64,000 nucleotides of DNA, taken from contig JAGWKL010000002.1 of NCBI GenBank assembly GCA_028865345.1, forward strand, positions 665 to 64,664, given 5' to 3'. Both the position numbers and the translations under genes were made by a program. The stretch comes from Candidatus Omnitrophota bacterium (lineage in GTDB: Bacteria; Omnitrophota; Gorgyraeia; Zapsychrales; Fredricksoniimonadaceae). The notes beneath the pieces were generated by a model. The model worked only from the letters and a program-made list of their open reading frames with translations, was not told the DNA's origin and made no database searches. Of the stretch, positions 1 through 64,000 are shown one piece after another (positions within the stretch are counted from its first letter, which is position 1; each line of letters starts with the position of its first letter).

Positions 1-48
1 TTTTCTATCAAAATAAGTGAAAACAAAAACCCACTAATTAAAAATGTC

Positions 49-1359
49 TTGCTGATATCCTTCGCCTTAGATCTTCTTATTTTGCCATTCACTCCAACAA
101 AATTTTACATACCCAGCATGGCGCCTAAATTGGTATTTCAATTTTGGCCTGTGACTGGCCCCCTCTTATATTATTCAATGATCCAATTTGTCATTGCGGT
201 CCCCTTAGCTTTCTTTTTACTTCAGACTAAATTAAACAAATCCACAGGAACATCAAAAAGAAATTTTCAAATTCTTTTCTATTCTTTATTAATAGGGTTC
301 TTAGGAGGAACCACCGATTACTTTCCTTGTATTAATATACCAATAGCACCGTATGGAAATGCCTTAGTGCCGATTTTTATTTTTGGATTTTTGTATTTAA
401 TTTTCAAACATCAAATAATGGATATTCACATAAGCCTTTCAAGAAGTTTTGTTTACACCATTCTTATATTCTTAATCACTCTTCTATATTTTTTAGTAAC
501 ATATCTAATAAACACCTATCTGAATTTAATTGGTTATCAATCATTTATTTTCTCACTTTTAGCTGCTTCAATTACTGCATTGACTTTTATCCCGCTAAAA
601 GATATTCTTCAGATGTTTATAGATAAACATTTTCTTAAAAAATCTATTAAAGAAATAGAAGAAGAAAATGAATTACTTAAGCAAGAAGTGATGCAATCTG
701 ATCGTATGAAATCCATCGCGATCTTAGCCAGCGGAATGGCTCATGAAATAAAAAACCCTCTGACACCCATTAAAACCTTCAGCGAGCTTCTCCCCTCAAA
801 GCTCGAAGACAAAGAATTCTTGCTCAAATTTTCAAAAATTATAGGCAAAGAAGTTGACCGGATCGATGGATTAGTTCAAGAGCTGCTTAGCTTTGCCAAA
901 CCAAGCGTGCCCCAATTGAAATCAACTAATATCTGCCAACTCATCGAACAAACCCTGGAATTCCTGAATAATGAAATCATCCGCCACAAAATCGTCCTAA
1001 ATACTTTTTTTGAAAACAAAATCATACTTATTGATCTTGACCCTCACCTAATAAAACAAGCTCTTTTAAACATTTTCCTAAACGCCATTGATGCCATGCC
1101 AAATGGCGGCACTCTTAGCGTCATTGCGAGGAACGAAACTACAAAGCAATCTTTTATCATCGAAATCTCCGACACCGGTTGCGGGATTTCACCTAAGGAT
1201 CTGTCTCACATTTTTGATCCGTTCTTCACAAAGAAAGACCACGGCACAGGTTTAGGCCTGTCCATAACCGAGGGGATAATCAAGAATCACAATGGAAAAA
1301 TATTAGTGAAAAGCGAATTGAATAAGGGGACTTCTTTTAGGATTGAACTTCCGGTTTAA
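49..1359 (+). CDS. Sensor histidine kinase with a multi-pass membrane N-terminus, HisKA and HATPase_c
   Basis: H-box MAHEIKNPLTPI, N-box LLNIFLNAIDAM, G-boxes DTGCGI and GTGLGLS. Several hydrophobic helices occupy the first ~190 aa. The frame is open back to base 1 with no stop, so the true start may lie left of the window. Confidence 0.85.
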   Translation: MLISFALDLLILPFTPTKFYIPSMAPKLVFQFWPVTGPLLYYSMIQFVIAVPLAFFLLQTKLNKSTGTSKRNFQILFYSLLIGFLGGTTDYFPCINIPIAPYGNALVPIFIFGFLYLIFKHQIMDIHISLSRSFVYTILIFLITLLYFLVTYLINTYLNLIGYQSFIFSLLAASITALTFIPLKDILQMFIDKHFLKKSIKEIEEENELLKQEVMQSDRMKSIAILASGMAHEIKNPLTPIKTFSELLPSKLEDKEFLLKFSKIIGKEVDRIDGLVQELLSFAKPSVPQLKSTNICQLIEQTLEFLNNEIIRHKIVLNTFFENKIILIDLDPHLIKQALLNIFLNAIDAMPNGGTLSVIARNETTKQSFIIEISDTGCGISPKDLSHIFDPFFTKKDHGTGLGLSITEGIIKNHNGKILVKSELNKGTSFRIELPV

Positions 1360-2543
1360 ATCTCGCCTTTATTATAAAGCTCGACCAAGGCCTCCACGGG
1401 CTTGTGATGGAATTGCTTATTAACACACTGTTGTATTTCTATAATGGCCTCGTCCTTGCTTAATCCTTTACGGTAAGGCCTGTCCGTTGTCATGGCATCA
1501 AAGGTATCGGCCACGGCAATGATCGCTGCGATCATGGGGATATCTTCCCCTTTCAACCCATCCGGATAGCCTTGCCCGTCGTAGCGTTCATGATGGTATT
1601 GAACACCATTTATGACCTCTTCAAAACCGGTCAATGAAGAAAGGATCTCGGCCCCGCGGGTGGTATGGCTTTTCATGATCTCATATTCTTCGGCCGTTAA
1701 TTTGTCCTGCTTGGATAAAATGGCCTCAGGTACGCCGATCTTTCCGATATCATGCAAAAGCCCGGAAATATACAAGTTTTCGAAAAACTTATAAGGAAAA
1801 ACATAAGACTTGGCCGCCTCCATTCGGCGGCCTATGGCCAAAGCATATTTGGTGACACGTTCCGTATGACCGTGTGTGTAGATGTCCTTGGCTTCAATGG
1901 CTGACCCTAAGGCAATGGTTGTCTGGATAAACAAATTGCGGTTACGTTCCGCTTCTTTCTTAAGACCCTCAAATAATTGGGCATTGCGGATGGCAATGGC
2001 CACATCGGAGGCCAAAGCTGAAAAGAAATTCAATTCTTCCTGATCGAAACGGGCACCGTCCTGCTTTTCTCCGAGCAACAAAATAGCCATCAGCATATGC
2101 TGGTAATAAGCAGGCACGCAGGCCACGGCATTGAGCTTGGGTAATTGTTCACTGACATTGTGCAAAAGCTGCTTGGTGCCGTTGCCGTTGGAAATGACGC
2201 TTTCTTTCCAGAGAAGCTTATTAATGTCTTCAGCGACGATGGCATTGCGGTTTTCAAAGATATATTTATATTCTTTCTGGATAAAAAGTTTTATCAAAGG
2301 ATTGGTCTTGTTGAAGCGGATCAAGCCCTCGGGAATGCGTTCGCCTATACCTCCTCGGGAAATAGACAAAACATAGGAATCCCTGTCCGGATTATAAAGG
2401 ATCATGCCGGCATGCTGGATACGGACTTTTTGGACAAGGGAGCGGACAATGAGCTTGATCAATAAGCGGTGGTCATGGATCAAAACCATGCCTTTAGAGG
2501 CGGATTCCAATTCTCGCTTATAATCAATCTTGGTGGGAGGCAT
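1356..2543 (-). CDS. GAF-domain HD-GYP protein (putative c-di-GMP phosphodiesterase)
   Basis: C-terminal HD-GYP signatures HDIGKIGVP and HHERYDGQGYPDGL, with an N-terminal GAF-like region. It is adjacent to the REC gene with a 1-nt gap. Confidence 0.85.
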   Translation of the reverse strand: MPPTKIDYKRELESASKGMVLIHDHRLLIKLIVRSLVQKVRIQHAGMILYNPDRDSYVLSISRGGIGERIPEGLIRFNKTNPLIKLFIQKEYKYIFENRNAIVAEDINKLLWKESVISNGNGTKQLLHNVSEQLPKLNAVACVPAYYQHMLMAILLLGEKQDGARFDQEELNFFSALASDVAIAIRNAQLFEGLKKEAERNRNLFIQTTIALGSAIEAKDIYTHGHTERVTKYALAIGRRMEAAKSYVFPYKFFENLYISGLLHDIGKIGVPEAILSKQDKLTAEEYEIMKSHTTRGAEILSSLTGFEEVINGVQYHHERYDGQGYPDGLKGEDIPMIAAIIAVADTFDAMTTDRPYRKGLSKDEAIIEIQQCVNKQFHHKPVEALVELYNKGEI

Positions 2544-2544
2544 C

Positions 2545-2904
2545 TTAACTGTTTAACTGTGCCAGGACTATCTTTTCAAGCTCTTCGAGAATGAAAGGCT
2601 TATGAATATACCCAAGAACGCCCAAAGCGTTGGCTTCTTTTATAGTTTCCTCATCCTCAACACCGGAAACCATGACGACTTTGACATTTAAATTGGCCTG
2701 GCGGAGCTGGCGCAAAACCTCAATACCTGTGATCTCTTCCATCCTGACATCAAGCAACACCAGATCGGGCTTCTCTTGTGAAATAATCTCCAAAGCCTGA
2801 CGGCCTCCGGATGCCACAAAAACATCGATTTTGCGTTTTTTAAAAAAATTCCGCGCAAATTCCCGGATGTCGGATTCATCATCAACGATCAATAATTTTG
2901 CCAT
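2545..2904 (-). CDS. Single-domain response regulator (REC only, CheY-like)
   Basis: LIVDDE start, phospho-acceptor context DLVLLDVRM, conserved K in YIHKPF. At 119 aa it has no output domain. Confidence 0.9.
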   Translation of the reverse strand: MAKLLIVDDESDIREFARNFFKKRKIDVFVASGGRQALEIISQEKPDLVLLDVRMEEITGIEVLRQLRQANLNVKVVMVSGVEDEETIKEANALGVLGYIHKPFILEELEKIVLAQLNS

Positions 2905-2926
2905 AATATAAGTTTATCCTAAAACC

Positions 2927-5086
2927 CTACCCTATAGCAATAGGCAAACGCAATTTCATCTGCGTGCCGTGCATATACTTGGAAACCATCTCCACCCTAC
3001 CGCCGTGATTTTCTTCGATTATTTTTCTGATCACATAAAGCCCCAAACCGGTGCCTTTTTTGCTGGAAAGCTTTGTTGTAAAGAACGGAGTAAACATTTT
3101 ACTCATGTCTTCATCTTTAACACCGACACCATTGTCTTCAAAAATGATCTCTACATACCCATCTTCTTTAAAAACCCGCACAATCAAGGTCGGCTGATAA
3201 TCCGGCTCACGTCTCTCGTCTTTTCTTTGCATCATCGCATCATAACCATTATCAATGAGATTAAAAAACACTTCCTGCACCTGCGTAAAATTAGCTTTTA
3301 TTTTTGGAATGGTCGCAACATCATATTCACGGATTATTTTCAACTGCTGCGTTTTGATCTTAAACTGTGTCATTTCCAAGGCGGCTTTAAATACCGCGTC
3401 TACATCAACAGCCGCAAAGCCGGTCTCTCCCTTGCGGGTATATTTCAAAAGCCCCTGAACGATTTCTCCGCCCTGCGTAACATTTTCCTGGACGCGTACA
3501 AGCGCACGCTCCAATTCCGCCATAACTTCTTTTGACTTTTCTGAGGACAACGCCTCTTTTTGATTCAAATGGATCGTATCCAAAGCATCACCGGCAATAA
3601 AACCCAACGCATGAAAACGGTTGTTGATCTGATGCGACAGCCCGTCAGCCATGGTGCCGATGGTGGCCATCTTTTCAGCCTTAAACAACTGCTCTTGGGT
3701 CAATTTCATGTCTTCATAAAACTTAGCATTCTCGATGGCAAGGGCGGTTTGATTGGCCAAAATTCCAAAAACAGAAATATCGTCCTGGGTATAAATTTTC
3801 CCGGATTCTTTTTTGCCCATTACTATGATGGCTATAATGCTACCTTCAATAAAAATGGGCGCAATCAATTCACCATCGAGAGAAGAAATGTCCTCTTCTA
3901 CTTGCCCTAATGTTAAACCCTTAAAGTCTTGGGACTTCTGCTTAAATTCTTCATAAATAACCAAATTCTTATCATCTAACAAATATCGTATTAAAGAAGA
4001 GTTTTCCGAAATTTTATCAAGAAACTGTTTATGACCAGACTTCCTTTTTATTGCACCCAGAAAATACTGTTTCTTTTCTTTATCATGAATATAAATCGAT
4101 GCGTGTTCAATTTGTATGGCATGTGTCAACACATATACAATCATATTTAACAACTTTTTTAAATCCTTTATTTTACCCATTCCAGCAGATGCTTGGCGTA
4201 AAGTAGCCTGATAACGACGCTGTTCTTGTAACAATTTGTCTTCGGCTTGTTTTTGTACATAAAGATAAATAAATGGGCCTAATGTTGCAAATAATGCCAT
4301 TAAGCCTATGGGCAACAACCAAGCCCCTTTCCCCAAAAACTTAAAACCTATCCATACAGGAATACCTAAAACAAAAGAATAAACAGCAATAAAAATAGCT
4401 GTATTGGATATAGCCACTCGTATATCCATAAGCCTATAACGAACAATGGCATAAGCAGAAATTGTTAAAGATATCAAAATCGCCACTACACCTAGTGGAT
4501 AAAAAGAGAAACCATAATTAACAAAAAAATCAGTAGACGCCAAACAATAAACAAAAAATGCGATTAACAAGAATGTAAGTTGACTTCCCAAAACTCCTTG
4601 CCATCTAATAAGAAAGCCTTTTTGTAAAAGCTGAAAAAAACACATTCCCATAAGCGTAAAAAGATATAATAAGAATAAAGGGTGTAAAATTCCAGCCTTT
4701 GGATAGTACCCCCAATAAAAATGATTTACTCCATTAATTAACAAATTGGTGGGAAGTAATATTATAAAAAAAAGACTCACAAAATAAGCCTTTTTAGTAA
4801 GACGCCAAAAATTTCGCGAATCAACAAAAGCTGTAAAATAATGTAAATAAGTAGCAGGTATCAACACTATTCCAATATGCCCAATCCTAGCAATATTCTT
4901 TGCTAATTCTAAATTGTTAGTATTGAATAAAAAGAACCAACTAAATTGCCACCAAAATGTAACAACTGAATTAAATAAAAAACCTAGGCGGATAGACCGA
5001 TTTCCCTTGCTTTTCAAATAAACAAAGGAACCAAGCAATAAGAAGAGAATAGCAGAAATTAAAGGAAGGAGAGAATATCTACTCAA
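2927..5086 (-). CDS. Sensor histidine kinase: multi-TM N-terminus, GAF-like region, HisKA, HATPase_c
   Basis: About 280 aa of hydrophobic helices, then a GAF-like segment (IYIHDKEKKQYFL ... IVMGKK). H-box LSHQINNRFHAL, N-box FFNLIDNGYDAM, G-box GTGLGLYV. Confidence 0.85.
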   Translation of the reverse strand: MSRYSLLPLISAILFLLLGSFVYLKSKGNRSIRLGFLFNSVVTFWWQFSWFFLFNTNNLELAKNIARIGHIGIVLIPATYLHYFTAFVDSRNFWRLTKKAYFVSLFFIILLPTNLLINGVNHFYWGYYPKAGILHPLFLLYLFTLMGMCFFQLLQKGFLIRWQGVLGSQLTFLLIAFFVYCLASTDFFVNYGFSFYPLGVVAILISLTISAYAIVRYRLMDIRVAISNTAIFIAVYSFVLGIPVWIGFKFLGKGAWLLPIGLMALFATLGPFIYLYVQKQAEDKLLQEQRRYQATLRQASAGMGKIKDLKKLLNMIVYVLTHAIQIEHASIYIHDKEKKQYFLGAIKRKSGHKQFLDKISENSSLIRYLLDDKNLVIYEEFKQKSQDFKGLTLGQVEEDISSLDGELIAPIFIEGSIIAIIVMGKKESGKIYTQDDISVFGILANQTALAIENAKFYEDMKLTQEQLFKAEKMATIGTMADGLSHQINNRFHALGFIAGDALDTIHLNQKEALSSEKSKEVMAELERALVRVQENVTQGGEIVQGLLKYTRKGETGFAAVDVDAVFKAALEMTQFKIKTQQLKIIREYDVATIPKIKANFTQVQEVFFNLIDNGYDAMMQRKDERREPDYQPTLIVRVFKEDGYVEIIFEDNGVGVKDEDMSKMFTPFFTTKLSSKKGTGLGLYVIRKIIEENHGGRVEMVSKYMHGTQMKLRLPIAIG

Positions 5087-5492
5087 AGTAAATATGATTA
5101 GTAATAACCTTTTTGATCCCTTCAGGGAGCCGAAGAATTGACCCCTTATTATTCACAAAAATAAGTGTTTCGCCTCCAATACTAACAACTTCACCTGATT
5201 GTTTATTAAGATAAATAAACATCATTTCGAAACTGGATTTCTTTATATTACGGTTTTGTACTCTTAGTAAAATACGATCAAACGCATGAATCTGTTTTTT
5301 ATATTCATTCCAGGCATGTTTTGTGACCAAAGTTATATTATTAAATATTTCTTGATAATTTTCTACAGTAGTAAAATAGAGCTCTCTGCATATCCCCTGC
5401 CACTCGAAATATCGAGAAAAATAGACAGTCCCGTACATATTAATATCTTTTAAAGTAACAATAAATTCATACTCAAATGCGTCCTGATTCAT
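5079..5492 (-). CDS. Hotdog-fold (4HBT/YbgC-like) acyl thioesterase
   Basis: At 137 aa the size and the N-terminal pattern (VTLKDINMYGTVYFSRYFEW) are typical of 4HBT thioesterases. It overlaps the ACP gene by 4 nt and the HK gene by 8 nt. Confidence 0.65.
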   Translation of the reverse strand: MNQDAFEYEFIVTLKDINMYGTVYFSRYFEWQGICRELYFTTVENYQEIFNNITLVTKHAWNEYKKQIHAFDRILLRVQNRNIKKSSFEMMFIYLNKQSGEVVSIGGETLIFVNNKGSILRLPEGIKKVITNHIYFE

Positions 5493-5719
5493 AGATTCTT
5501 TGAATTAAGATAATTAATTACATCTTTAACTGTTTTTAATCTTCCAATTTCTTCTTCGCCTATTTTTATATTAAATTTATCTTCAATATTTAATACTAAT
5601 TCAACAATATCCAATGAATCTGCTCCTAAATCTTCAAATTTTGAGCAGTCCTTTAAATCTTCCCTTTTAACTCCTAGAGTGTCAGCTATTATAGTCTTTA
5701 CTATATCTATATTAGTCAT
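5489..5719 (-). CDS. Acyl carrier protein (stand-alone)
   Basis: 76 aa with the phosphopantetheine attachment motif GADSLDIVELV. Confidence 0.85.
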   Translation of the reverse strand: MTNIDIVKTIIADTLGVKREDLKDCSKFEDLGADSLDIVELVLNIEDKFNIKIGEEEIGRLKTVKDVINYLNSKNL

Positions 5720-5739
5720 ACCCCTCTAAAATAATATTT

Positions 5740-7014
5740 TCAGAACTTATACGTCAAACTCACCAACCCGATATTTATAAACTCACTATATTTCCCATCC
5801 ACCGTACCGGCGCTGCCGGCCGTCGACTTGGCAACTGAGTTGATAATGTTCCGTGTATCATAAAAAAGGATTGAATAGGCCACATCAAGTGTCAGGCGTT
5901 TAGTGATATCATAACCAAAACCTGTGGTATAACCGTTGGAATTGCTGTCCGGTATCCTCGGGTTAAAGGTGGCATCTGGGATAACCATTTCATGATGGTA
6001 ATAACCTAACCTTACACGAAAACGATCGTTGACATTATATTGGGTACCGATGGATTCAGACCATGCGGAATGCCAATCTGCGGGGGTGGGAGCAGCGAAA
6101 CCTAAAGTATTAAGGGTTGCACTGCCGTTGATGTTGATCGTCTGGTATTTCGTGCTGGACCAATCCACCCATGCCACATCAAGGTTAACCGTCCATTTCT
6201 TTGTAGGTTTGAAGCTATATCCTGCCACCACACTTTGAGGTAAAACCGACTTCTCGCTAACATTAGACACATAGGATGAAAAACCATAAGCAGTGGGATT
6301 AGCCCCGTTAATGCTCATTTTCCCCCGGTAATTGTGATTGATACGGCTGCGGTAGATCAAACCGATTTGATTTTTGTCATTGATTTTATACAGGGTCGCT
6401 ATACGGTATCCCCAAGCATCATCACCACCTTTAAGCTCGGCAATACCGATTGATCCGCCGTAACCATTAAGCGCAAAACTTTCATCCGCCTTTGATTCAT
6501 CGTTGTCCACGCTTGCGGCTATGGACCATTGCGGGGTCACTTGATACGAAAACGCCAGGGAATTATCAATGTCTGTAATGCTGGCCTGGGTTGTTGCATA
6601 CTCCAAAGGACTGTTAGGCCCCCAATTAGTGGCAGTGCCCCAATAAGAACCTGAACCAAAACCAATGCTTAATTTATTATTGACAGGCAAAACAGCGTAA
6701 AAATTGGGAATATTGAATTCATTGTTTTGCATGTGCACAGTATTTCCGTTTGGCTGTACCATATGGCCTCTGGGCGCAATAAGAGCATCTCCTACGGAAA
6801 TTTCCGGCCTGGTCATTTGATTCATACCGGCTGGGTTGTAGTACATGGCCGCAGGCGTATCCGCTTCACCGACAAAAGCCGAACCCATACCCATTGCACC
6901 AGCGTCGGGAACCTCTATATTATAGGCCCCGGAACCTGTAGCAAACGCACTCTGTCCCCAGGAAGTCATCAAAAACGCACAAAAAACGATGATGAATATA
7001 CGGAATAATGACAT
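5740..7014 (-). CDS. FadL/OmpP1/TodX-family outer-membrane hydrophobic-compound channel
   Basis: Signal peptide ending in SAFA. N-terminal hatch-like segment GAMGMGSAFVGEADTPAAMYYNPAGM. Alternating beta-strand pattern and a C-terminal YKF. Confidence 0.75.
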   Translation of the reverse strand: MSLFRIFIIVFCAFLMTSWGQSAFATGSGAYNIEVPDAGAMGMGSAFVGEADTPAAMYYNPAGMNQMTRPEISVGDALIAPRGHMVQPNGNTVHMQNNEFNIPNFYAVLPVNNKLSIGFGSGSYWGTATNWGPNSPLEYATTQASITDIDNSLAFSYQVTPQWSIAASVDNDESKADESFALNGYGGSIGIAELKGGDDAWGYRIATLYKINDKNQIGLIYRSRINHNYRGKMSINGANPTAYGFSSYVSNVSEKSVLPQSVVAGYSFKPTKKWTVNLDVAWVDWSSTKYQTININGSATLNTLGFAAPTPADWHSAWSESIGTQYNVNDRFRVRLGYYHHEMVIPDATFNPRIPDSNSNGYTTGFGYDITKRLTLDVAYSILFYDTRNIINSVAKSTAGSAGTVDGKYSEFINIGLVSLTYKF

Positions 7015-7153
7015 TTTATCCCTCCATTATTAAAGGGTTTACAATACCCGCATTTTGCGGAAACAACATAATATGGATGAACACATTGAAATTATACTTC
7101 GTCGAAGGCTCGACGGGAAGGGAAAACAGAAATATTTTTGATTAAAGCTCAAA

Positions 7154-7522
7154 TTATAGAATGGCCTCAAAAGCATTCTTCAGATGTTGAATTTGAGCCA
7201 ATCCTGTTTTGTCGCGGATGATGGAAACCACATCAAATCGTGAAGGAATTTCCAAAGACCCGTATTTGTATTTCAGATAAAGCGCGGCCAATTGGGAAAG
7301 CTTGCGGATTTTCCAGGAAGTCACGGCCTCATAAGGCTGGCCTTGATCCAGGCTTTGGCGGGTCTTGACTTCGATAAAACAAATGGTTTTACCATCTTTG
7401 GCGATTAAATCGATTTCGCCCAATTTGCTGCGGAAGTTTTCCTCCAATATGCGGTAGCCTTGGTCTAGCAAATATTGCCGGGCCAGGGACTCACCATAGA
7501 CTCCCAAGGTTTTATTGGACAT
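7154..7522 (-). CDS. yraN: YraN-family (UPF0102) endonuclease-like protein
   Basis: 122 aa. GESLARQYLLDQGYRILEENFRSKLGEIDLIAKDG...FIEVKTR matches the UPF0102 pattern. Confidence 0.85.
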   Translation of the reverse strand: MSNKTLGVYGESLARQYLLDQGYRILEENFRSKLGEIDLIAKDGKTICFIEVKTRQSLDQGQPYEAVTSWKIRKLSQLAALYLKYKYGSLEIPSRFDVVSIIRDKTGLAQIQHLKNAFEAIL

Positions 7523-7561
7523 GAAGGAAGCTTAACAAATATATGATTATTAGTCAACTAT

Positions 7562-7584
7562 AATATTGACTTATAGTCAATATT
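7562..7584. promoter_or_regulatory. Perfect 9-bp inverted repeat AATATTGAC-N5-GTCAATATT, a candidate operator upstream of yraN
   Basis: Read directly. A third GTCAA half-site lies at 7553-7557. The repeat overlaps -35-like TTGACT hexamers on the minus strand. Confidence 0.4.
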
Positions 7585-7701
7585 AACCGCGCAACTGCCG
7601 AAGAGCATGCTGAAAAACAAGCCAATAGTAGAACATTAGAAGAAGAAGGACAAGGACAACGATGACACCGGACCAGGAGAATTTATTTTTCATAAGACGC
7701 T

Positions 7702-8724
7702 TTAAGGAGACGGCGTAACCATCTGTTTCAGACACTCAACCCATAGAGGATGAGCATTCAGACTTTCGACCAGCTGCCAATGCTCTCCCCCGTGTTCTAA
7801 AAAAAGTTTTTTATATTCTACACCTATTTCAACGCTGGTCTCAAGACAATCCGCCACAAAGGCCGGAGAAAAAGTCAGCACCTTTTTAATGCCGCGCCCT
7901 GCCAGTTGCTTGATGACCTCATCCGTGTACGGCTTGATCCACGGCGTCTTGCCCAACCGCGACTGGAAACAAATCGTATATTCATCTTTTTTGATCCCAA
8001 GCTCCTGGACTAACAGCCGTGTCGTCTCAAAACACTGGGCCCGGTAGCAATATTGATTTTTGCCGTGATAAGTCGCGCAACAATCCCCCAATTTGCAATA
8101 ATCGCCGCAAGACGCTTTGAGGATCTGGCGCTCAGGCAAACCGTGATAACTAAACAGATAATGGTCGAAATTTCCCTGCGCCATATATTTTTTACCGGTC
8201 TGGGCAAAAGCTTTGATAAAAAGCGGGTGGTCAAAAAACCGGCTGATGCATTTGATCTCAGGAACCACCTCCCAATGCTTTACAACATTCATGACATCCT
8301 CTATCGTTGAACCCGTCGAGGAAGAAGCATATTGCGGATACAAAGGAATGATGATCAATTGCTTGAAGCCCTTATTCTCGAAATGCGGCAAAACCGATTG
8401 AATACTCGGGGACTGATATCGCATGGCCAATTTCACCAGGAAATCCCCGCCCAGGGCCTGTTGTAAAAGCCCTTGCAGTTGTTGGCCGTAAACCTTCAGC
8501 GGAGAACCTTCGTTAGTCCACAATTGGCGATACGCTTTGGAGGATTCAGGCGCTCGAAACGGAGCAATGACAAAATTGACAAGTAAAAACCTGCGCCAAA
8601 AAGGGATGTCCATGACGCGCCCATCCATCAGGAACTCACGCAGATATTTACGCACGTCCCCCGTCGAAGGGCTGTCAGGAGTGCCTAAATTAATGATCAA
8701 TACGCCGGTTTTGGGGTTGGACAT
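7702..8724 (-). CDS. hemH: Ferrochelatase
   Basis: MSNPKTGVLIINLGTPDSP start and YPQYASSSTGS motif. The ORF track extends to 8763, but that extension runs into a terminator hairpin. ATG 8724 gives the canonical N-terminus. Confidence 0.9.
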   Translation of the reverse strand: MSNPKTGVLIINLGTPDSPSTGDVRKYLREFLMDGRVMDIPFWRRFLLVNFVIAPFRAPESSKAYRQLWTNEGSPLKVYGQQLQGLLQQALGGDFLVKLAMRYQSPSIQSVLPHFENKGFKQLIIIPLYPQYASSSTGSTIEDVMNVVKHWEVVPEIKCISRFFDHPLFIKAFAQTGKKYMAQGNFDHYLFSYHGLPERQILKASCGDYCKLGDCCATYHGKNQYCYRAQCFETTRLLVQELGIKKDEYTICFQSRLGKTPWIKPYTDEVIKQLAGRGIKKVLTFSPAFVADCLETSVEIGVEYKKLFLEHGGEHWQLVESLNAHPLWVECLKQMVTPSP

Positions 8725-8740
8725 GGCAGGCATTATACTG

Positions 8741-8775
8741 GAAAAAAGAGAAAGAGGACACATTAATGTGTCCCC
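8741..8775 (-). terminator. Rho-independent terminator after the 8797-9111 gene
   Basis: The minus strand reads GGGGACACA-TTAA-TGTGTCCTC followed by TTTCTCTTTTTT. The core is the perfect palindrome GGACACATTAATGTGTCC (8756-8773). Confidence 0.7.
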
Positions 8776-8796
8776 TTTTCCCTTTTACATAAATGC

Positions 8797-9111
8797 TTAC
8801 TTACGGATCATGTCCAACGGCGACGTGACCATATCCAAGGATCCGTCGACAATTTGCTTGGCCATATAAAACGTGCCCTTAAGGACACCGCCGACCAACG
8901 CAAAGGGAAGGAACTTGGCATCTTTTGTCTCCGTCTTGACGTTGCCGCTGATCTGCAAAGGTGCGGTGATCACATCTTTAACGCCACCCTGAAACTTTGA
9001 CACAGTATCAGCAAAAGACGGTACGCTTAAACCCCACACCACTGCCAAAGCAATAAGAAAAGAGACCATGCGTTTCATAAGGCACCTCCTTCTTAAGGGG
9101 CCAGACCGCAC
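8797..9111 (-). CDS. Small secreted protein of unknown function
   Basis: Signal peptide (MVSFLIALAVVWGLSVPSFA). The mature part is Gly/Val-rich and loosely resembles small exosortase-associated periplasmic proteins, from memory only. Confidence 0.5.
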   Translation of the reverse strand: MRSGPLRRRCLMKRMVSFLIALAVVWGLSVPSFADTVSKFQGGVKDVITAPLQISGNVKTETKDAKFLPFALVGGVLKGTFYMAKQIVDGSLDMVTSPLDMIRK

Positions 9112-9183
9112 TCTCCCAATTCAAGTATGTCACATAAAAATCGGATATGTAAGTGCGAAAAGGCCTATCCCGGAAAACGGTTC

Positions 9184-10263
9184 CTACCACTCCAGCGCGC
9201 CGCCGGTCTGGTATTCGGTAACGCGGGTCTCGAAGAAATTCTTTTCCTTCTTAAGGTCGATGATTTCGCTCATCCAGGGAAAAGGATTGCTGCTCTTATA
9301 TTGCACAGGCAGACGCAATTTTTCAAGACGGCGGTCCGCGATATACTGCACATACTCGCGCAGCATGGCCGTGTTGAGCCCCAAGACCCCGCGGGGCAGG
9401 CATTCCTGGGCATAGGAACACTCTAATTCAACCGCTTTTTTAATGCGTTCGACCAGATGCTCCTTGAACTCAGAGGTCCAGCAATAAGGGTTCTCATCGA
9501 TGATGGTGTTGATAAGCTCAATTCCGAAATTCATGTGGATGCTCTCATCGCGCAGAATGTATTGGATCTGCTCGCAGGTGCCGGGCATGCGGTTCTGACG
9601 GCCGAAAGACAACATGGTCACAAAACCGCTATAAAAGAAAATACCTTCCGTAACCACATAGAAAGCCACCAGGTTATCCAAAAATTTCTGCAAGCCGGCC
9701 GGGGTGGCCAAATCCACCGTGGTGTCTACAATCCCGTCGGTGCAGCTCATTGAAAATTCATCTTTTGCATAAATTTCCTGATTCTCGCGGTACATATTGA
9801 AAATTTCCGTCTCATCCAGGGAAAGAGATTCCACAATGTACTGAAAGGTGTGCGCATGCACAGCTTCCTCAAAAGCCTGGCGCAACAAATACTGGCGGCA
9901 TTCCGGATTGTCCACCATCTTGTATATGGACAGCACGATATTATTGCCCACCAGGGTCTCAGCCGTCGAGAAAAAGCCCAGGTTACGCTTGATCACGTGG
10001 CGCTCGTCCTCTGTAAAAGCATTGGGATTCTTCCATTGCTCGATGTCGCGCTGCATGGAAACCTCAGTCGGCATCCAGGTATTGGCGCAGCCGTCTAAGT
10101 AAAAATGCCAGGCCCATTTGTATTTGATGGGCACCAGCTGGTTGACGTCGACGGTACGGTTATTGAGGATAATGCGTTTGTTATCGGCGGAAACGCGATC
10201 GCGGGTCATGCGCAGGCCGCCGGAGCATTCAGCTTGAGGATTGGTTTGGGGGGTTTCTGGCAT
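9184..10263 (-). CDS. nrdB: Ribonucleotide reductase small subunit (R2), apparently the class Ic type
   Basis: Metal-ligand motifs [25 protein letters not shown] and RDESIH. Phe occupies the position four residues after the first His, where class Ia proteins carry the radical Tyr. Confidence 0.9.
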
Positions 10264-10283
10264 GTTAAAGACCTCCTAAAAAT

Positions 10284-13200
10284 TTACTGACAGGATTCGC
10301 AGTCCTGCACAGGTTCGGCGGCCGGTTTGGGGGCCGGCGAATCAACCACCCTGCCTTTTTCATCCCGCTGGCGCTGGCCTACCACATTGCCGTATTTATT
10401 GATATTCAAGGTGCTTTTTTCAATGCGGGTGGCACCCATGGAACGCAGATAATACGTCGTCTTCAAGCCCTTTTCCCAGGCAAACATGTACATATCGCTG
10501 ATCTTCTTACCGCTGGGCTTGGCCTGGTACAGATTCAAAGACTGCCCCATGTCGATCCATTTTTGACGGCGGGAGGCCGCCTCTATGATCCATTCATAAT
10601 CGATTTCAAAGGCCGTCGCATATTTGGCCTTCAGGGCTGCGGGAATGCGGGTGATCTCCTGCACACTGCCGTCGAAATATTTCAGGTCATCGATCATTTC
10701 CTGGTCCCAAATGCCCAATTTCTTGAGGTCTTCGACCAGGCATTCATTGATGACCGTAAATTCACCTGACAGGTTGCTTTTGACAAAAACATTCTTATAC
10801 ATAGGCTCGATGGACTGGGTGACGCCGGTGATGTTGCCGATCGTGGCCGTCGGCGCAATGGCCATGACCAGGCTGTTGCGCAGTCCATCCCGCTTGATGG
10901 CGGCACGCAGCGGTGACCAATCCATACGCGCTGAAGTGTCCATGGTCAAATAACCGCCGCGCTCTTTTTCCAAAAGCCCGATGGTATCAATGGGCAAAAG
11001 GCCCCTGTCCCATTTGGAACCTTTATAGCTGCAATAGCTCCCCCGCTCGCGAGCCAATTCCACTGACGCCTGCAAGGCATAGTAAGAAACCGCCTCCATA
11101 CTCTCATCGGCAAAATCGACCGCTTCCTGGGACGCATAACTGTAATTAAGCGCGTACAAAGCGTCCTGAAAACCCATGATCCCCATCCCCACAGGACGAT
11201 GGCTCTGGTTGGCGGCCTTGGATTCTATGGTGGGATAATAATTGATGTCAATGACGTTATCCAGCATGCGCACCGCAGTAGCAATGGTTTGCCGGAGTTT
11301 ATTGGCATCGAGCCCCTTGTCCGTGACGTGGACGGCAAGGTTGATGGACCCCAAATTGCATACCGCAGTCTCGTCCTTGGATGTATTCAACAAAATTTCC
11401 GTGCACAAATTGGAACTATGCACCACACCGGCGTGATCCTGGGGAGAGCGTATATTCGAAGGATCCTTCCAGGTCATCCACGGATGGCCGGTCTCAAAGA
11501 CCATGCTTAAAGCTTTACGCCACAGCTGCACGGCGGAAATGGTCCTGAAATTCTTGATCTTGCCCTCCCGGGCCATCTGTTCATACGCCTCATAGCGCGC
11601 CTCAAAGGCCTGGCCGTAAATATGGTGCAGATCCGGACATTCCGACGGTGTAAAGAGCGTCCAGTCCGCGTTGGCCTTGACCCTTTTCATAAAAAGATCC
11701 GGTACCCAGACGGCCGTATGCATGTCATGCGTGCGGCGGCGTTCATCGCCGGTGTTCTTGCGCAACTCCAGAAATTCTTCGATGTCCAAATGCCAGGCTT
11801 CCAGATAAGCGCACATGGCGCCCTGGCGCTTGCCGCCCTGGTTGACCGCCAAGGCGGTATCGTTGGCAACCTTCAAGAACGGGATGACGCCCTGGCTCTT
11901 GCCGTTGGTGCCTTTGATGCGGCTGCCCATGCCGCGCACATTGGTCCAGTCATTGCCCAATCCCCCACTCCACTTGGAAAGCATGGCATCGTCCTGGATG
12001 CATTTGAAAATGTGGAACAGGTCATCTTCGACCGTTGTCAAAAAGCAGGACGACAATTGGGGATGGCGGGTGCCTGCGTTAAACAGCGTCGGGGTGGATG
12101 ACATGAAACGGAAAGTGGAAAGGATGTTATAAAACTCGACGGCCTTCTGGTTCTTCTGCTCACCTTCGTTGACGGCCAAACCCATCGCCACCCGCATCCA
12201 GAAAATCTGGGGCAATTCGATGCGGCGGTCTTCCCAATGGATAAAATAACGGTCATACACCGTCTGCAGCCCCATATAGCGGAAAATAAAATCGCGTTCA
12301 GGGACAAGGGCCTTGCCCAAGGCCTTTAAATCAAAAAGTTTCAAGGCAGAGTCCAATAATTCATGCTTTACACCCAGATTGATATAGGTGTTTAAATATT
12401 CAGGATATTCCGCGCGCATCCGCTCAAAGGAAACATCCTGACCCAGCGCTTCCTGATAAGCCATCAAAAGCAGCAAACGCGCAGCCACAAACCCGTAATT
12501 AGGTTCTTTCTCGATAAAGCTGCGGGCAGCCAGGATATTGGCCTGGGACAACTGGCGCTCTGTCATGCCATTGAAATAATTTTTGACAGCTTCCTTAAAA
12601 AGCTTTTCCACTGAAACATCGGCCAGCCCTTTGCAACAGGTCTCAAACCTGAAACGCACCTCATCCAGATCAATGGGACGCTCAAGCCCGCCTTCGCCTT
12701 TAAGGACCAGGTTTTTGACCCATTCAATGGATTCTTCCACCTGAACACCGGAGCGATTACGCCGGACCTTGGCTCTTTCTTCTCTATATATAATATACCG
12801 CTTGGCCACTTCATGATAACCGGCGGCCATGATCACTTTTTCCGCAATGTCCTGCACTTCTTCAATATGGATGGATTTGCCCTCCGGCCAACGGGTGCGG
12901 ATCTCGGAGACAGCCTTCTCGCAAAGCTCCTGGGCTTTTTCGATCAGGATTTCATTATAAATACCTTTGTTTTGGGCGATCAGGGCCTTGGCAATGGCCA
13001 GGGCGATCTTTTCCTGCTTGAAAGAAACCACCTTGCCGTCGCGCTTGATCACTGAATATAATTCAAATAATTTGCGCCGTTCGGCATGATAGCGACGGTA
13101 ACTGGCATAACGTTCCGCTGCTTCCTTATAGCCGTTTTCGTACAACTGGCGGATCACCTCATCCTGGATCTCCTCGACTGTCAGGAAAGGCCGCTTGACC

Positions 13201-13412
13201 CCGCGTTCTTTCAAGACCGCCACCACGCAATCCGTCACTTCTTGCGCTTTTTTCATCTCTTCTTGCGTTAATTCAGACTCCCGGGGAAGACCGATTTGTT
13301 CCTTGAAGGAATTTGCGATGGCATGGGTGATGCGGTTGGGGATAAATTCAATGATTTGACCGTTGCGCTTTTGGACTCTGATGTCGAAATTGGCGGCAGT
13401 TTCCGGCGGCAT
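10284..13412 (-). CDS. nrdA: Ribonucleotide reductase large subunit (R1) with two N-terminal ATP-cone domains
   Basis: Two ATP-cone starts (VQKRNGQIIEF, VIKRDGKVVSF). Catalytic core motifs NLCTEI, PTATIG and SCFL. C-terminal redox pair CESCQ. Confidence 0.95.
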   Translation of the reverse strand: MPPETAANFDIRVQKRNGQIIEFIPNRITHAIANSFKEQIGLPRESELTQEEMKKAQEVTDCVVAVLKERGVKRPFLTVEEIQDEVIRQLYENGYKEAAERYASYRRYHAERRKLFELYSVIKRDGKVVSFKQEKIALAIAKALIAQNKGIYNEILIEKAQELCEKAVSEIRTRWPEGKSIHIEEVQDIAEKVIMAAGYHEVAKRYIIYREERAKVRRNRSGVQVEESIEWVKNLVLKGEGGLERPIDLDEVRFRFETCCKGLADVSVEKLFKEAVKNYFNGMTERQLSQANILAARSFIEKEPNYGFVAARLLLLMAYQEALGQDVSFERMRAEYPEYLNTYINLGVKHELLDSALKLFDLKALGKALVPERDFIFRYMGLQTVYDRYFIHWEDRRIELPQIFWMRVAMGLAVNEGEQKNQKAVEFYNILSTFRFMSSTPTLFNAGTRHPQLSSCFLTTVEDDLFHIFKCIQDDAMLSKWSGGLGNDWTNVRGMGSRIKGTNGKSQGVIPFLKVANDTALAVNQGGKRQGAMCAYLEAWHLDIEEFLELRKNTGDERRRTHDMHTAVWVPDLFMKRVKANADWTLFTPSECPDLHHIYGQAFEARYEAYEQMAREGKIKNFRTISAVQLWRKALSMVFETGHPWMTWKDPSNIRSPQDHAGVVHSSNLCTEILLNTSKDETAVCNLGSINLAVHVTDKGLDANKLRQTIATAVRMLDNVIDINYYPTIESKAANQSHRPVGMGIMGFQDALYALNYSYASQEAVDFADESMEAVSYYALQASVELARERGSYCSYKGSKWDRGLLPIDTIGLLEKERGGYLTMDTSARMDWSPLRAAIKRDGLRNSLVMAIAPTATIGNITGVTQSIEPMYKNVFVKSNLSGEFTVINECLVEDLKKLGIWDQEMIDDLKYFDGSVQEITRIPAALKAKYATAFEIDYEWIIEAASRRQKWIDMGQSLNLYQAKPSGKKISDMYMFAWEKGLKTTYYLRSMGATRIEKSTLNINKYGNVVGQRQRDEKGRVVDSPAPKPAAEPVQDCESCQ

Positions 13413-13447
13413 GCTATGTTTCCCTCCTAATGTGTTGAATCAAGAAT

Positions 13448-13517
13448 CATACTATAGGTATGGGGCACTAACTGACAGTAATACTACATATAGTATTTAA
13501 TAAAAAAGAGAAGTCAA
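13448..13517 (-). promoter_or_regulatory. Candidate nrdA promoter with two NrdR-box-like palindromes
   Basis: On the minus strand, -35 TTGACT (13512-13517), a 16-nt spacer, then -10 TACTAT (13490-13495). Box 2, ATACTACATATAGTAT (13481-13496), matches 13/16 positions of the NrdR consensus acaCwAtATaTwGtgt and overlaps the -10. Box 1, CATACTATAGGTATG (13448-13462), is centred ~33 bp away. Confidence 0.5.
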
Positions 13518-13543
13518 CGCTTTTTTTAGAATTTTTTCCAATT

Positions 13544-14158
13544 TTATCTCTTTGCGGCATTGAAACGCTTCTCGACTTCCTGCCAGTTGACCACGTTCCA
13601 AAAAGCCGCAATGTAATCAGGACGGCGGTTTTGGTATTGCAGGTAGTAGGCATGTTCCCAGACATCAATGCCCACGACGGGAGTTTTTCCTTCCATTAAC
13701 GGGCTGTCTTGATTGGCCGTCGAAGAAACTTCCAATTGACCGGGCTTGGAAACTGTCAGCCACGCCCAGCCGCTGCCGAAACGGGACGTTGCCGCCTGGG
13801 CGAATTTTTCTTTGAAAGCGTCGAAAGAACCGAAGGTCTGGTTGATCGCCGCGGCGATATTGCCCGACGGCACCCCGCCGGCCTTGGAGCCGATGATGGT
13901 CCAGAAAAACGTGTGGTTGGCATGGCCGCCGCCGTTGTTGCGCACCACTGTGCGGATGTCTTCCGGCACGGCATTCATATTGGAAATCAAATCCTCGACG
14001 GACTTGCTTTCCAAATCTGTTTTCCCCTTGATGGCATTGTTGACATTATTAATATACGCCTGGTGGTGCTTGGTGTGATGGATTTCCATGGTCGCGCGAT
14101 CGATATGCGGCTCCAGGGCATTATACGGGTAAGCTAACGGGGGTAATGTGTAAGCCAT
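13544..14158 (-). CDS. sodA: Superoxide dismutase (Fe/Mn family, Mn-type signatures)
   Basis: HHTKHH and [29 protein letters not shown] and NQDSP resemble Mn-type discriminators. Confidence 0.9.
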
Positions 14159-14173
14159 AATTGCCTCCTAAAA

Positions 14174-14704
14174 TTAATGATGTCCTCCGCAGCCGCAGGC
14201 CTCGCCTTTGACGGCTTTGAGCACTTCATCATAATTGGGTTCACTGGCGACTTCCTTGACCAGTTGGACATAGGTGACCCGGCCCTGTTCGTTGATGACA
14301 AAAATACACCGGGCCAGCAAATTCAAACCCTTGATCAAAACACCGTAGGTTTCACCGAAATTGCCGCGATAATCAGAGAGGGTCTTGACAGCCGTGGCGC
14401 CGTTGGCACCGCACCAGCGTTTTTGCGCGAAAGGCAGGTCCTTGCTTATCGTCAACACCGCGACATCCGAGAGCTTGGAGGCTTCTTGATTGAATCGCTT
14501 TGTTTCAAGATCGCAGACCGGCGTGTCCAAGGACGGGACTGAGGATAAAATGACTTTTTTGCCTTTAAATGAAGATAATTTGACTTCAGAGAGATCATTG
14601 GCTACCAGGGTGGCGTCCGGGGCCTGGTCTCCTGCCTTTATTTCATGGCCGGTCAAGGTCAAAGGATTGCCTTTCATCGTGATTGCGCCGACGCGTTCTG
14701 CCAT
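14174..14704 (-). CDS. tpx: Thiol peroxidase (Tpx) with a Cys/His-rich C-terminal tail
   Basis: PSLDTPVCDLETKRFN peroxidatic-Cys motif and resolving Cys in AQKRWCGA. An extra tail GEACGCGGHH sits at the C-terminus. Confidence 0.9.
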   Translation of the reverse strand: MAERVGAITMKGNPLTLTGHEIKAGDQAPDATLVANDLSEVKLSSFKGKKVILSSVPSLDTPVCDLETKRFNQEASKLSDVAVLTISKDLPFAQKRWCGANGATAVKTLSDYRGNFGETYGVLIKGLNLLARCIFVINEQGRVTYVQLVKEVASEPNYDEVLKAVKGEACGCGGHH

Positions 14705-14812
14705 ACCAAACTCCTTTCAGTTCCATTAAAATAAAATCGCATCTCCACATGCCTAATACTCGAACAAAGGACATAATACAATCTTCTTTTTATTTGTCAA
14801 TGGTTTGGTATA

Positions 14813-15217
14813 ATGAGGCGCATGTTCACCTATAAGACCACCATCAAACTGCACGACACCGACGCCGCCGGGATCCTTTTCTTTGCCAACCAATTCAGGA
14901 TCATCCATGATGCTTACGAGCTTCTGCTTGAAAAATTCGGCTGGAGTTTCCCGAAAATGCTTCGACAAACGAATTACTTTCTGCCCATCGTGCATGCACA
15001 GTCCGATTACCTGGTCCCTCTCTTTGTAGGAGACAAGATAACCGTTTCCGTCAGGGTTGGGCATATCGGAAAAACATCATTTTCTTTTGAATACATACTC
15101 AAGCGGGGCAAGACCATGGTTGGGAGCGCCAAAACTGTGCACGTGACCATTGACCAAAAGACCCGCCGGAAAACCCCCCTGCCCGACACCCTGCGCCGGG
15201 CGCTTAACAAATGCTGA
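14813..15217 (+). CDS. Hotdog thioesterase, likely 1,4-dihydroxy-2-naphthoyl-CoA thioesterase
   Basis: 4HBT-type N-terminus IKLHDTDAAGILFFANQF. It lies directly beside menE-menC-menA-menB. The start may be the second ATG at 14822. Confidence 0.6.
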   Translation: MRRMFTYKTTIKLHDTDAAGILFFANQFRIIHDAYELLLEKFGWSFPKMLRQTNYFLPIVHAQSDYLVPLFVGDKITVSVRVGHIGKTSFSFEYILKRGKTMVGSAKTVHVTIDQKTRRKTPLPDTLRRALNKC

Positions 15218-16555
15218 TCATCTGTGGGGCAAGGCTTTCAGGAATTCCTGACGGAAAATTTTAATGCCCTGGTCCATCAAATTTTGCGGCCAGGGGAAAA
15301 ATGCAACGGGGATCTTAAAACGGGGCAAATCCGTCTCCAGACAGCGGATGATATGATCTTCGGGCAGTGGAGCCGCCGTAAATTTAATAAAAGCAATGGG
15401 CCGATGGCCGTATTCTTTATCTTCCTTAGGAACAACCACGGCCTCCGCAATCCCGTTAATGCTTAAAAGCGCCTTTTCGATTTCTTCCGGATGGATGTTT
15501 TCCCCCCCGGAAATAAACATGTTGTCCCGCCGGCCGGTCACGGTCAAACACCCGTTTTTGTCCAAATACCCCATATCGCCGGTGGAAAACCAGCCGTCGG
15601 CCAAAAGCGAATAAAGTTTGTCCCCGGCCGCATAGCCTTTAAACAAAACCTCTCCCTTGACCAGAACTTCTCCGCTCGACGAAATGCTCAATTGCCTGTA
15701 AGGCAAAACCCTGACACAGGCCTTGCCGCCATCGGCCACCTTGCCCGTCGCCACCTGGGAGGCCATTTCCGTTAACCCGTAACTTAAATAAATATTCAAT
15801 CCTGATTTAAAGGATTGCTCGACAAGGACAGGCGGTATGGCCGATCCGCCCAGGAGAATACACTTAAAAGAACGCAACACATCCAAATTTTTCGCTTCAA
15901 GCAACAGCTTCTGCAGCTGTGTTGCGACCAGGGACACATGGGTTGCCTGGGACCGCTTCGCCGCGACGATCAAATCCCCTTCATCGACAATCACCAGGCC
16001 CGCACCCGACAACAAACAACGCGACACAACGGCAAGGCCGGAGACATGGTATAACGGCAAAGACAGAAGCCACCGGTCTGCCGGCGCCAAAGGAATGATC
16101 TCATTGGAACCTTGGGCGCTGTAAAAATGGTTGCCCCACGTATGCACCACTGCCTTAGGCAAGCCGCTTGAACCTGACGTCGCTATGATGGATACTTCCT
16201 GATCAAGACCCAAATCCTTATAGTCCCCTGCTTCAAGGTTCTGGCGGGCATCATAACAAACAATACGTTTGATGTCCGCGCATCGCAATAAATGCCTGGC
16301 ATTGATCTTTGCCATGTACGCAGCAATGGTTTTATCCGGCCAACGGGGTGATATGGGCACGGCCACGGCCTTGATCTGCCATAGGGCCAGCAAAAGGACC
16401 ACATATTCCACGTTATTCTCGTCACAGATGGCAACGCGGTCCAGGGGCTTGATCCCCATCCCTTTAAGCTGCTTGACCGCACAAGCCAGATATAACGCCA
16501 CCTGCTGGCGCCTGATCCGGCGTGTGCCCCAAAAAATACCGAAATGCTCGTTCAT
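15218..16555 (-). CDS. menE: O-succinylbenzoate-CoA ligase
   Basis: AMP-binding motif IIATSGSSGLPKAVVHT, TGD...GRRD near the C-terminus, and men-cluster context. Confidence 0.85.
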   Translation of the reverse strand: MNEHFGIFWGTRRIRRQQVALYLACAVKQLKGMGIKPLDRVAICDENNVEYVVLLLALWQIKAVAVPISPRWPDKTIAAYMAKINARHLLRCADIKRIVCYDARQNLEAGDYKDLGLDQEVSIIATSGSSGLPKAVVHTWGNHFYSAQGSNEIIPLAPADRWLLSLPLYHVSGLAVVSRCLLSGAGLVIVDEGDLIVAAKRSQATHVSLVATQLQKLLLEAKNLDVLRSFKCILLGGSAIPPVLVEQSFKSGLNIYLSYGLTEMASQVATGKVADGGKACVRVLPYRQLSISSSGEVLVKGEVLFKGYAAGDKLYSLLADGWFSTGDMGYLDKNGCLTVTGRRDNMFISGGENIHPEEIEKALLSINGIAEAVVVPKEDKEYGHRPIAFIKFTAAPLPEDHIIRCLETDLPRFKIPVAFFPWPQNLMDQGIKIFRQEFLKALPHR

Positions 16556-17595
16556 AAAATAAGAAATTCTTTTTTGATCACGCCGATTTCACCCATGATG
16601 GGATTTTTAAACCACCGCTCGGTCCCTAAGCCCGCAACCTGGCCGGCCAGGCAGGCCAAATGGGCCAATACCCTGAAACCAACCGGCGATTCAAATGCCG
16701 AACTGACAATGGCCTTGCGTCGCGAAAGCCCGGCTTCCTTTATCCAGTCCAAAACCGGGACAACCCCCAACAGCATGGGCTTGAGGACATAAGCAACAAT
16801 GCCTTCATGTTGTGCTAAAGGCAACGAACAGCACCCCGGCACGAGTGTTTCATCCAAAGCCATCCGCATATGCGTCTTTTCGTAGAAAGCTCCCAATTGG
16901 GCCGGATCATTGACAGGCTCTTCGATAAAATCGATTTTTTGATTGCCGGCGAGCTCGGCAAAAACACAGGCTTCCTTGAGGCTCCACACCCGGTTGGCGT
17001 CTAAGCGCAAATAAGATTCATTGTCCAGCAGGGCGCGTATATCCTGGACTTTCTTAACATCCAGGGCGATATTACGGTCGCCCACCTTTAATTTGAACAC
17101 TTGGGGAACTTGTTGGGAAAAACGTTTGACGTCGGCCATAACGTCCTGATATGTTCCCTGCAATAAAACCGCCGTACGTACGTCTTTTAACTGGGCGCCT
17201 AAAAATTCAGCCAGGCTTTTGCCCGCAGCTTGTGCCGCCAGCAACAGAATGGCCGATTCGACGGAAAAACGTACGGATGCGCATAAATTTAAAATATGCC
17301 CATCATGCCTTAAAACTTCCAGTAATTCATCTTTCTGACGAGGGACATTGAATTCCTTTAAATAGGAACAGGTTTCGGCCAAATCATGTTTGGCGCGGCG
17401 GATAGTTTCAGGGCTGAAGCCTTCTAAGGGGGCGGCTTCGCCCTGGGCATTCAGTCCGCCGGAGGTTTGGAGAGTCAGATAAAATCCGTTACGCTCCGTA
17501 ATCTCATGACCGGCAAATGTAAAAGGCTTAAGGAAAGGCGTCTTAAAAGACAAAAAACTGCATTGGCCGATCGTTAGCTGCTGCACAAGACCCAT
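16552..17595 (-). CDS. menC: o-Succinylbenzoate synthase (enolase superfamily)
   Basis: FKLKVG, LRLDANRVWS, IDFIEEP and ALDETL metal-ligand motifs. The ORF track extends to 17634, and I prefer ATG 17595 to limit the overlap with menA. Confidence 0.8.
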   Translation of the reverse strand: MGLVQQLTIGQCSFLSFKTPFLKPFTFAGHEITERNGFYLTLQTSGGLNAQGEAAPLEGFSPETIRRAKHDLAETCSYLKEFNVPRQKDELLEVLRHDGHILNLCASVRFSVESAILLLAAQAAGKSLAEFLGAQLKDVRTAVLLQGTYQDVMADVKRFSQQVPQVFKLKVGDRNIALDVKKVQDIRALLDNESYLRLDANRVWSLKEACVFAELAGNQKIDFIEEPVNDPAQLGAFYEKTHMRMALDETLVPGCCSLPLAQHEGIVAYVLKPMLLGVVPVLDWIKEAGLSRRKAIVSSAFESPVGFRVLAHLACLAGQVAGLGTERWFKNPIMGEIGVIKKEFLIL

Positions 17596-18452
17596 CCCAA
17601 TGAAAAAAGCACGCTGTAGACCAGCAACAAACATCCGGTCTGTGCCAGGACCCGGTTAAGAGCAGGCCCATCCGCTTGCGTAAAAACGCCGATGATACTG
17701 GGGATGGCCAGAAAACCGGTCAGGGAAGCCACGGCGATGCCTTGGTAATCATCCGTAATAAGGACGACCGCGAAAGGTATTAATGCGGCCGCCAGGATGC
17801 AAAAAAGATATTCACCCATGGCAAAGCTCCTGCCGAAACGCACGGCCATGGTGAGTTTGCCCGCCCGGCGGTCGCCGTCAATGTCCCGCAGATTGTTCAC
17901 AGCTAAAATGGCTGCTGACAAAAAGCCCGGGGCCAGCCCCGCGACAATGACCGCCCAATTGATTTCCAGGCTTTGGACATAATAAGTCCCTGCGACGGCG
18001 ACAGGTCCGAAAAAGACCAGCACGAATAAATCTCCCAACCCCAAATATCCCAACGGCATCGGGCCTGCGGTATAAAAAATCCCTGAGACGATGGAGGCGA
18101 CCGCAATGACCAAAATGCAAAAACCGGCACGATGGATGAGGTAAACAGAAGACAAAGCTGCAAGTAGAAAGAAAATGATCGCTGCCGTCAGGACCACCCG
18201 GGGTTTGATCAAACCGGCCTGGGTGACGCGCACCGGCCCCTGGCGTTCAGAGGTGTCCGCACCCTTTTTAAAATCAAAATAATCATTGGCCAGATTGGTG
18301 CCGATCTGGATGCACAACGCCGCCGACAAGGCCATAAAAGCCGAAGGAGCGTGAAAAAGCCCGTCGCCAAAGGCCATGGCGGTACCGATAATCACAGGCG
18401 CAACCGCCGCAGGCAGGGTCTTGGGACGGATGGCAAGAAGCCAGGGATTCAT
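17574..18452 (-). CDS. menA: 1,4-dihydroxy-2-naphthoate polyprenyltransferase (UbiA family)
   Basis: NDYFDFKKGAD and NNLRDIDGD Asp-rich motifs, with about 8-9 TM helices. Confidence 0.85.
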   Translation of the reverse strand: MNPWLLAIRPKTLPAAVAPVIIGTAMAFGDGLFHAPSAFMALSAALCIQIGTNLANDYFDFKKGADTSERQGPVRVTQAGLIKPRVVLTAAIIFFLLAALSSVYLIHRAGFCILVIAVASIVSGIFYTAGPMPLGYLGLGDLFVLVFFGPVAVAGTYYVQSLEINWAVIVAGLAPGFLSAAILAVNNLRDIDGDRRAGKLTMAVRFGRSFAMGEYLFCILAAALIPFAVVLITDDYQGIAVASLTGFLAIPSIIGVFTQADGPALNRVLAQTGCLLLVYSVLFSLGWVLCSS

Positions 18453-18455
18453 AGG

Positions 18456-19289
18456 TCAGGGCCTCTTGGGAAATTTAGAAAAATCCGGTTTGCGTTTCTG
18501 CACAAAGGCATTACGGCCTTCCTGGCCCTCTTCAGTCATATAAAATAAAAGCGTGGCATTGCCCGCCAGCTCCTGCAAACCGGCCTGCCCGTCGCAATCC
18601 GCGTTCATGGCGGACTTGATGCAGCGGATGGCCAAAGGCGAATGCTGCAAAATTTCTTTGGCCCAACGGACGGTCTCTTTTTCCAATTCTCTATATGGGA
18701 CGACCGTGTTGACCAATCCCATCTCCAGCGCCTGCTTGGCATTATACTGCCGGCACAAAAACCAGATCTCGCGCGCCTTTTTCTGGCCGACAATGCGCGC
18801 CATGTAGCTTGAGCCGAACCCTCCGTCGAAGGACCCCACCTTCGGGCCCGTCTGGCCGAAGACCGCGTTGTCCGCGGCAATGGAAAGGTCGCAGACCATA
18901 TGAAGGATCTGACCGCCGCCCACGGCATAACCCGCCACCATGGCAATGACGGGTTTCGGACAGGAGCGTATCTGACGTTGAAAATCCAGCACATTCAAAC
19001 GGTTGGTGCCGTCCTTGTCCTTATAACCGGCATCCCCTCGGATCTTCTGGTCCCCGCCGGAACAAAACGCTTCTCTGCCTTCACCGGTCAGGATGATGAC
19101 GCCCACCTTCTCGTCATCGCGGGCATCGTTTAAAGCGTCCATCATTTCTTTGACTGTAACCGGCGTAAAAGCATTGCGTCGCTGGGGACGGTTGATCGTG
19201 ATCTTGGCCATGCCTTCCATCTTTTGATATTTGATCTCTGTGTAGGACTTAGCCGTTTTCCAGGAGAATTTCGACATATTGACCCTCAA
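18456..19289 (-). CDS. menB: 1,4-dihydroxy-2-naphthoyl-CoA synthase
   Basis: Crotonase fold. [14 protein letters not shown] and [12 protein letters not shown] are typical MenB segments. Confidence 0.9.
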
Positions 19290-19291
19290 TG

Positions 19292-19630
19292 TTAATGGAC
19301 TAATGACCGCAGATTAAAAGACTCGCCTTTATAGCGGGGCAACAAATGGATATGCGCGTGCATGACGATCTGCCCGGCAGCCTCGCCGCAGTTGGCAGCG
19401 ATATTGAATCCATCCGGCTTATATTCCTTGGTCAGCAGTTCCTTGGCCTTTTGGATCAATGCAAAAACCGCTTTTATCTCTTCGGGTGTTGATTCAAAAA
19501 TAGTGGCATGGTGCCTCTTGGGTATGAAAAGCATATGCCCTTTGGTGATGGGGTGGATATCATAAACGCAATAGGCCAGTTCGTTTTCGAAGACTTTCGG
19601 CAGGTCCTTGCAAAATATGCACTCGTGCAT
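19292..19630 (-). CDS. HIT-family nucleotide hydrolase/transferase
   Basis: Histidine triad HAHIHLLP, 112 aa. Confidence 0.85.
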
Positions 19631-19660
19631 AGACTTAGCTCCTGAGATTGAATATAAAAT

Positions 19661-21082
19661 TTACCACGAAAGGGTTGGACAATACAAGCCCTTTATTTCC
19701 CTTTGCCACCAGGCGCCGGTGGCTTTCCTGGCCTTAAAACCGGTAAAATGATACTCCCAAAAAGTGGCCTGAATGTAGCGTGGCGGATGACCGGCAAAAG
19801 GGTCCTTCGCAAACAAGCGCAGTACCGACGGATCGCCTTTTAAGAGACAGCGCATCAGATTGATCAACCAGGGGTTCTGGCGCCAATTGCTTAAAGAGGC
19901 AAACCACATTTGCCAATCCAGCCGGGGCTGATAAGGCACGGCCCAACCGGGAGCCCTGTAAATATTCCCCGGTTTATAAGGAAATTCGTACGGCTTCCAA
20001 TGGCTGCCGTCATTGCTTCCTTCCAGAATTATTTCATTACGCCGGGTCGTCATCACCGCAAAAAGACCGTAGTTATTGATGCTGCGCAAAGGGCTAAGCG
20101 CGTCCACGAGTTTCTCCACAGGCAGCGGCAAAGCCATACCCGCGAATGAATTCGCAATAAGCCCAAGGCTTACGGTCAAGATGAGCGCGGCCACAAGACA
20201 GGTGACAACCTTATGGATAGCCCCTCCCTCTATGACCTTGGCCCCAGCCAGGGGAATAAACTTAAGATGCCCGTCGTCCAAAAGGAGCAGGCAAAGGCCT
20301 ATGGCCAAAAGATTGAAAAAACAATAATTACCCGTCAGCATGATCAAGGATTGCAACACGACGATCCCCCAGAAGGCGATCAACCTTGCCCGTCGCCCGA
20401 AAAAAATAAAAAACGGCACAACGAGCTCAATGATAAAAACAAAAAGGCAGGACAATTTTTCAAACCACAACGGCAACTGGGCCATATACCAACTGATCAC
20501 GTTAGGCAAAGGCTGTGTCCAATAATGGTAGGTCAAGGCGGTGAGATCGGCCCAGTGGGGGTCTCCGCTGGCCAGCTTGACGACTCCGGACTCGAACATC
20601 AGGCGGAAAAGCAGCCAGCGCAAAAGCCAAATAACAATGATGGAAGGACGCACAGAGGGCTTTAATTGGATGCCCAATGGCCGCGGAAAAAGAAAGATCA
20701 AAAGAAAGCCGGCTTCCAGCAGCAAATTGTCCCACTGGAAACCTAAAAAGTCCTGGCCTGCGACCGTCAGGGACAAATAAAAAAGCCAGAGTAAAAAAGC
20801 TGACAACCCCGGCATGATCCCGAACAAAAGCAGGATGGAAAGCGCCGCCCCGCCCCAGCACAAAAACAACAAAAACCAGTCGCTATGATTCAGCCAGCAA
20901 AGGGTGGGGACAAGCCAAAAACGGCCGCCTCCTGCCTCTCCCTGCACAGAACGCAGAAAATCCCCGATGGGCAAAACGCCTTGGTGGCCGATAAGGCCCA
21001 ATACCTGCACTCCTAATGACCAAAAGGCCGCCAGATAAATCAAAGCCATCCATCGGCTGAAAACCCAGGCAGTAAGGACCAT
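19661..21082 (-). CDS. Lipase-maturation-factor (LMF1)-like polytopic membrane protein
   Basis: About 10 TM helices. The C-terminal soluble part (LLKGDPSVLRLFAKDPFAGHPPRYIQATFWEYHFT) resembles the conserved LMF C-terminus, from memory. Confidence 0.6.
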   Translation of the reverse strand: MVLTAWVFSRWMALIYLAAFWSLGVQVLGLIGHQGVLPIGDFLRSVQGEAGGGRFWLVPTLCWLNHSDWFLLFLCWGGAALSILLLFGIMPGLSAFLLWLFYLSLTVAGQDFLGFQWDNLLLEAGFLLIFLFPRPLGIQLKPSVRPSIIVIWLLRWLLFRLMFESGVVKLASGDPHWADLTALTYHYWTQPLPNVISWYMAQLPLWFEKLSCLFVFIIELVVPFFIFFGRRARLIAFWGIVVLQSLIMLTGNYCFFNLLAIGLCLLLLDDGHLKFIPLAGAKVIEGGAIHKVVTCLVAALILTVSLGLIANSFAGMALPLPVEKLVDALSPLRSINNYGLFAVMTTRRNEIILEGSNDGSHWKPYEFPYKPGNIYRAPGWAVPYQPRLDWQMWFASLSNWRQNPWLINLMRCLLKGDPSVLRLFAKDPFAGHPPRYIQATFWEYHFTGFKARKATGAWWQREIKGLYCPTLSW

Positions 21083-21094
21083 GATTTTATCGAA

Positions 21095-21358
21095 TTAAAC
21101 TTTCAGGCTGCGTTCGAGTTCTTCGACGTCTTTTTTGGCTTTAAGGGGTGTGGTTTGAAAAATCTCGCAATAAAGCTGGATGGCCAGCTCTTTTTCACCT
21201 TCCATTAATAAATGACGGACATCGAACATGGTCCCACGGCCTTTGGCCGGCAGCTTACCACGGCGCCCTCCCGACAAAAGCCTGGCGCGCCAGGCGCTTA
21301 ACAGTACCAGGACACACGCTGAAATAATGAGAATTGTATATAAAACAGCCATAGGCAA
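21095..21358 (-). CDS. Small single-pass membrane protein of unknown function
   Basis: N-terminal TM helix (AVLYTILIISACVLVLLSAW) and a short helical C-terminal domain. Confidence 0.45.
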   Translation of the reverse strand: MPMAVLYTILIISACVLVLLSAWRARLLSGGRRGKLPAKGRGTMFDVRHLLMEGEKELAIQLYCEIFQTTPLKAKKDVEELERSLKV

Positions 21359-21368
21359 CCTTTTTTAT

Positions 21369-21602
21369 CTATTCGTTAGCCAGGCTTTCTTTAGCTTCCT
21401 TGGCAAAATCATCGACGACCTGCTTGATCTCCATCTCGGCCTTGTCGATCTTGGCCTTGCACAGCTTAATAAGGCCCACAGCCTCCTTGACCCGCAGGGA
21501 CAATTCATCGACGTCTATCTCATCACTCTCTATTTGACCTATAATTTCATCCAGCCGTTGGACGGCCTTGCTGTATTTGGCTTCAGCCACTCTTGACCTC
21601 AC
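21369..21602 (-). CDS. xseB: Exodeoxyribonuclease VII small subunit
   Basis: 77 aa, with the LDEIIGQIESDEIDVDELSLRVKEA pattern, immediately downstream of xseA. Confidence 0.85.
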   Translation of the reverse strand: MRSRVAEAKYSKAVQRLDEIIGQIESDEIDVDELSLRVKEAVGLIKLCKAKIDKAEMEIKQVVDDFAKEAKESLANE

Positions 21603-22896
21603 TATTAATTATACCATCAATCAATTCCGTTGCGATGCTTTTGACTTGGTGCGCATCCTCGACGCTCCTTATCAGACGGCCGTCTTGGGCCCTGGTGATG
21701 CTGAACCCGCGCTTGAGGATGTTCTTAGGCTCCGCCATTTGGGCCAGTTTCTGATAATGATTTATTTTAGTCCGTGAATTTTGAAGGTGCAAATAAATAA
21801 TTTTCTTTAGACGTGTTCCGGTATCTTTGAGGCGGTTTTTAGCTTCTTTCATCCTTGCGGAAGGTGTGCGTTGGATGGCAGAGGCCAGGCCAAAGAGGTG
21901 CTGGTGATGGCGCCTGACCAAGCCCAGTGTCTGGGTTTGCAGCACCACCGCGCTGTCTTTGAGGCGAAGCCGCCTGGTCTTGAAAACCTGGCGTAACGCC
22001 TCGAAAAAACGTCCCCGGCGATCTTCGACACCTTGGGCAAATGTATCCATCCGGTCCACCAGAAATTTGGCAACGGCCGTCGGCGTTTTGGCGAAAGTAT
22101 GGGCCGCCAGGTCCGTGACCGTGGTGTTGATTTCATGGCCGATACCGCTTAAGACCGGAATCCCTGTCTGGGCAATGGCCGTGGCGATCTTCTCATTGTC
22201 AAAACAGCTTAACTCGGCGATGGAGCCTCCGCCTCTCGTTATGACGACCGCATCCACGTCCTTGGGCATGCCTGCAAAAATTTTCAAGGCTTTAATGACG
22301 GAACTTTCCGTATTTTTCCCCTGCATGACGGAGTCGGCCAGAAATATCCTGAACGCATAGCCGCTCTTCTTTAATTCCGATATAAAATCATGATAGGCCG
22401 CGGAATCATAGGAGGTAACAAGGCCGACGTTCAAAATCAATTCAGGAAGCTCGAGTTGTTTGTTCTTGTCCAATATCCCCTTTTGTTTGAGAAGCGCGAT
22501 CAGGCGCTGGCGGTCCTGGGCGATCTTGCCCAAGGTATGGACAGGGTCAATGGCCTCCACGATCAGGCGCACCTGGCCATGGCCGGGATAAAAATCCACC
22601 TTGCACAGAAATTTAACCTCGATGTCGTCCTTGAGTTGGAAAGCATTCTCCGCTTTTTTAAGGATGGCCTCGATTTTAGGACGGCTCTGGGCAAAGATCA
22701 CAAGCCCAATGCGGGCCGTGATGTCATGAGTTACGGGATCTTTTTCGCACAATTCAAAAAAGACGTGCTTCTTGTCCTTGCCGCGGTCATAACCCTGGAT
22801 TTCTCCGCAAACCCATAAACTGCGGGGAAATCCGCTGCTCAGGACATCGCGGATAAAGCGGTTTAACTCGGATACCGTCAAAAATTCATCACTCAT
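21583..22896 (-). CDS. xseA: Exodeoxyribonuclease VII large subunit
   Basis: N-terminal OB fold (LTVSELNRFIRDVL...LWVCGEIQ) and catalytic region VVITRGGGSIAELSCFDNE. Confidence 0.9.
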   Translation of the reverse strand: MSDEFLTVSELNRFIRDVLSSGFPRSLWVCGEIQGYDRGKDKKHVFFELCEKDPVTHDITARIGLVIFAQSRPKIEAILKKAENAFQLKDDIEVKFLCKVDFYPGHGQVRLIVEAIDPVHTLGKIAQDRQRLIALLKQKGILDKNKQLELPELILNVGLVTSYDSAAYHDFISELKKSGYAFRIFLADSVMQGKNTESSVIKALKIFAGMPKDVDAVVITRGGGSIAELSCFDNEKIATAIAQTGIPVLSGIGHEINTTVTDLAAHTFAKTPTAVAKFLVDRMDTFAQGVEDRRGRFFEALRQVFKTRRLRLKDSAVVLQTQTLGLVRRHHQHLFGLASAIQRTPSARMKEAKNRLKDTGTRLKKIIYLHLQNSRTKINHYQKLAQMAEPKNILKRGFSITRAQDGRLIRSVEDAHQVKSIATELIDGIINSEVKSG

Positions 22897-23318
22897 GATT
22901 TCAGCAAACCCAATTTGAGCATTTCCCGCTCAAGGTCCTGTCCGGCCAAAATGATCACCGCTTCCATTGCTTTAAGCTTTTGATCCAATTCGGATTTAAG
23001 AGCATGGAGCTTGCGGGCATTTTGGGCATTTTTATTGTTCACATCCCCGGCATACCAGGTCTCAAAATCTTTATACGCTTTTAAGGAACCGTTAAAGTCT
23101 TCCATGGCCGAACCGTATTTAAGAATGGTCTCATGACGCCTGATGATTTCCATGTCTTTGACCAGGCCCCAGGCATCCGTCAGAAATCCATGGGTGATGA
23201 ACTGCCGCTGGTCCATGACATAGAAGAATTCCAGGTTCTTCTCCATCTCAGCCAAAAGATCATAGAGACTCTTACTTAACTGTTTTTCTGCTGCGTATTT
23301 CTTAAATATCGAAAACAT
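22893..23318 (-). CDS. Hypothetical helical protein, translationally coupled to xseA
   Basis: 141-aa ORF with a 4-nt overlap onto the xseA start. I recognise no motif. Confidence 0.45.
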   Translation of the reverse strand: MFSIFKKYAAEKQLSKSLYDLLAEMEKNLEFFYVMDQRQFITHGFLTDAWGLVKDMEIIRRHETILKYGSAMEDFNGSLKAYKDFETWYAGDVNNKNAQNARKLHALKSELDQKLKAMEAVIILAGQDLEREMLKLGLLKS

Positions 23319-23420
23319 GCTCCTCCAGACTTCTCGGCATTACAGGGCACATCTTAAACCAAGAATTTGGGGGACACAATACTTAATTCATGATAAAATC
23401 CTCAACAAATAAAACCTTAC

Positions 23421-23442
23421 GACCTGTCCCCAGACTCGGGGA
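23421..23442 (+). repeat. 22-bp element GACCTGTCCCCAGACTCGGGGA (left copy)
   Basis: It is the exact reverse complement of 30011-30032. It contains the internal hairpin TCCCC-N6-GGGGA and lies 21 nt upstream of the 23463 ORF start. Confidence 0.9.
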
Positions 23443-23462
23443 AAACCAAGAAATAGGGCCTT

Positions 23463-24623
23463 TTGAAGATCTCCCCCCATTTTAAAAGACACCGTTTCCG
23501 GACGCGAGTGATCAGGAAAATCGAAGAAATACCCGCCGAACAATGGGGCAAGGTCTTTCCTGACGTCCCGGAGAACTATTATTTTCTAAAAACCCTGGAT
23601 GAATCGAAATTCAACCAGTTCTCGTTCTATTATGTGCTGGTCTATCGCGGCCAACAACTCGTGGGCTGCGCCCCTTGTTTCCGGGTTGATTATTCCCTGG
23701 ACACCAGCATCAGCGGTCCCTTGCGCCGCCTCACCAACGCAATTACAAAAAAATTCCCCCGGCTTTTGAGCATCAGGGCCCTGGTTTGCGGCATTCCCAT
23801 GGGGCAGGGACAAATGGGGATCGCAGGATTCTCCTCGGCCGTATTCGAAGCCATTGAAAAGCGGATGGAATCCCTGGCCCGCAAACTCCACGCCCCCCTC
23901 ATTGCCTTTAAGGATTTCGACCGCTCTTATGATAAATTCTTCCATCCCCTGCTTCAGGATGACTTCATGAAGATCGACAGCCTGCCCATGACCTGCCTGA
24001 AACTTGATTTTTCCAGTTTTGAAGATTATCTAAAAACCTTGAGCAGCGCCACCCGTTATGACGTACGCCGGAAACTTAAAAAGGCCTCCGGCGCAGCCAT
24101 TGAACCGATGATCACCGATACCCTGGATGAAAACACCTTGAATGAAGTTTATGACCTGTACCTGGCGGCTGTTGAGACCCATGATATGGGCTTTGAAATT
24201 GTCCCTAAAGAGTTTTTCCGGCTGATCTCCAAAAACATGCCGCAGGAGACCAAATTCTTTCTGTGGCGGATCAACGGCAAGTTGACTGCCTTTGTCTTCT
24301 GCCTGGTCTCCAACGGGAAGCTCCTTGATTATTATCTGGGACTGGACCACACCCTCAGCCACGAATTCCATCTGTACTTTGTTAAATTCAAGGAAGTCTT
24401 TGAATGGTGTAAAAAGCACGGCGTCCAATCTTACGAAATGGGCGCCACGGGTTATGAACCCAAACGCCGTCTTAAATTTGAATTTATCCCGGTCTATCTC
24501 TACGTCAAAAGCCGATATAAAATATTCAGTCCCTTTTTAAAAATTTTGAGTTCTCTTCTTAAATTCGAAAATTTCGACCCGGAACTGCGACGATGGAAAA
24601 AATCACGAAAGTCAACCAACTGA
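23463..24623 (+). CDS. FemAB-like / GNAT-fold acyl- or aminoacyl-transferase family protein
   Basis: 386 aa. The overall pattern resembles the FemAB-like GNAT proteins of unknown substrate (IPAEQW...FLKTLDES...YYLG). The start is TTG, with no internal Met for more than 100 codons. Confidence 0.5.
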   Translation: MKISPHFKRHRFRTRVIRKIEEIPAEQWGKVFPDVPENYYFLKTLDESKFNQFSFYYVLVYRGQQLVGCAPCFRVDYSLDTSISGPLRRLTNAITKKFPRLLSIRALVCGIPMGQGQMGIAGFSSAVFEAIEKRMESLARKLHAPLIAFKDFDRSYDKFFHPLLQDDFMKIDSLPMTCLKLDFSSFEDYLKTLSSATRYDVRRKLKKASGAAIEPMITDTLDENTLNEVYDLYLAAVETHDMGFEIVPKEFFRLISKNMPQETKFFLWRINGKLTAFVFCLVSNGKLLDYYLGLDHTLSHEFHLYFVKFKEVFEWCKKHGVQSYEMGATGYEPKRRLKFEFIPVYLYVKSRYKIFSPFLKILSSLLKFENFDPELRRWKKSRKSTN

Positions 24624-24976
24624 CGCTTAGAATCCTTTTATTTCTGGTGGCCAATGACCTTTTGGATACCGCCGGCCAATTACTCATGAAAAAAGGGATA
24701 GTCCATCCTTTTAATTTTGCCTGTCCCGATGCTTTCCTTTTTTGGCTGGGGCTGGCCATTTATATCTCCAATTTCTTTTTATGGATGAACATCCTCTCCA
24801 AGGTCGATTTGAGCGTTGCCCTGCCTCTGGCCAGCAGCAGCTATATTTTGATACCTGTAGCTGCCGTGGTTTTCCTGCACGAATATGTGCCGCCGTTGCG
24901 CTGGCTGGGCCTGGCAGCCATTGTGGTTGGTATTTACTTTGTGGCCCAAAGCAAATCCTCTAAGGGGGCCCCATGA
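24593..24976 (+). CDS. Small 4-TM EamA/SMR-like transporter subunit (ArnE/ArnF-like), first of a pair
   Basis: 127 aa with four predicted TM helices, overlapping the next similar gene by 4 nt. Confidence 0.6.
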   Translation: MEKITKVNQLTLRILLFLVANDLLDTAGQLLMKKGIVHPFNFACPDAFLFWLGLAIYISNFFLWMNILSKVDLSVALPLASSSYILIPVAAVVFLHEYVPPLRWLGLAAIVVGIYFVAQSKSSKGAP

Positions 24977-25341
24977 AAACCATTGTCCTTGTCTTTATCG
25001 CCGAATGCCTGATGACCACAGGGCAGATTTGCTTCAAAAAAAGCACCAACAGCTTCCATATACAAGAAACCACGCCGGCGGCATGGATCATCGGATTGCT
25101 GAAATGCGTCTTGAAACATCCTCTTCTTTGGATGGGGGCTGCTTTCATGCTTGTGGGGCTGGTCTTCTGGCTGGCTGCCTTGAGCAGCGGGCAATTGAAC
25201 TTTGTTTATTTGCTGGGGAGCGTCCAATACATCTTCGCGCTTTTTGCCGCGCACTTTTTTCTGCAGGAGAAAATCGATGCTCCCAAATTGGCAGGCACCC
25301 TGCTGATCACACTGGGAGTGATTTTAACGGCAATGAGTTAA
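24973..25341 (+). CDS. Small 4-TM EamA/SMR-like transporter subunit (ArnE/ArnF-like), second of a pair
   Basis: 122 aa with four predicted TM helices. The paired arrangement is typical of heterodimeric SMR-like flippases. Confidence 0.6.
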   Translation: MKTIVLVFIAECLMTTGQICFKKSTNSFHIQETTPAAWIIGLLKCVLKHPLLWMGAAFMLVGLVFWLAALSSGQLNFVYLLGSVQYIFALFAAHFFLQEKIDAPKLAGTLLITLGVILTAMS

Positions 25342-26744
25342 TCAGCCAGGGCTTTTTGAAGAGCCTCTTCAAAAAGCATGAGACTTAAATCAATTTCTTC
25401 TTCGGTAATATAAAGAGATGGGGCGATCGTAAAGACGTTCTTATAATAGCCGCCCACATCGAGCACCAGCCCGCGCTTCTTACCGCCGGCCGTCAACTCA
25501 CCTTTTAAACCGATGTTGACTATTTTATCCGTCAATTCCTGATTGGGTGTAAATCCGTCCTTTTGACAGATCTCCATACGTAGGGCGAGACCTAATCCTC
25601 CCACCTCGCCGATATGAGGATATTTTTTCTGAAGGGCCTGCAGTTTTTTCAGGAAATAGGCCCCCTTTTGGGGGACTGTGACATCAAAATTCGATTCCTC
25701 GATAAGGTCCATCACCGCCAGGCCGGCGGCCGTCCCTAACGGGTTTGAAGAAAATGTCGAATGGGTCATGCCCGGCCCAAAAATTTCCGGATTGATTAGC
25801 TCTTCCTTGGCCCATATCCCTGAAAGCGGGTTAAGGCCGTTGGTCAGGGCTTTGCCAAAAATAATGATATCCGGCACCACATCAAAATGCTCGATGGACC
25901 ATAACTTGCCCGTGCGATAGAACCCCATTTGAATTTCATCAGCAACAAATAATATATTATGTTTGTCCAGGGTCTTTTTTAATTCTTTAAAATAATTCTG
26001 TGGAGGGGCGATATAGCCCCCTGTCCCCTGTACCGGCTCGACAAAAAAAGCCCCGTATTCACAGTTATTATTCTTAGTATTGATGACGGAATAGTATTCA
26101 GACTCAAACATTTTCTGGAATGGCTTTAAACAGGACAGATCGCAGCAGTCTTTCTTATCATGGACCGCCGTACAGCGGAAACGATAAGGATAAGGGACAA
26201 AATGGGCCCGGTCGCCAAAATGCCCGTAATGCTCACGGTAACGGTAGCTGGAGGTTATGGCCGTTGCCCCGAAGGTGCGCCCGTGATAACTGCCCATAAA
26301 AGCGAACACGGGTATTTTGCCCGTATAATTGCGAACGACCTTTAGGGCGTCCTCTACGGCCTGCGCCCCCCCGACGTTAAAATGCACGCGCCCCTTGACA
26401 CCGAACTTCTTTTCGATGTCCTGGGAAATCTTGGTGGCCAGCATGATCTTTTCCTCATGCAGATACTGGCAGGCCAACTGGGGCAAGGTATCGATCTGCT
26501 TCTTAAGAGCATCATTAAGGCGTTTGTTCTTATAGCCGAAATTAGCGGCGGAATACCACATTTGAAGGTCCATGTATTCCGTTCCCCGGGCATCATACAA
26601 ACGCATACCTTGGGCATCGCAAAAAATATTCGGATGTTGGGCGCGATGAACGGTATCTCCCCATGAGCAGTATTTGGACTCCAAGGCACGCAACTCTTCC
26701 TCACTCATCGGCCCTGCTTTTTGTTCAACGGTTCTTCCGGCCAC
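25338..26744 (-). CDS. Class III (omega-type) PLP-dependent aminotransferase
   Basis: GGAQAVEDALK, FVADEIQMGFYRTG, and the PLP lysine in IIFGKALTNG. 468 aa. Confidence 0.8.
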   Translation of the reverse strand: MAGRTVEQKAGPMSEEELRALESKYCSWGDTVHRAQHPNIFCDAQGMRLYDARGTEYMDLQMWYSAANFGYKNKRLNDALKKQIDTLPQLACQYLHEEKIMLATKISQDIEKKFGVKGRVHFNVGGAQAVEDALKVVRNYTGKIPVFAFMGSYHGRTFGATAITSSYRYREHYGHFGDRAHFVPYPYRFRCTAVHDKKDCCDLSCLKPFQKMFESEYYSVINTKNNNCEYGAFFVEPVQGTGGYIAPPQNYFKELKKTLDKHNILFVADEIQMGFYRTGKLWSIEHFDVVPDIIIFGKALTNGLNPLSGIWAKEELINPEIFGPGMTHSTFSSNPLGTAAGLAVMDLIEESNFDVTVPQKGAYFLKKLQALQKKYPHIGEVGGLGLALRMEICQKDGFTPNQELTDKIVNIGLKGELTAGGKKRGLVLDVGGYYKNVFTIAPSLYITEEEIDLSLMLFEEALQKALAD

Positions 26745-27453
26745 TGGTCAATACCTCCTTAAAATAATGATGGACATCACTTAAATCCTTATAAGCAATA
26801 ACAGGCAGCCCTTCTTTGTTCATGAAATCCAATAAGGTGCCCTTGGCAAACACCACGTCGGACACGCGCGCCGGGCAAAAATCCGACCGGCCGTCACCCA
26901 CGTAAACAATCAGCTTATTTTCCGTCTTGTCCTTGGTCAAATGGATCTTCTTGCAATGGGCGCAGTTCAGGCAAAAAGGATTGTCGTAAGGAAAGGACGG
27001 AATAATACGGTCGCGATAGAAACGCAAGGAATTGGCGTAGACCTTCAGGTCCTTGATCCCGTGATAAGCCAGGATCCATTCGACGATATAGGTAAAATTA
27101 TCGCTCAGAATGACAGGCTTGACGCCTTCCCGGACAAGCAGGGTCAGAAACTGATGGAAATGCGGGTCAAGTTCAACCTTCCTGAGGAACTTATGCAAGG
27201 CATTTTTGGAAAGCCGCACATTTTTTAACTGCCCTGTCAGGCATTCCTTGGTGCTTATTTTCTCGTCTTCCCACGACTTTTCCAGGGCAGCCCACCGGTC
27301 ATTGATCGAAAAGCGCTGGATGACATCATCCAACACGTCCGAGGTGGTCATAGTATTGTCGAAATCAAAAAAAACCCGGCAGTTCGACAAAACAATGTGC
27401 GACTTAAACTGCGACGCTGATTCCAATTGATTGAGACGGTTGACAAATGGCAT
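26725..27453 (-). CDS. HAD-superfamily subfamily IB phosphatase (PSPase/MtnX-like)
   Basis: Motif I FFDFDNTMT and motif IV YVGDGRSD. Cys cluster CLNCAHCKK as in MtnX-type enzymes. I use ATG 27453, because the longer track ORF overlaps the upstream gene. Confidence 0.75.
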   Translation of the reverse strand: MPFVNRLNQLESASQFKSHIVLSNCRVFFDFDNTMTTSDVLDDVIQRFSINDRWAALEKSWEDEKISTKECLTGQLKNVRLSKNALHKFLRKVELDPHFHQFLTLLVREGVKPVILSDNFTYIVEWILAYHGIKDLKVYANSLRFYRDRIIPSFPYDNPFCLNCAHCKKIHLTKDKTENKLIVYVGDGRSDFCPARVSDVVFAKGTLLDFMNKEGLPVIAYKDLSDVHHYFKEVLTSGRKNR

Positions 27454-27457
27454 AGGT

Positions 27458-28345
27458 TTAGGCGGGGACCGGTTCTCCGGCAAAAAACCGTTGCATATGC
27501 AGGGCCACCGAATTGCGCTCCTGGTCAGCGGTGATAATATGATAGGAATTATATAAAAGCACAAGTTCTTTACGGTCGGATTTGACCCTGCTGTAAATAT
27601 ACTGGGAATTACGCACCGAGCTCATATCGTCATGCTTGGCCTGGATCAGTTGAACGGGCACGGATATCCCTTGAAGGCGGGCGCTTAAATGTTTAACCAG
27701 CTTTTCCAATTGGTACAATAAGGTCAATGGAAAGAAAGGATAGCCGTATTGATGCACTTGTTCCATATTATCAAGGTCAGCCTTAATATAAAATTCATGG
27801 ATACGGCGGCGCACGGCCTTATTCTTGATACCGTAAGGCGGCTCTTCCTTATAATAAAAGAAATATTTCAATGGGGTCTTATAGGCCAAAGGCAGCAGAA
27901 AGCTATACCAAGGCGTGTTCCACCCATCGTAGAAAAGGGTGGGCGAAAGACAACTGACGCCGGCGATTTCAGTTTTAAATTCATCCGCCAAAAGCAGGGC
28001 CAGCAAAGCGCCCATGGAAAGGCCTCCGGCATAGACATGCTTATATTGCCCCCGGATATTAAGATAAGATTGGCGCACCGTCTGATAAAAATCCTGCCAT
28101 TTGCTCATTTGCAGGATGTGGATCGGCGCTCCATGATTGGCCAGGCGCGGGCAATAAACGGCATAGCCCTGGCGGTTTAAAAAATTGGCCAGGAACCTCA
28201 TTTCATGGGGAGTGCCTGTCATGCCGTGGATCAGGATGATGGCATTACCGTTAGAACCGGGCAATTCAAAACCATTGTCGGGCAAATGCGGTTTTTCAGC
28301 AGGCTTGAAGAAACCTCTTAAATTGACAGAAAATCTAACGGCCAT
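27458..28345 (-). CDS. Alpha/beta-hydrolase (esterase/lipase/thioesterase type)
   Basis: HGMTGTP oxyanion region, nucleophile elbow GLSMGA, C-terminal His in YNSYHII. Confidence 0.75.
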   Translation of the reverse strand: MAVRFSVNLRGFFKPAEKPHLPDNGFELPGSNGNAIILIHGMTGTPHEMRFLANFLNRQGYAVYCPRLANHGAPIHILQMSKWQDFYQTVRQSYLNIRGQYKHVYAGGLSMGALLALLLADEFKTEIAGVSCLSPTLFYDGWNTPWYSFLLPLAYKTPLKYFFYYKEEPPYGIKNKAVRRRIHEFYIKADLDNMEQVHQYGYPFFPLTLLYQLEKLVKHLSARLQGISVPVQLIQAKHDDMSSVRNSQYIYSRVKSDRKELVLLYNSYHIITADQERNSVALHMQRFFAGEPVPA

Positions 28346-28347
28346 TT

Positions 28348-28596
28348 CTATTTAATCCCTTTTTGAGAACTTATGTAATCCACGATATTCTTGACGGTCT
28401 TGGCTTCGTAAAGGGCCGCGTCCGGAATTTTCAATTCAAACTTCTCTTCCAATTCAAAAGCGATCTCCACCGACCCGAATGAGTCGATCCCCAGATCTTC
28501 CACCAGGCGCGAATCCAAATTGATTTTCGCCGCTTCCATGGTCAACTGCTTGGCCAAAATGTCCTTAACGGTCCCCTCAACTTCAGCGTACGTCAT
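28348..28596 (-). CDS. Acyl carrier protein (second stand-alone ACP)
   Basis: Attachment motif LGIDSFGSVEIAFELE. ATG 28596 is preceded by GGAG and lies just after the KAS stop. The 157-aa track ORF is an artefactual upstream extension. Confidence 0.85.
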   Translation of the reverse strand: MTYAEVEGTVKDILAKQLTMEAAKINLDSRLVEDLGIDSFGSVEIAFELEEKFELKIPDAALYEAKTVKNIVDYISSQKGIK

Positions 28597-28600
28597 GAGA

Positions 28601-29848
28601 TTAATCTCCGTTATAATCCGAAAAAACGACACAGGCATTGCAATTGCCGAACCCGAAAGAATTGGACAATACCGTCTTGAGATGCGCACAACGCCCTTCA
28701 TTAGGGACATAGTCGAGATCGCATTGCGGGTCCCTGTCCTTATAATTGATCGTCGGCGGAATGAACCTGTTTTTAATGGCCAATGCGCAAACCACCGCTT
28801 CAATGCCTCCTGCAGCCCCAAGGCTATGGCCGATCATGGATTTCGTCGAAGAAATCGGGACTTTATACGCTTTGGGACCGAACACATTCTTGATGGCCAT
28901 GGTTTCCGCACGGTCATTGGCCACGGTCGAGGTGGCATGGGCATTGATGTAATCAACCTGCCCGGCATCCCTCCCCGCATCTTTTAAGGCATCGGCCATG
29001 ACCCGCGCCGCATCTGCGCCGCTTAAATCCGGCATCACCATGTGACGGCCTCCGGAATTACTGGCATACCCGGCAACTTCCGCATATATAGGGGCATTTC
29101 TCCTGCGGGCATGTTCCAATTCCTCCATGATGACAAGCCCCCCGCCTTCGCTTAGCACAAAACCGTCGCGTTTCAAGTCAAAGGGGCGTGAGGCTTCCTC
29201 GGGAACGCTGTTTTTGGACATCACCCGCAAATAATAATACGCCTCAAAATTCAAAGGCGACAAGGTCGCTTCCACACCGCCGGTCACGCACAAGTCCATA
29301 TCGCCCCACTGGATCTTGCGAAAGGCCTCACCGATAGCATGATTGGCCGAAGCGCAAGCCGTGGAAATCACCATATTAGGGCCCAAGCATCCGTGCTGGA
29401 TGGCAATATGGCTGGACACCGCATTAGGTGAAATCCTTGGCACAGCCGTCGGATGACAGCGGGGGTTCGATTTTTCAAAGTGGGCGACCAATTGCTCTTC
29501 ATGGAACATCATGCCGCCCAAGCCGGAACCGATGACCACCCCGATGCGGTTTTTGTCCTCGGTCTCTAAGTCAAGACGACTGTCTTCGACGGCCATCTTG
29601 GTACAGGCCAGCCCAAAATGGACAAACCTGTCCACTTTTTTGACCACTTCCGAAGGCATATACCGGCAAGGGTCAAAACCCCTCACCTCTCCGGCTATTT
29701 TTGTATCGAAGTTGTCGGTATTAAAACCGCTGACTTTGACAACCCCTGACCGGCCCTGCATATTGGCCTGCCAAAAATCATCCTTGCCTATACCATTGCA
29801 GGCTACCACGCCCAAACCGGTGACAACCACACGCCGTTTCTTCGTCAT
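28601..29848 (-). CDS. Beta-ketoacyl-ACP synthase (FabF/KAS II-like)
   Basis: Active-site Cys in ISTACASANHAIG, with His motifs in YINAHATST and GHSLGAAG. 415 aa. Confidence 0.9.
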   Translation of the reverse strand: MTKKRRVVVTGLGVVACNGIGKDDFWQANMQGRSGVVKVSGFNTDNFDTKIAGEVRGFDPCRYMPSEVVKKVDRFVHFGLACTKMAVEDSRLDLETEDKNRIGVVIGSGLGGMMFHEEQLVAHFEKSNPRCHPTAVPRISPNAVSSHIAIQHGCLGPNMVISTACASANHAIGEAFRKIQWGDMDLCVTGGVEATLSPLNFEAYYYLRVMSKNSVPEEASRPFDLKRDGFVLSEGGGLVIMEELEHARRRNAPIYAEVAGYASNSGGRHMVMPDLSGADAARVMADALKDAGRDAGQVDYINAHATSTVANDRAETMAIKNVFGPKAYKVPISSTKSMIGHSLGAAGGIEAVVCALAIKNRFIPPTINYKDRDPQCDLDYVPNEGRCAHLKTVLSNSFGFGNCNACVVFSDYNGD

Positions 29849-30010
29849 TGTGAAAGAAAAACTAATTAAAAAATAATTTTAACTAAAACGTCATTAAGAA
29901 AACATTAATCTTTAATTATAAAATTTTAATGCCTCTTAAGCTCCTAACAACCCTAATTATAGGGGCATACTATACCATAATAATATCAAAAAAGAAAAAA
30001 ATATTTGTTA

Positions 30011-30032
30011 TCCCCGAGTCTGGGGACAGGTC
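30011..30032 (-). repeat. 22-bp element GACCTGTCCCCAGACTCGGGGA (right copy, read on the minus strand)
   Basis: It is the exact reverse complement of 23421-23442. It lies 162 nt upstream of the KAS start (29848) and just downstream of the 30056 gene end. Confidence 0.9.
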
Positions 30033-30055
30033 CTTTTTTCCAAGGCTTGGGACCA

Positions 30056-30487
30056 TTAGAACTTAAAACTGGCACCCTCTGGCGTGAAACTGGGACCGTC
30101 ATCGACATCGGAGTCTCCATTGCCGTCCGGGTTCAGGGAGGCAAGGATATTTTCTCTATTGATCCATTTCTTCATTTGCTCCCGGCTCAAAACCAGGCTT
30201 AATCTTTTATTTTCTTCTTCTTTCAACTTTTGTATGGCGCTTTTGACAGCCCCATGCTCCAGCAAACCGCCTCCCGCCACCTGCTGAAGGACCGCTTCGC
30301 GCTTGACCAGATAGTCTTGGACAATGGGGTACACGGCTTGAACCTGGGCCTTTGTCAATTGCAACACAGTCTTCATTTTGTTGACATTATAATCGACAGC
30401 AGACTGCATTTCTTTGGCTTGGGCCGATGCCCAGGGGCCCAATACCAAAAAAAAGGCCAAAACACCTGCCCCATATTTGCGGACCAT
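30056..30487 (-). CDS. Periplasmic LTXXQ-motif (Spy/CpxP-like) protein
   Basis: Signal peptide ending in ASAQA. LTKAQ and LSREQ motifs sit in a helical, charged 143-aa protein. Confidence 0.55.
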   Translation of the reverse strand: MVRKYGAGVLAFFLVLGPWASAQAKEMQSAVDYNVNKMKTVLQLTKAQVQAVYPIVQDYLVKREAVLQQVAGGGLLEHGAVKSAIQKLKEEENKRLSLVLSREQMKKWINRENILASLNPDGNGDSDVDDGPSFTPEGASFKF

Positions 30488-30603
30488 AAATTCCCCTTCC
30501 CGTAAGCTTTAGCCTGCGGCATATTGACCGCGCCTGCTCATACCGGATGTAGTTTACAATAAAAAAGCGCTGAAAGGGGAAAATTTTGTGGCGAAATAAT
30601 ATT

Positions 30604-33600
30604 TTAGCGATCTCCCTGCGTCATAGAGCCCCCCAAAAATGCCCCTAAATCCTTCATCGGCTGAATGTCGATGATCACCGGCACGAAACCTGGGGCATTT
30701 TGCAGACGGGTGAGCATGGCAGGATCCATATGGAAATTAATGCCTTGGCCCGCATGTTGTGTCTGCAAATCCATGTGGGCGGCGGTCAGATCAATACCTC
30801 CGGTGGGAGTCATGGATTGATCGGCGTGCGCCATGGCAATTTTATCCATAAGTTGCCGGGCCATGAGTATCGCTCTGTGTTGATCAATAAAATTTGGGCT
30901 TGTCACGATAGAAACCGCTTTAGCCTTAACGGCCATTTGAGCTATTTTGTCCAGCATAGTTTCGACTTCAGCATTGGAATAGCCGTTAAATACGTCGAGA
31001 TCGACATCCACCAGATCATAAGGCTTTTCCTGCGGATCAATGGATGAGCCTGGTTGAGCGGCGTATCGCACCGGCCCTTCGTCGATCATTTGCACGGCAC
31101 GCAAAGTGTCCAGATTATAAAGCCAATGCCAATAAGGCAGGCCGCTTTTATCTGAAGCTATGAAACCTTCCTTAACAAAGGGAGCTATAAAACCTTCTAT
31201 ACCAAGGACATTTTGGGCATAACGATCAGCCTCGATGAGCTTGTCCGTGTTTTCCCCAAGAAACCCGCCGGAGCTATTATAACGGCGGGTAATCCGTGCA
31301 TCAGGGTGTGCATCAATATGCAATAAACTTAACCCCTTTTGAAGCATCCCTTGCCTCAACATCAACCACCAAAAGGTAAAGACATTGCTGTGATCGTCGG
31401 AAATAAAAACCATGGGGCCTTTTTTAAGATCGATCAAAACTTTTTTCGTTAGTCCGTAGATGGTCCCGTCCTTCGCCGTTGCGCCCTTGATCAGTTGTCC
31501 TCCCATCTTATCAGACCAGCCATCAACAATGTCCCAATCCGTGATGCCGGAGGCATTTATAGAAGAAAAACCCGCCTCTGCGAAACTCTTGAGAGACACC
31601 TTCATGGCACTGTCCTTTTTAATTTTAGGCTTTGGGGCCAATAAAACCAGGGCCTTTCCGTTGGAGAAATCACGGTTTGCGTTTTGGACGATGGTGTAAT
31701 TAAACCGGCCTGGGGCGGAATTTAATTCAGCAAGAGTGTCTACAACTTGAGCCGCTTTCCCCAAAGAAGTATATTGAACAAAGGAAGTGTCCATCATCAA
31801 TGCAGAAATAAACCCCCGGTTAAAATTTTCTAAATCAAAATGCTCAGCAGCCTCTTCTTTTGTCAAAAGGTCCCCCACATCAATCACAACCATCCTGTCG
31901 GTCCCCCCGGCCGATCCAACATCTACCAAAAAACCATTAGGCTTCATGACAAAACCCCGGGCCAACAATTTCTTATATAACTTAAAATAGCCGTTTAACA
32001 GAGTGTCTATTTTTTGGTGTAAAACATCAGGATCATCCTGATAAATTCTTCTTAAACTCCTTATCCGATCCAGCAACGGGACAACTTCTTGCTGTACGAC
32101 GGCATGGGGGACCCTGATGATGTGTCCGCCCACATTGACGTCCAGGTCCTTAAAAACGAGATACCCGGCCGCCAAGGGGCCCAAACGCTCCTGATATTCA
32201 TCATATTTTGACCAAACCTGAGGATCAGTGACACCCTTGACGACAATATCACGCCCTTCGACATTCCCTTTATAGACCACTGATTCCACTCCTCCGGCAA
32301 ATTTAATCAACGGGTGGTCTCTCAATTGGGAACGCAACACATTCTTTAACGCCTCCAGGCCGGTATCCTGCGCTTTTGAAGCCATGGCATTATCTTTGAT
32401 CTCCAGTTCGATGCCATGGCCCTTATCTTGGGGAACTAAATATTCATACTCCTCTGCAAAGCCGCCGAACCGCGTATCATCAGCGACTATCGCCGTGATC
32501 TTTCCGCCGCTCTTTTTGATGCCGAAAAAGAAATTGTGACTGCCGGCGAGGCCCACATTGACCTCATGGGTTTGTATATGGCGCGCTTGGAAGGCCTCCT
32601 TGACATTGGGCAATATTTGCGAGTAGCTGTCGATCAAATTCACCATTTCGGGCCTGGGCCCCAATCTTCCCAGGAAAAGCCCGACCTGGTTGTCCAGATC
32701 GTCGAGGTCTTCATTAAAGAAATGGGCGATAGACATTTTGCCCTCGCGGTCAATCACGACCGCCACCACGCAATCCCCCATTTCGACGGCATCTGTCCAA
32801 AACACGCCGTTAGTGGCGCCGATGACCGCCGTACGCTCGGATATTTCATGGCCGACAAATTCCTTACCCGTCGACAAATTCATCAAATTGATGTCCGGCT
32901 CAGGCGGGACATGAGATTTCAGATAGGAGTACTCGATCCCCAACGCGCCGGCAAAGGCCAGCGAAACGGCTATGACTTTAAGGGATTTGGGGACAGTCAT
33001 GGCCGCATTGGGCATTTGGTCCGTATACCGTATGACTTGATTTGCCTTCATGGCCAAATCAAACTTCACCCCTCCGGAAAAATATTTTCTCGGGACCATT
33101 TGCCGTGTCAGGGGGTCCCGTTTTTCCTCGATATAATTATAGACGCCTTTTTTAAACGCCTGCAGGTAACGCCGGTAAATTGCCTCCACCCGTAAGGGGC
33201 CGTTGAAGCCCACACCTGCCACTTTATTTTTACCGGCATAAGCTTGTGCCAGGATACTCTTTTTTATTTTCATCTTATACCAGGTAGCCAGGATCAAAGA
33301 ATTATAAACCTGACGCAAGACGGCAAAATTTTCATCTTCATTGACCTCCCTGGTCAATTCAGGGATGACGATTTCACGGATGACCTGACTCCCCAATTGA
33401 TTGGTGCCTCGGGCAACGGCCGCAGCACCCGACCCTTCATGCTTTTCAAGTGACAAATAATCCTGGTCCAGCATGACCTTTAGCCTGCTGCTTATCACAT
33501 AGGCCGTTTGTGCCCCGGTATTTTCATAGACCACGGCTTTTTGGGGAAGTATCCAGACTTTGTTAAACGTGTTCACTGCAATATCGGTCGTCCCGTATTT

Positions 33601-34101
33601 TTTCCGGGCCTCTTCATAAACACGTTTCCAAAACTTTTTTCCGGTTTGTCCCTCGGGATAAATCAGGCTGGCGGTGACCTGTTTAAGCAGGTAATCTTCA
33701 GCCAATAAATCACGGCCCATCCGTGTTGAACCAAAAGAAGGCGGGATGATCCTGTCTTTTTCATAAGGGCTTAAATTGACCCACAGGTCCTCTTCCGGGA
33801 CGGTCAATGATGCCAGGAAGTATTGGACCAGCCTGGCAGCTTCCCGTTTCAGCCCCTCCCTTCCTTCAGGATACTGGTCCCCCTGATCCAAAATAAAGTC
33901 GAATCTCAGAGGATCATCAGGATAAACTTTTATTCCTTTGAGGATGGGAGGCTCAAGAGGAGGACTTAAATGGACCATGACGCCGGGGGCAGGCAGACGC
34001 CATTCATCCGCCCGGGCCATGGGGATCGGCCCCATGACAAGCGTTACAAAAAAAGACAAAATGGTCAATACGCATATAGGGGACTTTGGGGTTTGGTTCA
34101 T
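30604..34101 (-). CDS. Large secreted or anchored modular protein of unknown function (1165-1180 aa)
   Basis: Signal peptide (ICVLTILSFFVTLVMGPIPMARA). An unrecognised ~340-aa N-terminal domain. A kinase-like segment (GGVESVVYKG...IVVKG...MKPNGFLVD...VVIDVGD). A UPF0489-like segment (FISDDHSNVF...LLHIDAHPDA...DVDLDVF). A distinctive C-terminal tail. A TTG at 34146 is an alternative start. Confidence 0.8.
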   Translation of the reverse strand: MNQTPKSPICVLTILSFFVTLVMGPIPMARADEWRLPAPGVMVHLSPPLEPPILKGIKVYPDDPLRFDFILDQGDQYPEGREGLKREAARLVQYFLASLTVPEEDLWVNLSPYEKDRIIPPSFGSTRMGRDLLAEDYLLKQVTASLIYPEGQTGKKFWKRVYEEARKKYGTTDIAVNTFNKVWILPQKAVVYENTGAQTAYVISSRLKVMLDQDYLSLEKHEGSGAAAVARGTNQLGSQVIREIVIPELTREVNEDENFAVLRQVYNSLILATWYKMKIKKSILAQAYAGKNKVAGVGFNGPLRVEAIYRRYLQAFKKGVYNYIEEKRDPLTRQMVPRKYFSGGVKFDLAMKANQVIRYTDQMPNAAMTVPKSLKVIAVSLAFAGALGIEYSYLKSHVPPEPDINLMNLSTGKEFVGHEISERTAVIGATNGVFWTDAVEMGDCVVAVVIDREGKMSIAHFFNEDLDDLDNQVGLFLGRLGPRPEMVNLIDSYSQILPNVKEAFQARHIQTHEVNVGLAGSHNFFFGIKKSGGKITAIVADDTRFGGFAEEYEYLVPQDKGHGIELEIKDNAMASKAQDTGLEALKNVLRSQLRDHPLIKFAGGVESVVYKGNVEGRDIVVKGVTDPQVWSKYDEYQERLGPLAAGYLVFKDLDVNVGGHIIRVPHAVVQQEVVPLLDRIRSLRRIYQDDPDVLHQKIDTLLNGYFKLYKKLLARGFVMKPNGFLVDVGSAGGTDRMVVIDVGDLLTKEEAAEHFDLENFNRGFISALMMDTSFVQYTSLGKAAQVVDTLAELNSAPGRFNYTIVQNANRDFSNGKALVLLAPKPKIKKDSAMKVSLKSFAEAGFSSINASGITDWDIVDGWSDKMGGQLIKGATAKDGTIYGLTKKVLIDLKKGPMVFISDDHSNVFTFWWLMLRQGMLQKGLSLLHIDAHPDARITRRYNSSGGFLGENTDKLIEADRYAQNVLGIEGFIAPFVKEGFIASDKSGLPYWHWLYNLDTLRAVQMIDEGPVRYAAQPGSSIDPQEKPYDLVDVDLDVFNGYSNAEVETMLDKIAQMAVKAKAVSIVTSPNFIDQHRAILMARQLMDKIAMAHADQSMTPTGGIDLTAAHMDLQTQHAGQGINFHMDPAMLTRLQNAPGFVPVIIDIQPMKDLGAFLGGSMTQGDR

Positions 34102-34175
34102 CTCTTTTAAAGTATGTAATATATTTAGATAAAAAACAAGGGTCAAAGAACAATAAAAATGGTAATATAACAGCC

Positions 34176-35276
34176 ATGCGTTTAAAAAAGGAAGAACTGT
34201 TTTTTGTAACTTCTTTTGAGCAAGCCTCCATCCTGCGTAAATACGCCATCCTCTTTCTGGTCTCCTCTGTTATTCCCATGGTCCTTTTATATTACGTCTA
34301 TTTTAAAAGCACCCGGATCGGGCACATCGCCATGCTGCTGATGGTAACGGGTGTTTTGGTGGGTTACTTTTCCATCCGAACCTTACTGACCAGGGCCATC
34401 AGTATCGCCGAGGAAAACCGCAAAGCGATCGAGCCTTTTTTAAAACCTGAAATCTTCAAAGAACTCAGCAAGGAAAAAAATGAACTGATGGCTTTAAACC
34501 ACTTGTTCTCCGCCATGACCAAACAGCTGGAAGCCAACATCAAAGAATTAAGATCCAAGAACGAGGAGCTTAAAACCCTGGACCGGCTCAAAGATGATTT
34601 TGTCAACAACGTTTCCCATGAATTGCGCCTGCCGTTGACCGTCATCCAGGAAAGCATACGCCAGATCGGCGAAGGGATGTTCGGCAAAGTCAATGACTTG
34701 CAGATGAAATACATCCATATGTCATTAAGAAATATCGACAGGCTCAGGGCGCTCATCGACAATATGCTGGACATTGCCAAGATTGAGAAAGGCAAGCTGG
34801 AACTCCTGAAAAAAAACGTTGATGTCAGCCAGATCATCAAAGAGGTCATCTCCGATTTTACGTTCAAAATTGAAAAAAAAGGTTTGGCCCTGAAAGCCGC
34901 CCTGCCTGACCAACCGCTTTGGGCAACGGTCGATAAAGATAAGATCACCCAGGTCTTGATCAACCTGGTCGGCAACGCCTGTAAATTCACCGAAAAAGGC
35001 CGCATCATCGTGTCCGCCTGCGACAGAGGGGATTTGATTGAATGCAGCGTCGAGGATTCCGGAATAGGCATTCCCCCGCAGGAGATGCCCCATCTATTCT
35101 CTAAATTCCATCAGATCGGCCGGCTGAAAAACCAGCCGGAGAAAGGGACAGGTTTGGGGCTGGTCATTTCCAAACATATCATCGAATTGCACAACGGGCA
35201 GATCCATGCGCAAAACCTGGAAGGAACGGGCACGAAATTCACCTTTACATTGCCTAAATCCCCCGGCGGACTTTAA
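34176..35276 (+). CDS. Sensor histidine kinase (two TM helices, short loop)
   Basis: H-box VSHELRLPLTVI, N-box LINLVGNACKF, G-boxes DSGIGI and GTGLGLV. ATG 34176 is preferred over the track start, which overlaps the divergent gene. Confidence 0.85.
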   Translation: MRLKKEELFFVTSFEQASILRKYAILFLVSSVIPMVLLYYVYFKSTRIGHIAMLLMVTGVLVGYFSIRTLLTRAISIAEENRKAIEPFLKPEIFKELSKEKNELMALNHLFSAMTKQLEANIKELRSKNEELKTLDRLKDDFVNNVSHELRLPLTVIQESIRQIGEGMFGKVNDLQMKYIHMSLRNIDRLRALIDNMLDIAKIEKGKLELLKKNVDVSQIIKEVISDFTFKIEKKGLALKAALPDQPLWATVDKDKITQVLINLVGNACKFTEKGRIIVSACDRGDLIECSVEDSGIGIPPQEMPHLFSKFHQIGRLKNQPEKGTGLGLVISKHIIELHNGQIHAQNLEGTGTKFTFTLPKSPGGL

Positions 35277-35293
35277 GGAAAGGAGTATTTTTC

Positions 35294-35674
35294 ATGAAGA
35301 AAATATTAATCATTGATGACGACGTGGACATCATTGATCTGGTCACCAACAGGCTGGAGAGAAACAACTATGAGGTCATATTTTCCAATGACGGCGATAA
35401 TGGGGTCAAAAAAGCCCTTGAGCAAAAACCTGACCTGATCATCATTGATGTCATGATGCCGCGCCTGCCGGGACCGGAAGCGGTCAAGCTCCTGAAATCA
35501 TATGAAGGGACCCAAAACATACCTATTCTTTTCTTTACCGCCATGAACTCATACCTGCCGCCTAATACCGAATTTGATGACATCAATGTGGGCGGCCAGT
35601 TTTTCCCCTCTATCCCCAAACCATTTGATCCCAACAGACTGTTGTCCTGTGTCCGGCTGCTTTTGGGAGAATGA
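35294..35674 (+). CDS. Single-domain response regulator (REC only)
   Basis: ILIIDDD start, DLIIIDVMMP phospho-acceptor context, and conserved Lys in PKPF. There is no output domain. Confidence 0.9.
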   Translation: MKKILIIDDDVDIIDLVTNRLERNNYEVIFSNDGDNGVKKALEQKPDLIIIDVMMPRLPGPEAVKLLKSYEGTQNIPILFFTAMNSYLPPNTEFDDINVGGQFFPSIPKPFDPNRLLSCVRLLLGE

Positions 35675-35850
35675 AAAATTTTCAAATCAGGTGGAGAAAG
35701 GTCAGAAAAAAGCGGCAAAAGCCAATGGTTGATCCGTATTAAATGAGTATGATGAAAAGCATGAAAATGATCCTGCCAAGCGACGGTTCCATTCTCTTTG
35801 TAGAAACGCCCCTTACATCCTCCTAAACTCTCCATCAGCAGCCTTAATTA

Positions 35851-35887
35851 AAAACCCCAAGAAGCTTGTCGCTATTCCTGGGGTTTT
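35851..35887. terminator. Bidirectional hairpin terminator between the REC gene and the pyrophosphatase gene
   Basis: The arms AAAACCCCA and TGGGGTTTT pair (9 bp) around a 19-nt loop. The hairpin is flanked by an A-run on one side and a T-run on the other, so each strand reads hairpin followed by a U-tract. Confidence 0.55.
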
Positions 35888-35915
35888 GCTGCATTATAAG
35901 CAAACGCCGCGTTGA

Positions 35916-38321
35916 CTATATGCGCGCTTTGGCTGAAATACGCATTTCATAAAAGGAGCGGATCAAAAAGAACAGGGCAACGCCAAAAAAGACAACGGCA
36001 AGAAAAATGTCAAGCCCCCGGCCCAAACCAATGGCAATTTCAATGGCCAGCAACCCAAACAAGGTCGTAAATTTGATGATCGGATTGATGGCCACCGATG
36101 ATGTGTCTTTAAAAGGATCCCCCACCGTGTCCCCGACCACCGTTGCCGCATGTAATTCTGTGCCTTTTTCCTGATACGTCACTTCTACCAACTTTTTAGC
36201 ATTGTCCCACGCCCCGCCGGCGTTGGCCATGAAAATGGCTTGAAAAAGGCCGAAAACGGCAATGGAGATCAGATAGCCTATGAAGAAATACGGCTCCAGA
36301 CAGGCGAAAGCAAGGGTCATAAAAAGCACGGCCACGAAAATATTGATCATCCCCTTTTGGGCGAACATCGTACAAATTTCTACGACCCTTGTACTGTCCT
36401 GTTTGGAGGATCTGTCTGTTCCTTCCAACTTGATATGTTCCTTGATATACTGCACAGTATGATAAGCCCCTGTGGTCACCGCCTGAATGGAGGCGCCGGA
36501 AAACCAGAAGATCATGCCCCCGCCGCTTAAAAGCCCGAGCAACAAAGGCGGATAAAGCACCGACATGTTCTCCATATGCACTGTGAGGCCGCGGGTTAAT
36601 ATCATAATGATAGAAAAAATCATGGTGGTGGCGCCAACCACGGCTGTCCCGATCAACACCGGCTTTGAAGTGGCCTTAAAGGTGTTCCCCGCCCCGTCAT
36701 TGGCTTCCAGATGATGTTTGGCAAGCTCGAAATTCGGCGTAAAACCGCTGGTCTTTGCGATTTCTTCCTTAATATTCGGAATGGCCTCGACAAGAGAGAG
36801 TTCATAAATCGACTGCGCGTTGTCGGAAACAGGCCCATAAGAATCAACGGCAATGGTGACTGCCCCCATCCCTAAAAATCCGAACGCCACCAGGCCAAAG
36901 GCAAACACCGCGGGTGCTATCATGATGGCATCCAACCCCATTAAACTGACAAAATAGCCTAAAGCCATCAGGACCACGATCACCAGCCCCATCCAATACG
37001 CGCTGTAATTCCCCGCCACCAGCCCGGAAAGGATATTCAGCGAGGTGCCACCCTTTTTGGAGCATTCGTAAATGTTCTTCACAAAATCCGAATTCATGGA
37101 TGTAAAGACCTTGATCCCCTCCGGAATGACGGCACCGGCCAAGGTGCCGCAGGTGATGATGGTGGCCAGCTTCCACCAAAACGTACCGTCCCCCAAATTC
37201 GGGATAAGGACATAGGAGGCCACATAGGTCAGGATGATCGAAAAAATCGAGGTGATCCATACCAGGGAGGTCAAGGGATCTTCAAAGTTCATTTCTTTAG
37301 CATTGGCATAGCGCCTTTTGGCAAAAAAATGGTTGATTTCATAAGAAAAACCGCTGGCGATCAGCATGATCAAACGCATGGAAAAGATCCAAACCAGGAG
37401 CTCTGCCTGGACCTGCGGATTTTTGACGGCCAAGAGAATAAAAGCGATGAGCGCCACTCCGGTCACCCCGTAGGTCTCGAAACCGTCCGCCGTGGGCCCA
37501 ACCGAGTCCCCCGCATTGTCCCCCACGCAATCGGCGATGACCCCCGGATTGCGCGCGTCGTCCTCCTTGATATTAAAAACGATCTTCATGAGATCAGACC
37601 CGATGTCCGCAATTTTTGTAAAAATGCCGCCTGCGATCCTCAGAACGGAGGCGCCCAACGATTCACCGATGGCAAAACCGATAAAACATGGGCCGGCATA
37701 GTTGGGATTAATAAAAAGAAGAATGCATAACATGACAAAAAGTTCAATGCTGATAAGGAGCATGCCGATGCTCATGCCCGCCTGCAAAGGAATGGAATAG
37801 ACCGGAAATGGTTTGCCTTCCAGGCTCGCAAAGGCGCAACGCGAATTCGCCAGGGTGTTGATCCTCATGCCAAACCAGGCGACACTATAGCTTCCGGCGA
37901 TACCGATGAGACTGCAGACTAAAATAAGAGCGACCCTGCCGGCGTCAAAATGGCGCAGCCAGCCGAAATAGGCCACCATGACACCCCCGATCAGGACCTC
38001 CAAAACCAGCAGGAACTTCCCCTGGGCAATAAGATATGCTTTACAGGTCGAATAAATGAGCTCGGAGATCTCTTTCATGCTTTGATGCACCGGCATCTTT
38101 TTCAATTGCCCGAACTGATAGATACCAAAAAATGCCCCGAAAGCGCAGACAATAAGACCTAACATCAATGCGGTGTGGCCGTTTAAGTGAAAAATAAGAG
38201 GAACCGAGGATAAATCAGGCACTATCAGGTCTGATTCGCCCGCCCAAGCTCCCGGAAGACCCAGAAAAAATGCCATGAACGTTAAAAGTCCAAGTCTATA
38301 AAACTTCTGACGACGGCTCAT
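35916..38321 (-). CDS. hppA: Membrane-bound ion-translocating pyrophosphatase, copy 1 (K+-independent-type signature)
   Basis: KEDDARNPGVIADCVGDNAGDSVGPTAD, GDTVGDPFKDTS, and GNTFKATSKP, which has Lys at the A/K discriminator position. About 16 TM helices, 801 aa. Confidence 0.9.
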   Translation of the reverse strand: MSRRQKFYRLGLLTFMAFFLGLPGAWAGESDLIVPDLSSVPLIFHLNGHTALMLGLIVCAFGAFFGIYQFGQLKKMPVHQSMKEISELIYSTCKAYLIAQGKFLLVLEVLIGGVMVAYFGWLRHFDAGRVALILVCSLIGIAGSYSVAWFGMRINTLANSRCAFASLEGKPFPVYSIPLQAGMSIGMLLISIELFVMLCILLFINPNYAGPCFIGFAIGESLGASVLRIAGGIFTKIADIGSDLMKIVFNIKEDDARNPGVIADCVGDNAGDSVGPTADGFETYGVTGVALIAFILLAVKNPQVQAELLVWIFSMRLIMLIASGFSYEINHFFAKRRYANAKEMNFEDPLTSLVWITSIFSIILTYVASYVLIPNLGDGTFWWKLATIITCGTLAGAVIPEGIKVFTSMNSDFVKNIYECSKKGGTSLNILSGLVAGNYSAYWMGLVIVVLMALGYFVSLMGLDAIMIAPAVFAFGLVAFGFLGMGAVTIAVDSYGPVSDNAQSIYELSLVEAIPNIKEEIAKTSGFTPNFELAKHHLEANDGAGNTFKATSKPVLIGTAVVGATTMIFSIIMILTRGLTVHMENMSVLYPPLLLGLLSGGGMIFWFSGASIQAVTTGAYHTVQYIKEHIKLEGTDRSSKQDSTRVVEICTMFAQKGMINIFVAVLFMTLAFACLEPYFFIGYLISIAVFGLFQAIFMANAGGAWDNAKKLVEVTYQEKGTELHAATVVGDTVGDPFKDTSSVAINPIIKFTTLFGLLAIEIAIGLGRGLDIFLAVVFFGVALFFLIRSFYEMRISAKARI

Positions 38322-38435
38322 ATTTCACTCCTTTATAAAATGACTTTCATACCTTTTTTAGTATAAAAGCCTTCTGTCGGTACTGAAATGAGTAATTGCC
38401 TGGAGATTGCTACGTAGTATTACTTAAAGGAGGGC

Positions 38436-40193
38436 TTATTGTTGAATAACACGCAGGAATTCTTTGGCGGCTTCCGCAGGGCCGTTGCGCTCCCAGCCGG
38501 AAAGCCCCAGGCGGGTGCGGAGCAATCCCACAAAAACCCCGGCCTTAAAGAAAGCGTCAAAATATTTCTTCGCCAATTGCTCATGAAGTTCCTTGTACTG
38601 GACAGGACCGAAAACATTGGCGAAATAGGAGTGGACTATCCCGCTTGAAGTGGTGGTGCCTTTGCTCATCACTGTCCCATCCCGGAAGATCTTGATGGCA
38701 GATTCGGACGTTTTCAACTTCTCAATGATGGGATGATCATCATCAATATCTTCATAATTGTTGGCATACAGGATAAAATCAACCTGGTGGCCTTTGATCA
38801 GATTATTAAAGGTGGTGACCGGCAGAATGATGCGCGCGTTGACCTGGTTGGCGTTCATGATGATGGCGCGGTCGATCTGCCCAAGGGCATAACCGGGCTG
38901 CAGGTCGTCCAGGCGCAGGAAAGCGCCGATCTCCGTCCCTCGGCCCATGACTTTTCCCTGCGCTGACAAAGCCAAGGATCCCATGTCGTCCGCAATAACG
39001 ATAATATCCTGGATGTAAAGGTCCCCCAAGGTGCGGAATGCCTCCAACGTTTCCGATTTTCCGGCCCCTGTGTCCCCCATCAATAAAACGGTAACGTCTT
39101 TATCGCCCTTAAGGATGATGCGCACCATGGCCCCGTGAAAAGGCAGGTGCCCCATTTTCATGATCTTGATGTTATGGAGCGTCAGGATCATTTTCTTCAA
39201 ATAACCGAAATAACCGAATTCGTCGCGGCCGGGGACCGCGCCGACCAAAAGACCGTTTCTTTCATCATCGAAGAAAACCGTCGGCATCTTGCTAAGACCG
39301 TCCAATACCGCGCCCGGAACCCCAAAAGCAAAAACCGCATCAGGGACGCGTTCCAAATCCTTGTCATCTGCCATTTCGAAAAGATTGCACAGCGAAAGAC
39401 CGAGTTCGAAAAACATTTTATGGAAATAAACCAGGACAATGAGCGGCCCCACCTTGGCCGGATAACACAGCCATTCATCCTTGTCGAAATCAAACAAGTC
39501 CATGGGGTTCTGCGCCACGCGTTCGAATTTTCCCGTACGCTTGTTCATCGGCGTATCCAGTATCAAAGGCGGATACAGAAGCACCTGCCGGATGATGGGC
39601 ACCCCCCGCAATTTTTCATAAACACCGGAAGGCAAATTCAATTTCCGCTGGGAAGTGATCACCCCGACTTCGGCGCCGGCAATGACCTGCCGGTAAATAC
39701 GCGGGTGTTGTTTGGTCAAATTCTCGGCAATATCGCGGTAGGTCCCCCGGATGAGGTGGCTCAACGGTTCGACCACATTATTGAAGGTGCGGTAAGGCCT
39801 TTGATCCAGGTCACGGCCTGCCGAATCACAGACGACAAAACGCTCCAGGGAGCGCCAATAGTTGTAAAGATATTCAATAAAATCATTGAGCAGGAACTTG
39901 TCTTGCAAAAGCACCTCTGATCCTGGAACTGCGCCAGGCAGAAGGTCTGCGGAATTCTTGCTCAAAAACTTGAAACTCCTGATAATGAGATCGATCTCAT
40001 CCTTATCTGCAGGCTTGTCGGCGTGGAATATATTTAAAAGAATGGAATTCTTGTGCTTGAGCTCCGCCATGCAGTCGCCCAGCACCCTCTTGAACAATTC
40101 GCTGTTAAGGACATCCTCCGTGGTGAAACAGACCTTATCATTAAAATGGATGATGACCTTGTTGCCGTGAATATCGAAATGGGAATTATTCAT
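38436..40193 (-). CDS. Uncharacterised protein with an HprK/PEPCK-type P-loop
   Basis: HGAMVRI...VTVLLMGDTGAGKSETLEAF...VIADDMG (P-loop at about 39051-39077). The remaining ~350 N-terminal aa are unrecognised. No TM segment or signal peptide. Confidence 0.6.
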   Translation of the reverse strand: MNNSHFDIHGNKVIIHFNDKVCFTTEDVLNSELFKRVLGDCMAELKHKNSILLNIFHADKPADKDEIDLIIRSFKFLSKNSADLLPGAVPGSEVLLQDKFLLNDFIEYLYNYWRSLERFVVCDSAGRDLDQRPYRTFNNVVEPLSHLIRGTYRDIAENLTKQHPRIYRQVIAGAEVGVITSQRKLNLPSGVYEKLRGVPIIRQVLLYPPLILDTPMNKRTGKFERVAQNPMDLFDFDKDEWLCYPAKVGPLIVLVYFHKMFFELGLSLCNLFEMADDKDLERVPDAVFAFGVPGAVLDGLSKMPTVFFDDERNGLLVGAVPGRDEFGYFGYLKKMILTLHNIKIMKMGHLPFHGAMVRIILKGDKDVTVLLMGDTGAGKSETLEAFRTLGDLYIQDIIVIADDMGSLALSAQGKVMGRGTEIGAFLRLDDLQPGYALGQIDRAIIMNANQVNARIILPVTTFNNLIKGHQVDFILYANNYEDIDDDHPIIEKLKTSESAIKIFRDGTVMSKGTTTSSGIVHSYFANVFGPVQYKELHEQLAKKYFDAFFKAGVFVGLLRTRLGLSGWERNGPAEAAKEFLRVIQQ

Positions 40194-40275
40194 CAGTTCT
40201 TGCCATTGAAGGATCTACGGGTTTAAAAAATCTATATATAGTAAGACTTTTTATCCCATCTCACAACATTTTTCT

Positions 40276-41175
40276 TTATTTTAGGGAAACACCGAAACCT
40301 TTGAGGTGCCGTATCCAGCCGGCCATGAATTTGGCCCGGTCCATGACAATGCTGTCTTCTATTTGTCCCTGGACCGTTCCTTCTAACTTAAACGATTTCG
40401 CGCTTAAGTTCTTCAGTACATACCGGATGGCGGGTTGGGTTTGTTGATAAAAGGTGTTCAGGCGCTCGTCGATGACCTCCGGCCTGTCATCCTCCCGTAT
40501 TTCCGCGGGGCGGTTCTCCAAAGCAGCTTTGGAGATCTCTTGGGCTATCCGCATTTGAGCGCGTTGTTTGAAGACCGTATCCTGTTTGCGGGGGATGTGC
40601 GCATGGACATACAAATCAACGGCCAGCGGCTTGCCTTGCCACAGAATCTTGCCCGACTGCAGTATTTTTACCTGTTCTAAATTCCGGGGAAAACCGTCGA
40701 AGAATAACCCAAAGGCCTTATTGTAGGGTTCTGTTTTCAAAACAGCGGTGACCACATTAATGACGGTCTCATCGCTGATCATTTTGCCGGCTTTCATTTC
40801 GGCCAAATCCCGGTCGGTCACAAAAGAAAGGAAAGGGCCGTATTTTTCCAGGTCTTCCGCAGAGGCGCTGCCGGGGTCTTTCCTGATTTTTAATATCTTC
40901 CTGAAATAACCGCCCAGGACCAGGGTTTCATACCGTGAACCTTCAGGCAAGAATTTATTAAGTTCTTTAATCAACCAGGCGGACAAAGTGCCTTTGCCGC
41001 AACCGGCTTTGCCTAAGATCGTAAAAATACGCACCTTGCCGATAAACTGTTTTATCGCATCTTTGATAAGGTTTTGAACGGCCGTATCTTTATTCGATTC
41101 CGGGTGCCGCAAAACCATGAACATGCGGTTTCTGATCGCTGAGGACACACGGCAGACCACTTTTAGTTTACGCAT
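40276..41175 (-). CDS. Adenylate-kinase-family protein with N- and C-terminal extensions
   Basis: P-loop ILGKAGCGKGT, MKAGKMISDETV, FFDGFPRNLEQ, and REDDRPEVIDERLNTFYQQTQP. It is a short-LID type. At 299 aa it is longer than the ~215 aa of canonical Adk. Confidence 0.7.
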   Translation of the reverse strand: MRKLKVVCRVSSAIRNRMFMVLRHPESNKDTAVQNLIKDAIKQFIGKVRIFTILGKAGCGKGTLSAWLIKELNKFLPEGSRYETLVLGGYFRKILKIRKDPGSASAEDLEKYGPFLSFVTDRDLAEMKAGKMISDETVINVVTAVLKTEPYNKAFGLFFDGFPRNLEQVKILQSGKILWQGKPLAVDLYVHAHIPRKQDTVFKQRAQMRIAQEISKAALENRPAEIREDDRPEVIDERLNTFYQQTQPAIRYVLKNLSAKSFKLEGTVQGQIEDSIVMDRAKFMAGWIRHLKGFGVSLK

Positions 41176-41245
41176 GTTTATAGCATATATTCTCTTATAA
41201 AATTATGGAATACATCAAAATACGTAAGGATGTCGGTACAAGTAC

Positions 41246-41509
41246 TTACTGACGGGAGCTCAGGCAGGTGCACTGGGGAGGTGAAAACATAGGCCACTTA
41301 AATTCGTAACCGGCATATCCTGCCTGCGTGCATTTGTTCTCGCAAGCCGTAGTTTGAACGCCTGATTGCTGGTACTTCTGATAGGCATTATAGAACAGCC
41401 AGGCGATAACAGGGATGCAGATGACCGATACGATCAGCGGGCGCCAGGAATGGTCTTGCGCTTTATGGGGTTGGGACAAATCGCTCATATTTTCAGTATA
41501 AAGGCTCAT
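41246..41509 (-). CDS. Small single-pass membrane protein with a four-Cys C-terminal domain
   Basis: TM helix LIVSVICIPVIAWLFY. C-terminal CENKC...CTC. Confidence 0.45.
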   Translation of the reverse strand: MSLYTENMSDLSQPHKAQDHSWRPLIVSVICIPVIAWLFYNAYQKYQQSGVQTTACENKCTQAGYAGYEFKWPMFSPPQCTCLSSRQ

Positions 41510-41576
41510 TACTATTTTTCAATTATTTTGTCCACTTTCTGACCTTACTTGAAAGACGGCCATGACCCGCCGCACT

Positions 41577-43973
41577 TTAAGCTGAAATACGCATCTCGTA
41601 AAAAGACCGGACCAAAAAGAACACGGCAACTGTAAAAAAAACAGCCGCCAAAAATATATCCAGCCCCCGGCTTAACCCGATGGCGATCTCAATGGCCAGT
41701 AAGCCGAACAATGTCGTGAATTTGATGATCGGATTGATGGCCACAGATGAAGTGTCTTTAAACGGGTCCCCCACCGTGTCTCCCACCACCGTCGCCGCAT
41801 GCAATTCAGTGCCTCTCTCTTGGTATGTGACTTCCACGAGCTTCTTGGCATTGTCCCATGCTCCGCCGGCATTGGCCATGAAAATGGCCTGAAAGAACCC
41901 GAAGGCGGCAATGGAGATCAAATACCCTATAAAAAAATACGGCTCCAGGCAGGCAAAGGCGAGAGTGGTAAAAAGGACGGTCACGAAAATATTGATCATG
42001 CCTTTTTGGGCGAATACCGTGCAAATTTCCACCACCTTTTTGCTGTCCTTGGTGGAAGCCCTGCCTTCCTGGTCCAGCTTTATGTTTTCTTTGATGTATT
42101 GCACGGTGTGGTAGGCGCCGGTGGTCACCGCCTGGATGGAAGCCCCGGAAAACCAATAGATCATGCCGCCCCCGCTCAAGAGCCCAAGCAGGAATGGAGG
42201 ATAAAGTACGGATAAATTTTCCATATGGACCGTAAGGCCGCGGGTCAATATCATGATGATGGAAAAGATCATGGTGGTGGCCCCCACCACGGCCGTTCCG
42301 ATCAAAACAGGCTTGGCTGTGGCTTTAAAAGTGTTGCCTGCGCCGTCATTGGATTCCAGATGGTGCTTGGCAAGCTCAAAGTCAGGCGTAAAGCCATGGT
42401 CCCTGATGATCTCCTCTTTGATATGAGGAAGGGTCTCGATGAGAGAAAGCTCATAAATGGATTGTGCATTGTCGGAAACCGGCCCATAGGAATCAACGGC
42501 AATGGTGACCGGCCCCATGCCCAAAAATCCAAACGCCACCAGGCCAAAAGCAAACACCGCCGGTGCGATCATAATGGCATTCAGGCCAAGAGTACTGATA
42601 AAAGAAGCAACGGCCATCAGGACCACAATGACCACCCCCATCCAGTGGGCGCTGTAATTCCCCGCCACCAAGCCTGATAGGATATTAAGAGAAGCCCCTC
42701 CTTTTTTGGAGCTTTGATAAATGTTCTTCACAAAATCTGAATTCAAGGAAGTAAACACCTTGGTCCCCTCCGGTATGACCGCTCCTGCCATGGTGCCGCA
42801 GCTGATGATGGCGGCGAGTTTCCACCAGTAGGTGCCATCACCCAAAGATCGTATGAGGGCAAAAGAAGCCAGGAAAACCAGGGCGATCGATACGATGGAG
42901 GTGATCCACACCAGGGATGTCAACGGCGCTTCGAAATCCATGGTGTGAGTTTTTAAATAGCGCCTTTTGGCAAAAAAATTATTGATCTCGTAGGAAAGGC
43001 CGCTGGCGATGATCATGATGGTGCCGATGAAAAATATCCACACCAACAGCCTGGCCTGAACCAGGGGATTTTTAACAGCCAAAAGAATAAAGGAAATAAG
43101 CGCCACCCCGGTCACGCCGTAGGTCTCAAAAGCATCCGCCGTAGGACCCACCGAGTCGCCGGCATTGTCTCCCACGCAATCGGCGACCACCCCGGGATTA
43201 CGCGCGTCGTCTTCCTTGATGTTAAAAGCGATCTTCATGAGATCGGCGCCGATGTCCGCAATTTTGGTAAAGATCCCTCCGGCGACCCTCAGCACAGACG
43301 CGCCCAACGATTCACCAATGGCAAAACCGATAAAGCAAGGGCCGGAATAATCGGGGTTGATAAAAAGGATGATGCTTAACATGACGAAAAGTTCCGTGCT
43401 TATCAACAACATGCCGATGCTCATACCCGCCTGCAGGGGAATGGAATAAACGGGAAAGGGTTTGCCTGCAAGGCTTGCGAAAGCGCACCGGGCATTGGCC
43501 TTGCCGTTGATCCTCATGCCGAACCATGCCACGGCATAGCTTCCGGCGATGCCGATCAGGCTGCAGACTAAAATAAGAACGACTTTGTCGGCGTCAAAAT
43601 GCCGCAGCCATCCGAAATAGGCCACCATGACAGCACCGATCAAAACTTCCAGGGCAAGCAAAAACTTTCCCTGGGCGATGAGATAGGTTTTGCAGGTCGT
43701 ATAAATGAGCCGGGAGATATCTTCCATGCTTTTATGCACGGGCATTTTCTTCAAACGTGCGTACTGGTACATTCCGAAAAAGATGCCGAAAATGCATACC
43801 AAAAGCCCCAAGATGAGGGTCCTGCGGCCGTCCAAACCAAAAATGCCGGGTACAGCGGACAAATCCGGAACCTTCAAATCCGCCTCACCGGCCCATGCCG
43901 GCGAAACACCTGAAAAGAATGCCGCAAAAATTACAAACCAGGATTTACAGACCCCCGTCCACCGATTCTTCAT
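41577..43973 (-). CDS. hppA: Membrane-bound ion-translocating pyrophosphatase, copy 2 (paralogue of 35916-38321)
   Basis: It has the same motifs as copy 1 and is co-linear along its whole length. A good SD (AAGGGAG) precedes ATG 43973. Confidence 0.9.
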   Translation of the reverse strand: MKNRWTGVCKSWFVIFAAFFSGVSPAWAGEADLKVPDLSAVPGIFGLDGRRTLILGLLVCIFGIFFGMYQYARLKKMPVHKSMEDISRLIYTTCKTYLIAQGKFLLALEVLIGAVMVAYFGWLRHFDADKVVLILVCSLIGIAGSYAVAWFGMRINGKANARCAFASLAGKPFPVYSIPLQAGMSIGMLLISTELFVMLSIILFINPDYSGPCFIGFAIGESLGASVLRVAGGIFTKIADIGADLMKIAFNIKEDDARNPGVVADCVGDNAGDSVGPTADAFETYGVTGVALISFILLAVKNPLVQARLLVWIFFIGTIMIIASGLSYEINNFFAKRRYLKTHTMDFEAPLTSLVWITSIVSIALVFLASFALIRSLGDGTYWWKLAAIISCGTMAGAVIPEGTKVFTSLNSDFVKNIYQSSKKGGASLNILSGLVAGNYSAHWMGVVIVVLMAVASFISTLGLNAIMIAPAVFAFGLVAFGFLGMGPVTIAVDSYGPVSDNAQSIYELSLIETLPHIKEEIIRDHGFTPDFELAKHHLESNDGAGNTFKATAKPVLIGTAVVGATTMIFSIIMILTRGLTVHMENLSVLYPPFLLGLLSGGGMIYWFSGASIQAVTTGAYHTVQYIKENIKLDQEGRASTKDSKKVVEICTVFAQKGMINIFVTVLFTTLAFACLEPYFFIGYLISIAAFGFFQAIFMANAGGAWDNAKKLVEVTYQERGTELHAATVVGDTVGDPFKDTSSVAINPIIKFTTLFGLLAIEIAIGLSRGLDIFLAAVFFTVAVFFLVRSFYEMRISA

Positions 43974-43996
43974 AACTCCCTTTCTTTATTTAAGAA

Positions 43997-44081
43997 CGGA
44001 GAGGGTGAGATTCGAACTCACGGCCCCTTGCGAGGCAACGGTTTTCAAGACCGCCGCATTCGACCACTCTGCCACCTCTCC
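43997..44081 (-). tRNA. tRNA-Ser (anticodon UGA)
   Basis: Manual cloverleaf. Acceptor GGAGAGG/CCTCTCC with discriminator G. Anticodon stem GCGGT/ACCGT with loop CTTGAAA. Long variable arm GCCTC-GCAA-GGGGC. T arm GTGAG-TTCGAAT-CTCAC. CCA is not encoded. Confidence 0.92.
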
Positions 44082-44157
44082 AAAATTTAAAGAAATAATT
44101 TGGGCGTATACATAAAAAAGGATATATTAACAAAAGGTCCAAATCTTAACAAGAAAT

Positions 44158-45480
44158 ATGAAAACGTTCAAACCTTTTCCCTTACCTCTCCATGTGTCGG
44201 GCGTTTTCCTTTTCTCATTGATCTACTGGATTTTTCTGTCTCTGAAAAGTATTTCTGCCGACCTCATTGGTTATAAAACCTTGGGGTCTATCATTTACCA
44301 CCAAGGGTTGGTCGGATACGCAGCCACCGGGCTGCAACGTGAACCTCTCTATCCCCTGTTATGTTCCTTGGCCATGTATGTAGAACACTTAAGCGGTGTT
44401 AATTTCACTCATATCATGGCAGCTTTAAGCATCATCATGTTGATGATCTCTCAAATTCTAATATATGCCATTTTAAGAAAACTGAACATCCGCCCTTTGA
44501 TCTGTTCTTTAGTGCTGCTTTATTGGGCCGTATCGCCATGCATCACAGAATCCGCCTTTCACATATTATTATTTTGCGAAATCGTTACCTATCCCCTCAT
44601 TCTTGCCGTAATTATTTTCTCTTACCTCGGATGGGAATCTGTAAAAGAAAACGACAAAGGGGAGGCCTGCGCCTATGGAGCCCTTACAGGCCTTTTATTT
44701 GCATTGCTGACCCTCGTGAAAGCCGCATTTGAATGTATTTGCCCTGCCTATCTTATATTCTTTTTCCTGGGAGCCTTGCATAAAAATAAATTTTCCGCTT
44801 CTCTGATCTGTTTTCTGGCTGCTGCAGGCTTATTATTTTATTCTCCTATCGTTGGCTACAAATCTTTAAATAAAATGTATAATGGGCATTTTGCCGTTAC
44901 TAACAGGGGCGACTGGGCCTTTTATGGAGTTGCGGCCCACCGTGTAAGACCTCTCAAGAACTACCTCATCAATCTTGATTTCGTAATAGGCAACTGCGAG
45001 GCCTTTTTTCAATCATCAGCATGCAACTCTGTAAGTTCCGGTATTTCGGATAGTTTAGGGACACAAAAGGCGGCAGAATTGGCCGCCAAGCACATCCCGC
45101 CGCAAGCCGTCTCAAATACCCTTCTGCAGTTGTCCATCCAGAAAATCCTGTCCCATCCGTTTCAATATATTTTGTTATCAGCAACCGAAGGACTCAAAGC
45201 ATTATTTTGGGAAAACAACGCCGGTATCATTCCACTGCGGTTCATTATGCCTATCATTACATTCTTTGCGATCATTTATTGCTGTTTCAACTTTGCCCAA
45301 GCCCCCATTTTGATAAAAAACATTATGGCTATGATTTTCTTATTTGTTTTCTTTTATTCATTTTTTGACACTTTGGGCCGCTATTTTCTTCCGATTTCTT
45401 CCCTATACCTTATCAGCATCGGTTACTGCATGAATTCATTATGCAACTTTCTATCCCCTTCTAAAAACACTATAGTTTAA
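44158..45480 (+). CDS. Polytopic membrane protein, possibly a GT39/GT83-like (PMT/ArnT-type) glycosyltransferase
   Basis: About 11-12 TM helices in 440 aa, with a first-loop segment LQREPLYPLL reminiscent of the PMT_2 family. The GC content is markedly low. Confidence 0.4.
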   Translation: MKTFKPFPLPLHVSGVFLFSLIYWIFLSLKSISADLIGYKTLGSIIYHQGLVGYAATGLQREPLYPLLCSLAMYVEHLSGVNFTHIMAALSIIMLMISQILIYAILRKLNIRPLICSLVLLYWAVSPCITESAFHILLFCEIVTYPLILAVIIFSYLGWESVKENDKGEACAYGALTGLLFALLTLVKAAFECICPAYLIFFFLGALHKNKFSASLICFLAAAGLLFYSPIVGYKSLNKMYNGHFAVTNRGDWAFYGVAAHRVRPLKNYLINLDFVIGNCEAFFQSSACNSVSSGISDSLGTQKAAELAAKHIPPQAVSNTLLQLSIQKILSHPFQYILLSATEGLKALFWENNAGIIPLRFIMPIITFFAIIYCCFNFAQAPILIKNIMAMIFLFVFFYSFFDTLGRYFLPISSLYLISIGYCMNSLCNFLSPSKNTIV

Positions 45481-45508
45481 TATATTTATAGGATTCTGCA
45501 CTCTATAT

Positions 45509-46144
45509 TTAGAACCTGCTTAAGGGGATCAAATCCGCAAAGTAAATGCAACGGGCGATGTCCGTGAGTTTCAATAATTGGGCAAGCCGGGCCAGGCCCA
45601 CTCCCTGGGACAATAATCGCCGGGCTAACACATAACGGGGCGTTTCTTTCGGCGGACGCGACGGAGGCCAGGGCAATAAACGCAGATGCAAACAGGGATT
45701 GTCATTGATAAAACCCAATGTAATGCCGAATTCCAGGACATCTCTTATCAAAAGCAGTGTCAGATTAAGGACCCTTGGGCGTAGTGCTCCGGCCAAACAA
45801 CGCTTGTATGATTCCAAAATGCCGGGTGATATTTGGGCCAGCCGGACGACCTGAGGGAAATCTGATTTAAGAAAACCGCTGAAATGTTCGATGGCGGCGG
45901 CGAAACGTCCGACCGTTCTGGAACTCTGCTGTTTCTGTATCTCGTCGATAAAACGCCCGAAAAAATCCGCCAGGTCGATATGACGGTCGATCGTCAGGGC
46001 CTCGCCGTGGGCGATTTTCTCTTCAACCTGGAATAATAGCCTTTGGGCTTGCTCCAAATCACCGCCGGCCATTTGGGAATAAAGCAGGCCACGGGCATGG
46101 AACTCGATATAGTAAACACCGTTGACCTTACGGATTTGACCCAT
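45509..46144 (-). CDS. Integrase-derived DNA-binding protein (arm-binding-like and SAM-like core-binding domains, no catalytic domain)
   Basis: N-terminus IRKVNGVYYIEF. Core-binding-like segment AAAIEHFSGFLK...ISPGILESYKRCL...NLTLLLIRDVLEF. At 211 aa it lacks the R..HxxR..Y catalytic residues. Confidence 0.45.
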   Translation of the reverse strand: MGQIRKVNGVYYIEFHARGLLYSQMAGGDLEQAQRLLFQVEEKIAHGEALTIDRHIDLADFFGRFIDEIQKQQSSRTVGRFAAAIEHFSGFLKSDFPQVVRLAQISPGILESYKRCLAGALRPRVLNLTLLLIRDVLEFGITLGFINDNPCLHLRLLPWPPSRPPKETPRYVLARRLLSQGVGLARLAQLLKLTDIARCIYFADLIPLSRF

Positions 46145-46446
46145 TAAGAAGTGAAGAAGATGATGTATAGAAGAGCGCCTATAACGGCAAAAGACAATAA
46201 ATAAAAATCGTTGAAATAAAAAAAGTCGCGCACGCGTTCGCCGAAACTGTATTCCGGAAGAGTATTCTCGGAAACGACCTGCCCCGTCGAACGGATATTG
46301 AGGACTTCATTGCGTTTAAGGCGCAGAAATTGATCGGCGATCTTGTAGGCCTGCAAACTGCCGCTTTCGATCAAATCCATGACCTTTTTTTCCGATACGG
46401 CCAGGATCTGCGCCGTCTCACGGACAGTAATGTATTGGCTGCTCAT
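46144..46446 (-). CDS. Membrane-anchored excisionase-type HTH protein
   Basis: N-terminal HTH_17-like YITVRETAQILAVSEKKVMDLIESGSLQAYK. C-terminal TM helix LLSFAVIGALLYIIFF. Confidence 0.6.
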   Translation of the reverse strand: MSSQYITVRETAQILAVSEKKVMDLIESGSLQAYKIADQFLRLKRNEVLNIRSTGQVVSENTLPEYSFGERVRDFFYFNDFYLLSFAVIGALLYIIFFTS

Positions 46447-46961
46447 GATTTAACCCTGCTGACCAAGGCCCATTGTTCGATTTGGGAGCGCTCGAATTTC
46501 CAGCCGTCCCCTTCTTTGATCGCAGGGATCTTGCCGGTGGTGGCCAGTTCCACAATGGCCGGAATCTCAATTTCCAGATATTGTGCCAGGTCATCGATGC
46601 TCAAAATATCCTCCAGCATGTGGCAATGTCCCTGGAAAATAGCCCCTTCGACGATGTTCAATTTAGGCGTTGAAATATCCCCGTGCACAACAGCCGAGGG
46701 CATAAGAACAAGCATCTTTTTGGCGACAATATTGCCCTTGATCTTTCCGGCAACGATGACATTTTCGCCGATGATGTTGGCTTCCACCTGAGAGGTCGGC
46801 CCGATGGTCAGGGTGCCGCGGGCATCCAGCTTGCCCGTGTAGCGGCCCTGGATCTTTAAATTCACGGGGTCGCTGAAAGTCAAGGTCCCTTCCATTTGGG
46901 CATTGATCTCAATGACTTTTTCTTCAGCGGCGTCTTTATGCTCTTTGCGGTTAAAGGCCAT
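46443..46961 (-). CDS. Bactofilin fused to a C-terminal excisionase-type HTH domain
   Basis: Bactofilin beta-helix repeats (GTLTFSDPVNLKIQGRYTGKL...VIVAGKIKGNIVA...VVHGDISTPKLNIVEGAIFQG), followed by LSIDDLAQYLEIEIPAIVELATTGKIPAIKEGDGWKFERSQIEQW. Confidence 0.75.
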   Translation of the reverse strand: MAFNRKEHKDAAEEKVIEINAQMEGTLTFSDPVNLKIQGRYTGKLDARGTLTIGPTSQVEANIIGENVIVAGKIKGNIVAKKMLVLMPSAVVHGDISTPKLNIVEGAIFQGHCHMLEDILSIDDLAQYLEIEIPAIVELATTGKIPAIKEGDGWKFERSQIEQWALVSRVKS

Positions 46962-47048
46962 AGAAGGCTCCTCCTTGTAAAATTAAAAATAGATACTATT
47001 GATTCACATTAATTATATCAAAACTTATCCTGGGGCAAAAAATAAAAC

Positions 47049-48071
47049 TTAATTGTTATTATGCCAGTGGTACGCCAATCCGGCGATCATAGCCGCGTTA
47101 TCCAGGCACAACACCATGGGCGGGAAAAACACATCCACCCCCTGGACACCGGCGCGGGCCTGCACAAGGCGCCTTAAGGCGGAATTGGCCGCCACCCCGC
47201 CGCCGACCAAAAGAGTATTGACCTTGAACTTACGGCAGGCCTGCAGGGATTTTTCCGCTAAAACAGCTACTACGCTTTCCTGAAAGGCATGTGCCACCTG
47301 GGCGGCGGAATAATCCGGCTTGAGACCATTTCTCTGGACATAATAAAGCACCGCCGTCTTGGTGCCGCTGAAAGAAAAATCCCAGCCTCCTTTCATGGGC
47401 GCTGGGGGAAACTTGATCCCTGAAGAGGCCGCCTCCCTTGAATTACAGGGAACCGCCCCCTTTACGCCGGCCGCCAAACGGTCGATCGCAGGGCCGCCGG
47501 GATAACCCAAACCCAGAATACGCGCCACCTTATCAAAGGCTTCCCCGGCCGCATCATCGCGGGTTGTGCCCAGCAACTTAAACTTCCTGAAATTCTCGAT
47601 ATAAAAAAGGCTGGTATGCCCGCCGGAAACAACCAGTCCCACGGCCGGCAGACGGTTTTGAGGGCAAGCCGCCTTTTCACCGGAAAGCTGCACATAATTC
47701 GCATATAGATGGGCCTTGATGTGGTCGATCTCCACAAGAGGTTTGTTTAAAGCATGGCTTAAACCCCTGGCGAAACAAAGACCAACCAAAAGAGAACCAA
47801 TGAGCCCCGGAGCGCGGGTGACGGCAATGGCATCAATATCTTCAAACGTCATCCGGGCGCTCTTCAAACTCTCAGCCACGACCCCGTCAATAAATTCGAT
47901 CTGGCGGCGGGAGGCGATTTCCGGGATGATGCCGCCGTAAGCTTCATGCTCCTTAAGGCTGGTGGCCACGACGTTGGAATGCACCCGTACACCGTCCTGC
48001 ACGACAGCCGCCGCCGTCTCATCACAGGAAGTTTCAATACCTAAAATAGTCAACGGGATAGACGTCTTCAT
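47049..48071 (-). CDS. tsaD: tRNA N6-adenosine threonylcarbamoyltransferase
   Basis: ILGIETSCDETAAAVV and the GGVAAN motif. 340 aa. Confidence 0.92.
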   Translation of the reverse strand: MKTSIPLTILGIETSCDETAAAVVQDGVRVHSNVVATSLKEHEAYGGIIPEIASRRQIEFIDGVVAESLKSARMTFEDIDAIAVTRAPGLIGSLLVGLCFARGLSHALNKPLVEIDHIKAHLYANYVQLSGEKAACPQNRLPAVGLVVSGGHTSLFYIENFRKFKLLGTTRDDAAGEAFDKVARILGLGYPGGPAIDRLAAGVKGAVPCNSREAASSGIKFPPAPMKGGWDFSFSGTKTAVLYYVQRNGLKPDYSAAQVAHAFQESVVAVLAEKSLQACRKFKVNTLLVGGGVAANSALRRLVQARAGVQGVDVFFPPMVLCLDNAAMIAGLAYHWHNNN

Positions 48072-48928
48072 CGGCCTTTAAGCAGATCTTTGATGCTGAC
48101 GATCGCAAACCCCTGCTTTTCAAGCCAGGGGATCTCATCTTTAAGGACCTGCATGGTCAAGCGCCGGTCATGGCCGATGGCCACGGCATACCCCCTGCGG
48201 CGCGCTATGTGGGCAAGGACGACAAGCTGCTTGTCGATGGCAGGCCTGGTATTGACATTGTCCAGAAACACGTCCCTTCTGGCGAACCTCAAACCCATTT
48301 CATCGGCCATGCGCCCGGCGACCGAATGGCGCGATGTCATGCTGTCGACAAAGAACAATTCTCTTTTCCTTAATATCCTCAGAATGATCCTCATGAGGGG
48401 CCCGTCGGCGGTGGCTTTGGATCCCATATGATTATTGACGCCTTCGACCGAAGGCAGCTGGGCCAGGTCATTGTTGACAATCGCGGTAACCAGGCCCGGC
48501 GACATGGTTGTCTTGATGATATAATTTTTCGGATAATAAAAATCATAATTTTGCATGGCTTCCATGGGCAAATGGAGCATGGTCAGTTTGCCGGCACGGC
48601 GGGCACAAGCGGCCGCATCCTGCGTATGCCGCAAACCAGGCAGAATGGACACGGCCAGCGGTTCGGGTATTTCAGCCAAATATTTGCAATCGATCGTTGA
48701 GTATCCCCAATCATCGAGGATAAAGGCGATCTTTGGTCTTAAAGACGCTTTTACAGCGGAGACGGGAATCTTAGGCGCCTTATTAAGATGCTGAGCACTC
48801 AGGCGATGCCCCTCATGCACCTTTGAAAAAATAAAAAGAAGTATAACAACGGCCACGAACAAGCCCGTCACAATAGCGGCAACCCTCGAATCATTGTCGG
48901 GCGGAAGGGTCAGTTTTCTTTTAATCAT
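48068..48928 (-). CDS. Divergent polysaccharide deacetylase (YibQ-like)
   Basis: N-terminal TM helix. IAFILDDWGY, HLPME and NNHMGS motifs. Confidence 0.75.
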   Translation of the reverse strand: MIKRKLTLPPDNDSRVAAIVTGLFVAVVILLFIFSKVHEGHRLSAQHLNKAPKIPVSAVKASLRPKIAFILDDWGYSTIDCKYLAEIPEPLAVSILPGLRHTQDAAACARRAGKLTMLHLPMEAMQNYDFYYPKNYIIKTTMSPGLVTAIVNNDLAQLPSVEGVNNHMGSKATADGPLMRIILRILRKRELFFVDSMTSRHSVAGRMADEMGLRFARRDVFLDNVNTRPAIDKQLVVLAHIARRRGYAVAIGHDRRLTMQVLKDEIPWLEKQGFAIVSIKDLLKGR

Positions 48929-48943
48929 ATTGAATGGGAGAGA

Positions 48944-50269
48944 TTATTTTTGGAACTTACGGTAAATTTTGATGCCTTTAATGACATTGACCGCACTTTG
49001 CAACTGGACGTCTTCCAGGTCTTTTTTCCTTTGCTCGGCCTGGACCTTCTCTTCGGGCGTCAAAGTTTTATTTTCTTTCTCTCTATGTTCAAGATCGGCA
49101 AACATGGCATCGACATCCTCTGGGGTAATTTCTTTGGCGGCCGGGTTGTGCAGACCCTCTTCTTGGGGCAGCTTCTCGGCAATGACCACATCAGGGGTGA
49201 TCCCGATGCCGTCGATGCACACGCCGGAAGGGGTATAATATTTGGCCGTCGTCAAACGCAACGCCGAGCCGTCGGGCATGGGGATGACCGACTGCACCGA
49301 GCCCTTGCCGAAAGATTTTTCACCCACCAATACCGCCCTATTATTGTCCCGAAGGGCGCCGGCGACAATTTCACTGCCTGAAGCGGAGCCTTCGTTGATC
49401 AAAACCGCCATCGGCCAATCCAGAAAATCCCCGTGGGCATTTTCAGACTTGACGCTCATATCATCGGACGGATGCCGGCCTTTGGTGGTAACAATGGTCT
49501 CTCCCGCCGGCAGGAAATCCTGGGCGACCTTGACGGCCACGTTCAATAACCCGCCGGGATTGTTGCGTAAATCCAGGACCAAGCTGTCGGCCCCCTGGGC
49601 TTTTAATTTCTCCAGGGCCTGGTGCAGCTCATTATAAGAATTTTCCCGGAACTCCGTCAGGCGCACATAACCGATATGGTCCTCCAGCAGATGAGGGTCC
49701 TTGACATCGTCCACATGAATGATCCGCCGCGTAATTGTAAAATCCTTGATCTGATTCCCTTTTTCACGGAAGATCGTAAGGACCACCTTGGTGCCCGGAC
49801 GCCCCCGCAACTTTTTGACCGCGTCATCCAGTGTCATGTCCTGGGTGACCTTGTTGCCGATCTTAAGGATCCTGTCGCCGGCTTTGATTCCCGCTTTCCA
49901 GGCCGGCGTGTCTTCCACAGGGGCAATGACGGTCAATAAGCCGTCCTTGAGGGAGATCTCCACCCCCAAACCGCCGAACTTGCCCTCCGTTTCGGTTTTC
50001 AAATCTTTATACTCGTCAGGATCCATGAACTGGCTGTGCGGATCGAGCGATGAAAGCATGCCGCTAAGCGCCCCGTAGATCAATTCCTTCGGGGTCTTTG
50101 CGTCCACGTATTGGGATTCAACCACCGTGAACACATAACTGAAAAGCTCGACCTCGTCATACAGGCTTTTCCTGCTTTGGGCCTCGACGGGCGTCACTCC
50201 GGCGCCAAAGAAACCCAGCGAAGCAATAAAAACAACAATCCATAGAAACTTTCTTTTAGACACCGGCAA
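48944..50269 (-). CDS. ctp: Carboxy-terminal processing protease (S41)
   Basis: PDZ segment GIKAGDRILKIG. LINEGSASGSEIVAGAL and GEKSFGKGSVQ catalytic motifs. Confidence 0.9.
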   Translation of the reverse strand: MPVSKRKFLWIVVFIASLGFFGAGVTPVEAQSRKSLYDEVELFSYVFTVVESQYVDAKTPKELIYGALSGMLSSLDPHSQFMDPDEYKDLKTETEGKFGGLGVEISLKDGLLTVIAPVEDTPAWKAGIKAGDRILKIGNKVTQDMTLDDAVKKLRGRPGTKVVLTIFREKGNQIKDFTITRRIIHVDDVKDPHLLEDHIGYVRLTEFRENSYNELHQALEKLKAQGADSLVLDLRNNPGGLLNVAVKVAQDFLPAGETIVTTKGRHPSDDMSVKSENAHGDFLDWPMAVLINEGSASGSEIVAGALRDNNRAVLVGEKSFGKGSVQSVIPMPDGSALRLTTAKYYTPSGVCIDGIGITPDVVIAEKLPQEEGLHNPAAKEITPEDVDAMFADLEHREKENKTLTPEEKVQAEQRKKDLEDVQLQSAVNVIKGIKIYRKFQK

Positions 50270-51692
50270 TTCTCCGTGTTATCAGTTCATTCAATTTCTT
50301 GGGATTGGCGCGGCCGCCTGATTTTTTCATGGCCTGCCCCACCAGGAATCCGGCGGCATTGGACTTTCCGGACTTGATTTGTTCCACAACGGCGGGATTT
50401 TGCGCAATCACTTCATCGATAATGACAAGAAGGGCTGAATCATCCGAAACCTGGGACAGGCCCTTTTCCTTAATGACCTCATCTGCATTTTTACCTTCAT
50501 TCAACATAAAAGTCAATACTTCTTTACCGACCAGATTGCTGACAATGCCCTCCTCAACTTTCTTGATGAGTCCGATCAGGGAGGCGGGAGATATTTTCAA
50601 CTCATATATGGACATTTTCCGGTCATTAAGTTCCATCAACACAGGACCGGCCATCCAATTGGCGACCTTTTTGGGGGACGGGTACTCCTTGACCGCAGCC
50701 TCGAAAAAATCAGCCGTCCCCCTGTCGGCAACCAGAATATTGGCATCATACTCGGAAAGGCTGTATTGGCTTAAAAAGCGGATATGTTTTGCCTGCGGCA
50801 GTTCAGGCAATTCGGCGCGCACGCTGTCGATCAGTTTATGGTCAACCGTAAACGGCACCAGATCAGGGTCCGGGAAATAACGGTAATCGTGGGCCTCTTC
50901 TTTGGAACGCATGGTCTGGGTCTGCGCTTTGGCGTCGTCCCATAGCAAGGTCTCCTGCACAATCTTGCCCCCTGCAGTGATCACCTGTTCGTGGCGGCGG
51001 ATCTCATATTCCAGCGCCGCCTTCACCGCGCGGAAAGAGTTCATGTTTTTCAATTCAGTCTTGGTGCCCAGCAAGGTCTGCCCAACAGGGCGTATGGATA
51101 CGTTGGCATCGCAACGCAAGCTGCCTTTTTCCATGTCGCAATCCGAGACATCCAAATACTGGAGGGTCAATTTCAGGATGTTGAGATAATCATAGGCCTC
51201 CTGGGGCGAATGCAGGTCCGGTTCGGTCACGATCTCGATAAGCGGCGTGCCGGTGCGGTTGAAGTCGACAAGGGAGCAGGACCCGGAATTATCGTGGACC
51301 AATTTCCCGGCGTCCTCCTCGAGATGGGCCCGTTTAATACGTACGCGTTTTTCCTGATCGCCGATTTTAATATTTAAAAACCCATCTTTAGCAACGGGAA
51401 AATCATACTGGGAAATTTGGTAGCCTTTGGGCAGGTCGGGATAATAATAATTCTTACGGTCGAATTTGATGAAAGGATTAATTTGGGCATTCAGCCCCAA
51501 GCCCACCTTGATGGCAGACAAAAGCGCCTGCTGGTTCAATACCGGCAAAGATCCCGGAAGCCCGAGGCACACCGGACAGACATTGGTATTGGACGCACAG
51601 CCGTACTGGTTGGCGCAAGAACAGAATATCTTGGTCCTTGTGTTCAACTGCAAATGGACTTCCAGCCCTATGACGGGTTCAAATGAACTCAT
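50256..51692 (-). CDS. gatB: Asp/Glu-tRNA amidotransferase subunit B
   Basis: [13 protein letters not shown] and [18 protein letters not shown] 51692 overlaps the gatA stop (ATGA). Confidence 0.92.
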
Positions 51693-53116
51693 AAATTCGG
51701 TTTTCTGGTGTGCCATTCGGTGTTTTGTTCATAGGTGTAGGAAACCCTTAGAAGCATCTCTTCATCAAAGGCTTTGCCCATCAATTGCATGCCGATGGGA
51801 AGACCGCCTTTGGAAAACCCGCAAGGGACTGAGATGGCCGGAATGCCGGCCAGATTGGCCGGGATCGTGTAGATGTCAGAGAGATACATACTCAAAGGAT
51901 CGCTCATTTTCTCGCCGACTTTAAAAGCGACCGTCGGAGAAGTCGGGGTCAGGACCACATCACATACCTTGAAGGCCTCATCCAGGTCATTTTTGATCAA
52001 GGTCCTTACTTTTTGGCCCCGCAAATAATAGGCATCATAATAGCCGGACGACAACGCGTAGGTGCCAAGCATGATGCGCCGCTTGGCTTCAGCGCCAAAA
52101 CCTTTGGAACGGGTCTCTTCGTACATATCAACCAGGGCGTTCTTGCGGGCACGGGCAGGCTGGACGCGCAAACCATAACGTACTCCGTCAAAACGTGCCA
52201 AATTGGAACTGGCCTCGGCCGTGGCCACGATATAATAGGTGGCAACGGCATAAGGCGTATGCGGCAAATGCACTTGCGTGACAACCGCGCCCAATTTTTT
52301 AAGAAGATCTATGGCCGCTTCCAGTGAAACCCGGACTTGAGCGTCGAGACCTTCGGCGAACGCTTCTTTGGGTACTCCTATCTTGAGGCCGCGCACATCA
52401 TTGACCAGGGCCTTGGTGTAATCAGGCACAGGTTCATTAACACAGGTGGAATCCCGCTCATCATACCCTGCGATAATATTCAAAAGCAAAGCGCAGTCCC
52501 GCACGTCCTTGGTCAAAGGCCCGATCTGATCCAGGCTCGAGGCAAAGGCGATCAAGCCGTAGCGTGACACGCGGCCATAGGTTGGTTTCAACCCCACGAT
52601 GCCGCAGAAAGATGCCGGCTGACGGATAGATCCGCCGGTATCCGAACCCAGGGCCCAGACCGCCTCATCCGCAGCCACGGCAGCCGCGGACCCGCCGCTA
52701 GAGCCGCCGGGCACGCATTGCAGATCCCACGGATTAAAGGTGGGGCCATAGCAGGACGTTTCACACGAGGAGCCGAAGGCGAACTCATCCTGGTTGGCAA
52801 ACCCCAAAACAGCCCCTCCGCTTTTCTTTACTTTTTCAACAACGCCGGCGTCATAGGGCGAAATGAATCCTTTTAAAATTCGTGAAGCACATGTGATCTC
52901 TTCCTGCTTGGTGCATAAATTGTCTTTGAGCGCGATGGGTATTTGAAACCCACCCTTGAAATCCGGCTGGTTTTTTGCAGGACGCACGTAGGCTTTCACC
53001 TTGGGGTCAACAGCTTTGATGCGGCGCAAGACATCTTCATAAGCTTCCTTAGGAGAAGCTTTGCCGGATTTAAATACATCCAATAAATCATGGGCAGTCA
53101 ATTGGGGAAGATTCAT
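51689..53116 (-). CDS. gatA: Asp/Glu-tRNA amidotransferase subunit A
   Basis: Amidase signature [12 protein letters not shown] and [14 protein letters not shown]. Confidence 0.92.
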
Positions 53117-53400
53117 TCAATAACTAATGGCACTTTAAAGCAGCCGTCTTTGGCCTCAACGGCGATGGACAGGGCTTGCTGTTGAGTTAAAGATTTGAGA
53201 GTTTCGTCCGAACGAAGAACATTCCCCATAGGGACGGCATGGCTGGTCGGCTTGACATTGTCCAGGTCAAGCTTCTGCAATTGTTCAACATAATGGACGA
53301 TCTTGGCCAAGGTCTGGGTAAAGCCTTCCAATTCCCCATCGGACAGATCGATCCGCGCTAAAGCAGCGACATATTTGACGTCCTGTTTGGAAATAGACAT
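53113..53400 (-). CDS. gatC: Asp/Glu-tRNA amidotransferase subunit C
   Basis: [19 protein letters not shown] start, about 95 aa, 4-nt overlap with gatA. Confidence 0.85.
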
Positions 53401-53450
53401 AGGCAAAATACTACCATTAAGGCCGGGTAAAAACAAGGGTTAGTTAGAAA

Positions 53451-53834
53451 TCAGGAGGCCAATTTTTCCCTTAAATCATCAGGGATGGCGGTGGGCTTGA
53501 ACTCTTTGTTCAGGCAAACCAAAGAGACTTCGGCCTCGACGATCAAGCGGCCGTCTTTTTTATCGTGGATGGTCTGGTCGAAAATCAGCTGGGAGGCGCC
53601 CAACTTCTTTAATTTGGCGTCACACATGACGGTATCGCCGTAACGTGCCGGTGAACGGTAGCTGACATTGCATTGCCTGACGACATAAACAAAACCGCGC
53701 TCGCGGAAAAGTTCGACGCTCAAATCCCTCTGTTCCAGAAATTCCGTGCGCGCCTCTTCAAGGTAGCACAAATACTGCCCGTAATAGACGATGCCGCCGG
53801 CATCGGTGTCGTGATAGAAAATGCGTTTTTCCAT
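53451..53834 (-). CDS. YbgC-like acyl-CoA thioesterase (hotdog fold)
   Basis: IFYHDTDAGGIVYYGQYLCYLEEAR, 127 aa. Confidence 0.8.
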   Translation of the reverse strand: MEKRIFYHDTDAGGIVYYGQYLCYLEEARTEFLEQRDLSVELFRERGFVYVVRQCNVSYRSPARYGDTVMCDAKLKKLGASQLIFDQTIHDKKDGRLIVEAEVSLVCLNKEFKPTAIPDDLREKLAS

Positions 53835-53845
53835 AAGACGAGAAA

Positions 53846-54628
53846 TTATAACATAAGCCGCCGGGAAAGCCCGATGTAATTTGACAAAGTTAACCCTTCC
53901 GGCCGGGCGTCCGCCTTAATGCCCAAGTCCGCCAACGCCCGTTCCAATTTTTCTTTACCCAGCATGCTTTTAAGGGCATTGACGATGGTCTTGCGCCGTT
54001 GCTGAAAAGCTGTTTGGATCACTTTGAATAAAAATTGCTCAATATCACCCGTTTCTTCATCAGGGCCGCGCATGATCAATCGCACAAAGCCAGAATCGAC
54101 CTTGGGGACGGGCCGAAAGCAGGTGTTCTTGATCTTAAAAAGCATTTTGGGCCCGGTGTAATATTGGACAAAACAGCTTAAAGACCCGTAATCCTTGCCA
54201 CCGGCTGCCGCAACCAGGCGCCTGCCGAACTCAAGCTGCACGGTCAGGAAGGCTTCTGAAATCTTCTTCCTGTTCTCAATTAATTTCTCGATGATCGGCG
54301 TGGAAATATAATAAGGGATATTACCGATGACCTTAATCCCGTCGGGAAGATGCCCCATGTCCATTTTAAGAAAATCGGCATGGACGATCTCGACGGGCGC
54401 GGGGAAACCGGAACGCAAAGCCCCGATCAAATCACGGTCGGCCTCCACACAAATGAGCTTTTTGACTTGCGGACCTATTAAACGCGTCAAGGCCCCCTGC
54501 CCGGGACCTATTTCCACCACCACATCGTCATGTTTAAAATCACAAGCTTGGATGATTTTCTGCTGAATCCGTCCGTCGACAAGAAAATTCTGCCCTAAAT
54601 ATTTTTTGGGTCGGTGAGGGGGCTTCAT
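53846..54628 (-). CDS. rsmA: 16S rRNA (adenine1518/1519-N6)-dimethyltransferase
   Basis: LGQNFLVD, VVEIGPGQGALT, and GNIPYYISTPI. Confidence 0.92.
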   Translation of the reverse strand: MKPPHRPKKYLGQNFLVDGRIQQKIIQACDFKHDDVVVEIGPGQGALTRLIGPQVKKLICVEADRDLIGALRSGFPAPVEIVHADFLKMDMGHLPDGIKVIGNIPYYISTPIIEKLIENRKKISEAFLTVQLEFGRRLVAAAGGKDYGSLSCFVQYYTGPKMLFKIKNTCFRPVPKVDSGFVRLIMRGPDEETGDIEQFLFKVIQTAFQQRRKTIVNALKSMLGKEKLERALADLGIKADARPEGLTLSNYIGLSRRLML

Positions 54629-55566
54629 GCTAATCGGCAGGCAAGCTTGAGGGCGGCCCTCATGGATGAAGGGTCGGCTTTATTTTGACCGGCGATATCA
54701 AAGGCCGTGCCATGCGCCGGAGAAGTCCGTACAAAAGGCAGGCCTGCGGTAAAATTCACCAATTCCTTCATATACAGCCCCTTGAAAGGCGCCAGGCCCT
54801 GGTCATGGTACATCGCAATCACCCCATCGTAGCCACCGTCGGAGCAATTGGGCCTTTTGATCCCGTCACAATGGCGGGGAAAAGCAAAAAAAGTATCGGC
54901 AGGCACAGGCCCCTGGACCTTGATGCCACAAGCGCGCGCCTGACGAACAGCCGGTAAAATATGCTTAACATCTTCCGAACCCAAAAGCCCGCCTTCACCG
55001 GCGTGAGGGTTAAGGCCCAGTACAGCGATCTTGGGTTTCCTGACCCTAAACCTTTCTTTTAACGTCCTGTCCATCAACGCAATGGAATCGAACACCTTCT
55101 TTTGCGTAATCAATCGGGGAACCTCTTTCAAAGGCACGTGGCGGGTGACGATCGACAGGCAGGCGCCGCCTGCCGTGAACATCATGTCAAAATCCCTGAT
55201 GCCGAAAGCGCCGGCCAAATATTCCGTATGGCCCACGAAATTGGGGACGTAACGGCTGACCTCTTCTTTGGATAAAGGCGCTGTGCTCATGGCATGAGCT
55301 TGCTTGGTCCTAATGAGCTCAATGGCCTTGTCCAGAAATTTAACCGCCCCTTCCCCGGCGGCCTTGTAAGGCACATCGATGACTTTCACCGATGACGGCA
55401 GGCGGCCCAACTTTTTGCCATCGCCGATCACAATAAAAGAGCCGCAGGCAAGCAACGCCTTGGATTGAAGGGCTTTACAGACAACCTCGGGGCCTATGCC
55501 GCGCGGATCGCCCATGGAGACCGCGATACAAGGACGCTTTGCAATTTTCCTATTTGATTTCGACAT
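54625..55566 (-). CDS. pdxA: 4-hydroxythreonine-4-phosphate dehydrogenase
   Basis: MGDPRGIGPEV, GHTEYLA, and the LNPHAGEGG motif. ATG 55566 is chosen, because the longer track ORF overlaps surA. Confidence 0.88.
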   Translation of the reverse strand: MSKSNRKIAKRPCIAVSMGDPRGIGPEVVCKALQSKALLACGSFIVIGDGKKLGRLPSSVKVIDVPYKAAGEGAVKFLDKAIELIRTKQAHAMSTAPLSKEEVSRYVPNFVGHTEYLAGAFGIRDFDMMFTAGGACLSIVTRHVPLKEVPRLITQKKVFDSIALMDRTLKERFRVRKPKIAVLGLNPHAGEGGLLGSEDVKHILPAVRQARACGIKVQGPVPADTFFAFPRHCDGIKRPNCSDGGYDGVIAMYHDQGLAPFKGLYMKELVNFTAGLPFVRTSPAHGTAFDIAGQNKADPSSMRAALKLACRLA

Positions 55567-56497
55567 AGGCCTTTTGGCGAAGCTTATCGACATATTTCTT
55601 GTAATCGGCTTTAAATTGACCGTCCAACAATTTGTTATAAATCTGGTCTTTGACATCGGCCAGGGGCTGCTGTCTGGCCTTTGTCGCGCTGATGAGCTTA
55701 AAAATATAAATGCCGTTGGCCACTTCAACAGGATCTGAGACTTCGCCGGGTTTCAAATTAAAAACCACCTTTTCCACAGCATCCGCCATTTCTCCTTTTT
55801 CGACCTCTCCGATGGAAGAGCCGTCCGAATACTTCTGAAAAACCTTATTGAAATCTTCTCCCGCCATCAGGCGCGAACGGGCCTCGTCCGCGCGGCTGCG
55901 GGCCTCCTGCTTGCCGTACTTGCCGAAAGAAACAAAAATGGACTGCAGGTCCACCGCAGGCTTTTGATAAAAATCGCCCAGATGGTTGTTATAATAATCC
56001 GTGACATCCTGGGGGTTGACCATGATCTTATCACGCACTTGCATATCGATCTCATACTGGACCTTCATCTGGTCCAGCAACCTGCGCCGCAGATCAGTGA
56101 TGGTCATCCCCTGGGCATCAAGCGCCCTTATAAACACATCTTCACTGGGATAACGGTCTTCGATCTCCTGCAGGCGCTTATCAACAGCGTCATCATTGAC
56201 TTTAAGGCCCTGGGCATCTGCAGCGGCCAGGATCAACTTGTCTTCAATCAACCGGTCCAGTCCTCTCTGTTCATACTCTTGCAGGATCTTTTGGACTTCC
56301 TGGGGCGACCTGTTTTCCAGCCTCATTTGGCCGGCCACGCCCGCAATGTATTGACGCAGGTCCCTCATGGTGATGACATCATCGTTGACAACGGCAATAA
56401 TGGCATCCCCGCCGTCGGCATGCGCAGGAAGCAACGGACAAAAGAACAATGATAGGACCAAAACACCCTTAAATATGTTTCGCATGTAATTGTTCAT
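55550..56497 (-). CDS. surA: Periplasmic chaperone / peptidyl-prolyl isomerase (SurA-like)
   Basis: Signal peptide, a SurA N-terminal chaperone-like region and a parvulin segment. It sits in the conserved surA-pdxA-rsmA order. Confidence 0.75.
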   Translation of the reverse strand: MNNYMRNIFKGVLVLSLFFCPLLPAHADGGDAIIAVVNDDVITMRDLRQYIAGVAGQMRLENRSPQEVQKILQEYEQRGLDRLIEDKLILAAADAQGLKVNDDAVDKRLQEIEDRYPSEDVFIRALDAQGMTITDLRRRLLDQMKVQYEIDMQVRDKIMVNPQDVTDYYNNHLGDFYQKPAVDLQSIFVSFGKYGKQEARSRADEARSRLMAGEDFNKVFQKYSDGSSIGEVEKGEMADAVEKVVFNLKPGEVSDPVEVANGIYIFKLISATKARQQPLADVKDQIYNKLLDGQFKADYKKYVDKLRQKAYVEIK

Positions 56498-56505
56498 TGC
56501 TGATC

Positions 56506-58380
56506 TTAAACCTCTTTTCTTAGATGTTCGATGGATTCTTTCAACAAACGGCAATACAGGTCAAAACCGATGCTGGCGATAAAACCGTGCTGCTGGGAAC
56601 CCAACAGATTGCCCGCGCCGCGGATCTGCAGGTCTTCGAAAGCAATGTGAAATCCCGCCCCCAGATCGCTGTGCTTTTCAATGGCTTTAAGCCTCTGCCT
56701 GGCAATTTCCGACTGGGATTCACGCCTCGGCACAATAAAATACGCATAAGCCTGCACGTCCAGCCGGCCCACGCGGCCGCGCAATTGGTGCAAATCCGCC
56801 AAACCAAACTTGTCCGCGCGGTTGACGATAAGCGTATTGGCCAAAGGCACGTCGATACCGGATTCAATGATCGTCGTACACACCAGGACATCGATTTCTT
56901 TTTTGAGGAATTTTAACATGATTTCTTCCAGGAAGCGAGCGCTCATTTGTCCATGTGCTATACCTAAACGCGCATGGGGCACGAGTTTTCTTATGCCCTC
57001 CGCGATCGTCTCGATGTTCTCAACGCGGTTATGCAAAAAAAACACCTGGCCCCCGCGCGCCAGCTCCCTTTCAATGGCATCATGGATCAAGTCTTCATCA
57101 AAAGGAATCATCTGGGTTTTCACGGCCAGGCGGTTGGTCGGCGGGGAAGAAATTACGGACATGTCCCGTGCGCCTGCCAGGGCCATGTAAAGGGTCCGCG
57201 GGATCGGAGTGGCTGTCAGGGTCATCACATCGGCCAACAGGCGGAAATGTTTTAATTTCTCCTTGGACCGCACGCCGAAACGCTGTTCCTCATCAATAAT
57301 GACCAGCCCCAGGTCTTTGAACGCGACGTCCTTGGACAACAGCCGGTGGGTGCCGATCAATATGTCGACCTTGCCTTCGGCGGCTTCCTTGACGATCATC
57401 TGCTGCTCATGCTTGGTACGGAAACGCGACAACATCCCCACCTTGACGGGAAAACCTTCCAGCCGTTTGGTAAAATTATAATAATGTTGTTCCGCCAAAA
57501 TTGTTGTTGGAACCAAAAGGGCCACCTGTTTGTTGTCCATGACGGCTTTAAAGGCCGCGCGCATGGCCACCTCGGTCTTGCCATAACCTACATCCCCGCA
57601 GATAAGCCGGTCCATAGGCCTGGGAGATTCCATATCAACCTTGGTTTCCAACGTCGCTTTCAACTGGTCAGGCGTTTCTTTATAAGGAAACCTGCCCTCA
57701 AATTCCTTTTGCCATTCATTGTCTTTGGTAAACGCGAAGCCTGCCAGTTGCGCTCTTAAGGCCTGCGTACGCAGCATCTCGGCCGCCAAAGCCTTAAGCT
57801 TCTTTTCTACGGCCCGGCGGGTGGCCAGCCATTCCTTGCCGCCCAATTTGTGCAAACGGGCCGGGCGCTTGGTGAATGATACATATTTTTGCACTAAATG
57901 GACGTCATGCTTGGGCACGAATAATTTATCACCGTCCTTGTATTCGATGACAAGGTGTTCTTTCTTCTGGGCGGTGAGATCAAATTCTTTGATGCCGATG
58001 AAGCGGCCTATACCGTGATTGTTATGCACGACATAGTCGCCCTGCTCGATATCCACGAAATTATTTAAAGGGACTTCAGCGCTGAAAACGGACTGCGAAG
58101 ATGTTTTAAACGGCGCCACGATGACGATGGCGTGCTCGTCGATAGGGGCGGCCGTGGCAGGGTCAAAGCCATGGATGGCGCGGATGGTATCATCTTCCAA
58201 ATCCAGGCGCAAAGGAACTTCAAAATGGGCGGGATAAACGTCCAGCACGCCGCCGCGCAGGGCAAATTCACCTTCCTTAAAAACCTTTGTCGCCCGGGCG
58301 TACCCGAAGGCGACGAGAGTCCGAACGACGTCGTCCACGTTGACCTTTTGGCCAACCAAAAATTCAAGAGATTTGAACAT
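56506..58380 (-). CDS. mfd: Transcription-repair coupling factor, compact form (624 aa)
   Basis: CarD/RID segment GDYVVHNNHGIGRFIG...YKDGDKLFVP. SF2 helicase motifs GDVGYGKTEVA, DEEQRFG and QLRGRVGR. TRG-like DLQIRGAGNLLG. There is no UvrB-homology N-terminal module and no C-terminal D7. Confidence 0.85.
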   Translation of the reverse strand: MFKSLEFLVGQKVNVDDVVRTLVAFGYARATKVFKEGEFALRGGVLDVYPAHFEVPLRLDLEDDTIRAIHGFDPATAAPIDEHAIVIVAPFKTSSQSVFSAEVPLNNFVDIEQGDYVVHNNHGIGRFIGIKEFDLTAQKKEHLVIEYKDGDKLFVPKHDVHLVQKYVSFTKRPARLHKLGGKEWLATRRAVEKKLKALAAEMLRTQALRAQLAGFAFTKDNEWQKEFEGRFPYKETPDQLKATLETKVDMESPRPMDRLICGDVGYGKTEVAMRAAFKAVMDNKQVALLVPTTILAEQHYYNFTKRLEGFPVKVGMLSRFRTKHEQQMIVKEAAEGKVDILIGTHRLLSKDVAFKDLGLVIIDEEQRFGVRSKEKLKHFRLLADVMTLTATPIPRTLYMALAGARDMSVISSPPTNRLAVKTQMIPFDEDLIHDAIERELARGGQVFFLHNRVENIETIAEGIRKLVPHARLGIAHGQMSARFLEEIMLKFLKKEIDVLVCTTIIESGIDVPLANTLIVNRADKFGLADLHQLRGRVGRLDVQAYAYFIVPRRESQSEIARQRLKAIEKHSDLGAGFHIAFEDLQIRGAGNLLGSQQHGFIASIGFDLYCRLLKESIEHLRKEV

Positions 58381-58416
58381 AGAAAAAACTTAAAGACAGG
58401 ACGGCGCTCTCGACCG

Positions 58417-60621
58417 CTACCACTTCTTCTTTCCCTGCAACCACAAGAAAAGCGGCGATACGATCCACACCGTTGAATAAGTCCCGAAGAGAAAACCTCG
58501 GATCAAGACAAAGGCAAAGGTGTTGAGCACTTCGCCCCCGAAGAAAAACAAAGCCAGAGCGGACAATGTCGTCATGAAGGTGGTCAGCACGGTGCGGCCC
58601 AAGGTCTGGTTGATGCTCTCATTGATCACATCCGCCAGTGGCTTGTTTCGCATCTTGGGCACGTTCTCCCGCACACGGTCGTAAATGATGATGGCGTCGT
58701 TGGTGGAGTAACCGGTGATCGTAAGGATGGCGGTGACCACCAACAGGTCTATCTGGCGGCCTGCGATCAGGATGAGCGACAACGTGATCAGCACGTCATG
58801 GAAAATAGCCACGACCGTCGCCAGCCCGAAGGTGTAATGCTTGAAACGAAAGCCGATATAGATCAGCATGCCCCCTAAGGCCAGGGCGATGGCCCAAATG
58901 GCCTTGATGCGAAGCGCTTGCCCCACGACAGGGCCCACCTTCTCGATGCGCAGGATTTGATAAGGATTGTCCGGCATTTTACTCTTGAAAAGCTTCGCAA
59001 CCGCCACATCGCTGTCCTGCGGAGTGCGGATGATCACGTCATCAGGGACATGGGGAAAAGTTTGGATGACGGCGTCCGCCACCCTGCCCTCTTTAAGCAA
59101 GGCGCGCAGTTTGTCAGCCGTGACCGGATGGGCAAATTTATACTCCTGGATCTGGCCCCCGGCGAAATCGATGCCGAAAGCCGCATCTTTTTTATGGGCA
59201 AAATCAACGGCGCCCCAAATGATGATGCCCGCGGAAAGGGCAAAACAAATATACTTCTTGTTTAAAAAGTTAAAATGGGGATTCCTGAAAAGGTGCATCA
59301 TCGGCAGGGACTTGATATGCCTCTGCGAGATGAGCCAGTTAAAGAAGGTCCGAGTGACATAGATTGAAGAAAACAAACTGGCGACCAGACCCGTCGATAA
59401 AGTAATGGCAAAACCCTTGATGGGCCCGGAACCGAATTGGAACAGGAAAAATGCGGCAATAAGCGACGTCACATGCGAGTCAAGGATCGCAGACCAGGCA
59501 CGGGCATAACCCGTATTGACCGACGCGGTCAAAGGCCTGCCGTTGTCCAGCTCTTCACGGATGCGCTCGTTGATAAGCACGTTGGCATCCACCGCCATGC
59601 CGAGGGTCAGGATGATCCCCGCGATGCCGGGCAATGTCAGTGTTACCTGGGACTGCGGCAAAAGGATGTTCAAAAGCCCCATGCTTCCCAAAATCATCAG
59701 CAGGTTGATGGCCAATGCCGCCGACGCGATGAACCCCCCTATAAAATAATAAAGGCACATAAAGAACACGATCGCGACCCCGCCCAAAATTGTGGCTTTG
59801 ACGCCGGCTTCAATGGAATCCTTCCCTAATAAGGGGCCGATGGTGCGCTCTTCCTCGATGGTCATGGGCACAGGCAGAGCGCCGGTGCGCAGGGCCAGGG
59901 CCAAAAGCGAGGCCTCTTCAAACTTGAAATCCCCTGTGATTTCCGCGTCACCGGTCAGTATGGGCTCCCGGATCACCGGGGCAGATAGGACCTGATTGTC
60001 CAAAACAATAGCCAGGCGGTCGCCTACGTGCGCGGTCGTCAGATCACCGAACTCCTTGGCGCCCTTTTCATTGAAGCTCATAGTGATCTTGGGCTGCATG
60101 CCGTTCTGGCTGATGTCCACGCGGGCGTCCTTGATATTTTGCCCGCCCATGGCCACGGTTTTGTAAATCAAAATCGGCGTACCGCCTTCTTTCTTTATGG
60201 TCATCAATTCCTCACCGGCAGGCACCTTGCCGTTCAAAGCGGCCTTTAAATGCCCCTCATCAGGGTCCACCATATGGAATTCCAGGCGCGCCACGCGGCC
60301 GATCATGGCCAGGGCCTTTTGACGGTCGGTAACGCCGGGCAGTTGCAATAAAATCTGGTTGTTGCCCTGGCGCTGGATCAGGGTCTCGCCCACACCCAAC
60401 CCGTCGATGCGGTTACGCAAAACCTCCATGGACCTCAGCACCGCGTCTTCCTTCTCCTGGGCGGTGGGCAAATTCTGGTTATCGACCCTCAGGACAAGAT
60501 GCATCCCGCCTTTGAGGTCAAGTCCCAAATTGATGCGTTTATTGATAGGAATTAAGGAAACCACACAGCCGGCGATAACGGCAATGATAATGATGGACCT
60601 TTTACGAAGTTCTTTCGACAT
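58417..60621 (-). CDS. secDF: Fused protein-export membrane protein SecDF
   Basis: A SecD periplasmic domain with six TM helices, followed by a SecF half (GIDFAGG ...). 734 aa. Confidence 0.9.
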   Translation of the reverse strand: MSKELRKRSIIIIAVIAGCVVSLIPINKRINLGLDLKGGMHLVLRVDNQNLPTAQEKEDAVLRSMEVLRNRIDGLGVGETLIQRQGNNQILLQLPGVTDRQKALAMIGRVARLEFHMVDPDEGHLKAALNGKVPAGEELMTIKKEGGTPILIYKTVAMGGQNIKDARVDISQNGMQPKITMSFNEKGAKEFGDLTTAHVGDRLAIVLDNQVLSAPVIREPILTGDAEITGDFKFEEASLLALALRTGALPVPMTIEEERTIGPLLGKDSIEAGVKATILGGVAIVFFMCLYYFIGGFIASAALAINLLMILGSMGLLNILLPQSQVTLTLPGIAGIILTLGMAVDANVLINERIREELDNGRPLTASVNTGYARAWSAILDSHVTSLIAAFFLFQFGSGPIKGFAITLSTGLVASLFSSIYVTRTFFNWLISQRHIKSLPMMHLFRNPHFNFLNKKYICFALSAGIIIWGAVDFAHKKDAAFGIDFAGGQIQEYKFAHPVTADKLRALLKEGRVADAVIQTFPHVPDDVIIRTPQDSDVAVAKLFKSKMPDNPYQILRIEKVGPVVGQALRIKAIWAIALALGGMLIYIGFRFKHYTFGLATVVAIFHDVLITLSLILIAGRQIDLLVVTAILTITGYSTNDAIIIYDRVRENVPKMRNKPLADVINESINQTLGRTVLTTFMTTLSALALFFFGGEVLNTFAFVLIRGFLFGTYSTVWIVSPLFLWLQGKKKW

Positions 60622-60692
60622 TCAAAAACCCTCTCTAGCTCACGCTTTTAAGAAGACATACGAAATCGAAGCAATTGGGCCTTTTTCTTTGT

Positions 60693-60989
60693 TCATTTAA
60701 CGACCTCGACTTTTGCTTCGCTCACTTTTACTGAGGCAATGGATTCACGGTCAAACTCAATGCGGCAGCCTTCATCCACGCGCACCACAATGGTCTTCTC
60801 TTTGATAATAGCCACCGTACCGTGAATGCCGGAAGTGGTGACCACCTCGTCATTCTTCTTAAGATTGGCCATCATTTCTTTGAATTTTTTCTGCTGTTGC
60901 CGTTGGGGGCGGATCAGGAGAAAATAACCCCAAACAGCGATCAGAGCCAGAAAAAGCAAATTCTGACTCAAAGCTGATTGTTGGAACAT
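60693..60989 (-). CDS. yajC: Preprotein translocase subunit YajC
   Basis: Single TM helix, RPQRQQQKKFKEMMANLKKNDEVVTTSGIHG. Confidence 0.9.
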   Translation of the reverse strand: MFQQSALSQNLLFLALIAVWGYFLLIRPQRQQQKKFKEMMANLKKNDEVVTTSGIHGTVAIIKEKTIVVRVDEGCRIEFDRESIASVKVSEAKVEVVK

Positions 60990-60999
60990 AGAACCACCT

Positions 61000-61239
61000 T
61001 TATTTGACTTTCTTCATTAAACTTCGGACGGTATCGCTCAATTGGGCGCCCTTGGACACCCATGCCGCGATCTTTTCTTTTTTGAGCGAAAAATAGGACT
61101 TCTTGGCAGGGTCATAATATCCCAAAATGTCCAGGGTACGACCGTCGCGGCCTTCTTTACGGCTCATTGCCACCACACGCCAGTTGTAAGCCTTGTTGGC
61201 GGCCTTGCCTGCTTTTTGTAGACGGATTCTAACTTCCAT
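61000..61239 (-). CDS. rpsP: 30S ribosomal protein S16
   Basis: MEVRIRLQKAGKAANKAYNWRVVA...GYYDP. Confidence 0.92.
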   Translation of the reverse strand: MEVRIRLQKAGKAANKAYNWRVVAMSRKEGRDGRTLDILGYYDPAKKSYFSLKKEKIAAWVSKGAQLSDTVRSLMKKVK

Positions 61240-61268
61240 GTGATTTCATTTCCTTTCCTAGATTAAAC

Positions 61269-62762
61269 TTAAGCATGGGCCAATTCAATGGCTTTGATCT
61301 GGGCCCTGGCTTTGTTCATTGTTTCCATGTATTCCGTGGCAGGGTCGGAATCAGCCACAACACCGCCCCCTGCCTGGACGTAGGCCTTTTTCTTATGAAC
61401 CACTATTGTACGTATAGTTATGCAAGTATCAAGGTTTTTTGAGAAACTCAAAATCCCAACGCACCCGCCATACGGCCCTCTTTTTTGGGGCTCCATATCT
61501 TCGATGATCTCCATGGCCCTGATCTTCGGCGCTCCGGAAAGCGTTCCGGCGGGGAATACTGCCTCCAAGGCATCCAGGGCGTCCTTATCTTTGCGCAACA
61601 TGCCCCTCACGTTGCTGACAATGTGCATCACGTGAGAATATTTCTCGACTTCCATAAATTCCGAAAGACGCACAGTTCCCTTTTCGCATACGCGGCCCAG
61701 ATCATTGCGGCCCAAATCCACCAGCATGATATGTTCGGCTTTTTCCTTGGGGTCGGCCAAAAGGCTTTTCTTCAAAGCCTCGTCTTGGGCCTCATCGCCG
61801 CCCCTGGGGCGGGTACCCGCGATAGGTCTGGTCTCGACCACGCCGTTTTCGCAACGCACCAAAAGCTCAGGGGACGCCCCTACCAGCTGCAACCCGTCAA
61901 AATCCAAATAAAACATATACGGCGAAGGATTGAGCACACGCAAAGAACGATAAATTTCGAAAGCGCCGACGTTGATGTCCATTTGAAAACGTTGAGAAGG
62001 AACAATCTGAAAAATATCGCCGGCTTTGATATGGACCTTCGCCCTGGAAACCACCCGTTCGTACTGGGCCTTGGTAAAGTTCGAGACCGCGGATATTTTC
62101 TTAGGCCTTCTTTTAGGCGCAGCGGCTACATAAGGTTTACGCAAATCCGCGATCAACGCGTCGATGGTCCTGCAGGCGGCGTTATATTTCTTGATTTTGG
62201 CCCTGCGGCCGTCTTTTTTGTCCAGATGCACGCAACTGATCACCTTGATCGCATGGTGACGATGGTCGAAGGCCACCAAATCGCGGGCCAGCCCCAGGCA
62301 AACATCAGGGAGCTTCAAATCATCAACGGTCTTGTCCGGCAGGCGTTCAAAAAAACGCACGCAATCATAACTTAAATATCCCACCATGCCGCCATAGAAA
62401 CGTGGTAGGCCATCGACCTGGACGGCACGGTAATCTTTCATCAACCGCCGAACCACAGACAAAGGAGAGCCTTCAAAAGAAATTTTCTCCGGCTGATGCC
62501 TCCCCCCGACAAAGCGCAGGACACGGGCCTCATGGCCTTTGGAGGTAAAAACCAGTTCGGGATCCCGGGCGATAAAGGAATACCGCGCGACCTTCTCCTC
62601 GCCCTCTACGGATTCCAATAAGAAAGAATAAGCCGAACGCCCGGCCAACTTGTAATACGCGGACACCGGCGTTTCCAGGTCCCCGGGGATTTCCTTGTAA
62701 ACGGGGATCAAATTGCCCTTGGAAGTCAATTTTAAAAACTCTTGCTGAGACAAATAATTCAT
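61269..62762 (-). CDS. trpE: Anthranilate synthase component I (TrpE/PabB family)
   Basis: GASPELLV, PIAGTRPRG, GTLSGAPK and RGPYGG motifs. No glutamine-amidotransferase partner is adjacent. Confidence 0.8.
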   Translation of the reverse strand: MNYLSQQEFLKLTSKGNLIPVYKEIPGDLETPVSAYYKLAGRSAYSFLLESVEGEEKVARYSFIARDPELVFTSKGHEARVLRFVGGRHQPEKISFEGSPLSVVRRLMKDYRAVQVDGLPRFYGGMVGYLSYDCVRFFERLPDKTVDDLKLPDVCLGLARDLVAFDHRHHAIKVISCVHLDKKDGRRAKIKKYNAACRTIDALIADLRKPYVAAAPKRRPKKISAVSNFTKAQYERVVSRAKVHIKAGDIFQIVPSQRFQMDINVGAFEIYRSLRVLNPSPYMFYLDFDGLQLVGASPELLVRCENGVVETRPIAGTRPRGGDEAQDEALKKSLLADPKEKAEHIMLVDLGRNDLGRVCEKGTVRLSEFMEVEKYSHVMHIVSNVRGMLRKDKDALDALEAVFPAGTLSGAPKIRAMEIIEDMEPQKRGPYGGCVGILSFSKNLDTCITIRTIVVHKKKAYVQAGGGVVADSDPATEYMETMNKARAQIKAIELAHA

Positions 62763-62763
62763 T

Positions 62764-63126
62764 TTAATGTTCTATCTTGCGATAAAAGCAGCTTCTCTTC
62801 ATGGTGTGGCACGCGCAGCCCACCTGATCGACCTTCATCAAAAGCACATCGCAATCGCAGTCATAATAAATCTCTTTCACGTACTGAAAATGGCCAGAGG
62901 TCTCACCCTTGACCCAGTATGTTTTGCGCGAACGTGACCAATAAGAAGCTTTGCCGCTTTTTAAGGTATCCCGCAGGGAATCGATGTTCATCCATGCCAT
63001 CATGAGGACCTCGCCGTTCTTGCAGTCCTGGGCAATGGCCGGAATGAGCCCTTCGCTGTTGAATTTCAATTTCTCCAAATTGTCTTTGGTGATCTGGATG
63101 GTTTCACTTTCAGGATTGTCGCTCAT
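62764..63126 (-). CDS. hisI: Phosphoribosyl-AMP cyclohydrolase (monofunctional)
   Basis: IPAIAQD, YWSRSR, KGETSG, and the Cys cluster CDCDVLL...CH. Confidence 0.9.
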
Positions 63127-63875
63127 CTCACGTTCACTTTCTTTTCTTTTAAGAATTTTTTGACTTCGGGTATCGGTATTTCACCATAATGAAAGACCGA
63201 TGCCGCCAGGGCGGCATCCGCCCCGCTTTCCACAAAAACACGGTAAAAATGCTCCAGAGCCCCCGCCCCTCCGGAGGCGATCACCGGTATGCCGACCGCC
63301 TCGGTGACGGCACGGGTTAGGCCCAAATCAAAACCGTTCTTGGTGCCGTCCGCATCCATGCTGGTCAATAAAATCTCCCCGGCGCCGAGGGCCTGGACCT
63401 CCCTGGCCCACGCCACCGCGTCCTTGCCCGTGGCCTCGCGTCCGCCGTGGGTAAAAACGTTCCAGCTCTCGCCGCTACGTTTGGCGTCAATGGCCACCAC
63501 AATGCACTGGGACCCGAACATATTGGCCGCCTGGCGTATCAGACCGGGTTCGTTGACGGCAGAGGTGTTGATCGAAACCTTGTCCGCGCCGGCATTCAAC
63601 AAAGCACGGATGTCAACCACATTGCTGATCCCTCCTCCAACGGTCAACGGCATAAACACGCATTCCGCGGTCTTGCGCACGACGTCGGCAAAAATCTTGC
63701 GCTTCTCGTGGCTGGCGGTGATGTCCAGAAAAACCAGTTCATCCGCGCCAGCCTGGTCATAGGCGCGGGCGCAATCCACCGGATCGCCGGCGTCCTTCAG
63801 GGAAACGAAATTGACCCCCTTGACGACCCTGCCGTCCTTGACATCCAAACACGGAATGATACGCTTATTAAGCAA
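63123..63875 (-). CDS. hisF: Imidazole glycerol phosphate synthase cyclase subunit
   Basis: [24 protein letters not shown], and SGGAG. The start codon is TTG. Confidence 0.92.
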
Positions 63876-64000
63876 TGGTATCCAGCGCCTTTTTGAAATC
63901 CAGTTTTCCTTCGTAAATGGCCTTGCCTGTAATGGCCCCCCAAAGCTCCCTGCCTTCAGACGATTTTAAATTTTTTAATTTAACCACGTCTTCCAATGAA
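63868..64000 (-). CDS. hisA: HisA (ProFAR isomerase) C-terminal fragment, truncated by the window edge
   Basis: My manual minus-strand translation gives ...[23 protein letters not shown] followed by a stop. It overlaps the hisF start by 8 nt. Confidence 0.7.

Follow-up and report, generated by a model that had tools for sequence, protein, structure and literature searches.

Do six head-to-tail minus-strand genes, which bring a FadL-type channel, an ACP and a thioesterase (TE) together with a histidine kinase, a receiver (REC), and a GAF-HD-GYP phosphodiesterase, form a circuit that makes and senses a lipid signal? Such a circuit, parallel to the Xanthomonas Rpf/DSF system, was proposed in an earlier note on the window, i.e., the 64,000-nucleotide stretch of Candidatus Omnitrophota DNA analyzed here. 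Taken as a whole, that interpretation was partly supported: the link between biosynthesis and signaling stood, while the six-gene order as a unit and the orphan status of the ACP did not. All six open reading frames are present, with overlaps or gaps of at most 22 nt, and their domain calls were upheld in Pfam and NCBIfam.

Table 1. Genes, domains, and other features of the module and its surroundings in the window.
Feature	Position (nt)	Strand	Details
Putative promoter region of the module	7091-7115	-	direct reading of the sequence
FadL-family protein gene	5740-7014	-	424 aa
ACP gene	5489-5719	-	76 aa
TE gene	5079-5492	-	137 aa
Kinase gene	2927-5086	-	719 aa, TTG start
7TM sensor of the kinase	4382-5086	-	residues 1-235
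Other parts of the kinase			GAF, ~residues 308-453; H-box His485; HATPase_c, residues 601-716
REC gene	2545-2904	-	119 aa
GAF-HD-GYP gene	1356-2543	-	395 aa
HK2, second HisKA_7TM kinase	1-1359	+	convergent; 5' end lost at window edge
Variable block 1	3801-5860	.	ACP, TE, and kinase residues 1 to ~400 (7TM, linker, most of GAF)
Variable block 2	10-1100	.	sensor and DHp part of HK2

Gaps of 20, 22, and 1 nt separate the FadL/ACP, kinase/REC, and REC/HD-GYP genes, respectively, while the ACP/TE genes share a 4-nt ATGA overlap and the TE/kinase genes overlap by 8 nt. A sequence scan revealed no terminator-like sites at any of the six-gene junctions. The 146-nt intergenic region ahead of the module is the same as in L002, a near-identical Omnitrophota genome, save for one position. 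A consensus TATAAT is located at 7091-7096, with the perfect palindrome CGTCGAgcctTCGACG immediately upstream, at 7100-7115, and a GGAGGG ribosome-binding site is found at 7020-7025. Since a consensus promoter scan did not list the 7091-7115 region, we only infer its promoter function from the sequence.

The enzyme described in the earlier note as a hotdog thioesterase does have the hotdog fold (4HBT_2, PF13279 in Pfam), but its assignment can be corrected to a narrower type. In the PDB, its sequence matched 5vpj, 2w3x, 4i4j, and 2xem (E = 1e-11 to 1e-8), and its AF2 model (pLDDT 86.7) gave Foldseek TM scores of 0.82 to 0.89 to the same entries. All of these structures, the nearest solved ones by either sequence or fold, belong to enediyne ACP-polyene thioesterases. 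Residues N18, Y28, and R36, invariant across the TE family, are aligned to N19, Y29, and R37 of CalE7, an enzyme in which catalytic roles were reportedly assigned by Kotaka et al. in 2009. Sequence and predicted structure place the TE among enediyne thioesterases of the CalE7/DynE7/SgcE10/EspE7 type, which act on carrier-protein thioesters. Its substrate could alternatively be acyl-CoA instead of acyl-ACP; most proteobacterial TE/kinase pairs lack a neighboring ACP gene.

The genomic neighborhood of the TE was assessed in two directions. The forward search, in species genomes that were mostly proteobacterial, yielded 80 TE loci, of which 76 were informative and 4 uninformative. A 7TM kinase adjoins the TE in 75 of the 76, the remaining one being a PKS locus; in their 7TM domain, the adjacent kinases match the one in the window (E ~1e-25 to 1e-53), and their orientation varies. 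When the 7TM domain alone was used as a query in the reverse search, a TE was found directly upstream in 60 of 72 informative metagenome loci (57 by script and 3 by inspection), at distances of -11 to +119 nt; in about 12 of the 72, the close 7TM relative comes without a TE. No other gene families were conserved around the pair, and in Proteobacteria the TE and the kinase alone are conserved together. All six genes were found again in GCA_028866185.1, and because of this recurrence and of the TE/kinase adjacency in both searches, the arrangement is, on comparative grounds, not due to chance. Yet the six-gene order is not a conserved unit: within the module, the FadL and HD-GYP genes are confined to the window's close clade, FadL is missing from most TE-kinase loci, and L143 retains kinase-REC-HD-GYP without TE, ACP, or FadL. 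A functional link between the biosynthetic and signaling halves is supported by the TE and the 7TM sensor, which are conserved together across phyla whichever of them is used as the query; lack of co-conservation, named at the outset as grounds for abandoning the proposal, therefore does not apply to the TE/ACP-kinase link. The conserved core, as traced across bacterial phyla by homology, is the TE plus the 7TM sensor domain of the kinase. In this pairing, a thioesterase that would release a lipid is joined by a seven-helix membrane kinase resembling a receptor; no description of such a TE/7TM-kinase system was found in the literature searched, in agreement with the initial supposition.

The kinase contains HisKA_7TM, GAF, and HATPase_c domains (Pfam), and direct reading shows an intact H-box (SH485QINN). 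Its sensor domain gave a confident 7TM model with GPCR-like topology. The invariant sensor residues (W46, Q47, W50, Y128, P129, K130, H135, D186, N190, Y191, and Y196) fall, according to the model and positive-inside reasoning, at periplasmic helix ends and loops. In short proteobacterial forms of the kinase, the H-box directly continues from TM7.

The FadL-family protein is an OMPP1/FadL/TodX outer-membrane channel with a signal peptide and a hatch NPA motif. It matched Toluene_X (PF03349, 194 bits, E = 3.9e-57; Pfam) as well as FadL, TodX, TbuX, and CymD in the PDB, with NPA aligned, and its 75 bits are far below the 585 cut-off of the E. coli FadL equivalog (NCBIfam). The discrete ACP carries the phosphopantetheine Ser35 in GADSLD (DSL motif intact by direct reading) and matched PP-binding (PF00550; Pfam) and the AcpP equivalog TIGR00517 (79.6 vs the cut-off of 70.45; NCBIfam). 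In at least 14 metagenome loci, an ACP gene immediately precedes that of the TE. This ACP, once taken for an orphan, is not truly so: in relatives, a FabF-type synthase gene often accompanies the ACP beside the TE/kinase genes, and the window also encodes a FabF-like KAS (28.6 kb) and a second ACP, both within 28.3-29.8 kb.

The stand-alone REC (Response_reg PF00072, E = 6e-30) has residues D8/D9, D52, S80, and K102 intact by direct reading, and in many relatives the kinase is likewise followed by a REC. The last protein combines GAF and HD_5 (PF13487 and PF01966 matches in Pfam); its HD and HHERYDGQGYP (HHExxDGxGYP) motifs are intact and aligned to those of PmGH and V-cGAP3. Its PDB matches are 5z7c (V-cGAP3, 4.5e-38) and 4mcw (PmGH, 5.6e-30); with V-cGAP3 the best PDB match here, HD-GYP enzymes may prefer cGAMP. 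The GAF of this protein is paralogous to that of the kinase (E = 2e-17), and the whole protein is identical (100%) to its L002 counterpart. The adjacency of the two genes is what suggests a link from REC to HD-GYP.

A seventh partner, absent from the earlier note, is the convergent kinase HK2, whose stop overlaps that of the HD-GYP gene by 4 nt. It carries HisKA and HATPase_c (Pfam), and its full-length L002 homologue has PF16927. HK2 is kept beside the module in L002, L006, L009, and L143; its 7TM domain is a distant paralogue without the TE-linked motifs.

The c-di-GMP link recurs outside the window, since relatives carry REC-FabF, REC-TE, PilZ-TE, and 7TM-HD-GYP fusions. PilZ is present in 34 of the 49 longest TE representatives, and 7TM-HD-GYP proteins come directly after a PilZ-TE. 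These architectures support a tie of the lipid enzymes to the phosphorelay and to c-di-GMP.

Comparison with L002 revealed a mosaic. Block 1 is 71.7% identical at the nucleotide level, compared to 99.8% upstream (5881-15480) and 98.1% downstream (1101-3800), and its GC content is 0.32 vs 0.44-0.49. Its dS is saturated (1.3-2.0 vs 0.006-0.09), with a dN/dS of 0.12-0.14. The ACP, which lies inside the block, is 61.6% identical to the L002 allele, while the FadL-family protein, outside the variable cassette, is 99.8% identical to its counterpart. The TE is 77-78% identical to TEs on other contigs vs 69% to that of the near-identical sister genome. Block 2 is 72.3% identical to L002, with a GC content of 0.33 in both alleles, and the HK2 protein is 79% identical to its counterpart. 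Block 1 is thus a candidate specificity cassette resembling agr/comQXP, as seen in one allele pair (n = 1). No similarly sharp block was found in the close Duganella pairs compared, and the TE-sensor correlation (r = 0.89) was no better than that of the TE and the kinase core (r = 0.87).

From the gene content, homologies, adjacency statistics, fusions, and mosaic, all directly observed, we infer the following scheme with all its biochemical steps, its ligand, the way in which transport runs, and whether regulation is positive or negative. In it, the module is a lipid-signal circuit whose invariant core couples a CalE7-type TE to a GPCR-like 7TM sensor domain, a reading toward which our confidence is evenly balanced. 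The dedicated ACP would carry an acyl chain, probably beta-keto or beta-hydroxy acyl, which in relatives would be built by the FabF-type synthase encoded next door and in the window may come from the FabF-like KAS or from general fatty-acid synthesis. Cleavage of the chain from the ACP by the cytoplasmic TE would set free a hydrophobic molecule, either a fatty or beta-keto acid or, following decarboxylation, a methyl ketone or alkene. This product would partition into membranes, with the FadL-family channel as its outer-membrane route (outward, inward, or both), and would bind at the periplasmic end of the 7TM bundle, in a pocket formed by invariant polar and aromatic residues. The signal would pass from 7TM through GAF to the kinase core (His485) and the single-domain REC (Asp52), which would modulate the GAF-HD-GYP phosphodiesterase and lower c-di-GMP or a related dinucleotide. 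Lipid production may in turn be subject, in relatives, to feedback from phosphorylation (REC-FabF, REC-TE) and from c-di-GMP (PilZ-TE). Together with the ACP and the TE, the kinase's sensor half would form an exchangeable cassette, likely setting signal and receptor specificity.

The same fusions can be read as marking the enzymes as targets of regulation. The 7TM kinase would then monitor a membrane property or an endogenous lipid pool, with no diffusible intercellular signal, and would regulate FabF, ACP, and TE as its outputs, thereby tuning a side branch of fatty-acid synthesis. Such homeostasis would fit the L006 module, which adjoins plsX-fabH-fabD, the direct coupling of TM7 to the H-box, as in intramembrane-sensing kinases, and the proteobacterial pairs, where FadL is absent and ACP mostly absent. 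However, ancient, functional, and sharply bounded ACP/TE/sensor alleles in otherwise identical genomes are unexpected for a housekeeping sensor. The invariant sensor residues are also predicted to face the periplasm, an outer-membrane channel gene heads the operon in the window's clade, and the module is carried on conjugative-element-like islands. We consider lipid homeostasis possible but unlikely.

It appears improbable that the module responds to exogenous lipids of a host, prey, or the environment, which FadL would import, the 7TM kinase detect, and the TE and ACP process or detoxify, with c-di-GMP switching lifestyle. Importing hydrophobic compounds is what FadL-family channels are best known for, and the operon opens with the FadL gene; yet most TE-kinase loci lack FadL, the variable cassette excludes it, the module has no acyl-ACP synthetase or FadD, and the FabF-ACP-TE of relatives indicates synthesis rather than uptake. 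Still more doubtful is a small specialized-metabolite cluster (polyene or enediyne-like) with a pathway-specific two-component regulator. The closest characterized relatives of the TE do serve enediyne PKSE enzymes, and in L071 the gene immediately upstream of a TE family member encodes a 2799-aa synthase that contains ACP, but PKSE or another megasynthase is absent from the window and from 75 of the 76 informative genome loci, and Proteobacteria conserve just the TE and kinase together. That six functionally unrelated genes were packed into one operon, as might happen in compact Omnitrophota genomes and in a window rich in long same-strand gene runs, is scarcely credible and already strongly disfavored by the comparative data, in which the adjacency persists across phyla and in four orientations, whichever way the search was run, and domain fusions occur.

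The favored lipid-signal circuit shares its logic with Xanthomonas Rpf/DSF, where acyl-ACP intermediates are the source of a fatty-acid-derived signal and the enzyme producing it has thioesterase activity (PMC5941067). There, too, a membrane sensor kinase detects the signal and an HD-GYP phosphodiesterase is the output, but homology is limited to the HD-GYP domain, so that the proposed parallel is one of logic. Unlike the hotdog TE, RpfF belongs to the crotonases; RpfC, a hybrid kinase, includes REC and HPt, and its membrane sensor is unrelated; and RpfG fuses REC to HD-GYP, two domains that the module encodes separately, with GAF joined to its HD-GYP. Rpf also lacks ACP, FabF, and FadL.

The hydroxyketone systems CqsA/CqsS (CAI-1) and LqsA/LqsS use a polytopic kinase that senses a hydrophobic ketone-type autoinducer within its membrane domain, and this domain joins DHp directly, as in the short proteobacterial forms of the module kinase. 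The synthase, however, is a PLP-dependent acyl-CoA transferase, and the six-helix sensor is unrelated to HisKA_7TM. To our knowledge, these operons contain neither a thioesterase nor a c-di-GMP enzyme.

CalE7, DynE7, SgcE10, and EspE7 are homologous to the TE, which matches them best in both sequence and fold and has its Asn, Tyr, and Arg at the same positions. They release carrier-protein-bound products: CalE7 works on an ACP-tethered product (PMC3107222), and PKSE/TE pairs yield a decarboxylated heptaene (PMC9992847). Unlike these PKSE-paired enzymes, the module has no PKSE but a discrete ACP, with a FabF-type synthase in relatives; a sensor kinase is the conserved neighbor of its TE, and PilZ/REC fusions are not a feature of enediyne TEs. 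The activity of Shewanella YbgC, a 4HBT-type hotdog thioesterase, alters c-di-GMP levels (PMC5479800), and FadL in Sinorhizobium modulates long-chain AHL signaling (PMC9938287), likewise joining a FadL channel to a hydrophobic quorum signal. In neither case are the genes grouped in a module with a dedicated sensor, and the mechanisms are not known to be related to that of the module studied here. BtsS, a LytS-type 7TM histidine kinase, also uses a seven-helix membrane domain as a ligand-binding receptor (PMC10653868), but belongs to another 7TM family, binds pyruvate, and has no coupled biosynthetic enzyme. The agr (agrBDCA) and comQXPA systems differ in that their signals are peptides of Gram-positive bacteria, the module cassette being known from two alleles only. 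As in block 1, their signal-making genes and sensor half are hypervariable while the kinase core and regulator are conserved, and divergence between groups reaches a similar level (PMC4408185, PMC10482373), comQ being 65-70% identical between groups whose housekeeping genes are ~100% identical (PMC4408185).

The proteins of the six-gene module belong to known families, namely CalE7-type thioesterases, HisKA_7TM kinases, FadL/TodX channels, HD-GYP proteins, and AcpP-like acyl carrier proteins (ACPs). Their six minus-strand open reading frames lie exactly where the earlier note had placed them, and all of its domain calls were upheld by Pfam and NCBIfam. In gene order, 20 nt separate FadL from ACP, the thioesterase gene overlaps the ACP gene by 4 nt (ATGA) and the kinase gene by 8 nt, and REC and HD-GYP follow after gaps of 22 nt and 1 nt, respectively. 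A promoter/terminator scan, whose yield was at or below shuffle expectation, detected no terminator-like site at any of these junctions. Rfam found one tRNA in the whole window and nothing in the module region; PADLOC returned no defence-system match for the FadL-family protein, the ACP, and the thioesterase and only weak generic matches for the other three proteins. The FadL gene is preceded by a perfect palindrome, CGTCGAgcctTCGACG, that directly adjoins a consensus TATAAT (window positions 7091-7115); together, they may represent an operator and promoter. A small hairpin, CCGCaaaatGCGG, is present in the leader (7048-7060). The intergenic region matches that of L002, a locus in the near-identical Omnitrophota genome GCA_028866185.1, except at one position. 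A second kinase of the HisKA_7TM family (HK2) is part of the conserved neighbourhood of the module.

Genes of the module with their neighbour HK2, and segments of the locus compared with L002
Feature	Window position	Strand	Assignment or remark	Nucleotide identity to L002	Protein identity to L002
FadL-family protein	5740-7014	minus	PF03349		99.8%
ACP	5489-5719	minus	Pfam/NCBIfam		61.6%
Thioesterase	5079-5492	minus	Pfam/NCBIfam		68.6%
Kinase, TTG start	2927-5086	minus	HisKA_7TM, GAF, HATPase_c		residues 1-400, about 50-85% per 40-residue bin; residues 401-719, 97-100%
REC (receiver) protein	2545-2904	minus	Pfam/NCBIfam		99.2%
GAF-HD-GYP protein	1356-2543	minus	Pfam/NCBIfam		100%
HK2	1-1359	plus	cut by window edge; converges on HD-GYP gene		
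YraN					100%
Upstream flank	5881-15480			99.8%	
Block 1: ACP, thioesterase, kinase residues 1 to about 400	3801-5880			71.7%	
Kinase core, REC, HD-GYP	1101-3800			98.1%	
Block 2: HK2 sensor and DHp	10-1100			72.3%	

The FadL-family protein matches the OMPP1/FadL/TodX family (PF03349) at 194 bits, and its hatch NPA motif aligns with that of E. coli FadL. Against the NCBIfam equivalog NF007988, it scored 75.2 bits (cut-off, 585), and it is by these scores a member of the family, not an orthologue of E. coli FadL. The ACP passes TIGR00517 (79.6 versus 70.45 bits) and has the DSL serine at position 35, with a score far weaker than that of the canonical-looking second ACP (ACP2) of the related locus L003 (117 bits). 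The kinase belongs to HisKA_7TM (PF16927, 44.3 bits versus a threshold of 28.6) and carries HATPase_c (72.6 bits) and an H-box histidine, H485, in SHQINN. The REC is a separate 119-aa protein in which motif residues D8/D9, D52, S80, and K102 are all present. The HD-GYP motifs LLHDIGK and HHERYDGQGYP align to PmGH (4mcw) and V-cGAP3 (5z7c), so that the protein has the HD and HHExxDGxGYP signatures of a predicted HD-GYP phosphodiesterase.

Close homologues of the thioesterase in Omnitrophota occur in three kinds of context. In one of these, the same six genes, together with HK2, were found in L002 and in L009, and to this extent the gene order described earlier is conserved. As a conserved unit, however, the set gives way to a smaller and far more widely spread one. 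In a forward test, one genome per species was scanned with a thioesterase profile, yielding 278 relatives and 80 retained loci, mostly from Oxalobacteraceae, Comamonadaceae, Alcanivorax, Porticoccaceae, Methylobacter, Gallionellaceae, and one Bacteriovoracia MAG. The thioesterase adjoins a kinase matching the 7TM domain of the window kinase in 75 of the 80 loci (E about 1e-25 to 1e-53), the two genes being divergent in 51, convergent in 11, and co-directional in 13. Four more loci were uninformative (contig ends), and only L071 departs from the pattern, a 2799-aa ACP-containing synthase being found there instead. When the neighbours of proteobacterial thioesterase/kinase pairs were clustered, no further conserved gene family emerged. 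The reverse test, a metagenome scan with the alignment of the 7TM domain alone, gave 72 informative loci; a thioesterase gene lies directly upstream on the same strand in 60 (57 found by script and 3 by inspection), with gaps of −11 to +119 nt and 26 overlaps. Taken together, the two tests show that the conserved unit is the thioesterase plus this 7TM sensor, and the link that the earlier note had proposed between biosynthetic and signalling genes is borne out by their co-conservation.

Other genes join this core in various combinations. An ACP gene directly precedes the thioesterase gene in at least 14 loci, and eight have the order FabF-ACP-thioesterase-kinase; the FabF-type synthase of these relatives passes the fabF equivalog cut-off and has the Cys-His-His triad. 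FadL and HD-GYP were found only among close relatives of the window. Locus L143 shares the lineage of the kinase core, REC, HD-GYP, and HK2 (core 67% and sensor 41% identical) and has no thioesterase, ACP, or FadL. In L006, the arrangement is plsX-fabH-fabD-FadL-HK2-thioesterase-kinase-PilZ; the module (L006:3836-8080) directly follows yceD, plsX, fabH, and fabD, where fabG-acpP-fabF usually sit, and its FadL product is shorter (340 aa). The arrangement FabF-FadL-ACP-thioesterase-kinase-REC(-ACP2) occurs on four distinct Omnitrophota contigs (L003-L005, L008, L173, and L175), where the stretch from FadL to REC is flanked by TraU/TraF/TraH-like genes on one side and by a gene for a tyrosine integrase on the other. 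This suggests that the module is carried on, or controls, an integrative conjugative element.

The window also contains a second lipid-type cluster on the minus strand (25338-29848). Its FabF-like ketoacyl synthase (28601-29848) scores above the fabF equivalog cut-off and is 57-64% identical to the ketoacyl synthases of thioesterase-kinase modules elsewhere; a divergent ACP (28348-28593), an alpha/beta hydrolase, a HAD phosphatase, and a class-III aminotransferase follow. The cluster could supply the ACP of the module or make a separate aminolipid. At 14813-15217 (plus), a second, 4HBT_2 thioesterase stands back to back with an AMP-binding acyl-activating enzyme (15218-16555, minus), a pair also present in L002. 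A 1180-aa protein with UPF0489 as its sole Pfam match (30604-34146) is adjoined by a separate HisKA kinase gene (34086-35276, plus) and a REC gene (35294-35674).

Sequence and predicted structure both place the module thioesterase with the hotdog (4HBT) enzymes of the CalE7/DynE7/SgcE10 enediyne type. Its closest solved relatives by phmmer are 5vpj, CalE7 (2w3x), SgcE10 (4i4j, deposited as an “ACP-polyene thioesterase”), and DynE7 (E = 1e-11 to 1e-8). An AF2 model (pLDDT 86.7) matched the same enzymes and EspE7 with Foldseek TM scores of 0.82-0.89, ahead of YbgC-type enzymes, and the top 35 matches were all enediyne thioesterases except for two 4k00 chains (ranks 29 and 32). Residues N18, Y28, and R36, invariant in 18 family members, align to Asn19, Tyr29, and Arg37 of CalE7, which Kotaka et al. 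reportedly described in 2009 as replacing the usual acidic catalytic residue and supporting both hydrolysis and decarboxylation. PDB titles lend these roles partial support: CalE7 is deposited as a “bifunctional hotdog fold thioesterase,” and 9ccr is an EspE7 R35A mutant. Enediyne thioesterases act on carrier-protein-tethered products (PMC3107222), and such an enzyme with its iterative polyketide synthase (PKSE) yields a decarboxylated heptaene (PMC9992847). No megasynthase that could be a cognate PKSE was found in the window or in 75 of the 76 informative loci. In L071 (1531-10372, a Vulcanimicrobiota MAG), the family member directly follows the megasynthase gene; this is the classical PKSE-like layout and may be ancestral for the family.

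A word-indexed protein search with the 7TM domain of the kinase returned 17 short fragments only, which served mainly to seed the alignment for AF2. The resulting model is confident (pLDDT 92.5) and has seven helices, the fourth and fifth of which are joined via a beta hairpin. Residues kept across phyla are W46-Q47-x2-W50, Y128-P129-K130-A131, H135, D186, N190-Y191-G192, and Y196-P197. All appear to lie at periplasmic helix ends or loops, given that the kinase core has to be in the cytoplasm and that the loops rich in Lys/Arg (25-30, 88-98, and 155-165) should be inside. In short proteobacterial kinases, helix 7 continues straight into the H-box AHEMRTPL. The 7TM domain of HK2 is only distantly paralogous (19% identity) and lacks the motifs of the thioesterase-linked sensors, so that the latter form a distinct subfamily. 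Close relatives of the 7TM domain also occur as tandem stand-alone proteins of ~340 aa, with neither a kinase domain nor a thioesterase (L113, L114, L117, L125, and L126; also L120 and L122).

In relatives, the enzymes and the sensor are fused to regulatory domains: REC-FabF in L123 and L146, REC-thioesterase in L093, and PilZ-thioesterase in L104, L127, L158, and L161. A thioesterase profile search of 1.84 billion representatives recovered 349 family proteins at E ≤ 1e-10; among the best 150 of these, 49 are at least 215 aa long, 34 of them with an N-terminal PilZ, 2 with a REC, and 1 with an ACP domain. A fusion of this 7TM domain to HD-GYP, with no kinase, occurs in L148 and L158, directly downstream of a thioesterase gene (split in L148, PilZ-thioesterase in L158). 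The connection to c-di-GMP proposed for the window thus recurs in several independent forms, and comparative genomics gives good support both to it and to the functional link between thioesterase and kinase. If the signalling system proposed below is correct, REC-FabF and PilZ-thioesterase would show that a receiver domain and c-di-GMP can act directly on fatty-acid enzymes. Some kinases of ~990 aa (L127:1174-4143 and L129:5233-8205) carry HisKA_7TM twice in tandem, ahead of GAF and HATPase_c; a PilZ-thioesterase precedes them, and REC and a second ACP come after.

As can be seen from the table, the near identity of the window and L002 is interrupted by two divergent blocks. In block 1, dS is 1.3-2.0, compared to 0.006-0.09 outside, and dN/dS is 0.12-0.14; the two sequences are, by these measures, old, functional alleles. 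GC content is 0.32 in both alleles versus 0.44-0.49 in the flanks, and the low GC of the ACP, thioesterase, and 7TM sequences is also seen in L003, L006, L008, and L009. The window thioesterase is 77-78% identical to those on other contigs and 69% identical to that of the sister genome, and the window allele was found at 100% identity in an independent assembly (L001). Because an identical HD-GYP protein occurs on two contigs only, a third allele is not known. The HK2 block has a GC content of 0.33 and ~72% identity, spans L002:14122-16146, and has its left boundary outside the window; its divergence means that both 7TM kinases at the locus vary together. A repeat search found no direct or inverted repeats bounding block 1, no comparably sharp mosaic block was found among the proteobacterial pairs searched, Duganella pairs included, and a mirror-tree style correlation did not discriminate the sensor from the kinase core. 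The hypervariable region of agr comprises agrB-agrD-agrC (PMC10482373), and comQ is 65-70% identical between groups in which gyrA is about 100% identical (PMC4408185). Block 1, in one allele pair only, follows the same pattern as agr and comQXP, with variable, putatively signal-making genes and sensor beside a conserved kinase core and regulator.

The best-supported model, whose biochemistry we infer throughout, has six steps leading from the ACP through the thioesterase, 7TM kinase, and REC to HD-GYP. The dedicated ACP would be loaded, in relatives by the FabF encoded beside it, and the cytoplasmic CalE7-type thioesterase would free a hydrophobic product. This product would pass through the membranes, with the FadL-family channel assisting at the outer one, and then bind to the 7TM bundle on its periplasmic side. 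The kinase would then signal to REC, which would modulate the GAF-HD-GYP enzyme; the thioesterase and FabF of relatives may in turn receive feedback from c-di-GMP and phosphorylation. The chief alternative is homeostasis, with a loop that has the lipid enzymes as its outputs and sends no signal out of the cell. The fusions are compatible with such a loop and with communication alike. Communication is favoured by the cassette polymorphism, by the conserved residues that apparently face the periplasm, by the presence of a channel for the outer membrane, and by the location of modules on islands resembling conjugative elements. Sensing of an exogenous lipid, for which FadL would be the entry, is less likely, since the core dispenses with FadL and a synthase is present in relatives. 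A polyene or enediyne gene cluster, despite the type of thioesterase, is less likely because a PKSE is absent. Chance co-location of the six genes is less likely as well.

Beyond the six-step model, we tentatively put forward a broader proposal, which we consider possible but somewhat more apt to fail than to hold: the thioesterase and HisKA_7TM pair may define a family of systems, new and widespread among Gram-negative bacteria (Omnitrophota, Proteobacteria, and Bdellovibrionota), through which cells signal to each other with lipids. A diffusible lipid or ketone would be made by the thioesterase, assisted by ACP and FabF in the loci that have them, and read by a GPCR-like seven-helix receptor; the loop would close via c-di-GMP (PilZ-thioesterase and 7TM-HD-GYP) or phosphorylation (REC-FabF and REC-thioesterase), and specificity groups would arise by cassette exchange, partly on conjugative elements. 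Genera that can be cultured carry the two-gene core (Duganella, Massilia, Collimonas, Polaromonas, Variovorax, and Alcanivorax), so the idea is directly testable, though the Omnitrophota lineage of the window is uncultured. If correct, it would place a new synthase and receptor pair beside AHL, DSF, CAI-1/LAI-1, PQS, and dialkylresorcinols, provide a ligand class for the uncharacterised HisKA_7TM sensor family, and offer possibly the first agr-like specificity cassettes for a Gram-negative lipid signal. The literature searched, with incomplete coverage, contained no description of the thioesterase/HisKA_7TM pairing, PilZ-4HBT fusions, or REC-FabF.

The earlier note had likened the module to the Rpf/DSF system of Xanthomonas. 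The parallel stands for the logic of the circuit, while membership was rejected, as three defining Rpf features are absent. Pfam detected no ECH/crotonase domain of the RpfF kind in the six proteins, leaving the hotdog thioesterase as the sole candidate synthase. The kinase consists of HisKA_7TM, GAF, and HATPase_c only and lacks the REC and HPt of the RpfC hybrid architecture. In place of the RpfG-type REC-HD-GYP fusion, the REC is encoded separately, and HD-GYP has an N-terminal GAF. The module is thus a member of neither Rpf/DSF nor CqsA/CqsS, and resembles both in its logic.

Follow-up and report, generated by a model that had tools for sequence, protein, structure and literature searches.

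Two facing operons

The locus lies in a 64-kb window (the whole stretch of DNA analysed, 64,000 nucleotides) from a Candidatus Omnitrophota bacterium. A five-gene operon on the minus strand converges on a plus-strand operon, with the following features:

29923-29950, minus strand: weak sigma-70-like promoter candidate (9/12 matches) in the AT-rich gap 5' of the KAS gene
28601-29848, minus strand: FabF-type KAS, 415 aa, PF00109 and PF02801; first gene of the operon
28348-28596, minus strand: ACP, 82 aa, PP-binding domain
27458-28345, minus strand: alpha/beta-hydrolase, 295 aa, Hydrolase_4
26725-27453, minus strand: MtnX-like HAD-IB phosphatase, 242 aa, TIGR01489
25338-26708, minus strand: atypical class-III (fold-type I) PLP enzyme, 456 aa, PF00202
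25338-25341: TTAA holding the stop codons of both operons, read from the sequence
24973-25341, plus strand: half-size EamA/DMT protein, weakly ArnE/ArnF-like (ArnE 29.3 bits, ArnF 22 bits, both below cutoff)
24593-24976, plus strand: half-size EamA/DMT protein, ArnE-like (57.9 bits, cutoff 92)
23463-24623, plus strand: FemAB_like/Acetyltransf_6 tandem-GNAT protein (public call starts at ~23508, 371 aa)
34176-35674, plus strand: histidine kinase and response regulator, of uncertain cassette membership

The five minus-strand ORFs, their order and their domain assignments (profile matches) are as the earlier note had described them. Gaps of 4, 2 and 4 nt separate KAS from ACP, ACP from hydrolase and hydrolase from HAD. 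At the HAD/PLP enzyme junction, a GTG at 26744, 7 nt past AAGGAGG, is an alternative start that would give a 20-nt overlap, while the ATG at 26708 leaves a gap of 16 nt. The ATG, supported by both the public gene call and alignments of homologues, is the probable start, giving the 456-aa protein. The tight packing originally claimed thus holds, with measured gaps of 2-16 nt in place of 1-4 nt or overlaps. The claimed overlap of the two stop codons is also present, and is not kept in relatives (in L001, for example, the gap is ~100 nt). Promoter matches were at chance level overall, so that the one at 29923-29950 is a candidate only.

The plus-strand operon, previously taken as a separate unit, belongs to the same system: an eight-gene synteny recurs in L001-L003 at 63-89% protein identity, and EamA and FemAB-like genes lie within the same operon as the PLP enzyme in Agrobacterium and Rhizobium. 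The PLP-enzyme family was compared over 87 loci; in 51 of these, termed well flanked, 5 kb or more of sequence is available on each side of the PLP enzyme. Together with the HAD-PLP enzyme pair, which recurs in 83/87 loci, this synteny places the gene arrangement far beyond chance. Among the 51 well-flanked loci, EamA accompanies the PLP enzyme in 18 and the FemAB-like gene does so in 16. The FemAB-like protein has the Fem/MprF tandem-GNAT fold and is a predicted aminoacyl-tRNA-dependent transferase; the EamA halves, which also match the SMR family, are predicted to be the first (24593-24976) and second (24973-25341) subunit of a flippase or exporter. The histidine kinase and response regulator possibly regulate the cassette. 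Within 9 kb of the PLP enzyme, 24/51 loci have a response regulator and 16/51 a kinase, and such genes immediately adjoin it in Sulfurihydrogenibium, Agrobacterium and Rhizobium.

A PLP enzyme and a HAD phosphatase as the invariant core

The PLP enzyme is the anchor of the cassette. It matches PF00202 with 265 bits and has the class-III fold, and the PLP lysine, an aspartate, the HGRT arginine and the SYRYR arginines are invariant in 87/87 family sequences. In the canonical class-III gate (QGEGG ... NVxR), a Glu/Arg pair gates and binds the alpha-carboxylate of glutamate or 2-oxoglutarate. This gate is lost: threonine replaces the glutamate in 87/87 sequences and the arginine in 86/87. The query reads QGTGG and NVFTIAP, whereas 7vno has QGEGG and the arginine is present in the three closest solved relatives. 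Since the gate is absent, the amino donor is unexplained. The enzyme falls in no curated equivalog (GabT, ArgD, BioA, EctB and PbfA among them), all matches being below cutoff (best NCBIfam match 293 bits against 552; BioA 204 against 405). The family is a tight orthologous group, with 58-85% identity across phyla and the next relative at 33%.

The enzyme might not be a transaminase at all, as its three best solved relatives include two racemases (E-59 to E-53), the Pyrococcus Ala/Ser enzyme and one of broad specificity. A one-substrate racemase, epimerase or aminomutase could provide the FemAB-like enzyme with an unusual amino compound, and loss of both gate residues for a second, keto-acid substrate would fit. 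So would the situation in Bartonella, where the PLP enzyme has no adjacent HAD and adjoins a D-Ser/D-Ala/Gly transporter gene. However, the solved racemases retain the arginine that this family has lost, aminoacyl-tRNA-dependent transferases take proteinogenic L-aminoacyl-tRNAs, and the link to the phosphatase is unaccounted for, which makes such an activity very unlikely.

The HAD protein matches the MtnX-like subfamily TIGR01489 (110 bits, cutoff 81.6), contains the DxD motif and also matches PF06888, a family that includes phosphoethanolamine and phosphocholine phosphatases. In the C-x2-C-x2-C-K motif of 84 homologues, the first cysteine is kept in 82 and the third in 83, and the second position is cysteine in 66 and serine in 11. 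The methionine-salvage phosphatase MtnX was rejected as an identity, the equivalogs scoring only 69.7 bits against 303 and 78.3 against 292; there are no mtn genes within the 64-kb window. Of the 83 loci with a HAD gene, 80 have it immediately upstream of the PLP enzyme and in the same orientation, and 50/51 well-flanked loci contain it. It is the most constant partner, and this arrangement forms the invariant core of the cassette. The earlier note had given the phosphatase no role.

Variable acyl modules and partners

The KAS passes the FabF equivalog cutoff (TIGR03150, 512 bits against 493.75) and has both ketoacyl-synthase domains. Its Cys165, His304, His341, Lys336 and Phe400 line up with the catalytic residues of E. 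coli FabF, the Cys-His-His triad C165/H304/H341 corresponding to C163/H303/H340. The ACP serine lies in a DSF motif aligned with the DSL of AcpP. The context is not that of the housekeeping fabD-fabG-acpP-fabF genes, with no fabD/G/H/Z within the 64-kb window and the KAS-then-ACP order the reverse of acpP-fabF. The KAS is 55-79% identical to the cluster-linked KASs of Omnitrophota and Opitutaceae and 43% to E. coli FabF; across phyla, cluster-linked KASs share 38-44%, no closer than to E. coli FabF. KAS lies near the PLP enzyme in 31/51 and ACP in 29/51 well-flanked loci. The two are a frequent yet dispensable accessory acyl-chain module, recruited more than once.

The cassette is found in Omnitrophota, Opitutaceae, Acidobacteriota, Aquificota, Alpha- and Gammaproteobacteria, Parachlamydiales and Bacteriovoracaceae. 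In Agrobacterium and Rhizobium a single operon contains, in this order, the response regulator and kinase, HAD, PLP enzyme, an arginase-family gene, EamA, (a desaturase), the hydrolase, the FemAB-like gene, EamA and (a CMAS cyclopropane synthase, 307 bits). Acidobacteria loci carry a UgtP-like diacylglycerol glycosyltransferase and a PaaK-like adenylating ligase. Further partners among the 51 loci are the UgtP-like glycosyltransferase (20), an arginase-like protein (13; absent from the 64-kb window) and a DegT/ArnB-type aminotransferase (8).

The alpha/beta-hydrolase has the nucleophile motif GLSMG, is monoacylglycerol-lipase/Est30-like and most closely resembles lipases and esterases. It is cytoplasmic and is predicted to offload or transfer an ACP-bound acyl group, although an enzyme of this likeness may merely hydrolyse. 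Three divergent Legionellales genomes (L070, Legionella steigerwaltii L093 and a Legionellales-like contig) encode a FAAL-ACP protein that carries a homologous domain at its C-terminus, and the fusion gene neighbours HAD and the PLP enzyme. The hydrolase occurs in 26/51 and the PaaK-like ligase in 22/51 well-flanked loci, never together, as expected of alternative coupling enzymes.

The lipase-like hydrolase also brings to mind a module for recycling amine-containing phospholipid head groups, in which a lipase deacylates, a PHOSPHO1-like HAD cleaves phospho-amino-alcohols (compare the PF06888 match) and the class-III enzyme deaminates; class III includes ethanolamine-phosphate phospho-lyase. 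Such catabolism is highly improbable: condensing enzyme, ACP and FAAL serve biosynthesis, a catabolic route would have no use for a transferase of FemX/MprF fold or for a flippase-like pair, and the core has neither a catabolic dehydrogenase nor an uptake system.

The earlier note had instead proposed chain extension by KAS on a private ACP, then release, then amination of a keto group by an omega-type transaminase. Spelled out, the hydrolase would free a beta-keto acid (or a methyl ketone after decarboxylation), and the product would be a beta-amino fatty acid or 2-aminoalkane. The genes stand in one operon in that order, KAS and ACP have been independently recruited near the PLP enzyme in several phyla, and gate loss could fit a hydrophobic ketone. 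Yet 20/51 loci, including every alpha-proteobacterial (Agrobacterium and Rhizobium), Legionella and Aquificae locus seen, have PLP enzyme and HAD without any KAS; the Legionella FAAL-ACP (fatty acyl-AMP ligase) yields no beta-keto group; the scheme assigns no task to the ever-present phosphatase; and the amino donor would still require a carboxylate site. The scheme is therefore unsupported, and we regard it as quite unlikely. The note's link to lipids fares better, given the KAS/ACP of 31/51 loci, the FAAL-ACP-hydrolase of Legionella, the desaturase and CMAS of Rhizobium and Agrobacterium and the UgtP-like glycosyltransferase of Acidobacteria. Co-conservation is likewise borne out, with HAD and PLP enzyme as the invariant part and KAS/ACP dispensable.

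Could the product be a soluble small amine (a polyamine, an amino-alcohol or a guanidino-derived compound), made by PLP enzyme, HAD and arginase-fold protein, with the GNAT modifying it and the SMR/EamA-like pair, together with neighbouring efflux pumps, exporting it? The SMR match and the arginase-fold partner are consistent with this, as are MacAB-TolC or RND pumps flanking the cassette in Agrobacterium and Sulfurihydrogenibium; the EamA halves and the pumps beside several loci would suit soluble-amine export too. KAS/ACP, FAAL-ACP, desaturase, CMAS and UgtP-like glycosyltransferase, however, indicate acyl chains, and we consider a soluble product rather improbable.

Proposed pathway and known systems

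Serinol-phosphate amidation in C. jejuni, demonstrated experimentally, runs from an aminotransferase through carboxyl coupling to a HAD phosphatase; in the HS:2 capsule module these are Cj1437 (DHAP to serinol-P), the amide ligase Cj1438C and Cj1435 (PMC11800397). The same three-part logic is proposed for the cassette, the Acidobacterial variant (glycosyltransferase, adenylating ligase, PLP enzyme and HAD) mirroring it most closely. The comparison is one of reaction logic. No Cj143x-like entry occurs among the solved relatives of the PLP enzyme or HAD; the cassette enzyme has a class-III fold and altered active site, the predicted carboxyl partner is acyl-ACP or a lipid in place of capsule glucuronate, and the coupling enzyme (alpha/beta-hydrolase or PaaK-like ligase) is of another type than Cj1438C.

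Following this logic, the PLP enzyme, with its established fold, PLP lysine and lost alpha-carboxylate gate, would aminate a phosphorylated carbonyl to an amino-alcohol phosphate; a precursor of dihydroxyacetone-phosphate or glyceraldehyde-phosphate type is a guess. KAS and ACP, given their domains and catalytic residues, may provide a dedicated (3-oxo)acyl thioester, for which other lineages would use FAAL-ACP or housekeeping acyl donors. The hydrolase would then move the ACP-bound acyl group to the head group, as the FAAL-ACP fusion suggests, with PaaK-like ligase and UgtP-like glycosyltransferase presumably replacing it in Acidobacteria. HAD, by analogy with Cj1437/Cj1438/Cj1435, would strip the phosphate before or after coupling. 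The FemX/MprF-fold enzyme could add an aminoacyl residue from aminoacyl-tRNA to a putative lipid acceptor, and the arginase-fold partner, where present, might speculatively trim Arg to Orn. Finally, the ArnE/F-like pair would flip or export the product.

How does this compare with other aminolipid systems? The aminoacyl-phosphatidylglycerol synthase-flippase MprF/LpiA has its two functions on separate genes in the cassette, where an ArnE/F-like DMT pair is the candidate flippase in place of the MprF membrane domain, and sequence identity is just 11-13%. That the cassette also brings a PLP enzyme, HAD and acyl modules of its own points to another acceptor lipid. With the Arn (4-amino-4-deoxy-L-arabinose) lipid A pathway it shares an aminotransferase making a cationic group, an ArnE/ArnF-like heterodimeric small transporter, a frequently linked two-component system and, in 8/51 loci, the DegT/ArnB-type aminotransferase; its core aminotransferase is, however, class III, not DegT. 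Homologues of ArnA, ArnC, ArnD and ArnT are absent, with no Arn enzymes in the window or conserved neighbourhoods. The EamA halves (57.9 and 29.3 bits against a cutoff of 92, with no arnA/B/C/D/T) were rejected as the ArnE/ArnF undecaprenyl-phosphate-Ara4N flippase.

Ornithine-lipid synthesis (OlsB N-acyltransferase and OlsA O-acyltransferase) resembles the proposed cassette product in being a route to a phosphorus-free aminolipid with ACP-linked acyl donors and a GNAT-type enzyme. The cassette GNAT, however, has the Fem/MprF-type fold, no OlsB, OlsA or OlsF signature occurs among the family matches, and ornithine-lipid synthesis has neither the PLP enzyme nor the phosphatase of the cassette. 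The bacterial sphingolipid pathway (Spt, ACP, acyl-ACP synthetase, bCerS, CerR) and the iturin/mycosubtilin-type KS-ACP-aminotransferase modules, which form beta-amino fatty acids, likewise combine a condensing step with a dedicated ACP and a PLP enzyme and so arrive at an amino-functionalised acyl chain; the scheme of the earlier note runs on these lines. In contrast to these systems, KAS is dispensable across the cassette family and the cluster has no reductase. An Spt-type cluster was rejected, no alpha-oxoamine synthase (PF00155) being present in any cluster gene or annotated conserved neighbour family. The claim that no known pathway matches stands: family models and literature yielded no curated family or paper describing the gene set.

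Taken together, the five genes and the FemAB-like/two-EamA operon are best read as one copy of a widespread, horizontally spread cassette, probably for an amine-bearing acyl lipid moved to the membrane's outer face, most likely as a two-component-controlled, envelope-remodelling response. To this reading we give slightly less than even odds (about 45%). Against it stand the lost gate and the racemase relatives of the PLP enzyme, the lipase-like character of the hydrolase, the Bartonella case lacking an adjacent HAD, transporters that would also serve for a soluble amine, and the absence of the arginase-like partner from the window. For the putative product, the best reading is a lipid of the acylated amino-alcohol type that is additionally aminoacylated before being flipped outward. 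A more specific version, which we put forward as unlikely but worth stating, is an undescribed membrane-lipid class: an amide- or ester-linked acyl amino-alcohol (serinol-type) core made by PLP enzyme, HAD and ACP-dependent hydrolase would be aminoacylated by a split MprF-like tRNA-dependent transferase (Arg to Orn with the arginase-fold gene) and flipped by the ArnE/F-like pair. If true, this would be a self-contained, two-component-controlled cationic-lipid system common to at least 8 phyla.

Gene content and setting of the cassette

The candidate cassette consists of a core operon of five minus-strand ORFs (25338-29848, by ORF calling) and a convergent plus-strand operon:

KAS, minus strand: FabF-type condensing enzyme; TIGR03150 at 512 bits, above cutoff; Cys165/His304/His341 triad aligned with E. 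coli FabF
ACP, minus strand: 82 aa, serine within a DSF motif
Hydrolase, minus strand: Hydrolase_4 alpha/beta-hydrolase
HAD, minus strand: MtnX-like HAD-IB phosphatase, matching subfamily model TIGR01489
PLP enzyme, minus strand: class III; PF00202 at 265 bits
FemAB-like gene, 23463-24623, plus strand, convergent operon: FemAB_like/Acetyltransf_6 protein
EamA genes, plus strand, convergent operon: two half-size proteins with weak ArnE/ArnF likeness, below cutoff

The core genes are tightly packed, with spacings of 4, 2 and 4 nt and two start options for the PLP enzyme, GTG 26744 (20-nt overlap) and ATG 26708 (16-nt gap). The ATG is the more probable start, since the public gene call uses it and homologues align from it. 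The stop codons of both operons share TTAA at 25338-25341. No riboswitch or known RNA was found upstream of either operon, and a promoter and terminator scan gave results at chance level. The NCBI annotation of the cassette proteins is generic only; the HAD falls far under the MtnX equivalog cutoffs of NCBIfam, and the nearest solved structures to the hydrolase are monoacylglycerol lipases and carboxylesterase Est30 (about E-25).

The window sequence is identical to contigs of Candidatus Omnitrophota MAG GCA_028871075.1, and its flanks are housekeeping in character: xseAB and men genes lie to one side, and the opposite flank has a large secreted protein, a two-component system and an H+-PPase. 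Several neighbours deserve mention in their own right. Directly upstream of the KAS lies a 143-aa protein (30056-30487, minus strand); it carries a signal peptide, and its LTxxQ-like motifs recall periplasmic stress proteins of the CpxP/Spy type. Neither Pfam nor NCBIfam gives a match, and the protein is conserved at this position only in L001-L003, three of the loci that carry relatives. Two paralogous membrane H+-pyrophosphatase genes (35916-38321 and 41577-43973, both minus strand) occur within 8 kb of one another. The menaquinone genes MenB/A/C/E (15218-19289) adjoin the gene for a bacterial protein (19661-21082, minus strand) in which the two domains of lipase maturation factor occur together (LMF1 200 bits, LMF1_C 169 bits). 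Behind a FadL/Toluene_X-like outer-membrane protein (5740-7014, minus strand) come a second small ACP (about 5489-5719) and a 4HBT thioesterase; GC falls to 0.33 across 4001-6000, and the matching NCBI contig stops near 5254, beyond which the window continues.

Distribution and variants of the cassette

When one genome was scanned for each GTDB species, 587 candidate relatives of the PLP enzyme emerged. The best 80 of these (L001-L080) each share 60% identity or more and represent Omnitrophota, Opitutaceae, Acidobacteriota, Aquificota, Gamma- and Betaproteobacteria, Parachlamydiales, Bacteriovoracaceae and Auribacterota. A plasmid search adds Agrobacterium, Rhizobium, Sinorhizobium, Phyllobacterium, Bartonella and Xanthomonas (58-61% identity), after which the next match is Bacillus GabT at only 33%. 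The PLP enzymes therefore form a sharply bounded orthologous family, with 58-85% identity across phyla.

Neighbouring ORFs were clustered and then followed by family-HMM searches, with counts taken from the 51 loci having at least 5 kb on either side:

Gene families near the PLP enzyme (loci of 51)
HAD: 50/51
KAS: 31/51
ACP: 29/51
Hydrolase: 26/51
PaaK/DVU_1553-like adenylating ligase: 22/51
UgtP-like (diglucosyl-diacylglycerol-synthase-like) glycosyltransferase: 20/51
EamA: 18/51
FemAB-like: 16/51
Arginase-fold protein: 13/51
DegT aminotransferase: 8/51

The genes that the earlier note had proposed as one pathway are co-conserved around the PLP enzyme, but not in the manner it proposed. Of the 83 loci with a HAD, 80 have it immediately upstream of the PLP enzyme and on the same strand. 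Hydrolase and ligase never occur in the same locus among the 51, and this mutual exclusion splits the cassette into two flavours. The first, flavour A, carries the hydrolase, with or without FemAB, EamA and arginase-like genes (Omnitrophota, Opitutaceae, Proteobacteria, Aquificota and chlamydiae); the second, flavour B, carries the ligase and the glycosyltransferase (Acidobacteriota). KAS and ACP are present in both. The window KAS is 55-79% identical to cassette copies from Omnitrophota and Opitutaceae only; acidobacterial and gammaproteobacterial copies, at 38-44%, are no nearer than E. coli FabF (43%), so the cassette acquired a KAS more than once.

In Agrobacterium and Rhizobium the whole set forms a single operon downstream of a two-component system, in the order HAD, PLP enzyme, arginase-family, EamA, (fatty-acid desaturase), hydrolase, FemAB-like, EamA, (CMAS), the last being a CMAS-type cyclopropane synthase (307 bits). 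Xanthomonas sacchari combines this set with KAS, ACP and DegT. MacAB/TolC pumps or MipA/OmpV border the Agrobacterium and Rhizobium operons, and in Sulfurihydrogenibium the order RR-HK-HAD-PLP enzyme-hydrolase is followed by an RND pump. Could the product be a soluble amine that leaves the cell through the EamA pair and the nearby pumps? Such a reading ignores the acyl-chain enzymes and is unlikely.

The hydrolase is also found as the C-terminal domain of a FAAL-ACP-Hydrolase_4 fusion adjoining HAD and PLP enzyme, in a gammaproteobacterial MAG (L070), Legionella steigerwaltii (L093) and a Legionellales-like metagenome contig. In Legionella, the PLP enzyme shares 60% identity with that of the window and bears the family signatures. 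Through this fusion the hydrolase is linked to a fatty acyl substrate carried on ACP. A more distant paralogue of the same architecture, P0250, which shares 33% identity with the fusion of L070, lacks neighbouring HAD and PLP-enzyme genes on its Legionella metagenome contig (L094); the architecture is therefore broader than the cassette.

Two further settings were observed. In seven loci of subdivision-4 Acidobacteria (Blastocatellia/Pyrinomonas; L044, L047, L048, L052, L057, L067 and L073) the HAD and PLP-enzyme pair is enclosed by genes for a PTO1314-like radical SAM protein, an ABC-2 exporter, a second copy of the HAD, two UgtP-like glycosyltransferases and a DUF4070-containing radical SAM protein that binds B12. 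On a plasmid of Bartonella sp. HY406 (L086, 7219-14959), PLP enzyme, FemAB-like and arginase-like genes occur without an adjacent HAD, near a cycA D-Ser/D-Ala/Gly transporter and an MBOAT and AlgX-like O-acyltransferase pair.

Active sites of the conserved enzymes

In GabT/OAT-type enzymes a Glu/Arg pair gates and binds the alpha-carboxylate of glutamate or 2-oxoglutarate. Among solved structures, the best relatives of the PLP enzyme are class-III enzymes of Pyrococcus, with Ala/Ser and broad-specificity racemases among them (E-59 to E-53). Where the query reads QGTGG, 7vno has QGEGG and the two racemases QGDAG; where it reads NVFTIAP, all three have NV(I/L)R or AIR. Across the family, the first position is threonine in 87/87 sequences and the second in 86/87; the family has thus lost the canonical pair. 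The PLP lysine, the HGRT arginine and two arginines of a family-specific SYRYR motif are invariant. The enzyme is also of enzymological interest, having kept the cofactor machinery, lost the dual-substrate gate residues and gained the SYRYR arginines. Activity as a racemase or aminomutase, which the nearest structures allow and with which the lost gate is compatible, is nonetheless quite unlikely.

The HAD retains its DxD nucleophile motif, along with C-x2-C/S-x2-C-K as a further conserved motif. The arginase-like partner has the ureohydrolase metal-ligand pattern GSGD(F/Y)HH, DxHPD and (I/L)DKD, and its family HMM has no match anywhere in the window. The window does encode a secreted protein of about 1165-1180 aa with a signal peptide (30604-34146, minus strand), whose C-terminal part matches UPF0489/FlmR_OhkR_N (peptide-arginase-like) and has metal-ligand-like motifs DDHS, DAHPD and DVDLD. 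Its relatives lie near the PLP-enzyme clusters of L003, L007 and L009, and it was considered as a possible stand-in for the absent arginase-like partner. Homology of this UPF0489 protein (1180 aa) to the arginase-like gene of other cassettes was not detected by hhalign, which matched the DxHPD motif only (4.8% probability).

A candidate route to amine-bearing envelope lipids

What might such a cassette make? We favour, at a probability of roughly 45% and with presumed substrates, a route in which an amino-alcohol phosphate is made, acylated, dephosphorylated, aminoacylated and flipped outward. The PLP enzyme would convert a phosphorylated carbonyl metabolite to the amino-alcohol phosphate, which would be coupled to an activated carboxyl, either an ACP thioester via the hydrolase or an adenylate via the ligase. 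The HAD would then take the phosphate off, and the acyl amino-alcohol lipid would be aminoacylated and next flipped outward. It is the best fit to five observations: the PLP enzyme is constantly paired with HAD; hydrolase and adenylating ligase are interchangeable; acyl supply is optional and of polyphyletic origin, with KAS/ACP in some loci, FAAL-ACP in others and neither in the rest; the set is frequently extended by a Fem/MprF-fold transferase, by an ArnE/F-like pair and by an arginase-fold enzyme; and lipid-chain-modifying enzymes are present. In the C. jejuni capsule, the order aminotransferase, carboxyl coupling, HAD phosphatase is proven for serinol-phosphate amidation of glucuronate (PMC11800397), and it serves for the cassette as an analogy only.

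The earlier note had instead proposed amination of a beta-keto group. That route conflicts with the loci with no KAS and with the FAAL-based version of Legionella, leaves the phosphatase without a function, and is now improbable. Catabolic recycling of a head group is the least likely of the rivals, and very unlikely. Three other candidates were rejected. An aminopentanetetrol head group, raised by two Aquificota core loci, gained no biosynthetic link from a literature search, and most hosts are not known for this lipid. HpnO-type hopanoid amination was set aside because many hosts (Rhizobium, Agrobacterium, Legionella, Xanthomonas) are not known to make hopanoids and the conserved neighbourhoods showed no hopanoid genes; no hopanoid-related family is among the 25 best of 69 NCBIfam matches for the aminotransferase. 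A biotin-like logic (KAS, esterase, BioA) was dismissed on a BioA score far under cutoff.

The view that the set matches no known lipid pathway holds for the systems compared. The cassette would work like a blend of the MprF, Arn and ornithine-lipid systems and the Cj1435-1438 capsule module of C. jejuni, but it did not classify as a member of any of them, the comparison with the capsule module being one of reaction logic. Full-text searches on combinations of its gene families found no description of the set, and the literature on the COG3146/FemAB_like family has scattered mentions only, none decisive.

We rate the cassette as a putative case of envelope-lipid amine modification, widespread and with an unusual PLP enzyme. 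In cultured hosts it is carried on plasmids and chromids, which opens the hypothesis to direct testing. If the favoured route is true, the PLP family would mark an unrecognised way to nitrogen-containing envelope lipids, one shared by uncultured Omnitrophota and the tractable genera Agrobacterium, Rhizobium, Xanthomonas and Legionella. Lipids of this kind matter for cationic-peptide resistance, stress adaptation and the reading of environmental lipid biomarkers.

Follow-up and report, generated by a model that had tools for sequence, protein, structure and literature searches.

The MARTX toxins of Vibrio and its relatives are Cys-poor proteins with conserved N- and C-terminal ends and, between them, shuffled effectors that act in the cytoplasm and are released by interdomain processing. 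Flagellins with enzymatic hypervariable regions (flagellinolysin) have conserved ends that act together, around a central insert that may be an enzyme. Within the Omnitrophota, which have been proposed to be host-dependent or predatory nanobacteria (PMC10066038), giant multi-enzyme proteins occur, for which cleavage at unknown sites has been suggested (West-Roberts et al. 2023 preprint, 10.1101/2023.11.21.568195), and nearly half of the long proteins of the phylum have been classed as 'TM-only, cytoplasmic-domain' (preprint 10.64898/2026.06.07.730766). Neither preprint mentions the constant frame or the junction motif described below, and a literature search found no publication on the frame.

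The gene lies on the minus strand of the window (the whole 64,000-nucleotide stretch of DNA that was analysed, from a Candidatus Omnitrophota bacterium), as do all of its features given here. A first-pass annotation had reported an open reading frame of 1180 aa at 30604..34146, which is confirmed; this length is counted from a TTG. The likely start is the ATG at 34101 (MNQTPKS), residue 16 of the 1180-aa frame, by which residues are numbered throughout. It is favoured because the resulting 1165 aa agree with MDE1920486.1 and with three near-identical proteins from other MAGs. From the ORF list, the start context and the database proteins, the CDS probably extends over 30604..34101, with its stop codon at 30604-30606. 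The gene, of 1165 aa, is real, and is well beyond chance as its homologues number in the thousands. The main result is this common frame rather than the specific module combination of the gene. At least 3,635 homologous clusters in Omnitrophota share the N-terminal domain and the tail, for which relatives the first-pass annotation had suggested a search, and they share only these (q21-360 and q1116-1172), their middles being unrelated. They are a large undescribed Omnitrophota group built on a constant frame of signal peptide, N-domain and tail. The earlier picture of a one-off scaffold is therefore abandoned, while its remark that no such combination has been described holds good: none was found, and neither the N-domain nor the tail can be assigned to a described family.

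The frame begins with a predicted Sec-type signal peptide (residues 16-46; 34009..34101), supported by hydropathy, the AxA-like site of the family and Cys content. It has K21 in the n-region, an h-region ICVLTILSFFVTLVMG and the c-region PIPMARA, with a hydropathy peak of 2.19, and cleavage is predicted between A46 and D47 (MARA/DE), in agreement with the signal peptide proposed earlier. The stretch MARA/DEWRLPAPG at residues 43-55 fits the family pattern, in which [DQ][DE][FY].LP.PG comes after an AxA site; of 211 family members, 202 have an AxA-like signal-peptidase site ahead of LPxPG. The conserved N-domain (residues 47-366; 33049..34008), recognised by identity to relatives and the lack of a family match, comprises 320 aa running from DEWRLPAPG to PRKYFSGGVKFDLAM, with LPAPGVMVHLSPP near its beginning. 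It is basic (pI 9.2) and has no Cys. Identity is 60–72% over q21-360 for 119 of the 120 best matches, and the median pairwise identity of N-domains across the family is 78%. Near its end is KYFSGG (354-359), corresponding to the PRKYFSGG that closes the N-domain in the family. The first-pass annotation could not place this domain, and no match was found in Pfam, NCBIfam, PDB sequences, PADLOC or PHROGs. The frame also exists by itself, as P0280, a protein of 438 aa with a complete gene on 5 contigs, adjoining a cargo-bearing paralogue. The N-domain of P0280 is modelled by AF2 with a pLDDT of 80–92, and no fold neighbour of the model was found.

The other end of the frame is the C-terminal tail (residues 1113-1180; 30607..30810), defined by conservation and by co-divergence with the N-domain. 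Its core of 57 aa (1116-1172; GGIDLTAAHMDLQTQHAGQGINFHMDPAMLTRLQNAPGFVPVIIDIQPMKDLGAFLG) shows the family pattern GGIDL...GFVPVI...FLG. It occurs in 117 of the 120 best matches, about 10 residues before the C-terminus and 60–70% identical, so that the tail, earlier called conserved-looking, is strongly conserved. It has no Pfam or NCBIfam match at E<=1, and in the AF2 model it reaches moderate confidence only (pLDDT 50–67). The C-terminus of the query has neither the LPXTG/LAxTG motif nor the TM helix and basic tail of sortase-anchored proteins. The distances among N-domains and those among tails are correlated (Mantel r=0.73, 0 of 999 permutations), a co-divergence that could come from common descent alone.

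Between N-domain and tail lie a short linker that runs from one junction motif to the next (residues 367-383, with PNAAM at its end; 32998..33048; placed by motif positions) and three cargo modules. Module A (residues 384-588, ending in KDNAM; 32383..32997), delimited by homology blocks and alignment, is discrete and corresponds to the unknown module of the first-pass annotation. It opens with a hydrophobic leader, M383-TVPKSLKVIAVSLAFAGALG, and has a core that is invariant in the alignment (T449, C459-V460, I465-D466, H475). The module is presumed to be an enzyme, putatively a Cys/His hydrolase, and has no Pfam match. Relatives of module A occupy other positions in P0003, P0088, P0108, P0124, P0134, P0145 and P0146, and have a Tat- or Sec-like leader directly after the junction Met. 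The hydrophobic segment noted earlier is indeed present at 391-404 (VIAVSLAFAGALGI), but it is weak, with a Kyte-Doolittle value of 1.59, below a usual TM threshold, and most family members have no such second segment after the N-domain. It is best read as the leader of module A, and not as a family-wide anchor.

Module B (residues 589-848, ending in KDSAM; 31603..32382; from alignment and homology blocks) has as invariants the Lys in IVK (636), GFL (738-740) and VIDVGD (754-759), the last containing a DVGD motif. It is rare: a set of 1.84 billion representatives contains some 12 clusters of it. None of 11 relatives has a Pfam family. Its former description as a protein-kinase-like module is not upheld: the best kinase in a PDB profile search has E=0.52, hhalign against real kinase domains gives a probability of 0.8%, and in this short alignment the catalytic HxD falls in a 3-residue gap (between GFVM and KPNGFLVD). 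Module C (residues 849-1112, ending in ADQSM; 30811..31602) was delimited by Pfam, alignment to 8brp and motifs. As annotated before, it is UPF0489-like, with a match to PF12640 at 913-996 (31159-31410 in the window; E=6.7e-10, 40 bits vs a cutoff of 27) that covers only profile positions 1-74 of 167. However, the projection of 80 standalone UPF0489 proteins reaches from residue ~832 to ~1102, with alignment across 849-1102, and module C is a complete UPF0489, arginase/peptide-arginase-like domain, equal to the whole standalone protein. It contains DDH (917-919), HIDAHPD (943-949) and DVDLD (1047-1051), which, by analogy with the arginase family, are assigned to metal binding. In an alignment with the peptide arginase 8brp (E=0.003), the motifs DDH and HxDxHxD are matched. 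A closer assignment to the FlmR/OhkR peptide arginases (NCBIfam NF052474) was rejected (24.7 bits vs a cutoff of 350).

The boundaries of the homology blocks in this protein carry DLAM, NAAM, DNAM and DSAM, and a variant DQSM. By motif position, FDLAM (362-366; 33049..33063) directly follows the invariant KYFSGG that closes the N-domain. KDNAM (584-588; 32383..32397), between modules A and B, coincides with homology-block ends, while KDSAM (844-848; 31603..31617), between B and C, agrees with homology blocks and with the UPF0489 projection. The variant ADQSM (1108-1112; 30811..30825), between module C and the tail, is placed by motif position and the same projection. In the family as a whole D.AM is found 349 times vs 15.6 expected. 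AM shows a 3-fold enrichment in the middles, and 68% of cases have D or N at position -2. All but one of 35 junction sites lie outside Pfam domains, where 8 would be expected inside. This junction motif, [D/N]xAM, is a protein-level signal. The cargo is flanked on both sides by a like pattern, GG.D.AM before it and GGIDLTPANM after it. Among relatives the modules are shuffled, as seen by homology-block comparison, and the cargo of the family includes REC, HATPase, GGDEF, MTase, GNAT, Pkinase, HAD, GT1, PLD, DnaJ, MutS-ATPase and others. Catalytic motifs are intact in the cargo of sister proteins, and the paralogues are old, with orthologues in other genomes.

Signal peptide and module blocks together support the exported modular protein proposed in the first-pass annotation, and the Cys content follows the same division. 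The signal region of the family has 1.36% Cys, but the N-domain has 0.02%, the cargo 0.12% and the tail 0.01%. By comparison, neighbouring genes in these genomes have 1.05% and free-standing UPF0489 proteins 0.92% (module C has no Cys at all). The mature proteins of the family are thus depleted about 9-fold, and the present one has a single Cys (C459, in module A) in 1134 residues. Multi-kAA proteins that share modules with this gene are equally depleted. By analogy, the depletion would resemble that of proteins crossing membranes unfolded; it is also compatible with proteins that stay outside the cell or in the periplasm throughout. Genes for secretion, for a protease or for a partner were not found linked in cis.

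From these sequence features we infer that the proteins are exported, anchored at the envelope, delivered to another cell and cleaved. The reading we prefer, at roughly even confidence, is that of an exported carrier frame on which captured enzymes are presented or delivered, either at the envelope or to another cell serving as host or prey. The frame would be inherited as a unit, and the cargo modules would be roughly complete proteins captured from elsewhere, in this case the putative Cys/His hydrolase (A), module B and an arginase-like UPF0489 metallohydrolase (C). The protein would be exported by Sec, its near-zero Cys content avoiding disulfides and so allowing a membrane to be crossed unfolded. 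The N-domain, probably with the tail, would then anchor or assemble the protein at the envelope, where the cargo may be exposed on the surface or passed into a cell that serves as host or prey. Only inside such a cell could the ATP-, GTP-, SAM- or acetyl-CoA-dependent relatives in sister proteins work. The junction motifs would be candidate processing sites that free the modules, but [D/N]xAM could instead serve as a structural linker or be left over from the insertion of cassettes.

A possible, though rather unlikely, alternative is a surface or periplasmic scaffold that delivers nothing, its N-domain and tail anchoring or polymerising as a coat and its cargo being displayed and acting outside or in the periplasm. 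Such a scaffold would fit conserved ends around a variable middle, the existence of a frame-only member, and the signal peptide with Cys depletion. The extreme conservation of the N-domain is what is expected of assembly interfaces, and its Streptomyces homologues are sortase-anchored, with the domain beside the wall anchor. However, many cargo domains of sister proteins (REC, HATPase, GGDEF, Pkinase, MTase, DnaJ, MutS-like ATPase), whose catalytic motifs are intact, call for ATP, GTP, SAM, acetyl-CoA or cytoplasmic partners, which are unexpected outside a cytoplasm, and polymerisation is purely conjectural. Cargo of cytoplasmic type, and the 'TM-only, cytoplasmic-domain' class of the preprint mentioned above, would be accounted for by an enzyme hub anchored in the inner membrane through an uncleaved N-terminal helix, with N-domain, cargo and tail in the cytoplasm. 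This is improbable given the conserved AxA cleavage motif with its GPxP c-region, the positive n-region (as in Sec signal peptides that export the part downstream) and the extracytoplasmic position of the homologous Streptomyces domain. A 9-fold loss of Cys confined to the mature part would be unexplained in the cytoplasm.

It is very improbable that the cargo is an evolutionary by-product of little function, the frame alone being selected and its gene serving as a hotspot for ORFs captured in frame. The modules do resemble whole captured proteins, leaders included, they are shuffled, and the like patterns on either side of the cargo would suit such captures. Against this, the catalytic motifs of the cargo are intact, the paralogues are old with orthologues in other genomes, and the cargo is purged of Cys except for the invariant, probably catalytic Cys of module A, which implies long selection on the cargo in an exported context. 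Slightly less credible still is a transmembrane sensor with a periplasmic N-domain, a second span at 391-404 and modules A to C as cytoplasmic outputs, as might be drawn from the moderate hydrophobicity of that segment and the signalling domains of sister proteins. The segment is absent from most members and moves with module A, even where that module lies close to the C-terminal end, as at 1505-1661 of P0088; its counterpart in relatives is a Tat-type leader (RRxFLK...AxA). The cargo, like the N-domain, is purged of Cys, and a median identity of 78% would be atypical for a sensor domain in thousands of paralogues.

The neighbouring genes are incidental to this protein. HK (HisKA+HATPase) and REC genes are divergent from it across a gap of ~74 bp, as first annotated, and HK/REC matches at 80 related loci are sporadic and weak. 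The neighbour earlier called an LTXXQ (Spy/CpxP-like) protein is a 143-aa ORF (30056-30487) that does have a signal peptide, one LTKAQ and one LSREQ motif, but matches no Pfam family, LTXXQ included, at E<=0.001. An LTXXQ-like gene adjoins none of the 80 related loci, and at most 6 of them share any one neighbour family. Least likely of all is thus the view implicit in the first-pass annotation, of a unique secreted multi-enzyme with a Spy/CpxP-like partner under divergent HK/REC control, which has the adjacency, the short gap and the neighbour's LTKAQ motif and signal peptide in its favour but, as a general explanation, is already largely refuted by the 80 loci and by the thousands of proteins on the same frame.

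The carrier frame can be compared with several known systems. T9SS cargo and autotransporters share with it a Sec signal, a variable middle, a short conserved C-terminal element and many proteins per phylum, and autotransporter passengers are also Cys-poor. No T9SS CTD, autotransporter or YadA barrel model in Pfam or NCBIfam matches, however; the tail here has only 57 aa and no terminal aromatic beta-signal, there is an additional constant N-domain of 320 aa, and the phylum is not Bacteroidota. To flagellins no sequence or fold similarity was found, and the present family differs in its Sec signal, polymerisation being only hypothetical for it. With MARTX the family has in common conserved ends around shuffled variable modules and a Cys-poor chain. 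MARTX differ in using type I secretion instead of a Sec signal peptide and in being ten times larger; the junction motif is unrelated, RTX or glycine-rich repeats amount to 1 nonapeptide match in 121 family proteins, and the query has no match to Peptidase_C80 or another cysteine protease in Pfam. Unlike in MARTX, delivery and cleavage are hypothetical in this family. The giant proteins of Omnitrophota come from the same phylum and have the same cargo repertoire (MTase, HATPase, GNAT, HAD, REC, GT, GGDEF, HEAT), but they have at least 10,000 aa, and those examined have no N-domain, no tail and no [D/N]xAM motif. OspR (PDB 8brp; FlmR/OhkR) shares DDH and HxDxHxD with module C; UPF0489 relatives are standalone enzymes of ~250 aa, whereas module C is embedded in an exported multi-module protein.

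There is true homology to hypothetical LAxTG/TM-anchored surface proteins of Streptomyces (for example WP_121549542.1, WP_266737726.1, WP_331747086.1 and WP_251091514.1), which are themselves uncharacterised and have no Pfam matches. The whole N-domain aligns to a domain of these proteins over 279 columns (hhalign 99.9%, E=1e-30), and identity to the homologues is 35% (E=6e-32). They too have a signal peptide and a constant domain joined to unrelated variable regions, and the domain likewise ends in Y-x-x-GG-V-D-[LF], with GG[IV]D[FL] boundary motifs occurring. In contrast to the Omnitrophota proteins, their variable region is N-terminal of the domain, the C-terminus consists of a stalk and a sortase or membrane anchor (LADTG/TM/RRRR) without the Omnitrophota-type tail (tail HMM <2 bits), [D/N]xAM arrays are absent, and with 5–7 Cys each the proteins are not depleted in this residue. 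These homologues point to surface anchoring rather than injection. The design of the Omnitrophota frame is undescribed; it may serve these suspected parasites in presenting enzymes to other cells or in delivering them.

The query gene (30604..34146, minus strand) encodes 1180 aa when counted from a TTG, as the first-pass annotation read it. An alternative ATG start lies at 34101 (MNQTPKS...), where four near-identical 1165-aa database proteins from different MAGs begin (e.g. MDE1920486.1), all carrying the name 'UPF0489 family protein [Candidatus Omnitrophota bacterium]'. UPF0489 is the sole Pfam family in the query (residues 913-996, E=6.7e-10, 40 bits where 27 is the cutoff), and bears out the UPF0489-like module proposed earlier. 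NCBIfam and the PDB gave just a weak peptide-arginase match over the same stretch, and PADLOC and PHROGs searches gave no match. A cluster search (5.8 billion protein clusters, 8,000 candidates scored) returned at least 3,635 significant homologues, a lower bound; all homologues with a named source are Candidatus Omnitrophica or Omnitrophota. Nearly all matches share just two pieces of the query, residues ~21-360 (60-72% identity) and 1116-1172 (60-70%). The middles are unrelated, and precomputed Pfam assignments include response-regulator, histidine-kinase ATPase, GGDEF, several methyltransferase, GNAT, protein kinase, HAD, glycosyltransferase, phospholipase D, metallophosphoesterase, guanylate kinase, DnaJ, FHA, MutS-type ATPase, HEAT and other domains. 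The query is therefore one member of a family in which a constant frame (signal peptide, N-domain and C-terminal tail) encloses variable cargo.

One genome per GTDB species was scanned with a few exact peptide patterns, so the resulting counts are lower bounds: 155 encoded relatives were found, and 80 loci were kept. All 80 come from MAGs, mostly labelled Omnitrophota, the rest bearing generic labels and one the name 'Elulimicrobium'. In this last locus (L046, DYOU01000001.1) the N-domain occurs in a genome labelled Candidatus Elulimicrobium sp., Patescibacteria group at NCBI; either the genome has a labelling problem or the domain also exists beyond Omnitrophota. Up to seven loci come from a single genome, and same-strand double copies occur in 8 of the 80; the window itself holds no second copy. 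Paralogous N-domains share 63% identity inside one genome and 54% across genomes, and for 33 of 53 copies the nearest relative comes from a different genome, which rules out recent amplification within genomes; judged by their sequences, the paralogues are old. A phage origin was also rejected (0 matches among 50,697 phage records).

The signal peptide (residues 16-46) combines a positively charged n-region and a hydrophobic core of 16 residues with the c-region PIPMARA↓DE (predicted cleavage at the arrow), and the signal-peptidase site is conserved: in 202 of 211 members an AxA-like site stands in register ahead of a conserved LPxPG. The basic N-domain (residues 47-366, pI 9.2) terminates in an invariant PRKYFSGG followed by x-D-x-A-M; its median pairwise identity is 78% among 125 members with different cargo. 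The tail has the consensus GGIDLTPANMNLQTQN.G..IKFHLDPAML.QLQNAPGFVPVIINIQP..L..FLG and always lies about ten residues from the C-terminus. Variant tails pair with variant N-domains (distance correlation, Mantel r=0.73, 0/999 permutations), and the two parts of the frame are inherited as a unit. A minimal member, P0280 (438 aa), consists of signal peptide, N-domain, a 15-residue linker and tail, and is a complete gene present on five contigs. On L081 it occupies 2704-4020 and is followed after 72 bp by a cargo-bearing paralogue of 1110 aa (4093-7425) with a divergent N-domain (50% identity with the query) and the variant tail GGVDIRNV...GFTPVIMGITPV. Three IMG/VR contigs of 23-51 kb that are classed as viral (L082, L083, L084) encode an N-domain 54% identical to that of P0280; this could reflect misclassified Omnitrophota DNA, prophage regions or genuine carriage by phage. 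Structure prediction, also suggested in the first pass, gave a poor full-length AF2 model of the query (pLDDT 47), with which a fold search returned only noise, but a better one of P0280 from a clean 74-sequence alignment (pLDDT 72.5, pTM 0.69). In the latter the N-domain is predicted to consist of long helices and three beta-hairpins (pLDDT 80-92), and the tail reaches pLDDT 50-67. Neither frame domain is in any family library searched, and neither has a solved or confidently similar structure.

Modules are separated by the peptide motif [D/N]xAM. D.AM occurs 349 times in 121 proteins, where shuffled sequences would give 15.6; DPAM of the tail itself accounts for about 117 of the 349. AM alone among x-M dipeptides is enriched in the variable middles (517 vs 171), and the residue two positions upstream of it is D in 56% and N in 12% of cases. 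The query has FDLAM (362-366), PNAAM (379-383), KDNAM (584-588), KDSAM (844-848) and the variant ADQSM (1108-1112), and these positions coincide with the ends of similarity blocks to different relatives. Of 35 motifs in 12 members whose Pfam domains are confident, 34 fall outside the domain stretches, where 8 would be expected inside, and many precede the next domain by 5-20 residues. In 89 family ORFs from the related loci, Shine-Dalgarno-like sequences are as frequent at junction Mets (0.202) as at other Mets (0.203), and the D and A codons of the motif vary freely. The motif is thus selected in the protein and not in DNA or RNA, and internal translation starts or RNA-level signals at the junction Mets are rejected on the same grounds. 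P0125, a multi-module protein of 3,786 aa without the frame, has another recurring linker between its modules, RSE[M/S/V]R (e.g. GRRSEMRDLG, TRSESREDAG, GRSESRKLEI); junction motifs may therefore differ from lineage to lineage.

As a whole, the middle of the query is rare: a word-indexed search found it in four proteins, and an exhaustive HMMER search of 1.84 billion representatives gave 144, mostly standalone UPF0489 proteins. In relatives its three modules are found apart from one another and in varying positions. Domain by domain, Pfam recognises UPF0489, but modules A and B are without a family model. Module A (384-588) starts with a hydrophobic stretch, and in its relatives the residues after the junction Met resemble a native signal peptide (M-KAQSRRKFFKTAAALGG in P0134; MTRRGFLKTT...AFA in P0145, the latter with a weak match to Pfam TAT_signal). 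Its core invariants are a Thr, Cys-Val, Ile-Asp and a His, C459 being the sole Cys of the mature query, and it may be a Cys/His hydrolase; a CheD-like deamidase, suggested by the T...C...H pattern, found no Pfam support in seven relatives. Invariant in module B (589-848) are a Lys and a GFL, and the module also has a DVGD motif. It had been read as kinase-like, but homology tested in three ways lent this no support, the only kinase-like local alignment having a gap at the catalytic HxD. Module C (849-1112) contains the UPF0489 domain in full: when projected on the query, 80 standalone homologues cover residues ~832 to ~1102, and hence begin within ~16 residues of the junction Met and stop 6-10 residues short of the next junction. 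DDH, HIDAHPD and DVDLD are all retained, and the first two align with the peptide arginase OspR. With module C equal to a whole standalone protein and module A equipped with a leader of its own, the modules resemble whole proteins captured into the frame. The cargo of the family consists of shuffled modules of roughly whole-protein size, and in sister proteins it retains catalytic motifs (GGDEF/GGEEF, HxDxKxxN with DFG/DWG, methyltransferase motif I).

The composition of these proteins is unusual in its near-absence of cysteine. Cys makes up 0.02% of the N-domain, 0.12% of the cargo and 0.01% of the tail, and is entirely missing from 45 of 117 cargo regions. In the signal region of the same proteins it stands at 1.36%, in non-family ORFs of the same 80 loci at 1.05%, in the Pfam-supported ORFs of the window at 1.26% and in standalone UPF0489 proteins at 0.92%. 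Given these values, the depletion is one of the mature polypeptide including its cargo, downstream of the signal-peptidase site, and not a compositional effect. Avoidance of Cys is typical of proteins that cross the envelope unfolded or disulfide-free, such as RTX proteins and autotransporter passengers, and the depletion is the strongest evidence that cargo is exported together with the frame. Six proteins of 2,863-7,546 aa (P0122, P0123, P0125, P0130, P0205, P0211) share modules with the query, have no N-domain, tail or DxAM, and are depleted as strongly as the frame family (Cys 0-0.1%), which suggests that purging of Cys is general to multi-enzyme proteins of the Omnitrophota type.

A tblastn search of plasmid records showed that six large Streptomyces replicons encode relatives. 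The similarity to the N-domain is genuine, with 35% identity over 186 residues (E=6e-32) and, in a profile-profile comparison, a probability of 99.9% (E=1e-30) across 279 of 309 columns. Four of the Streptomyces proteins, none with a Pfam domain, share the order signal peptide, N-terminal region of ~350 aa, conserved domain bracketed by GG[IV]DF motifs, low-complexity stalk and C-terminal anchor. The N-terminal region is unrelated among three of the four, and two of the four are similar throughout. The anchor is LADTG, a TM segment and RRRR in two, and a TM segment with basic residues in the other two; NCBIfam sortase-signal models back the LADTG anchors with scores just under threshold. Homology of the Omnitrophota tail to the Streptomyces GGIDFT... 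segment was rejected (<2 bits), the likeness ending at the GGID motif. The unrelated N-terminal heads of two homologues (L085 4819-7140, L086 4696-7146) have motifs reminiscent of toxin domains, and may be deaminase-like (HSE...CTRC, S. fungicidicus) and PD-(D/E)xK nuclease-like (GSAFE...D...EFK, NBC_00376); Pfam gave no match in these regions. The N-domain is homologous to a domain of extracytoplasmic surface proteins, and thus falls within an uncharacterised extracytoplasmic superfamily with variable partners in two phyla.

We infer that the family proteins are exported along with their cargo, and regard an exported carrier frame as about evenly balanced against everything else. N-domain and tail would then act as anchor or carrier, and the [D/N]xAM motifs are candidate release sites. 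Because many types of cargo need ATP, GTP, SAM, acetyl-CoA or cytoplasmic partners, the likeliest use is at or inside another cell, which fits the host-dependent or predatory lifestyle proposed for Omnitrophota (PMC10066038). Within the carrier reading, actual delivery into the cytoplasm of a target cell is a tentative proposal. The main rival, a surface or periplasmic scaffold on which the cargo is merely displayed, is favoured by the Streptomyces architecture, though on balance we think it rather improbable. A hydrophobic segment noted by the first-pass annotation does exist, at the start of module A, but most family members lack any such further segment; a transmembrane sensor is unlikely, and so is cytoplasmic anchoring at the inner membrane.

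A reading of the gene from its neighbours is unlikely as well. The divergent histidine kinase (HisKA+HATPase) and receiver genes do lie on the opposite strand across a start-to-start gap of about 74 bp, and the supposed LTXXQ-like protein is a 143-aa ORF downstream (30056-30487) with a signal peptide, one LTKAQ, one LSREQ and an acidic, Asp/Gly-rich C-terminus. However, the query's neighbours do not accompany the family elsewhere, any one neighbour family recurs in at most 6 of the 80 related loci, and the 143-aa ORF has no Pfam match and relatives in none of these loci. Nor was a dedicated protease, secretion gene or chaperone linked in cis found in the window or the related loci. The gene content of the window is that of an ordinary chromosome (ribonucleotide reductase, ExoVII, GatAB, TsaD, SecDF, Mfd, an S41 peptidase, FabF and others). 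Two full-length paralogues of H+-translocating pyrophosphatase lie on the same strand within 8 kb (35916-38321, 801 aa; 41577-43973, 798 aa), with an adenylate-kinase-like ORF and one of 585 aa (38436-40193) between them; the latter and a 440-aa ORF (44158-45480) match no Pfam family at E<=1e-5. A 473-aa ORF (19661-21082) has both lipase maturation factor (LMF1) domains (PF06762, E=4e-59; PF25179, E=6e-50), a family best known from eukaryotes. GC drops to 0.33 at 4001-6000, from ~0.5 elsewhere; the genes on either side encode a 7TM-GAF histidine kinase (2927-5086) and a FadL-type outer-membrane transporter (5740-7014).

The Omnitrophota, nanobacteria that are ubiquitous and uncultured, are suspected to be parasites or predators, and we know of no molecular means by which they act on a host. 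As exported carriers, thousands of Cys-purged enzyme proteins would be a concrete candidate for the Omnitrophota-host interface. The field gains testable handles in two new domains, the minimal P0280, a short junction motif and a catalogue of cargo. Annotation is corrected too, since members are currently named after whichever cargo domain is recognised, as with the UPF0489 name here, which hides that they form a single family; and the Streptomyces link adds a second phylum to the range of the N-domain and speaks for a role outside the cytoplasm. It is possible, if speculative, that the frame is a phylum-wide device by which captured cytoplasmic enzymes, purged of Cys, pass the cell's own envelope into the cytoplasm of host or prey, [D/N]xAM and Gly-Gly boundaries serving as release sites, and that the same logic scaled up explains the giant multi-enzyme proteins. 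The latter carry the same types of cargo and are suspected of being cleaved, at points reported as unknown (10.1101/2023.11.21.568195). Omnitrophota literature on giant proteins describes no constant N-domain, tail or junction motif; the frame motifs are in no paper of the searchable corpus, and searches by motif and topic gave no description of the frame. The architecture is thus not described in searchable literature, and there is a substantial chance that it will prove a new kind of delivery device. By their own membership tests, the query frame falls outside MARTX toxins, T9SS cargo, autotransporters and enzymatic flagellins alike, but it shares the logic of all four: constant terminal modules around variable cargo, in an exported, Cys-poor polypeptide.
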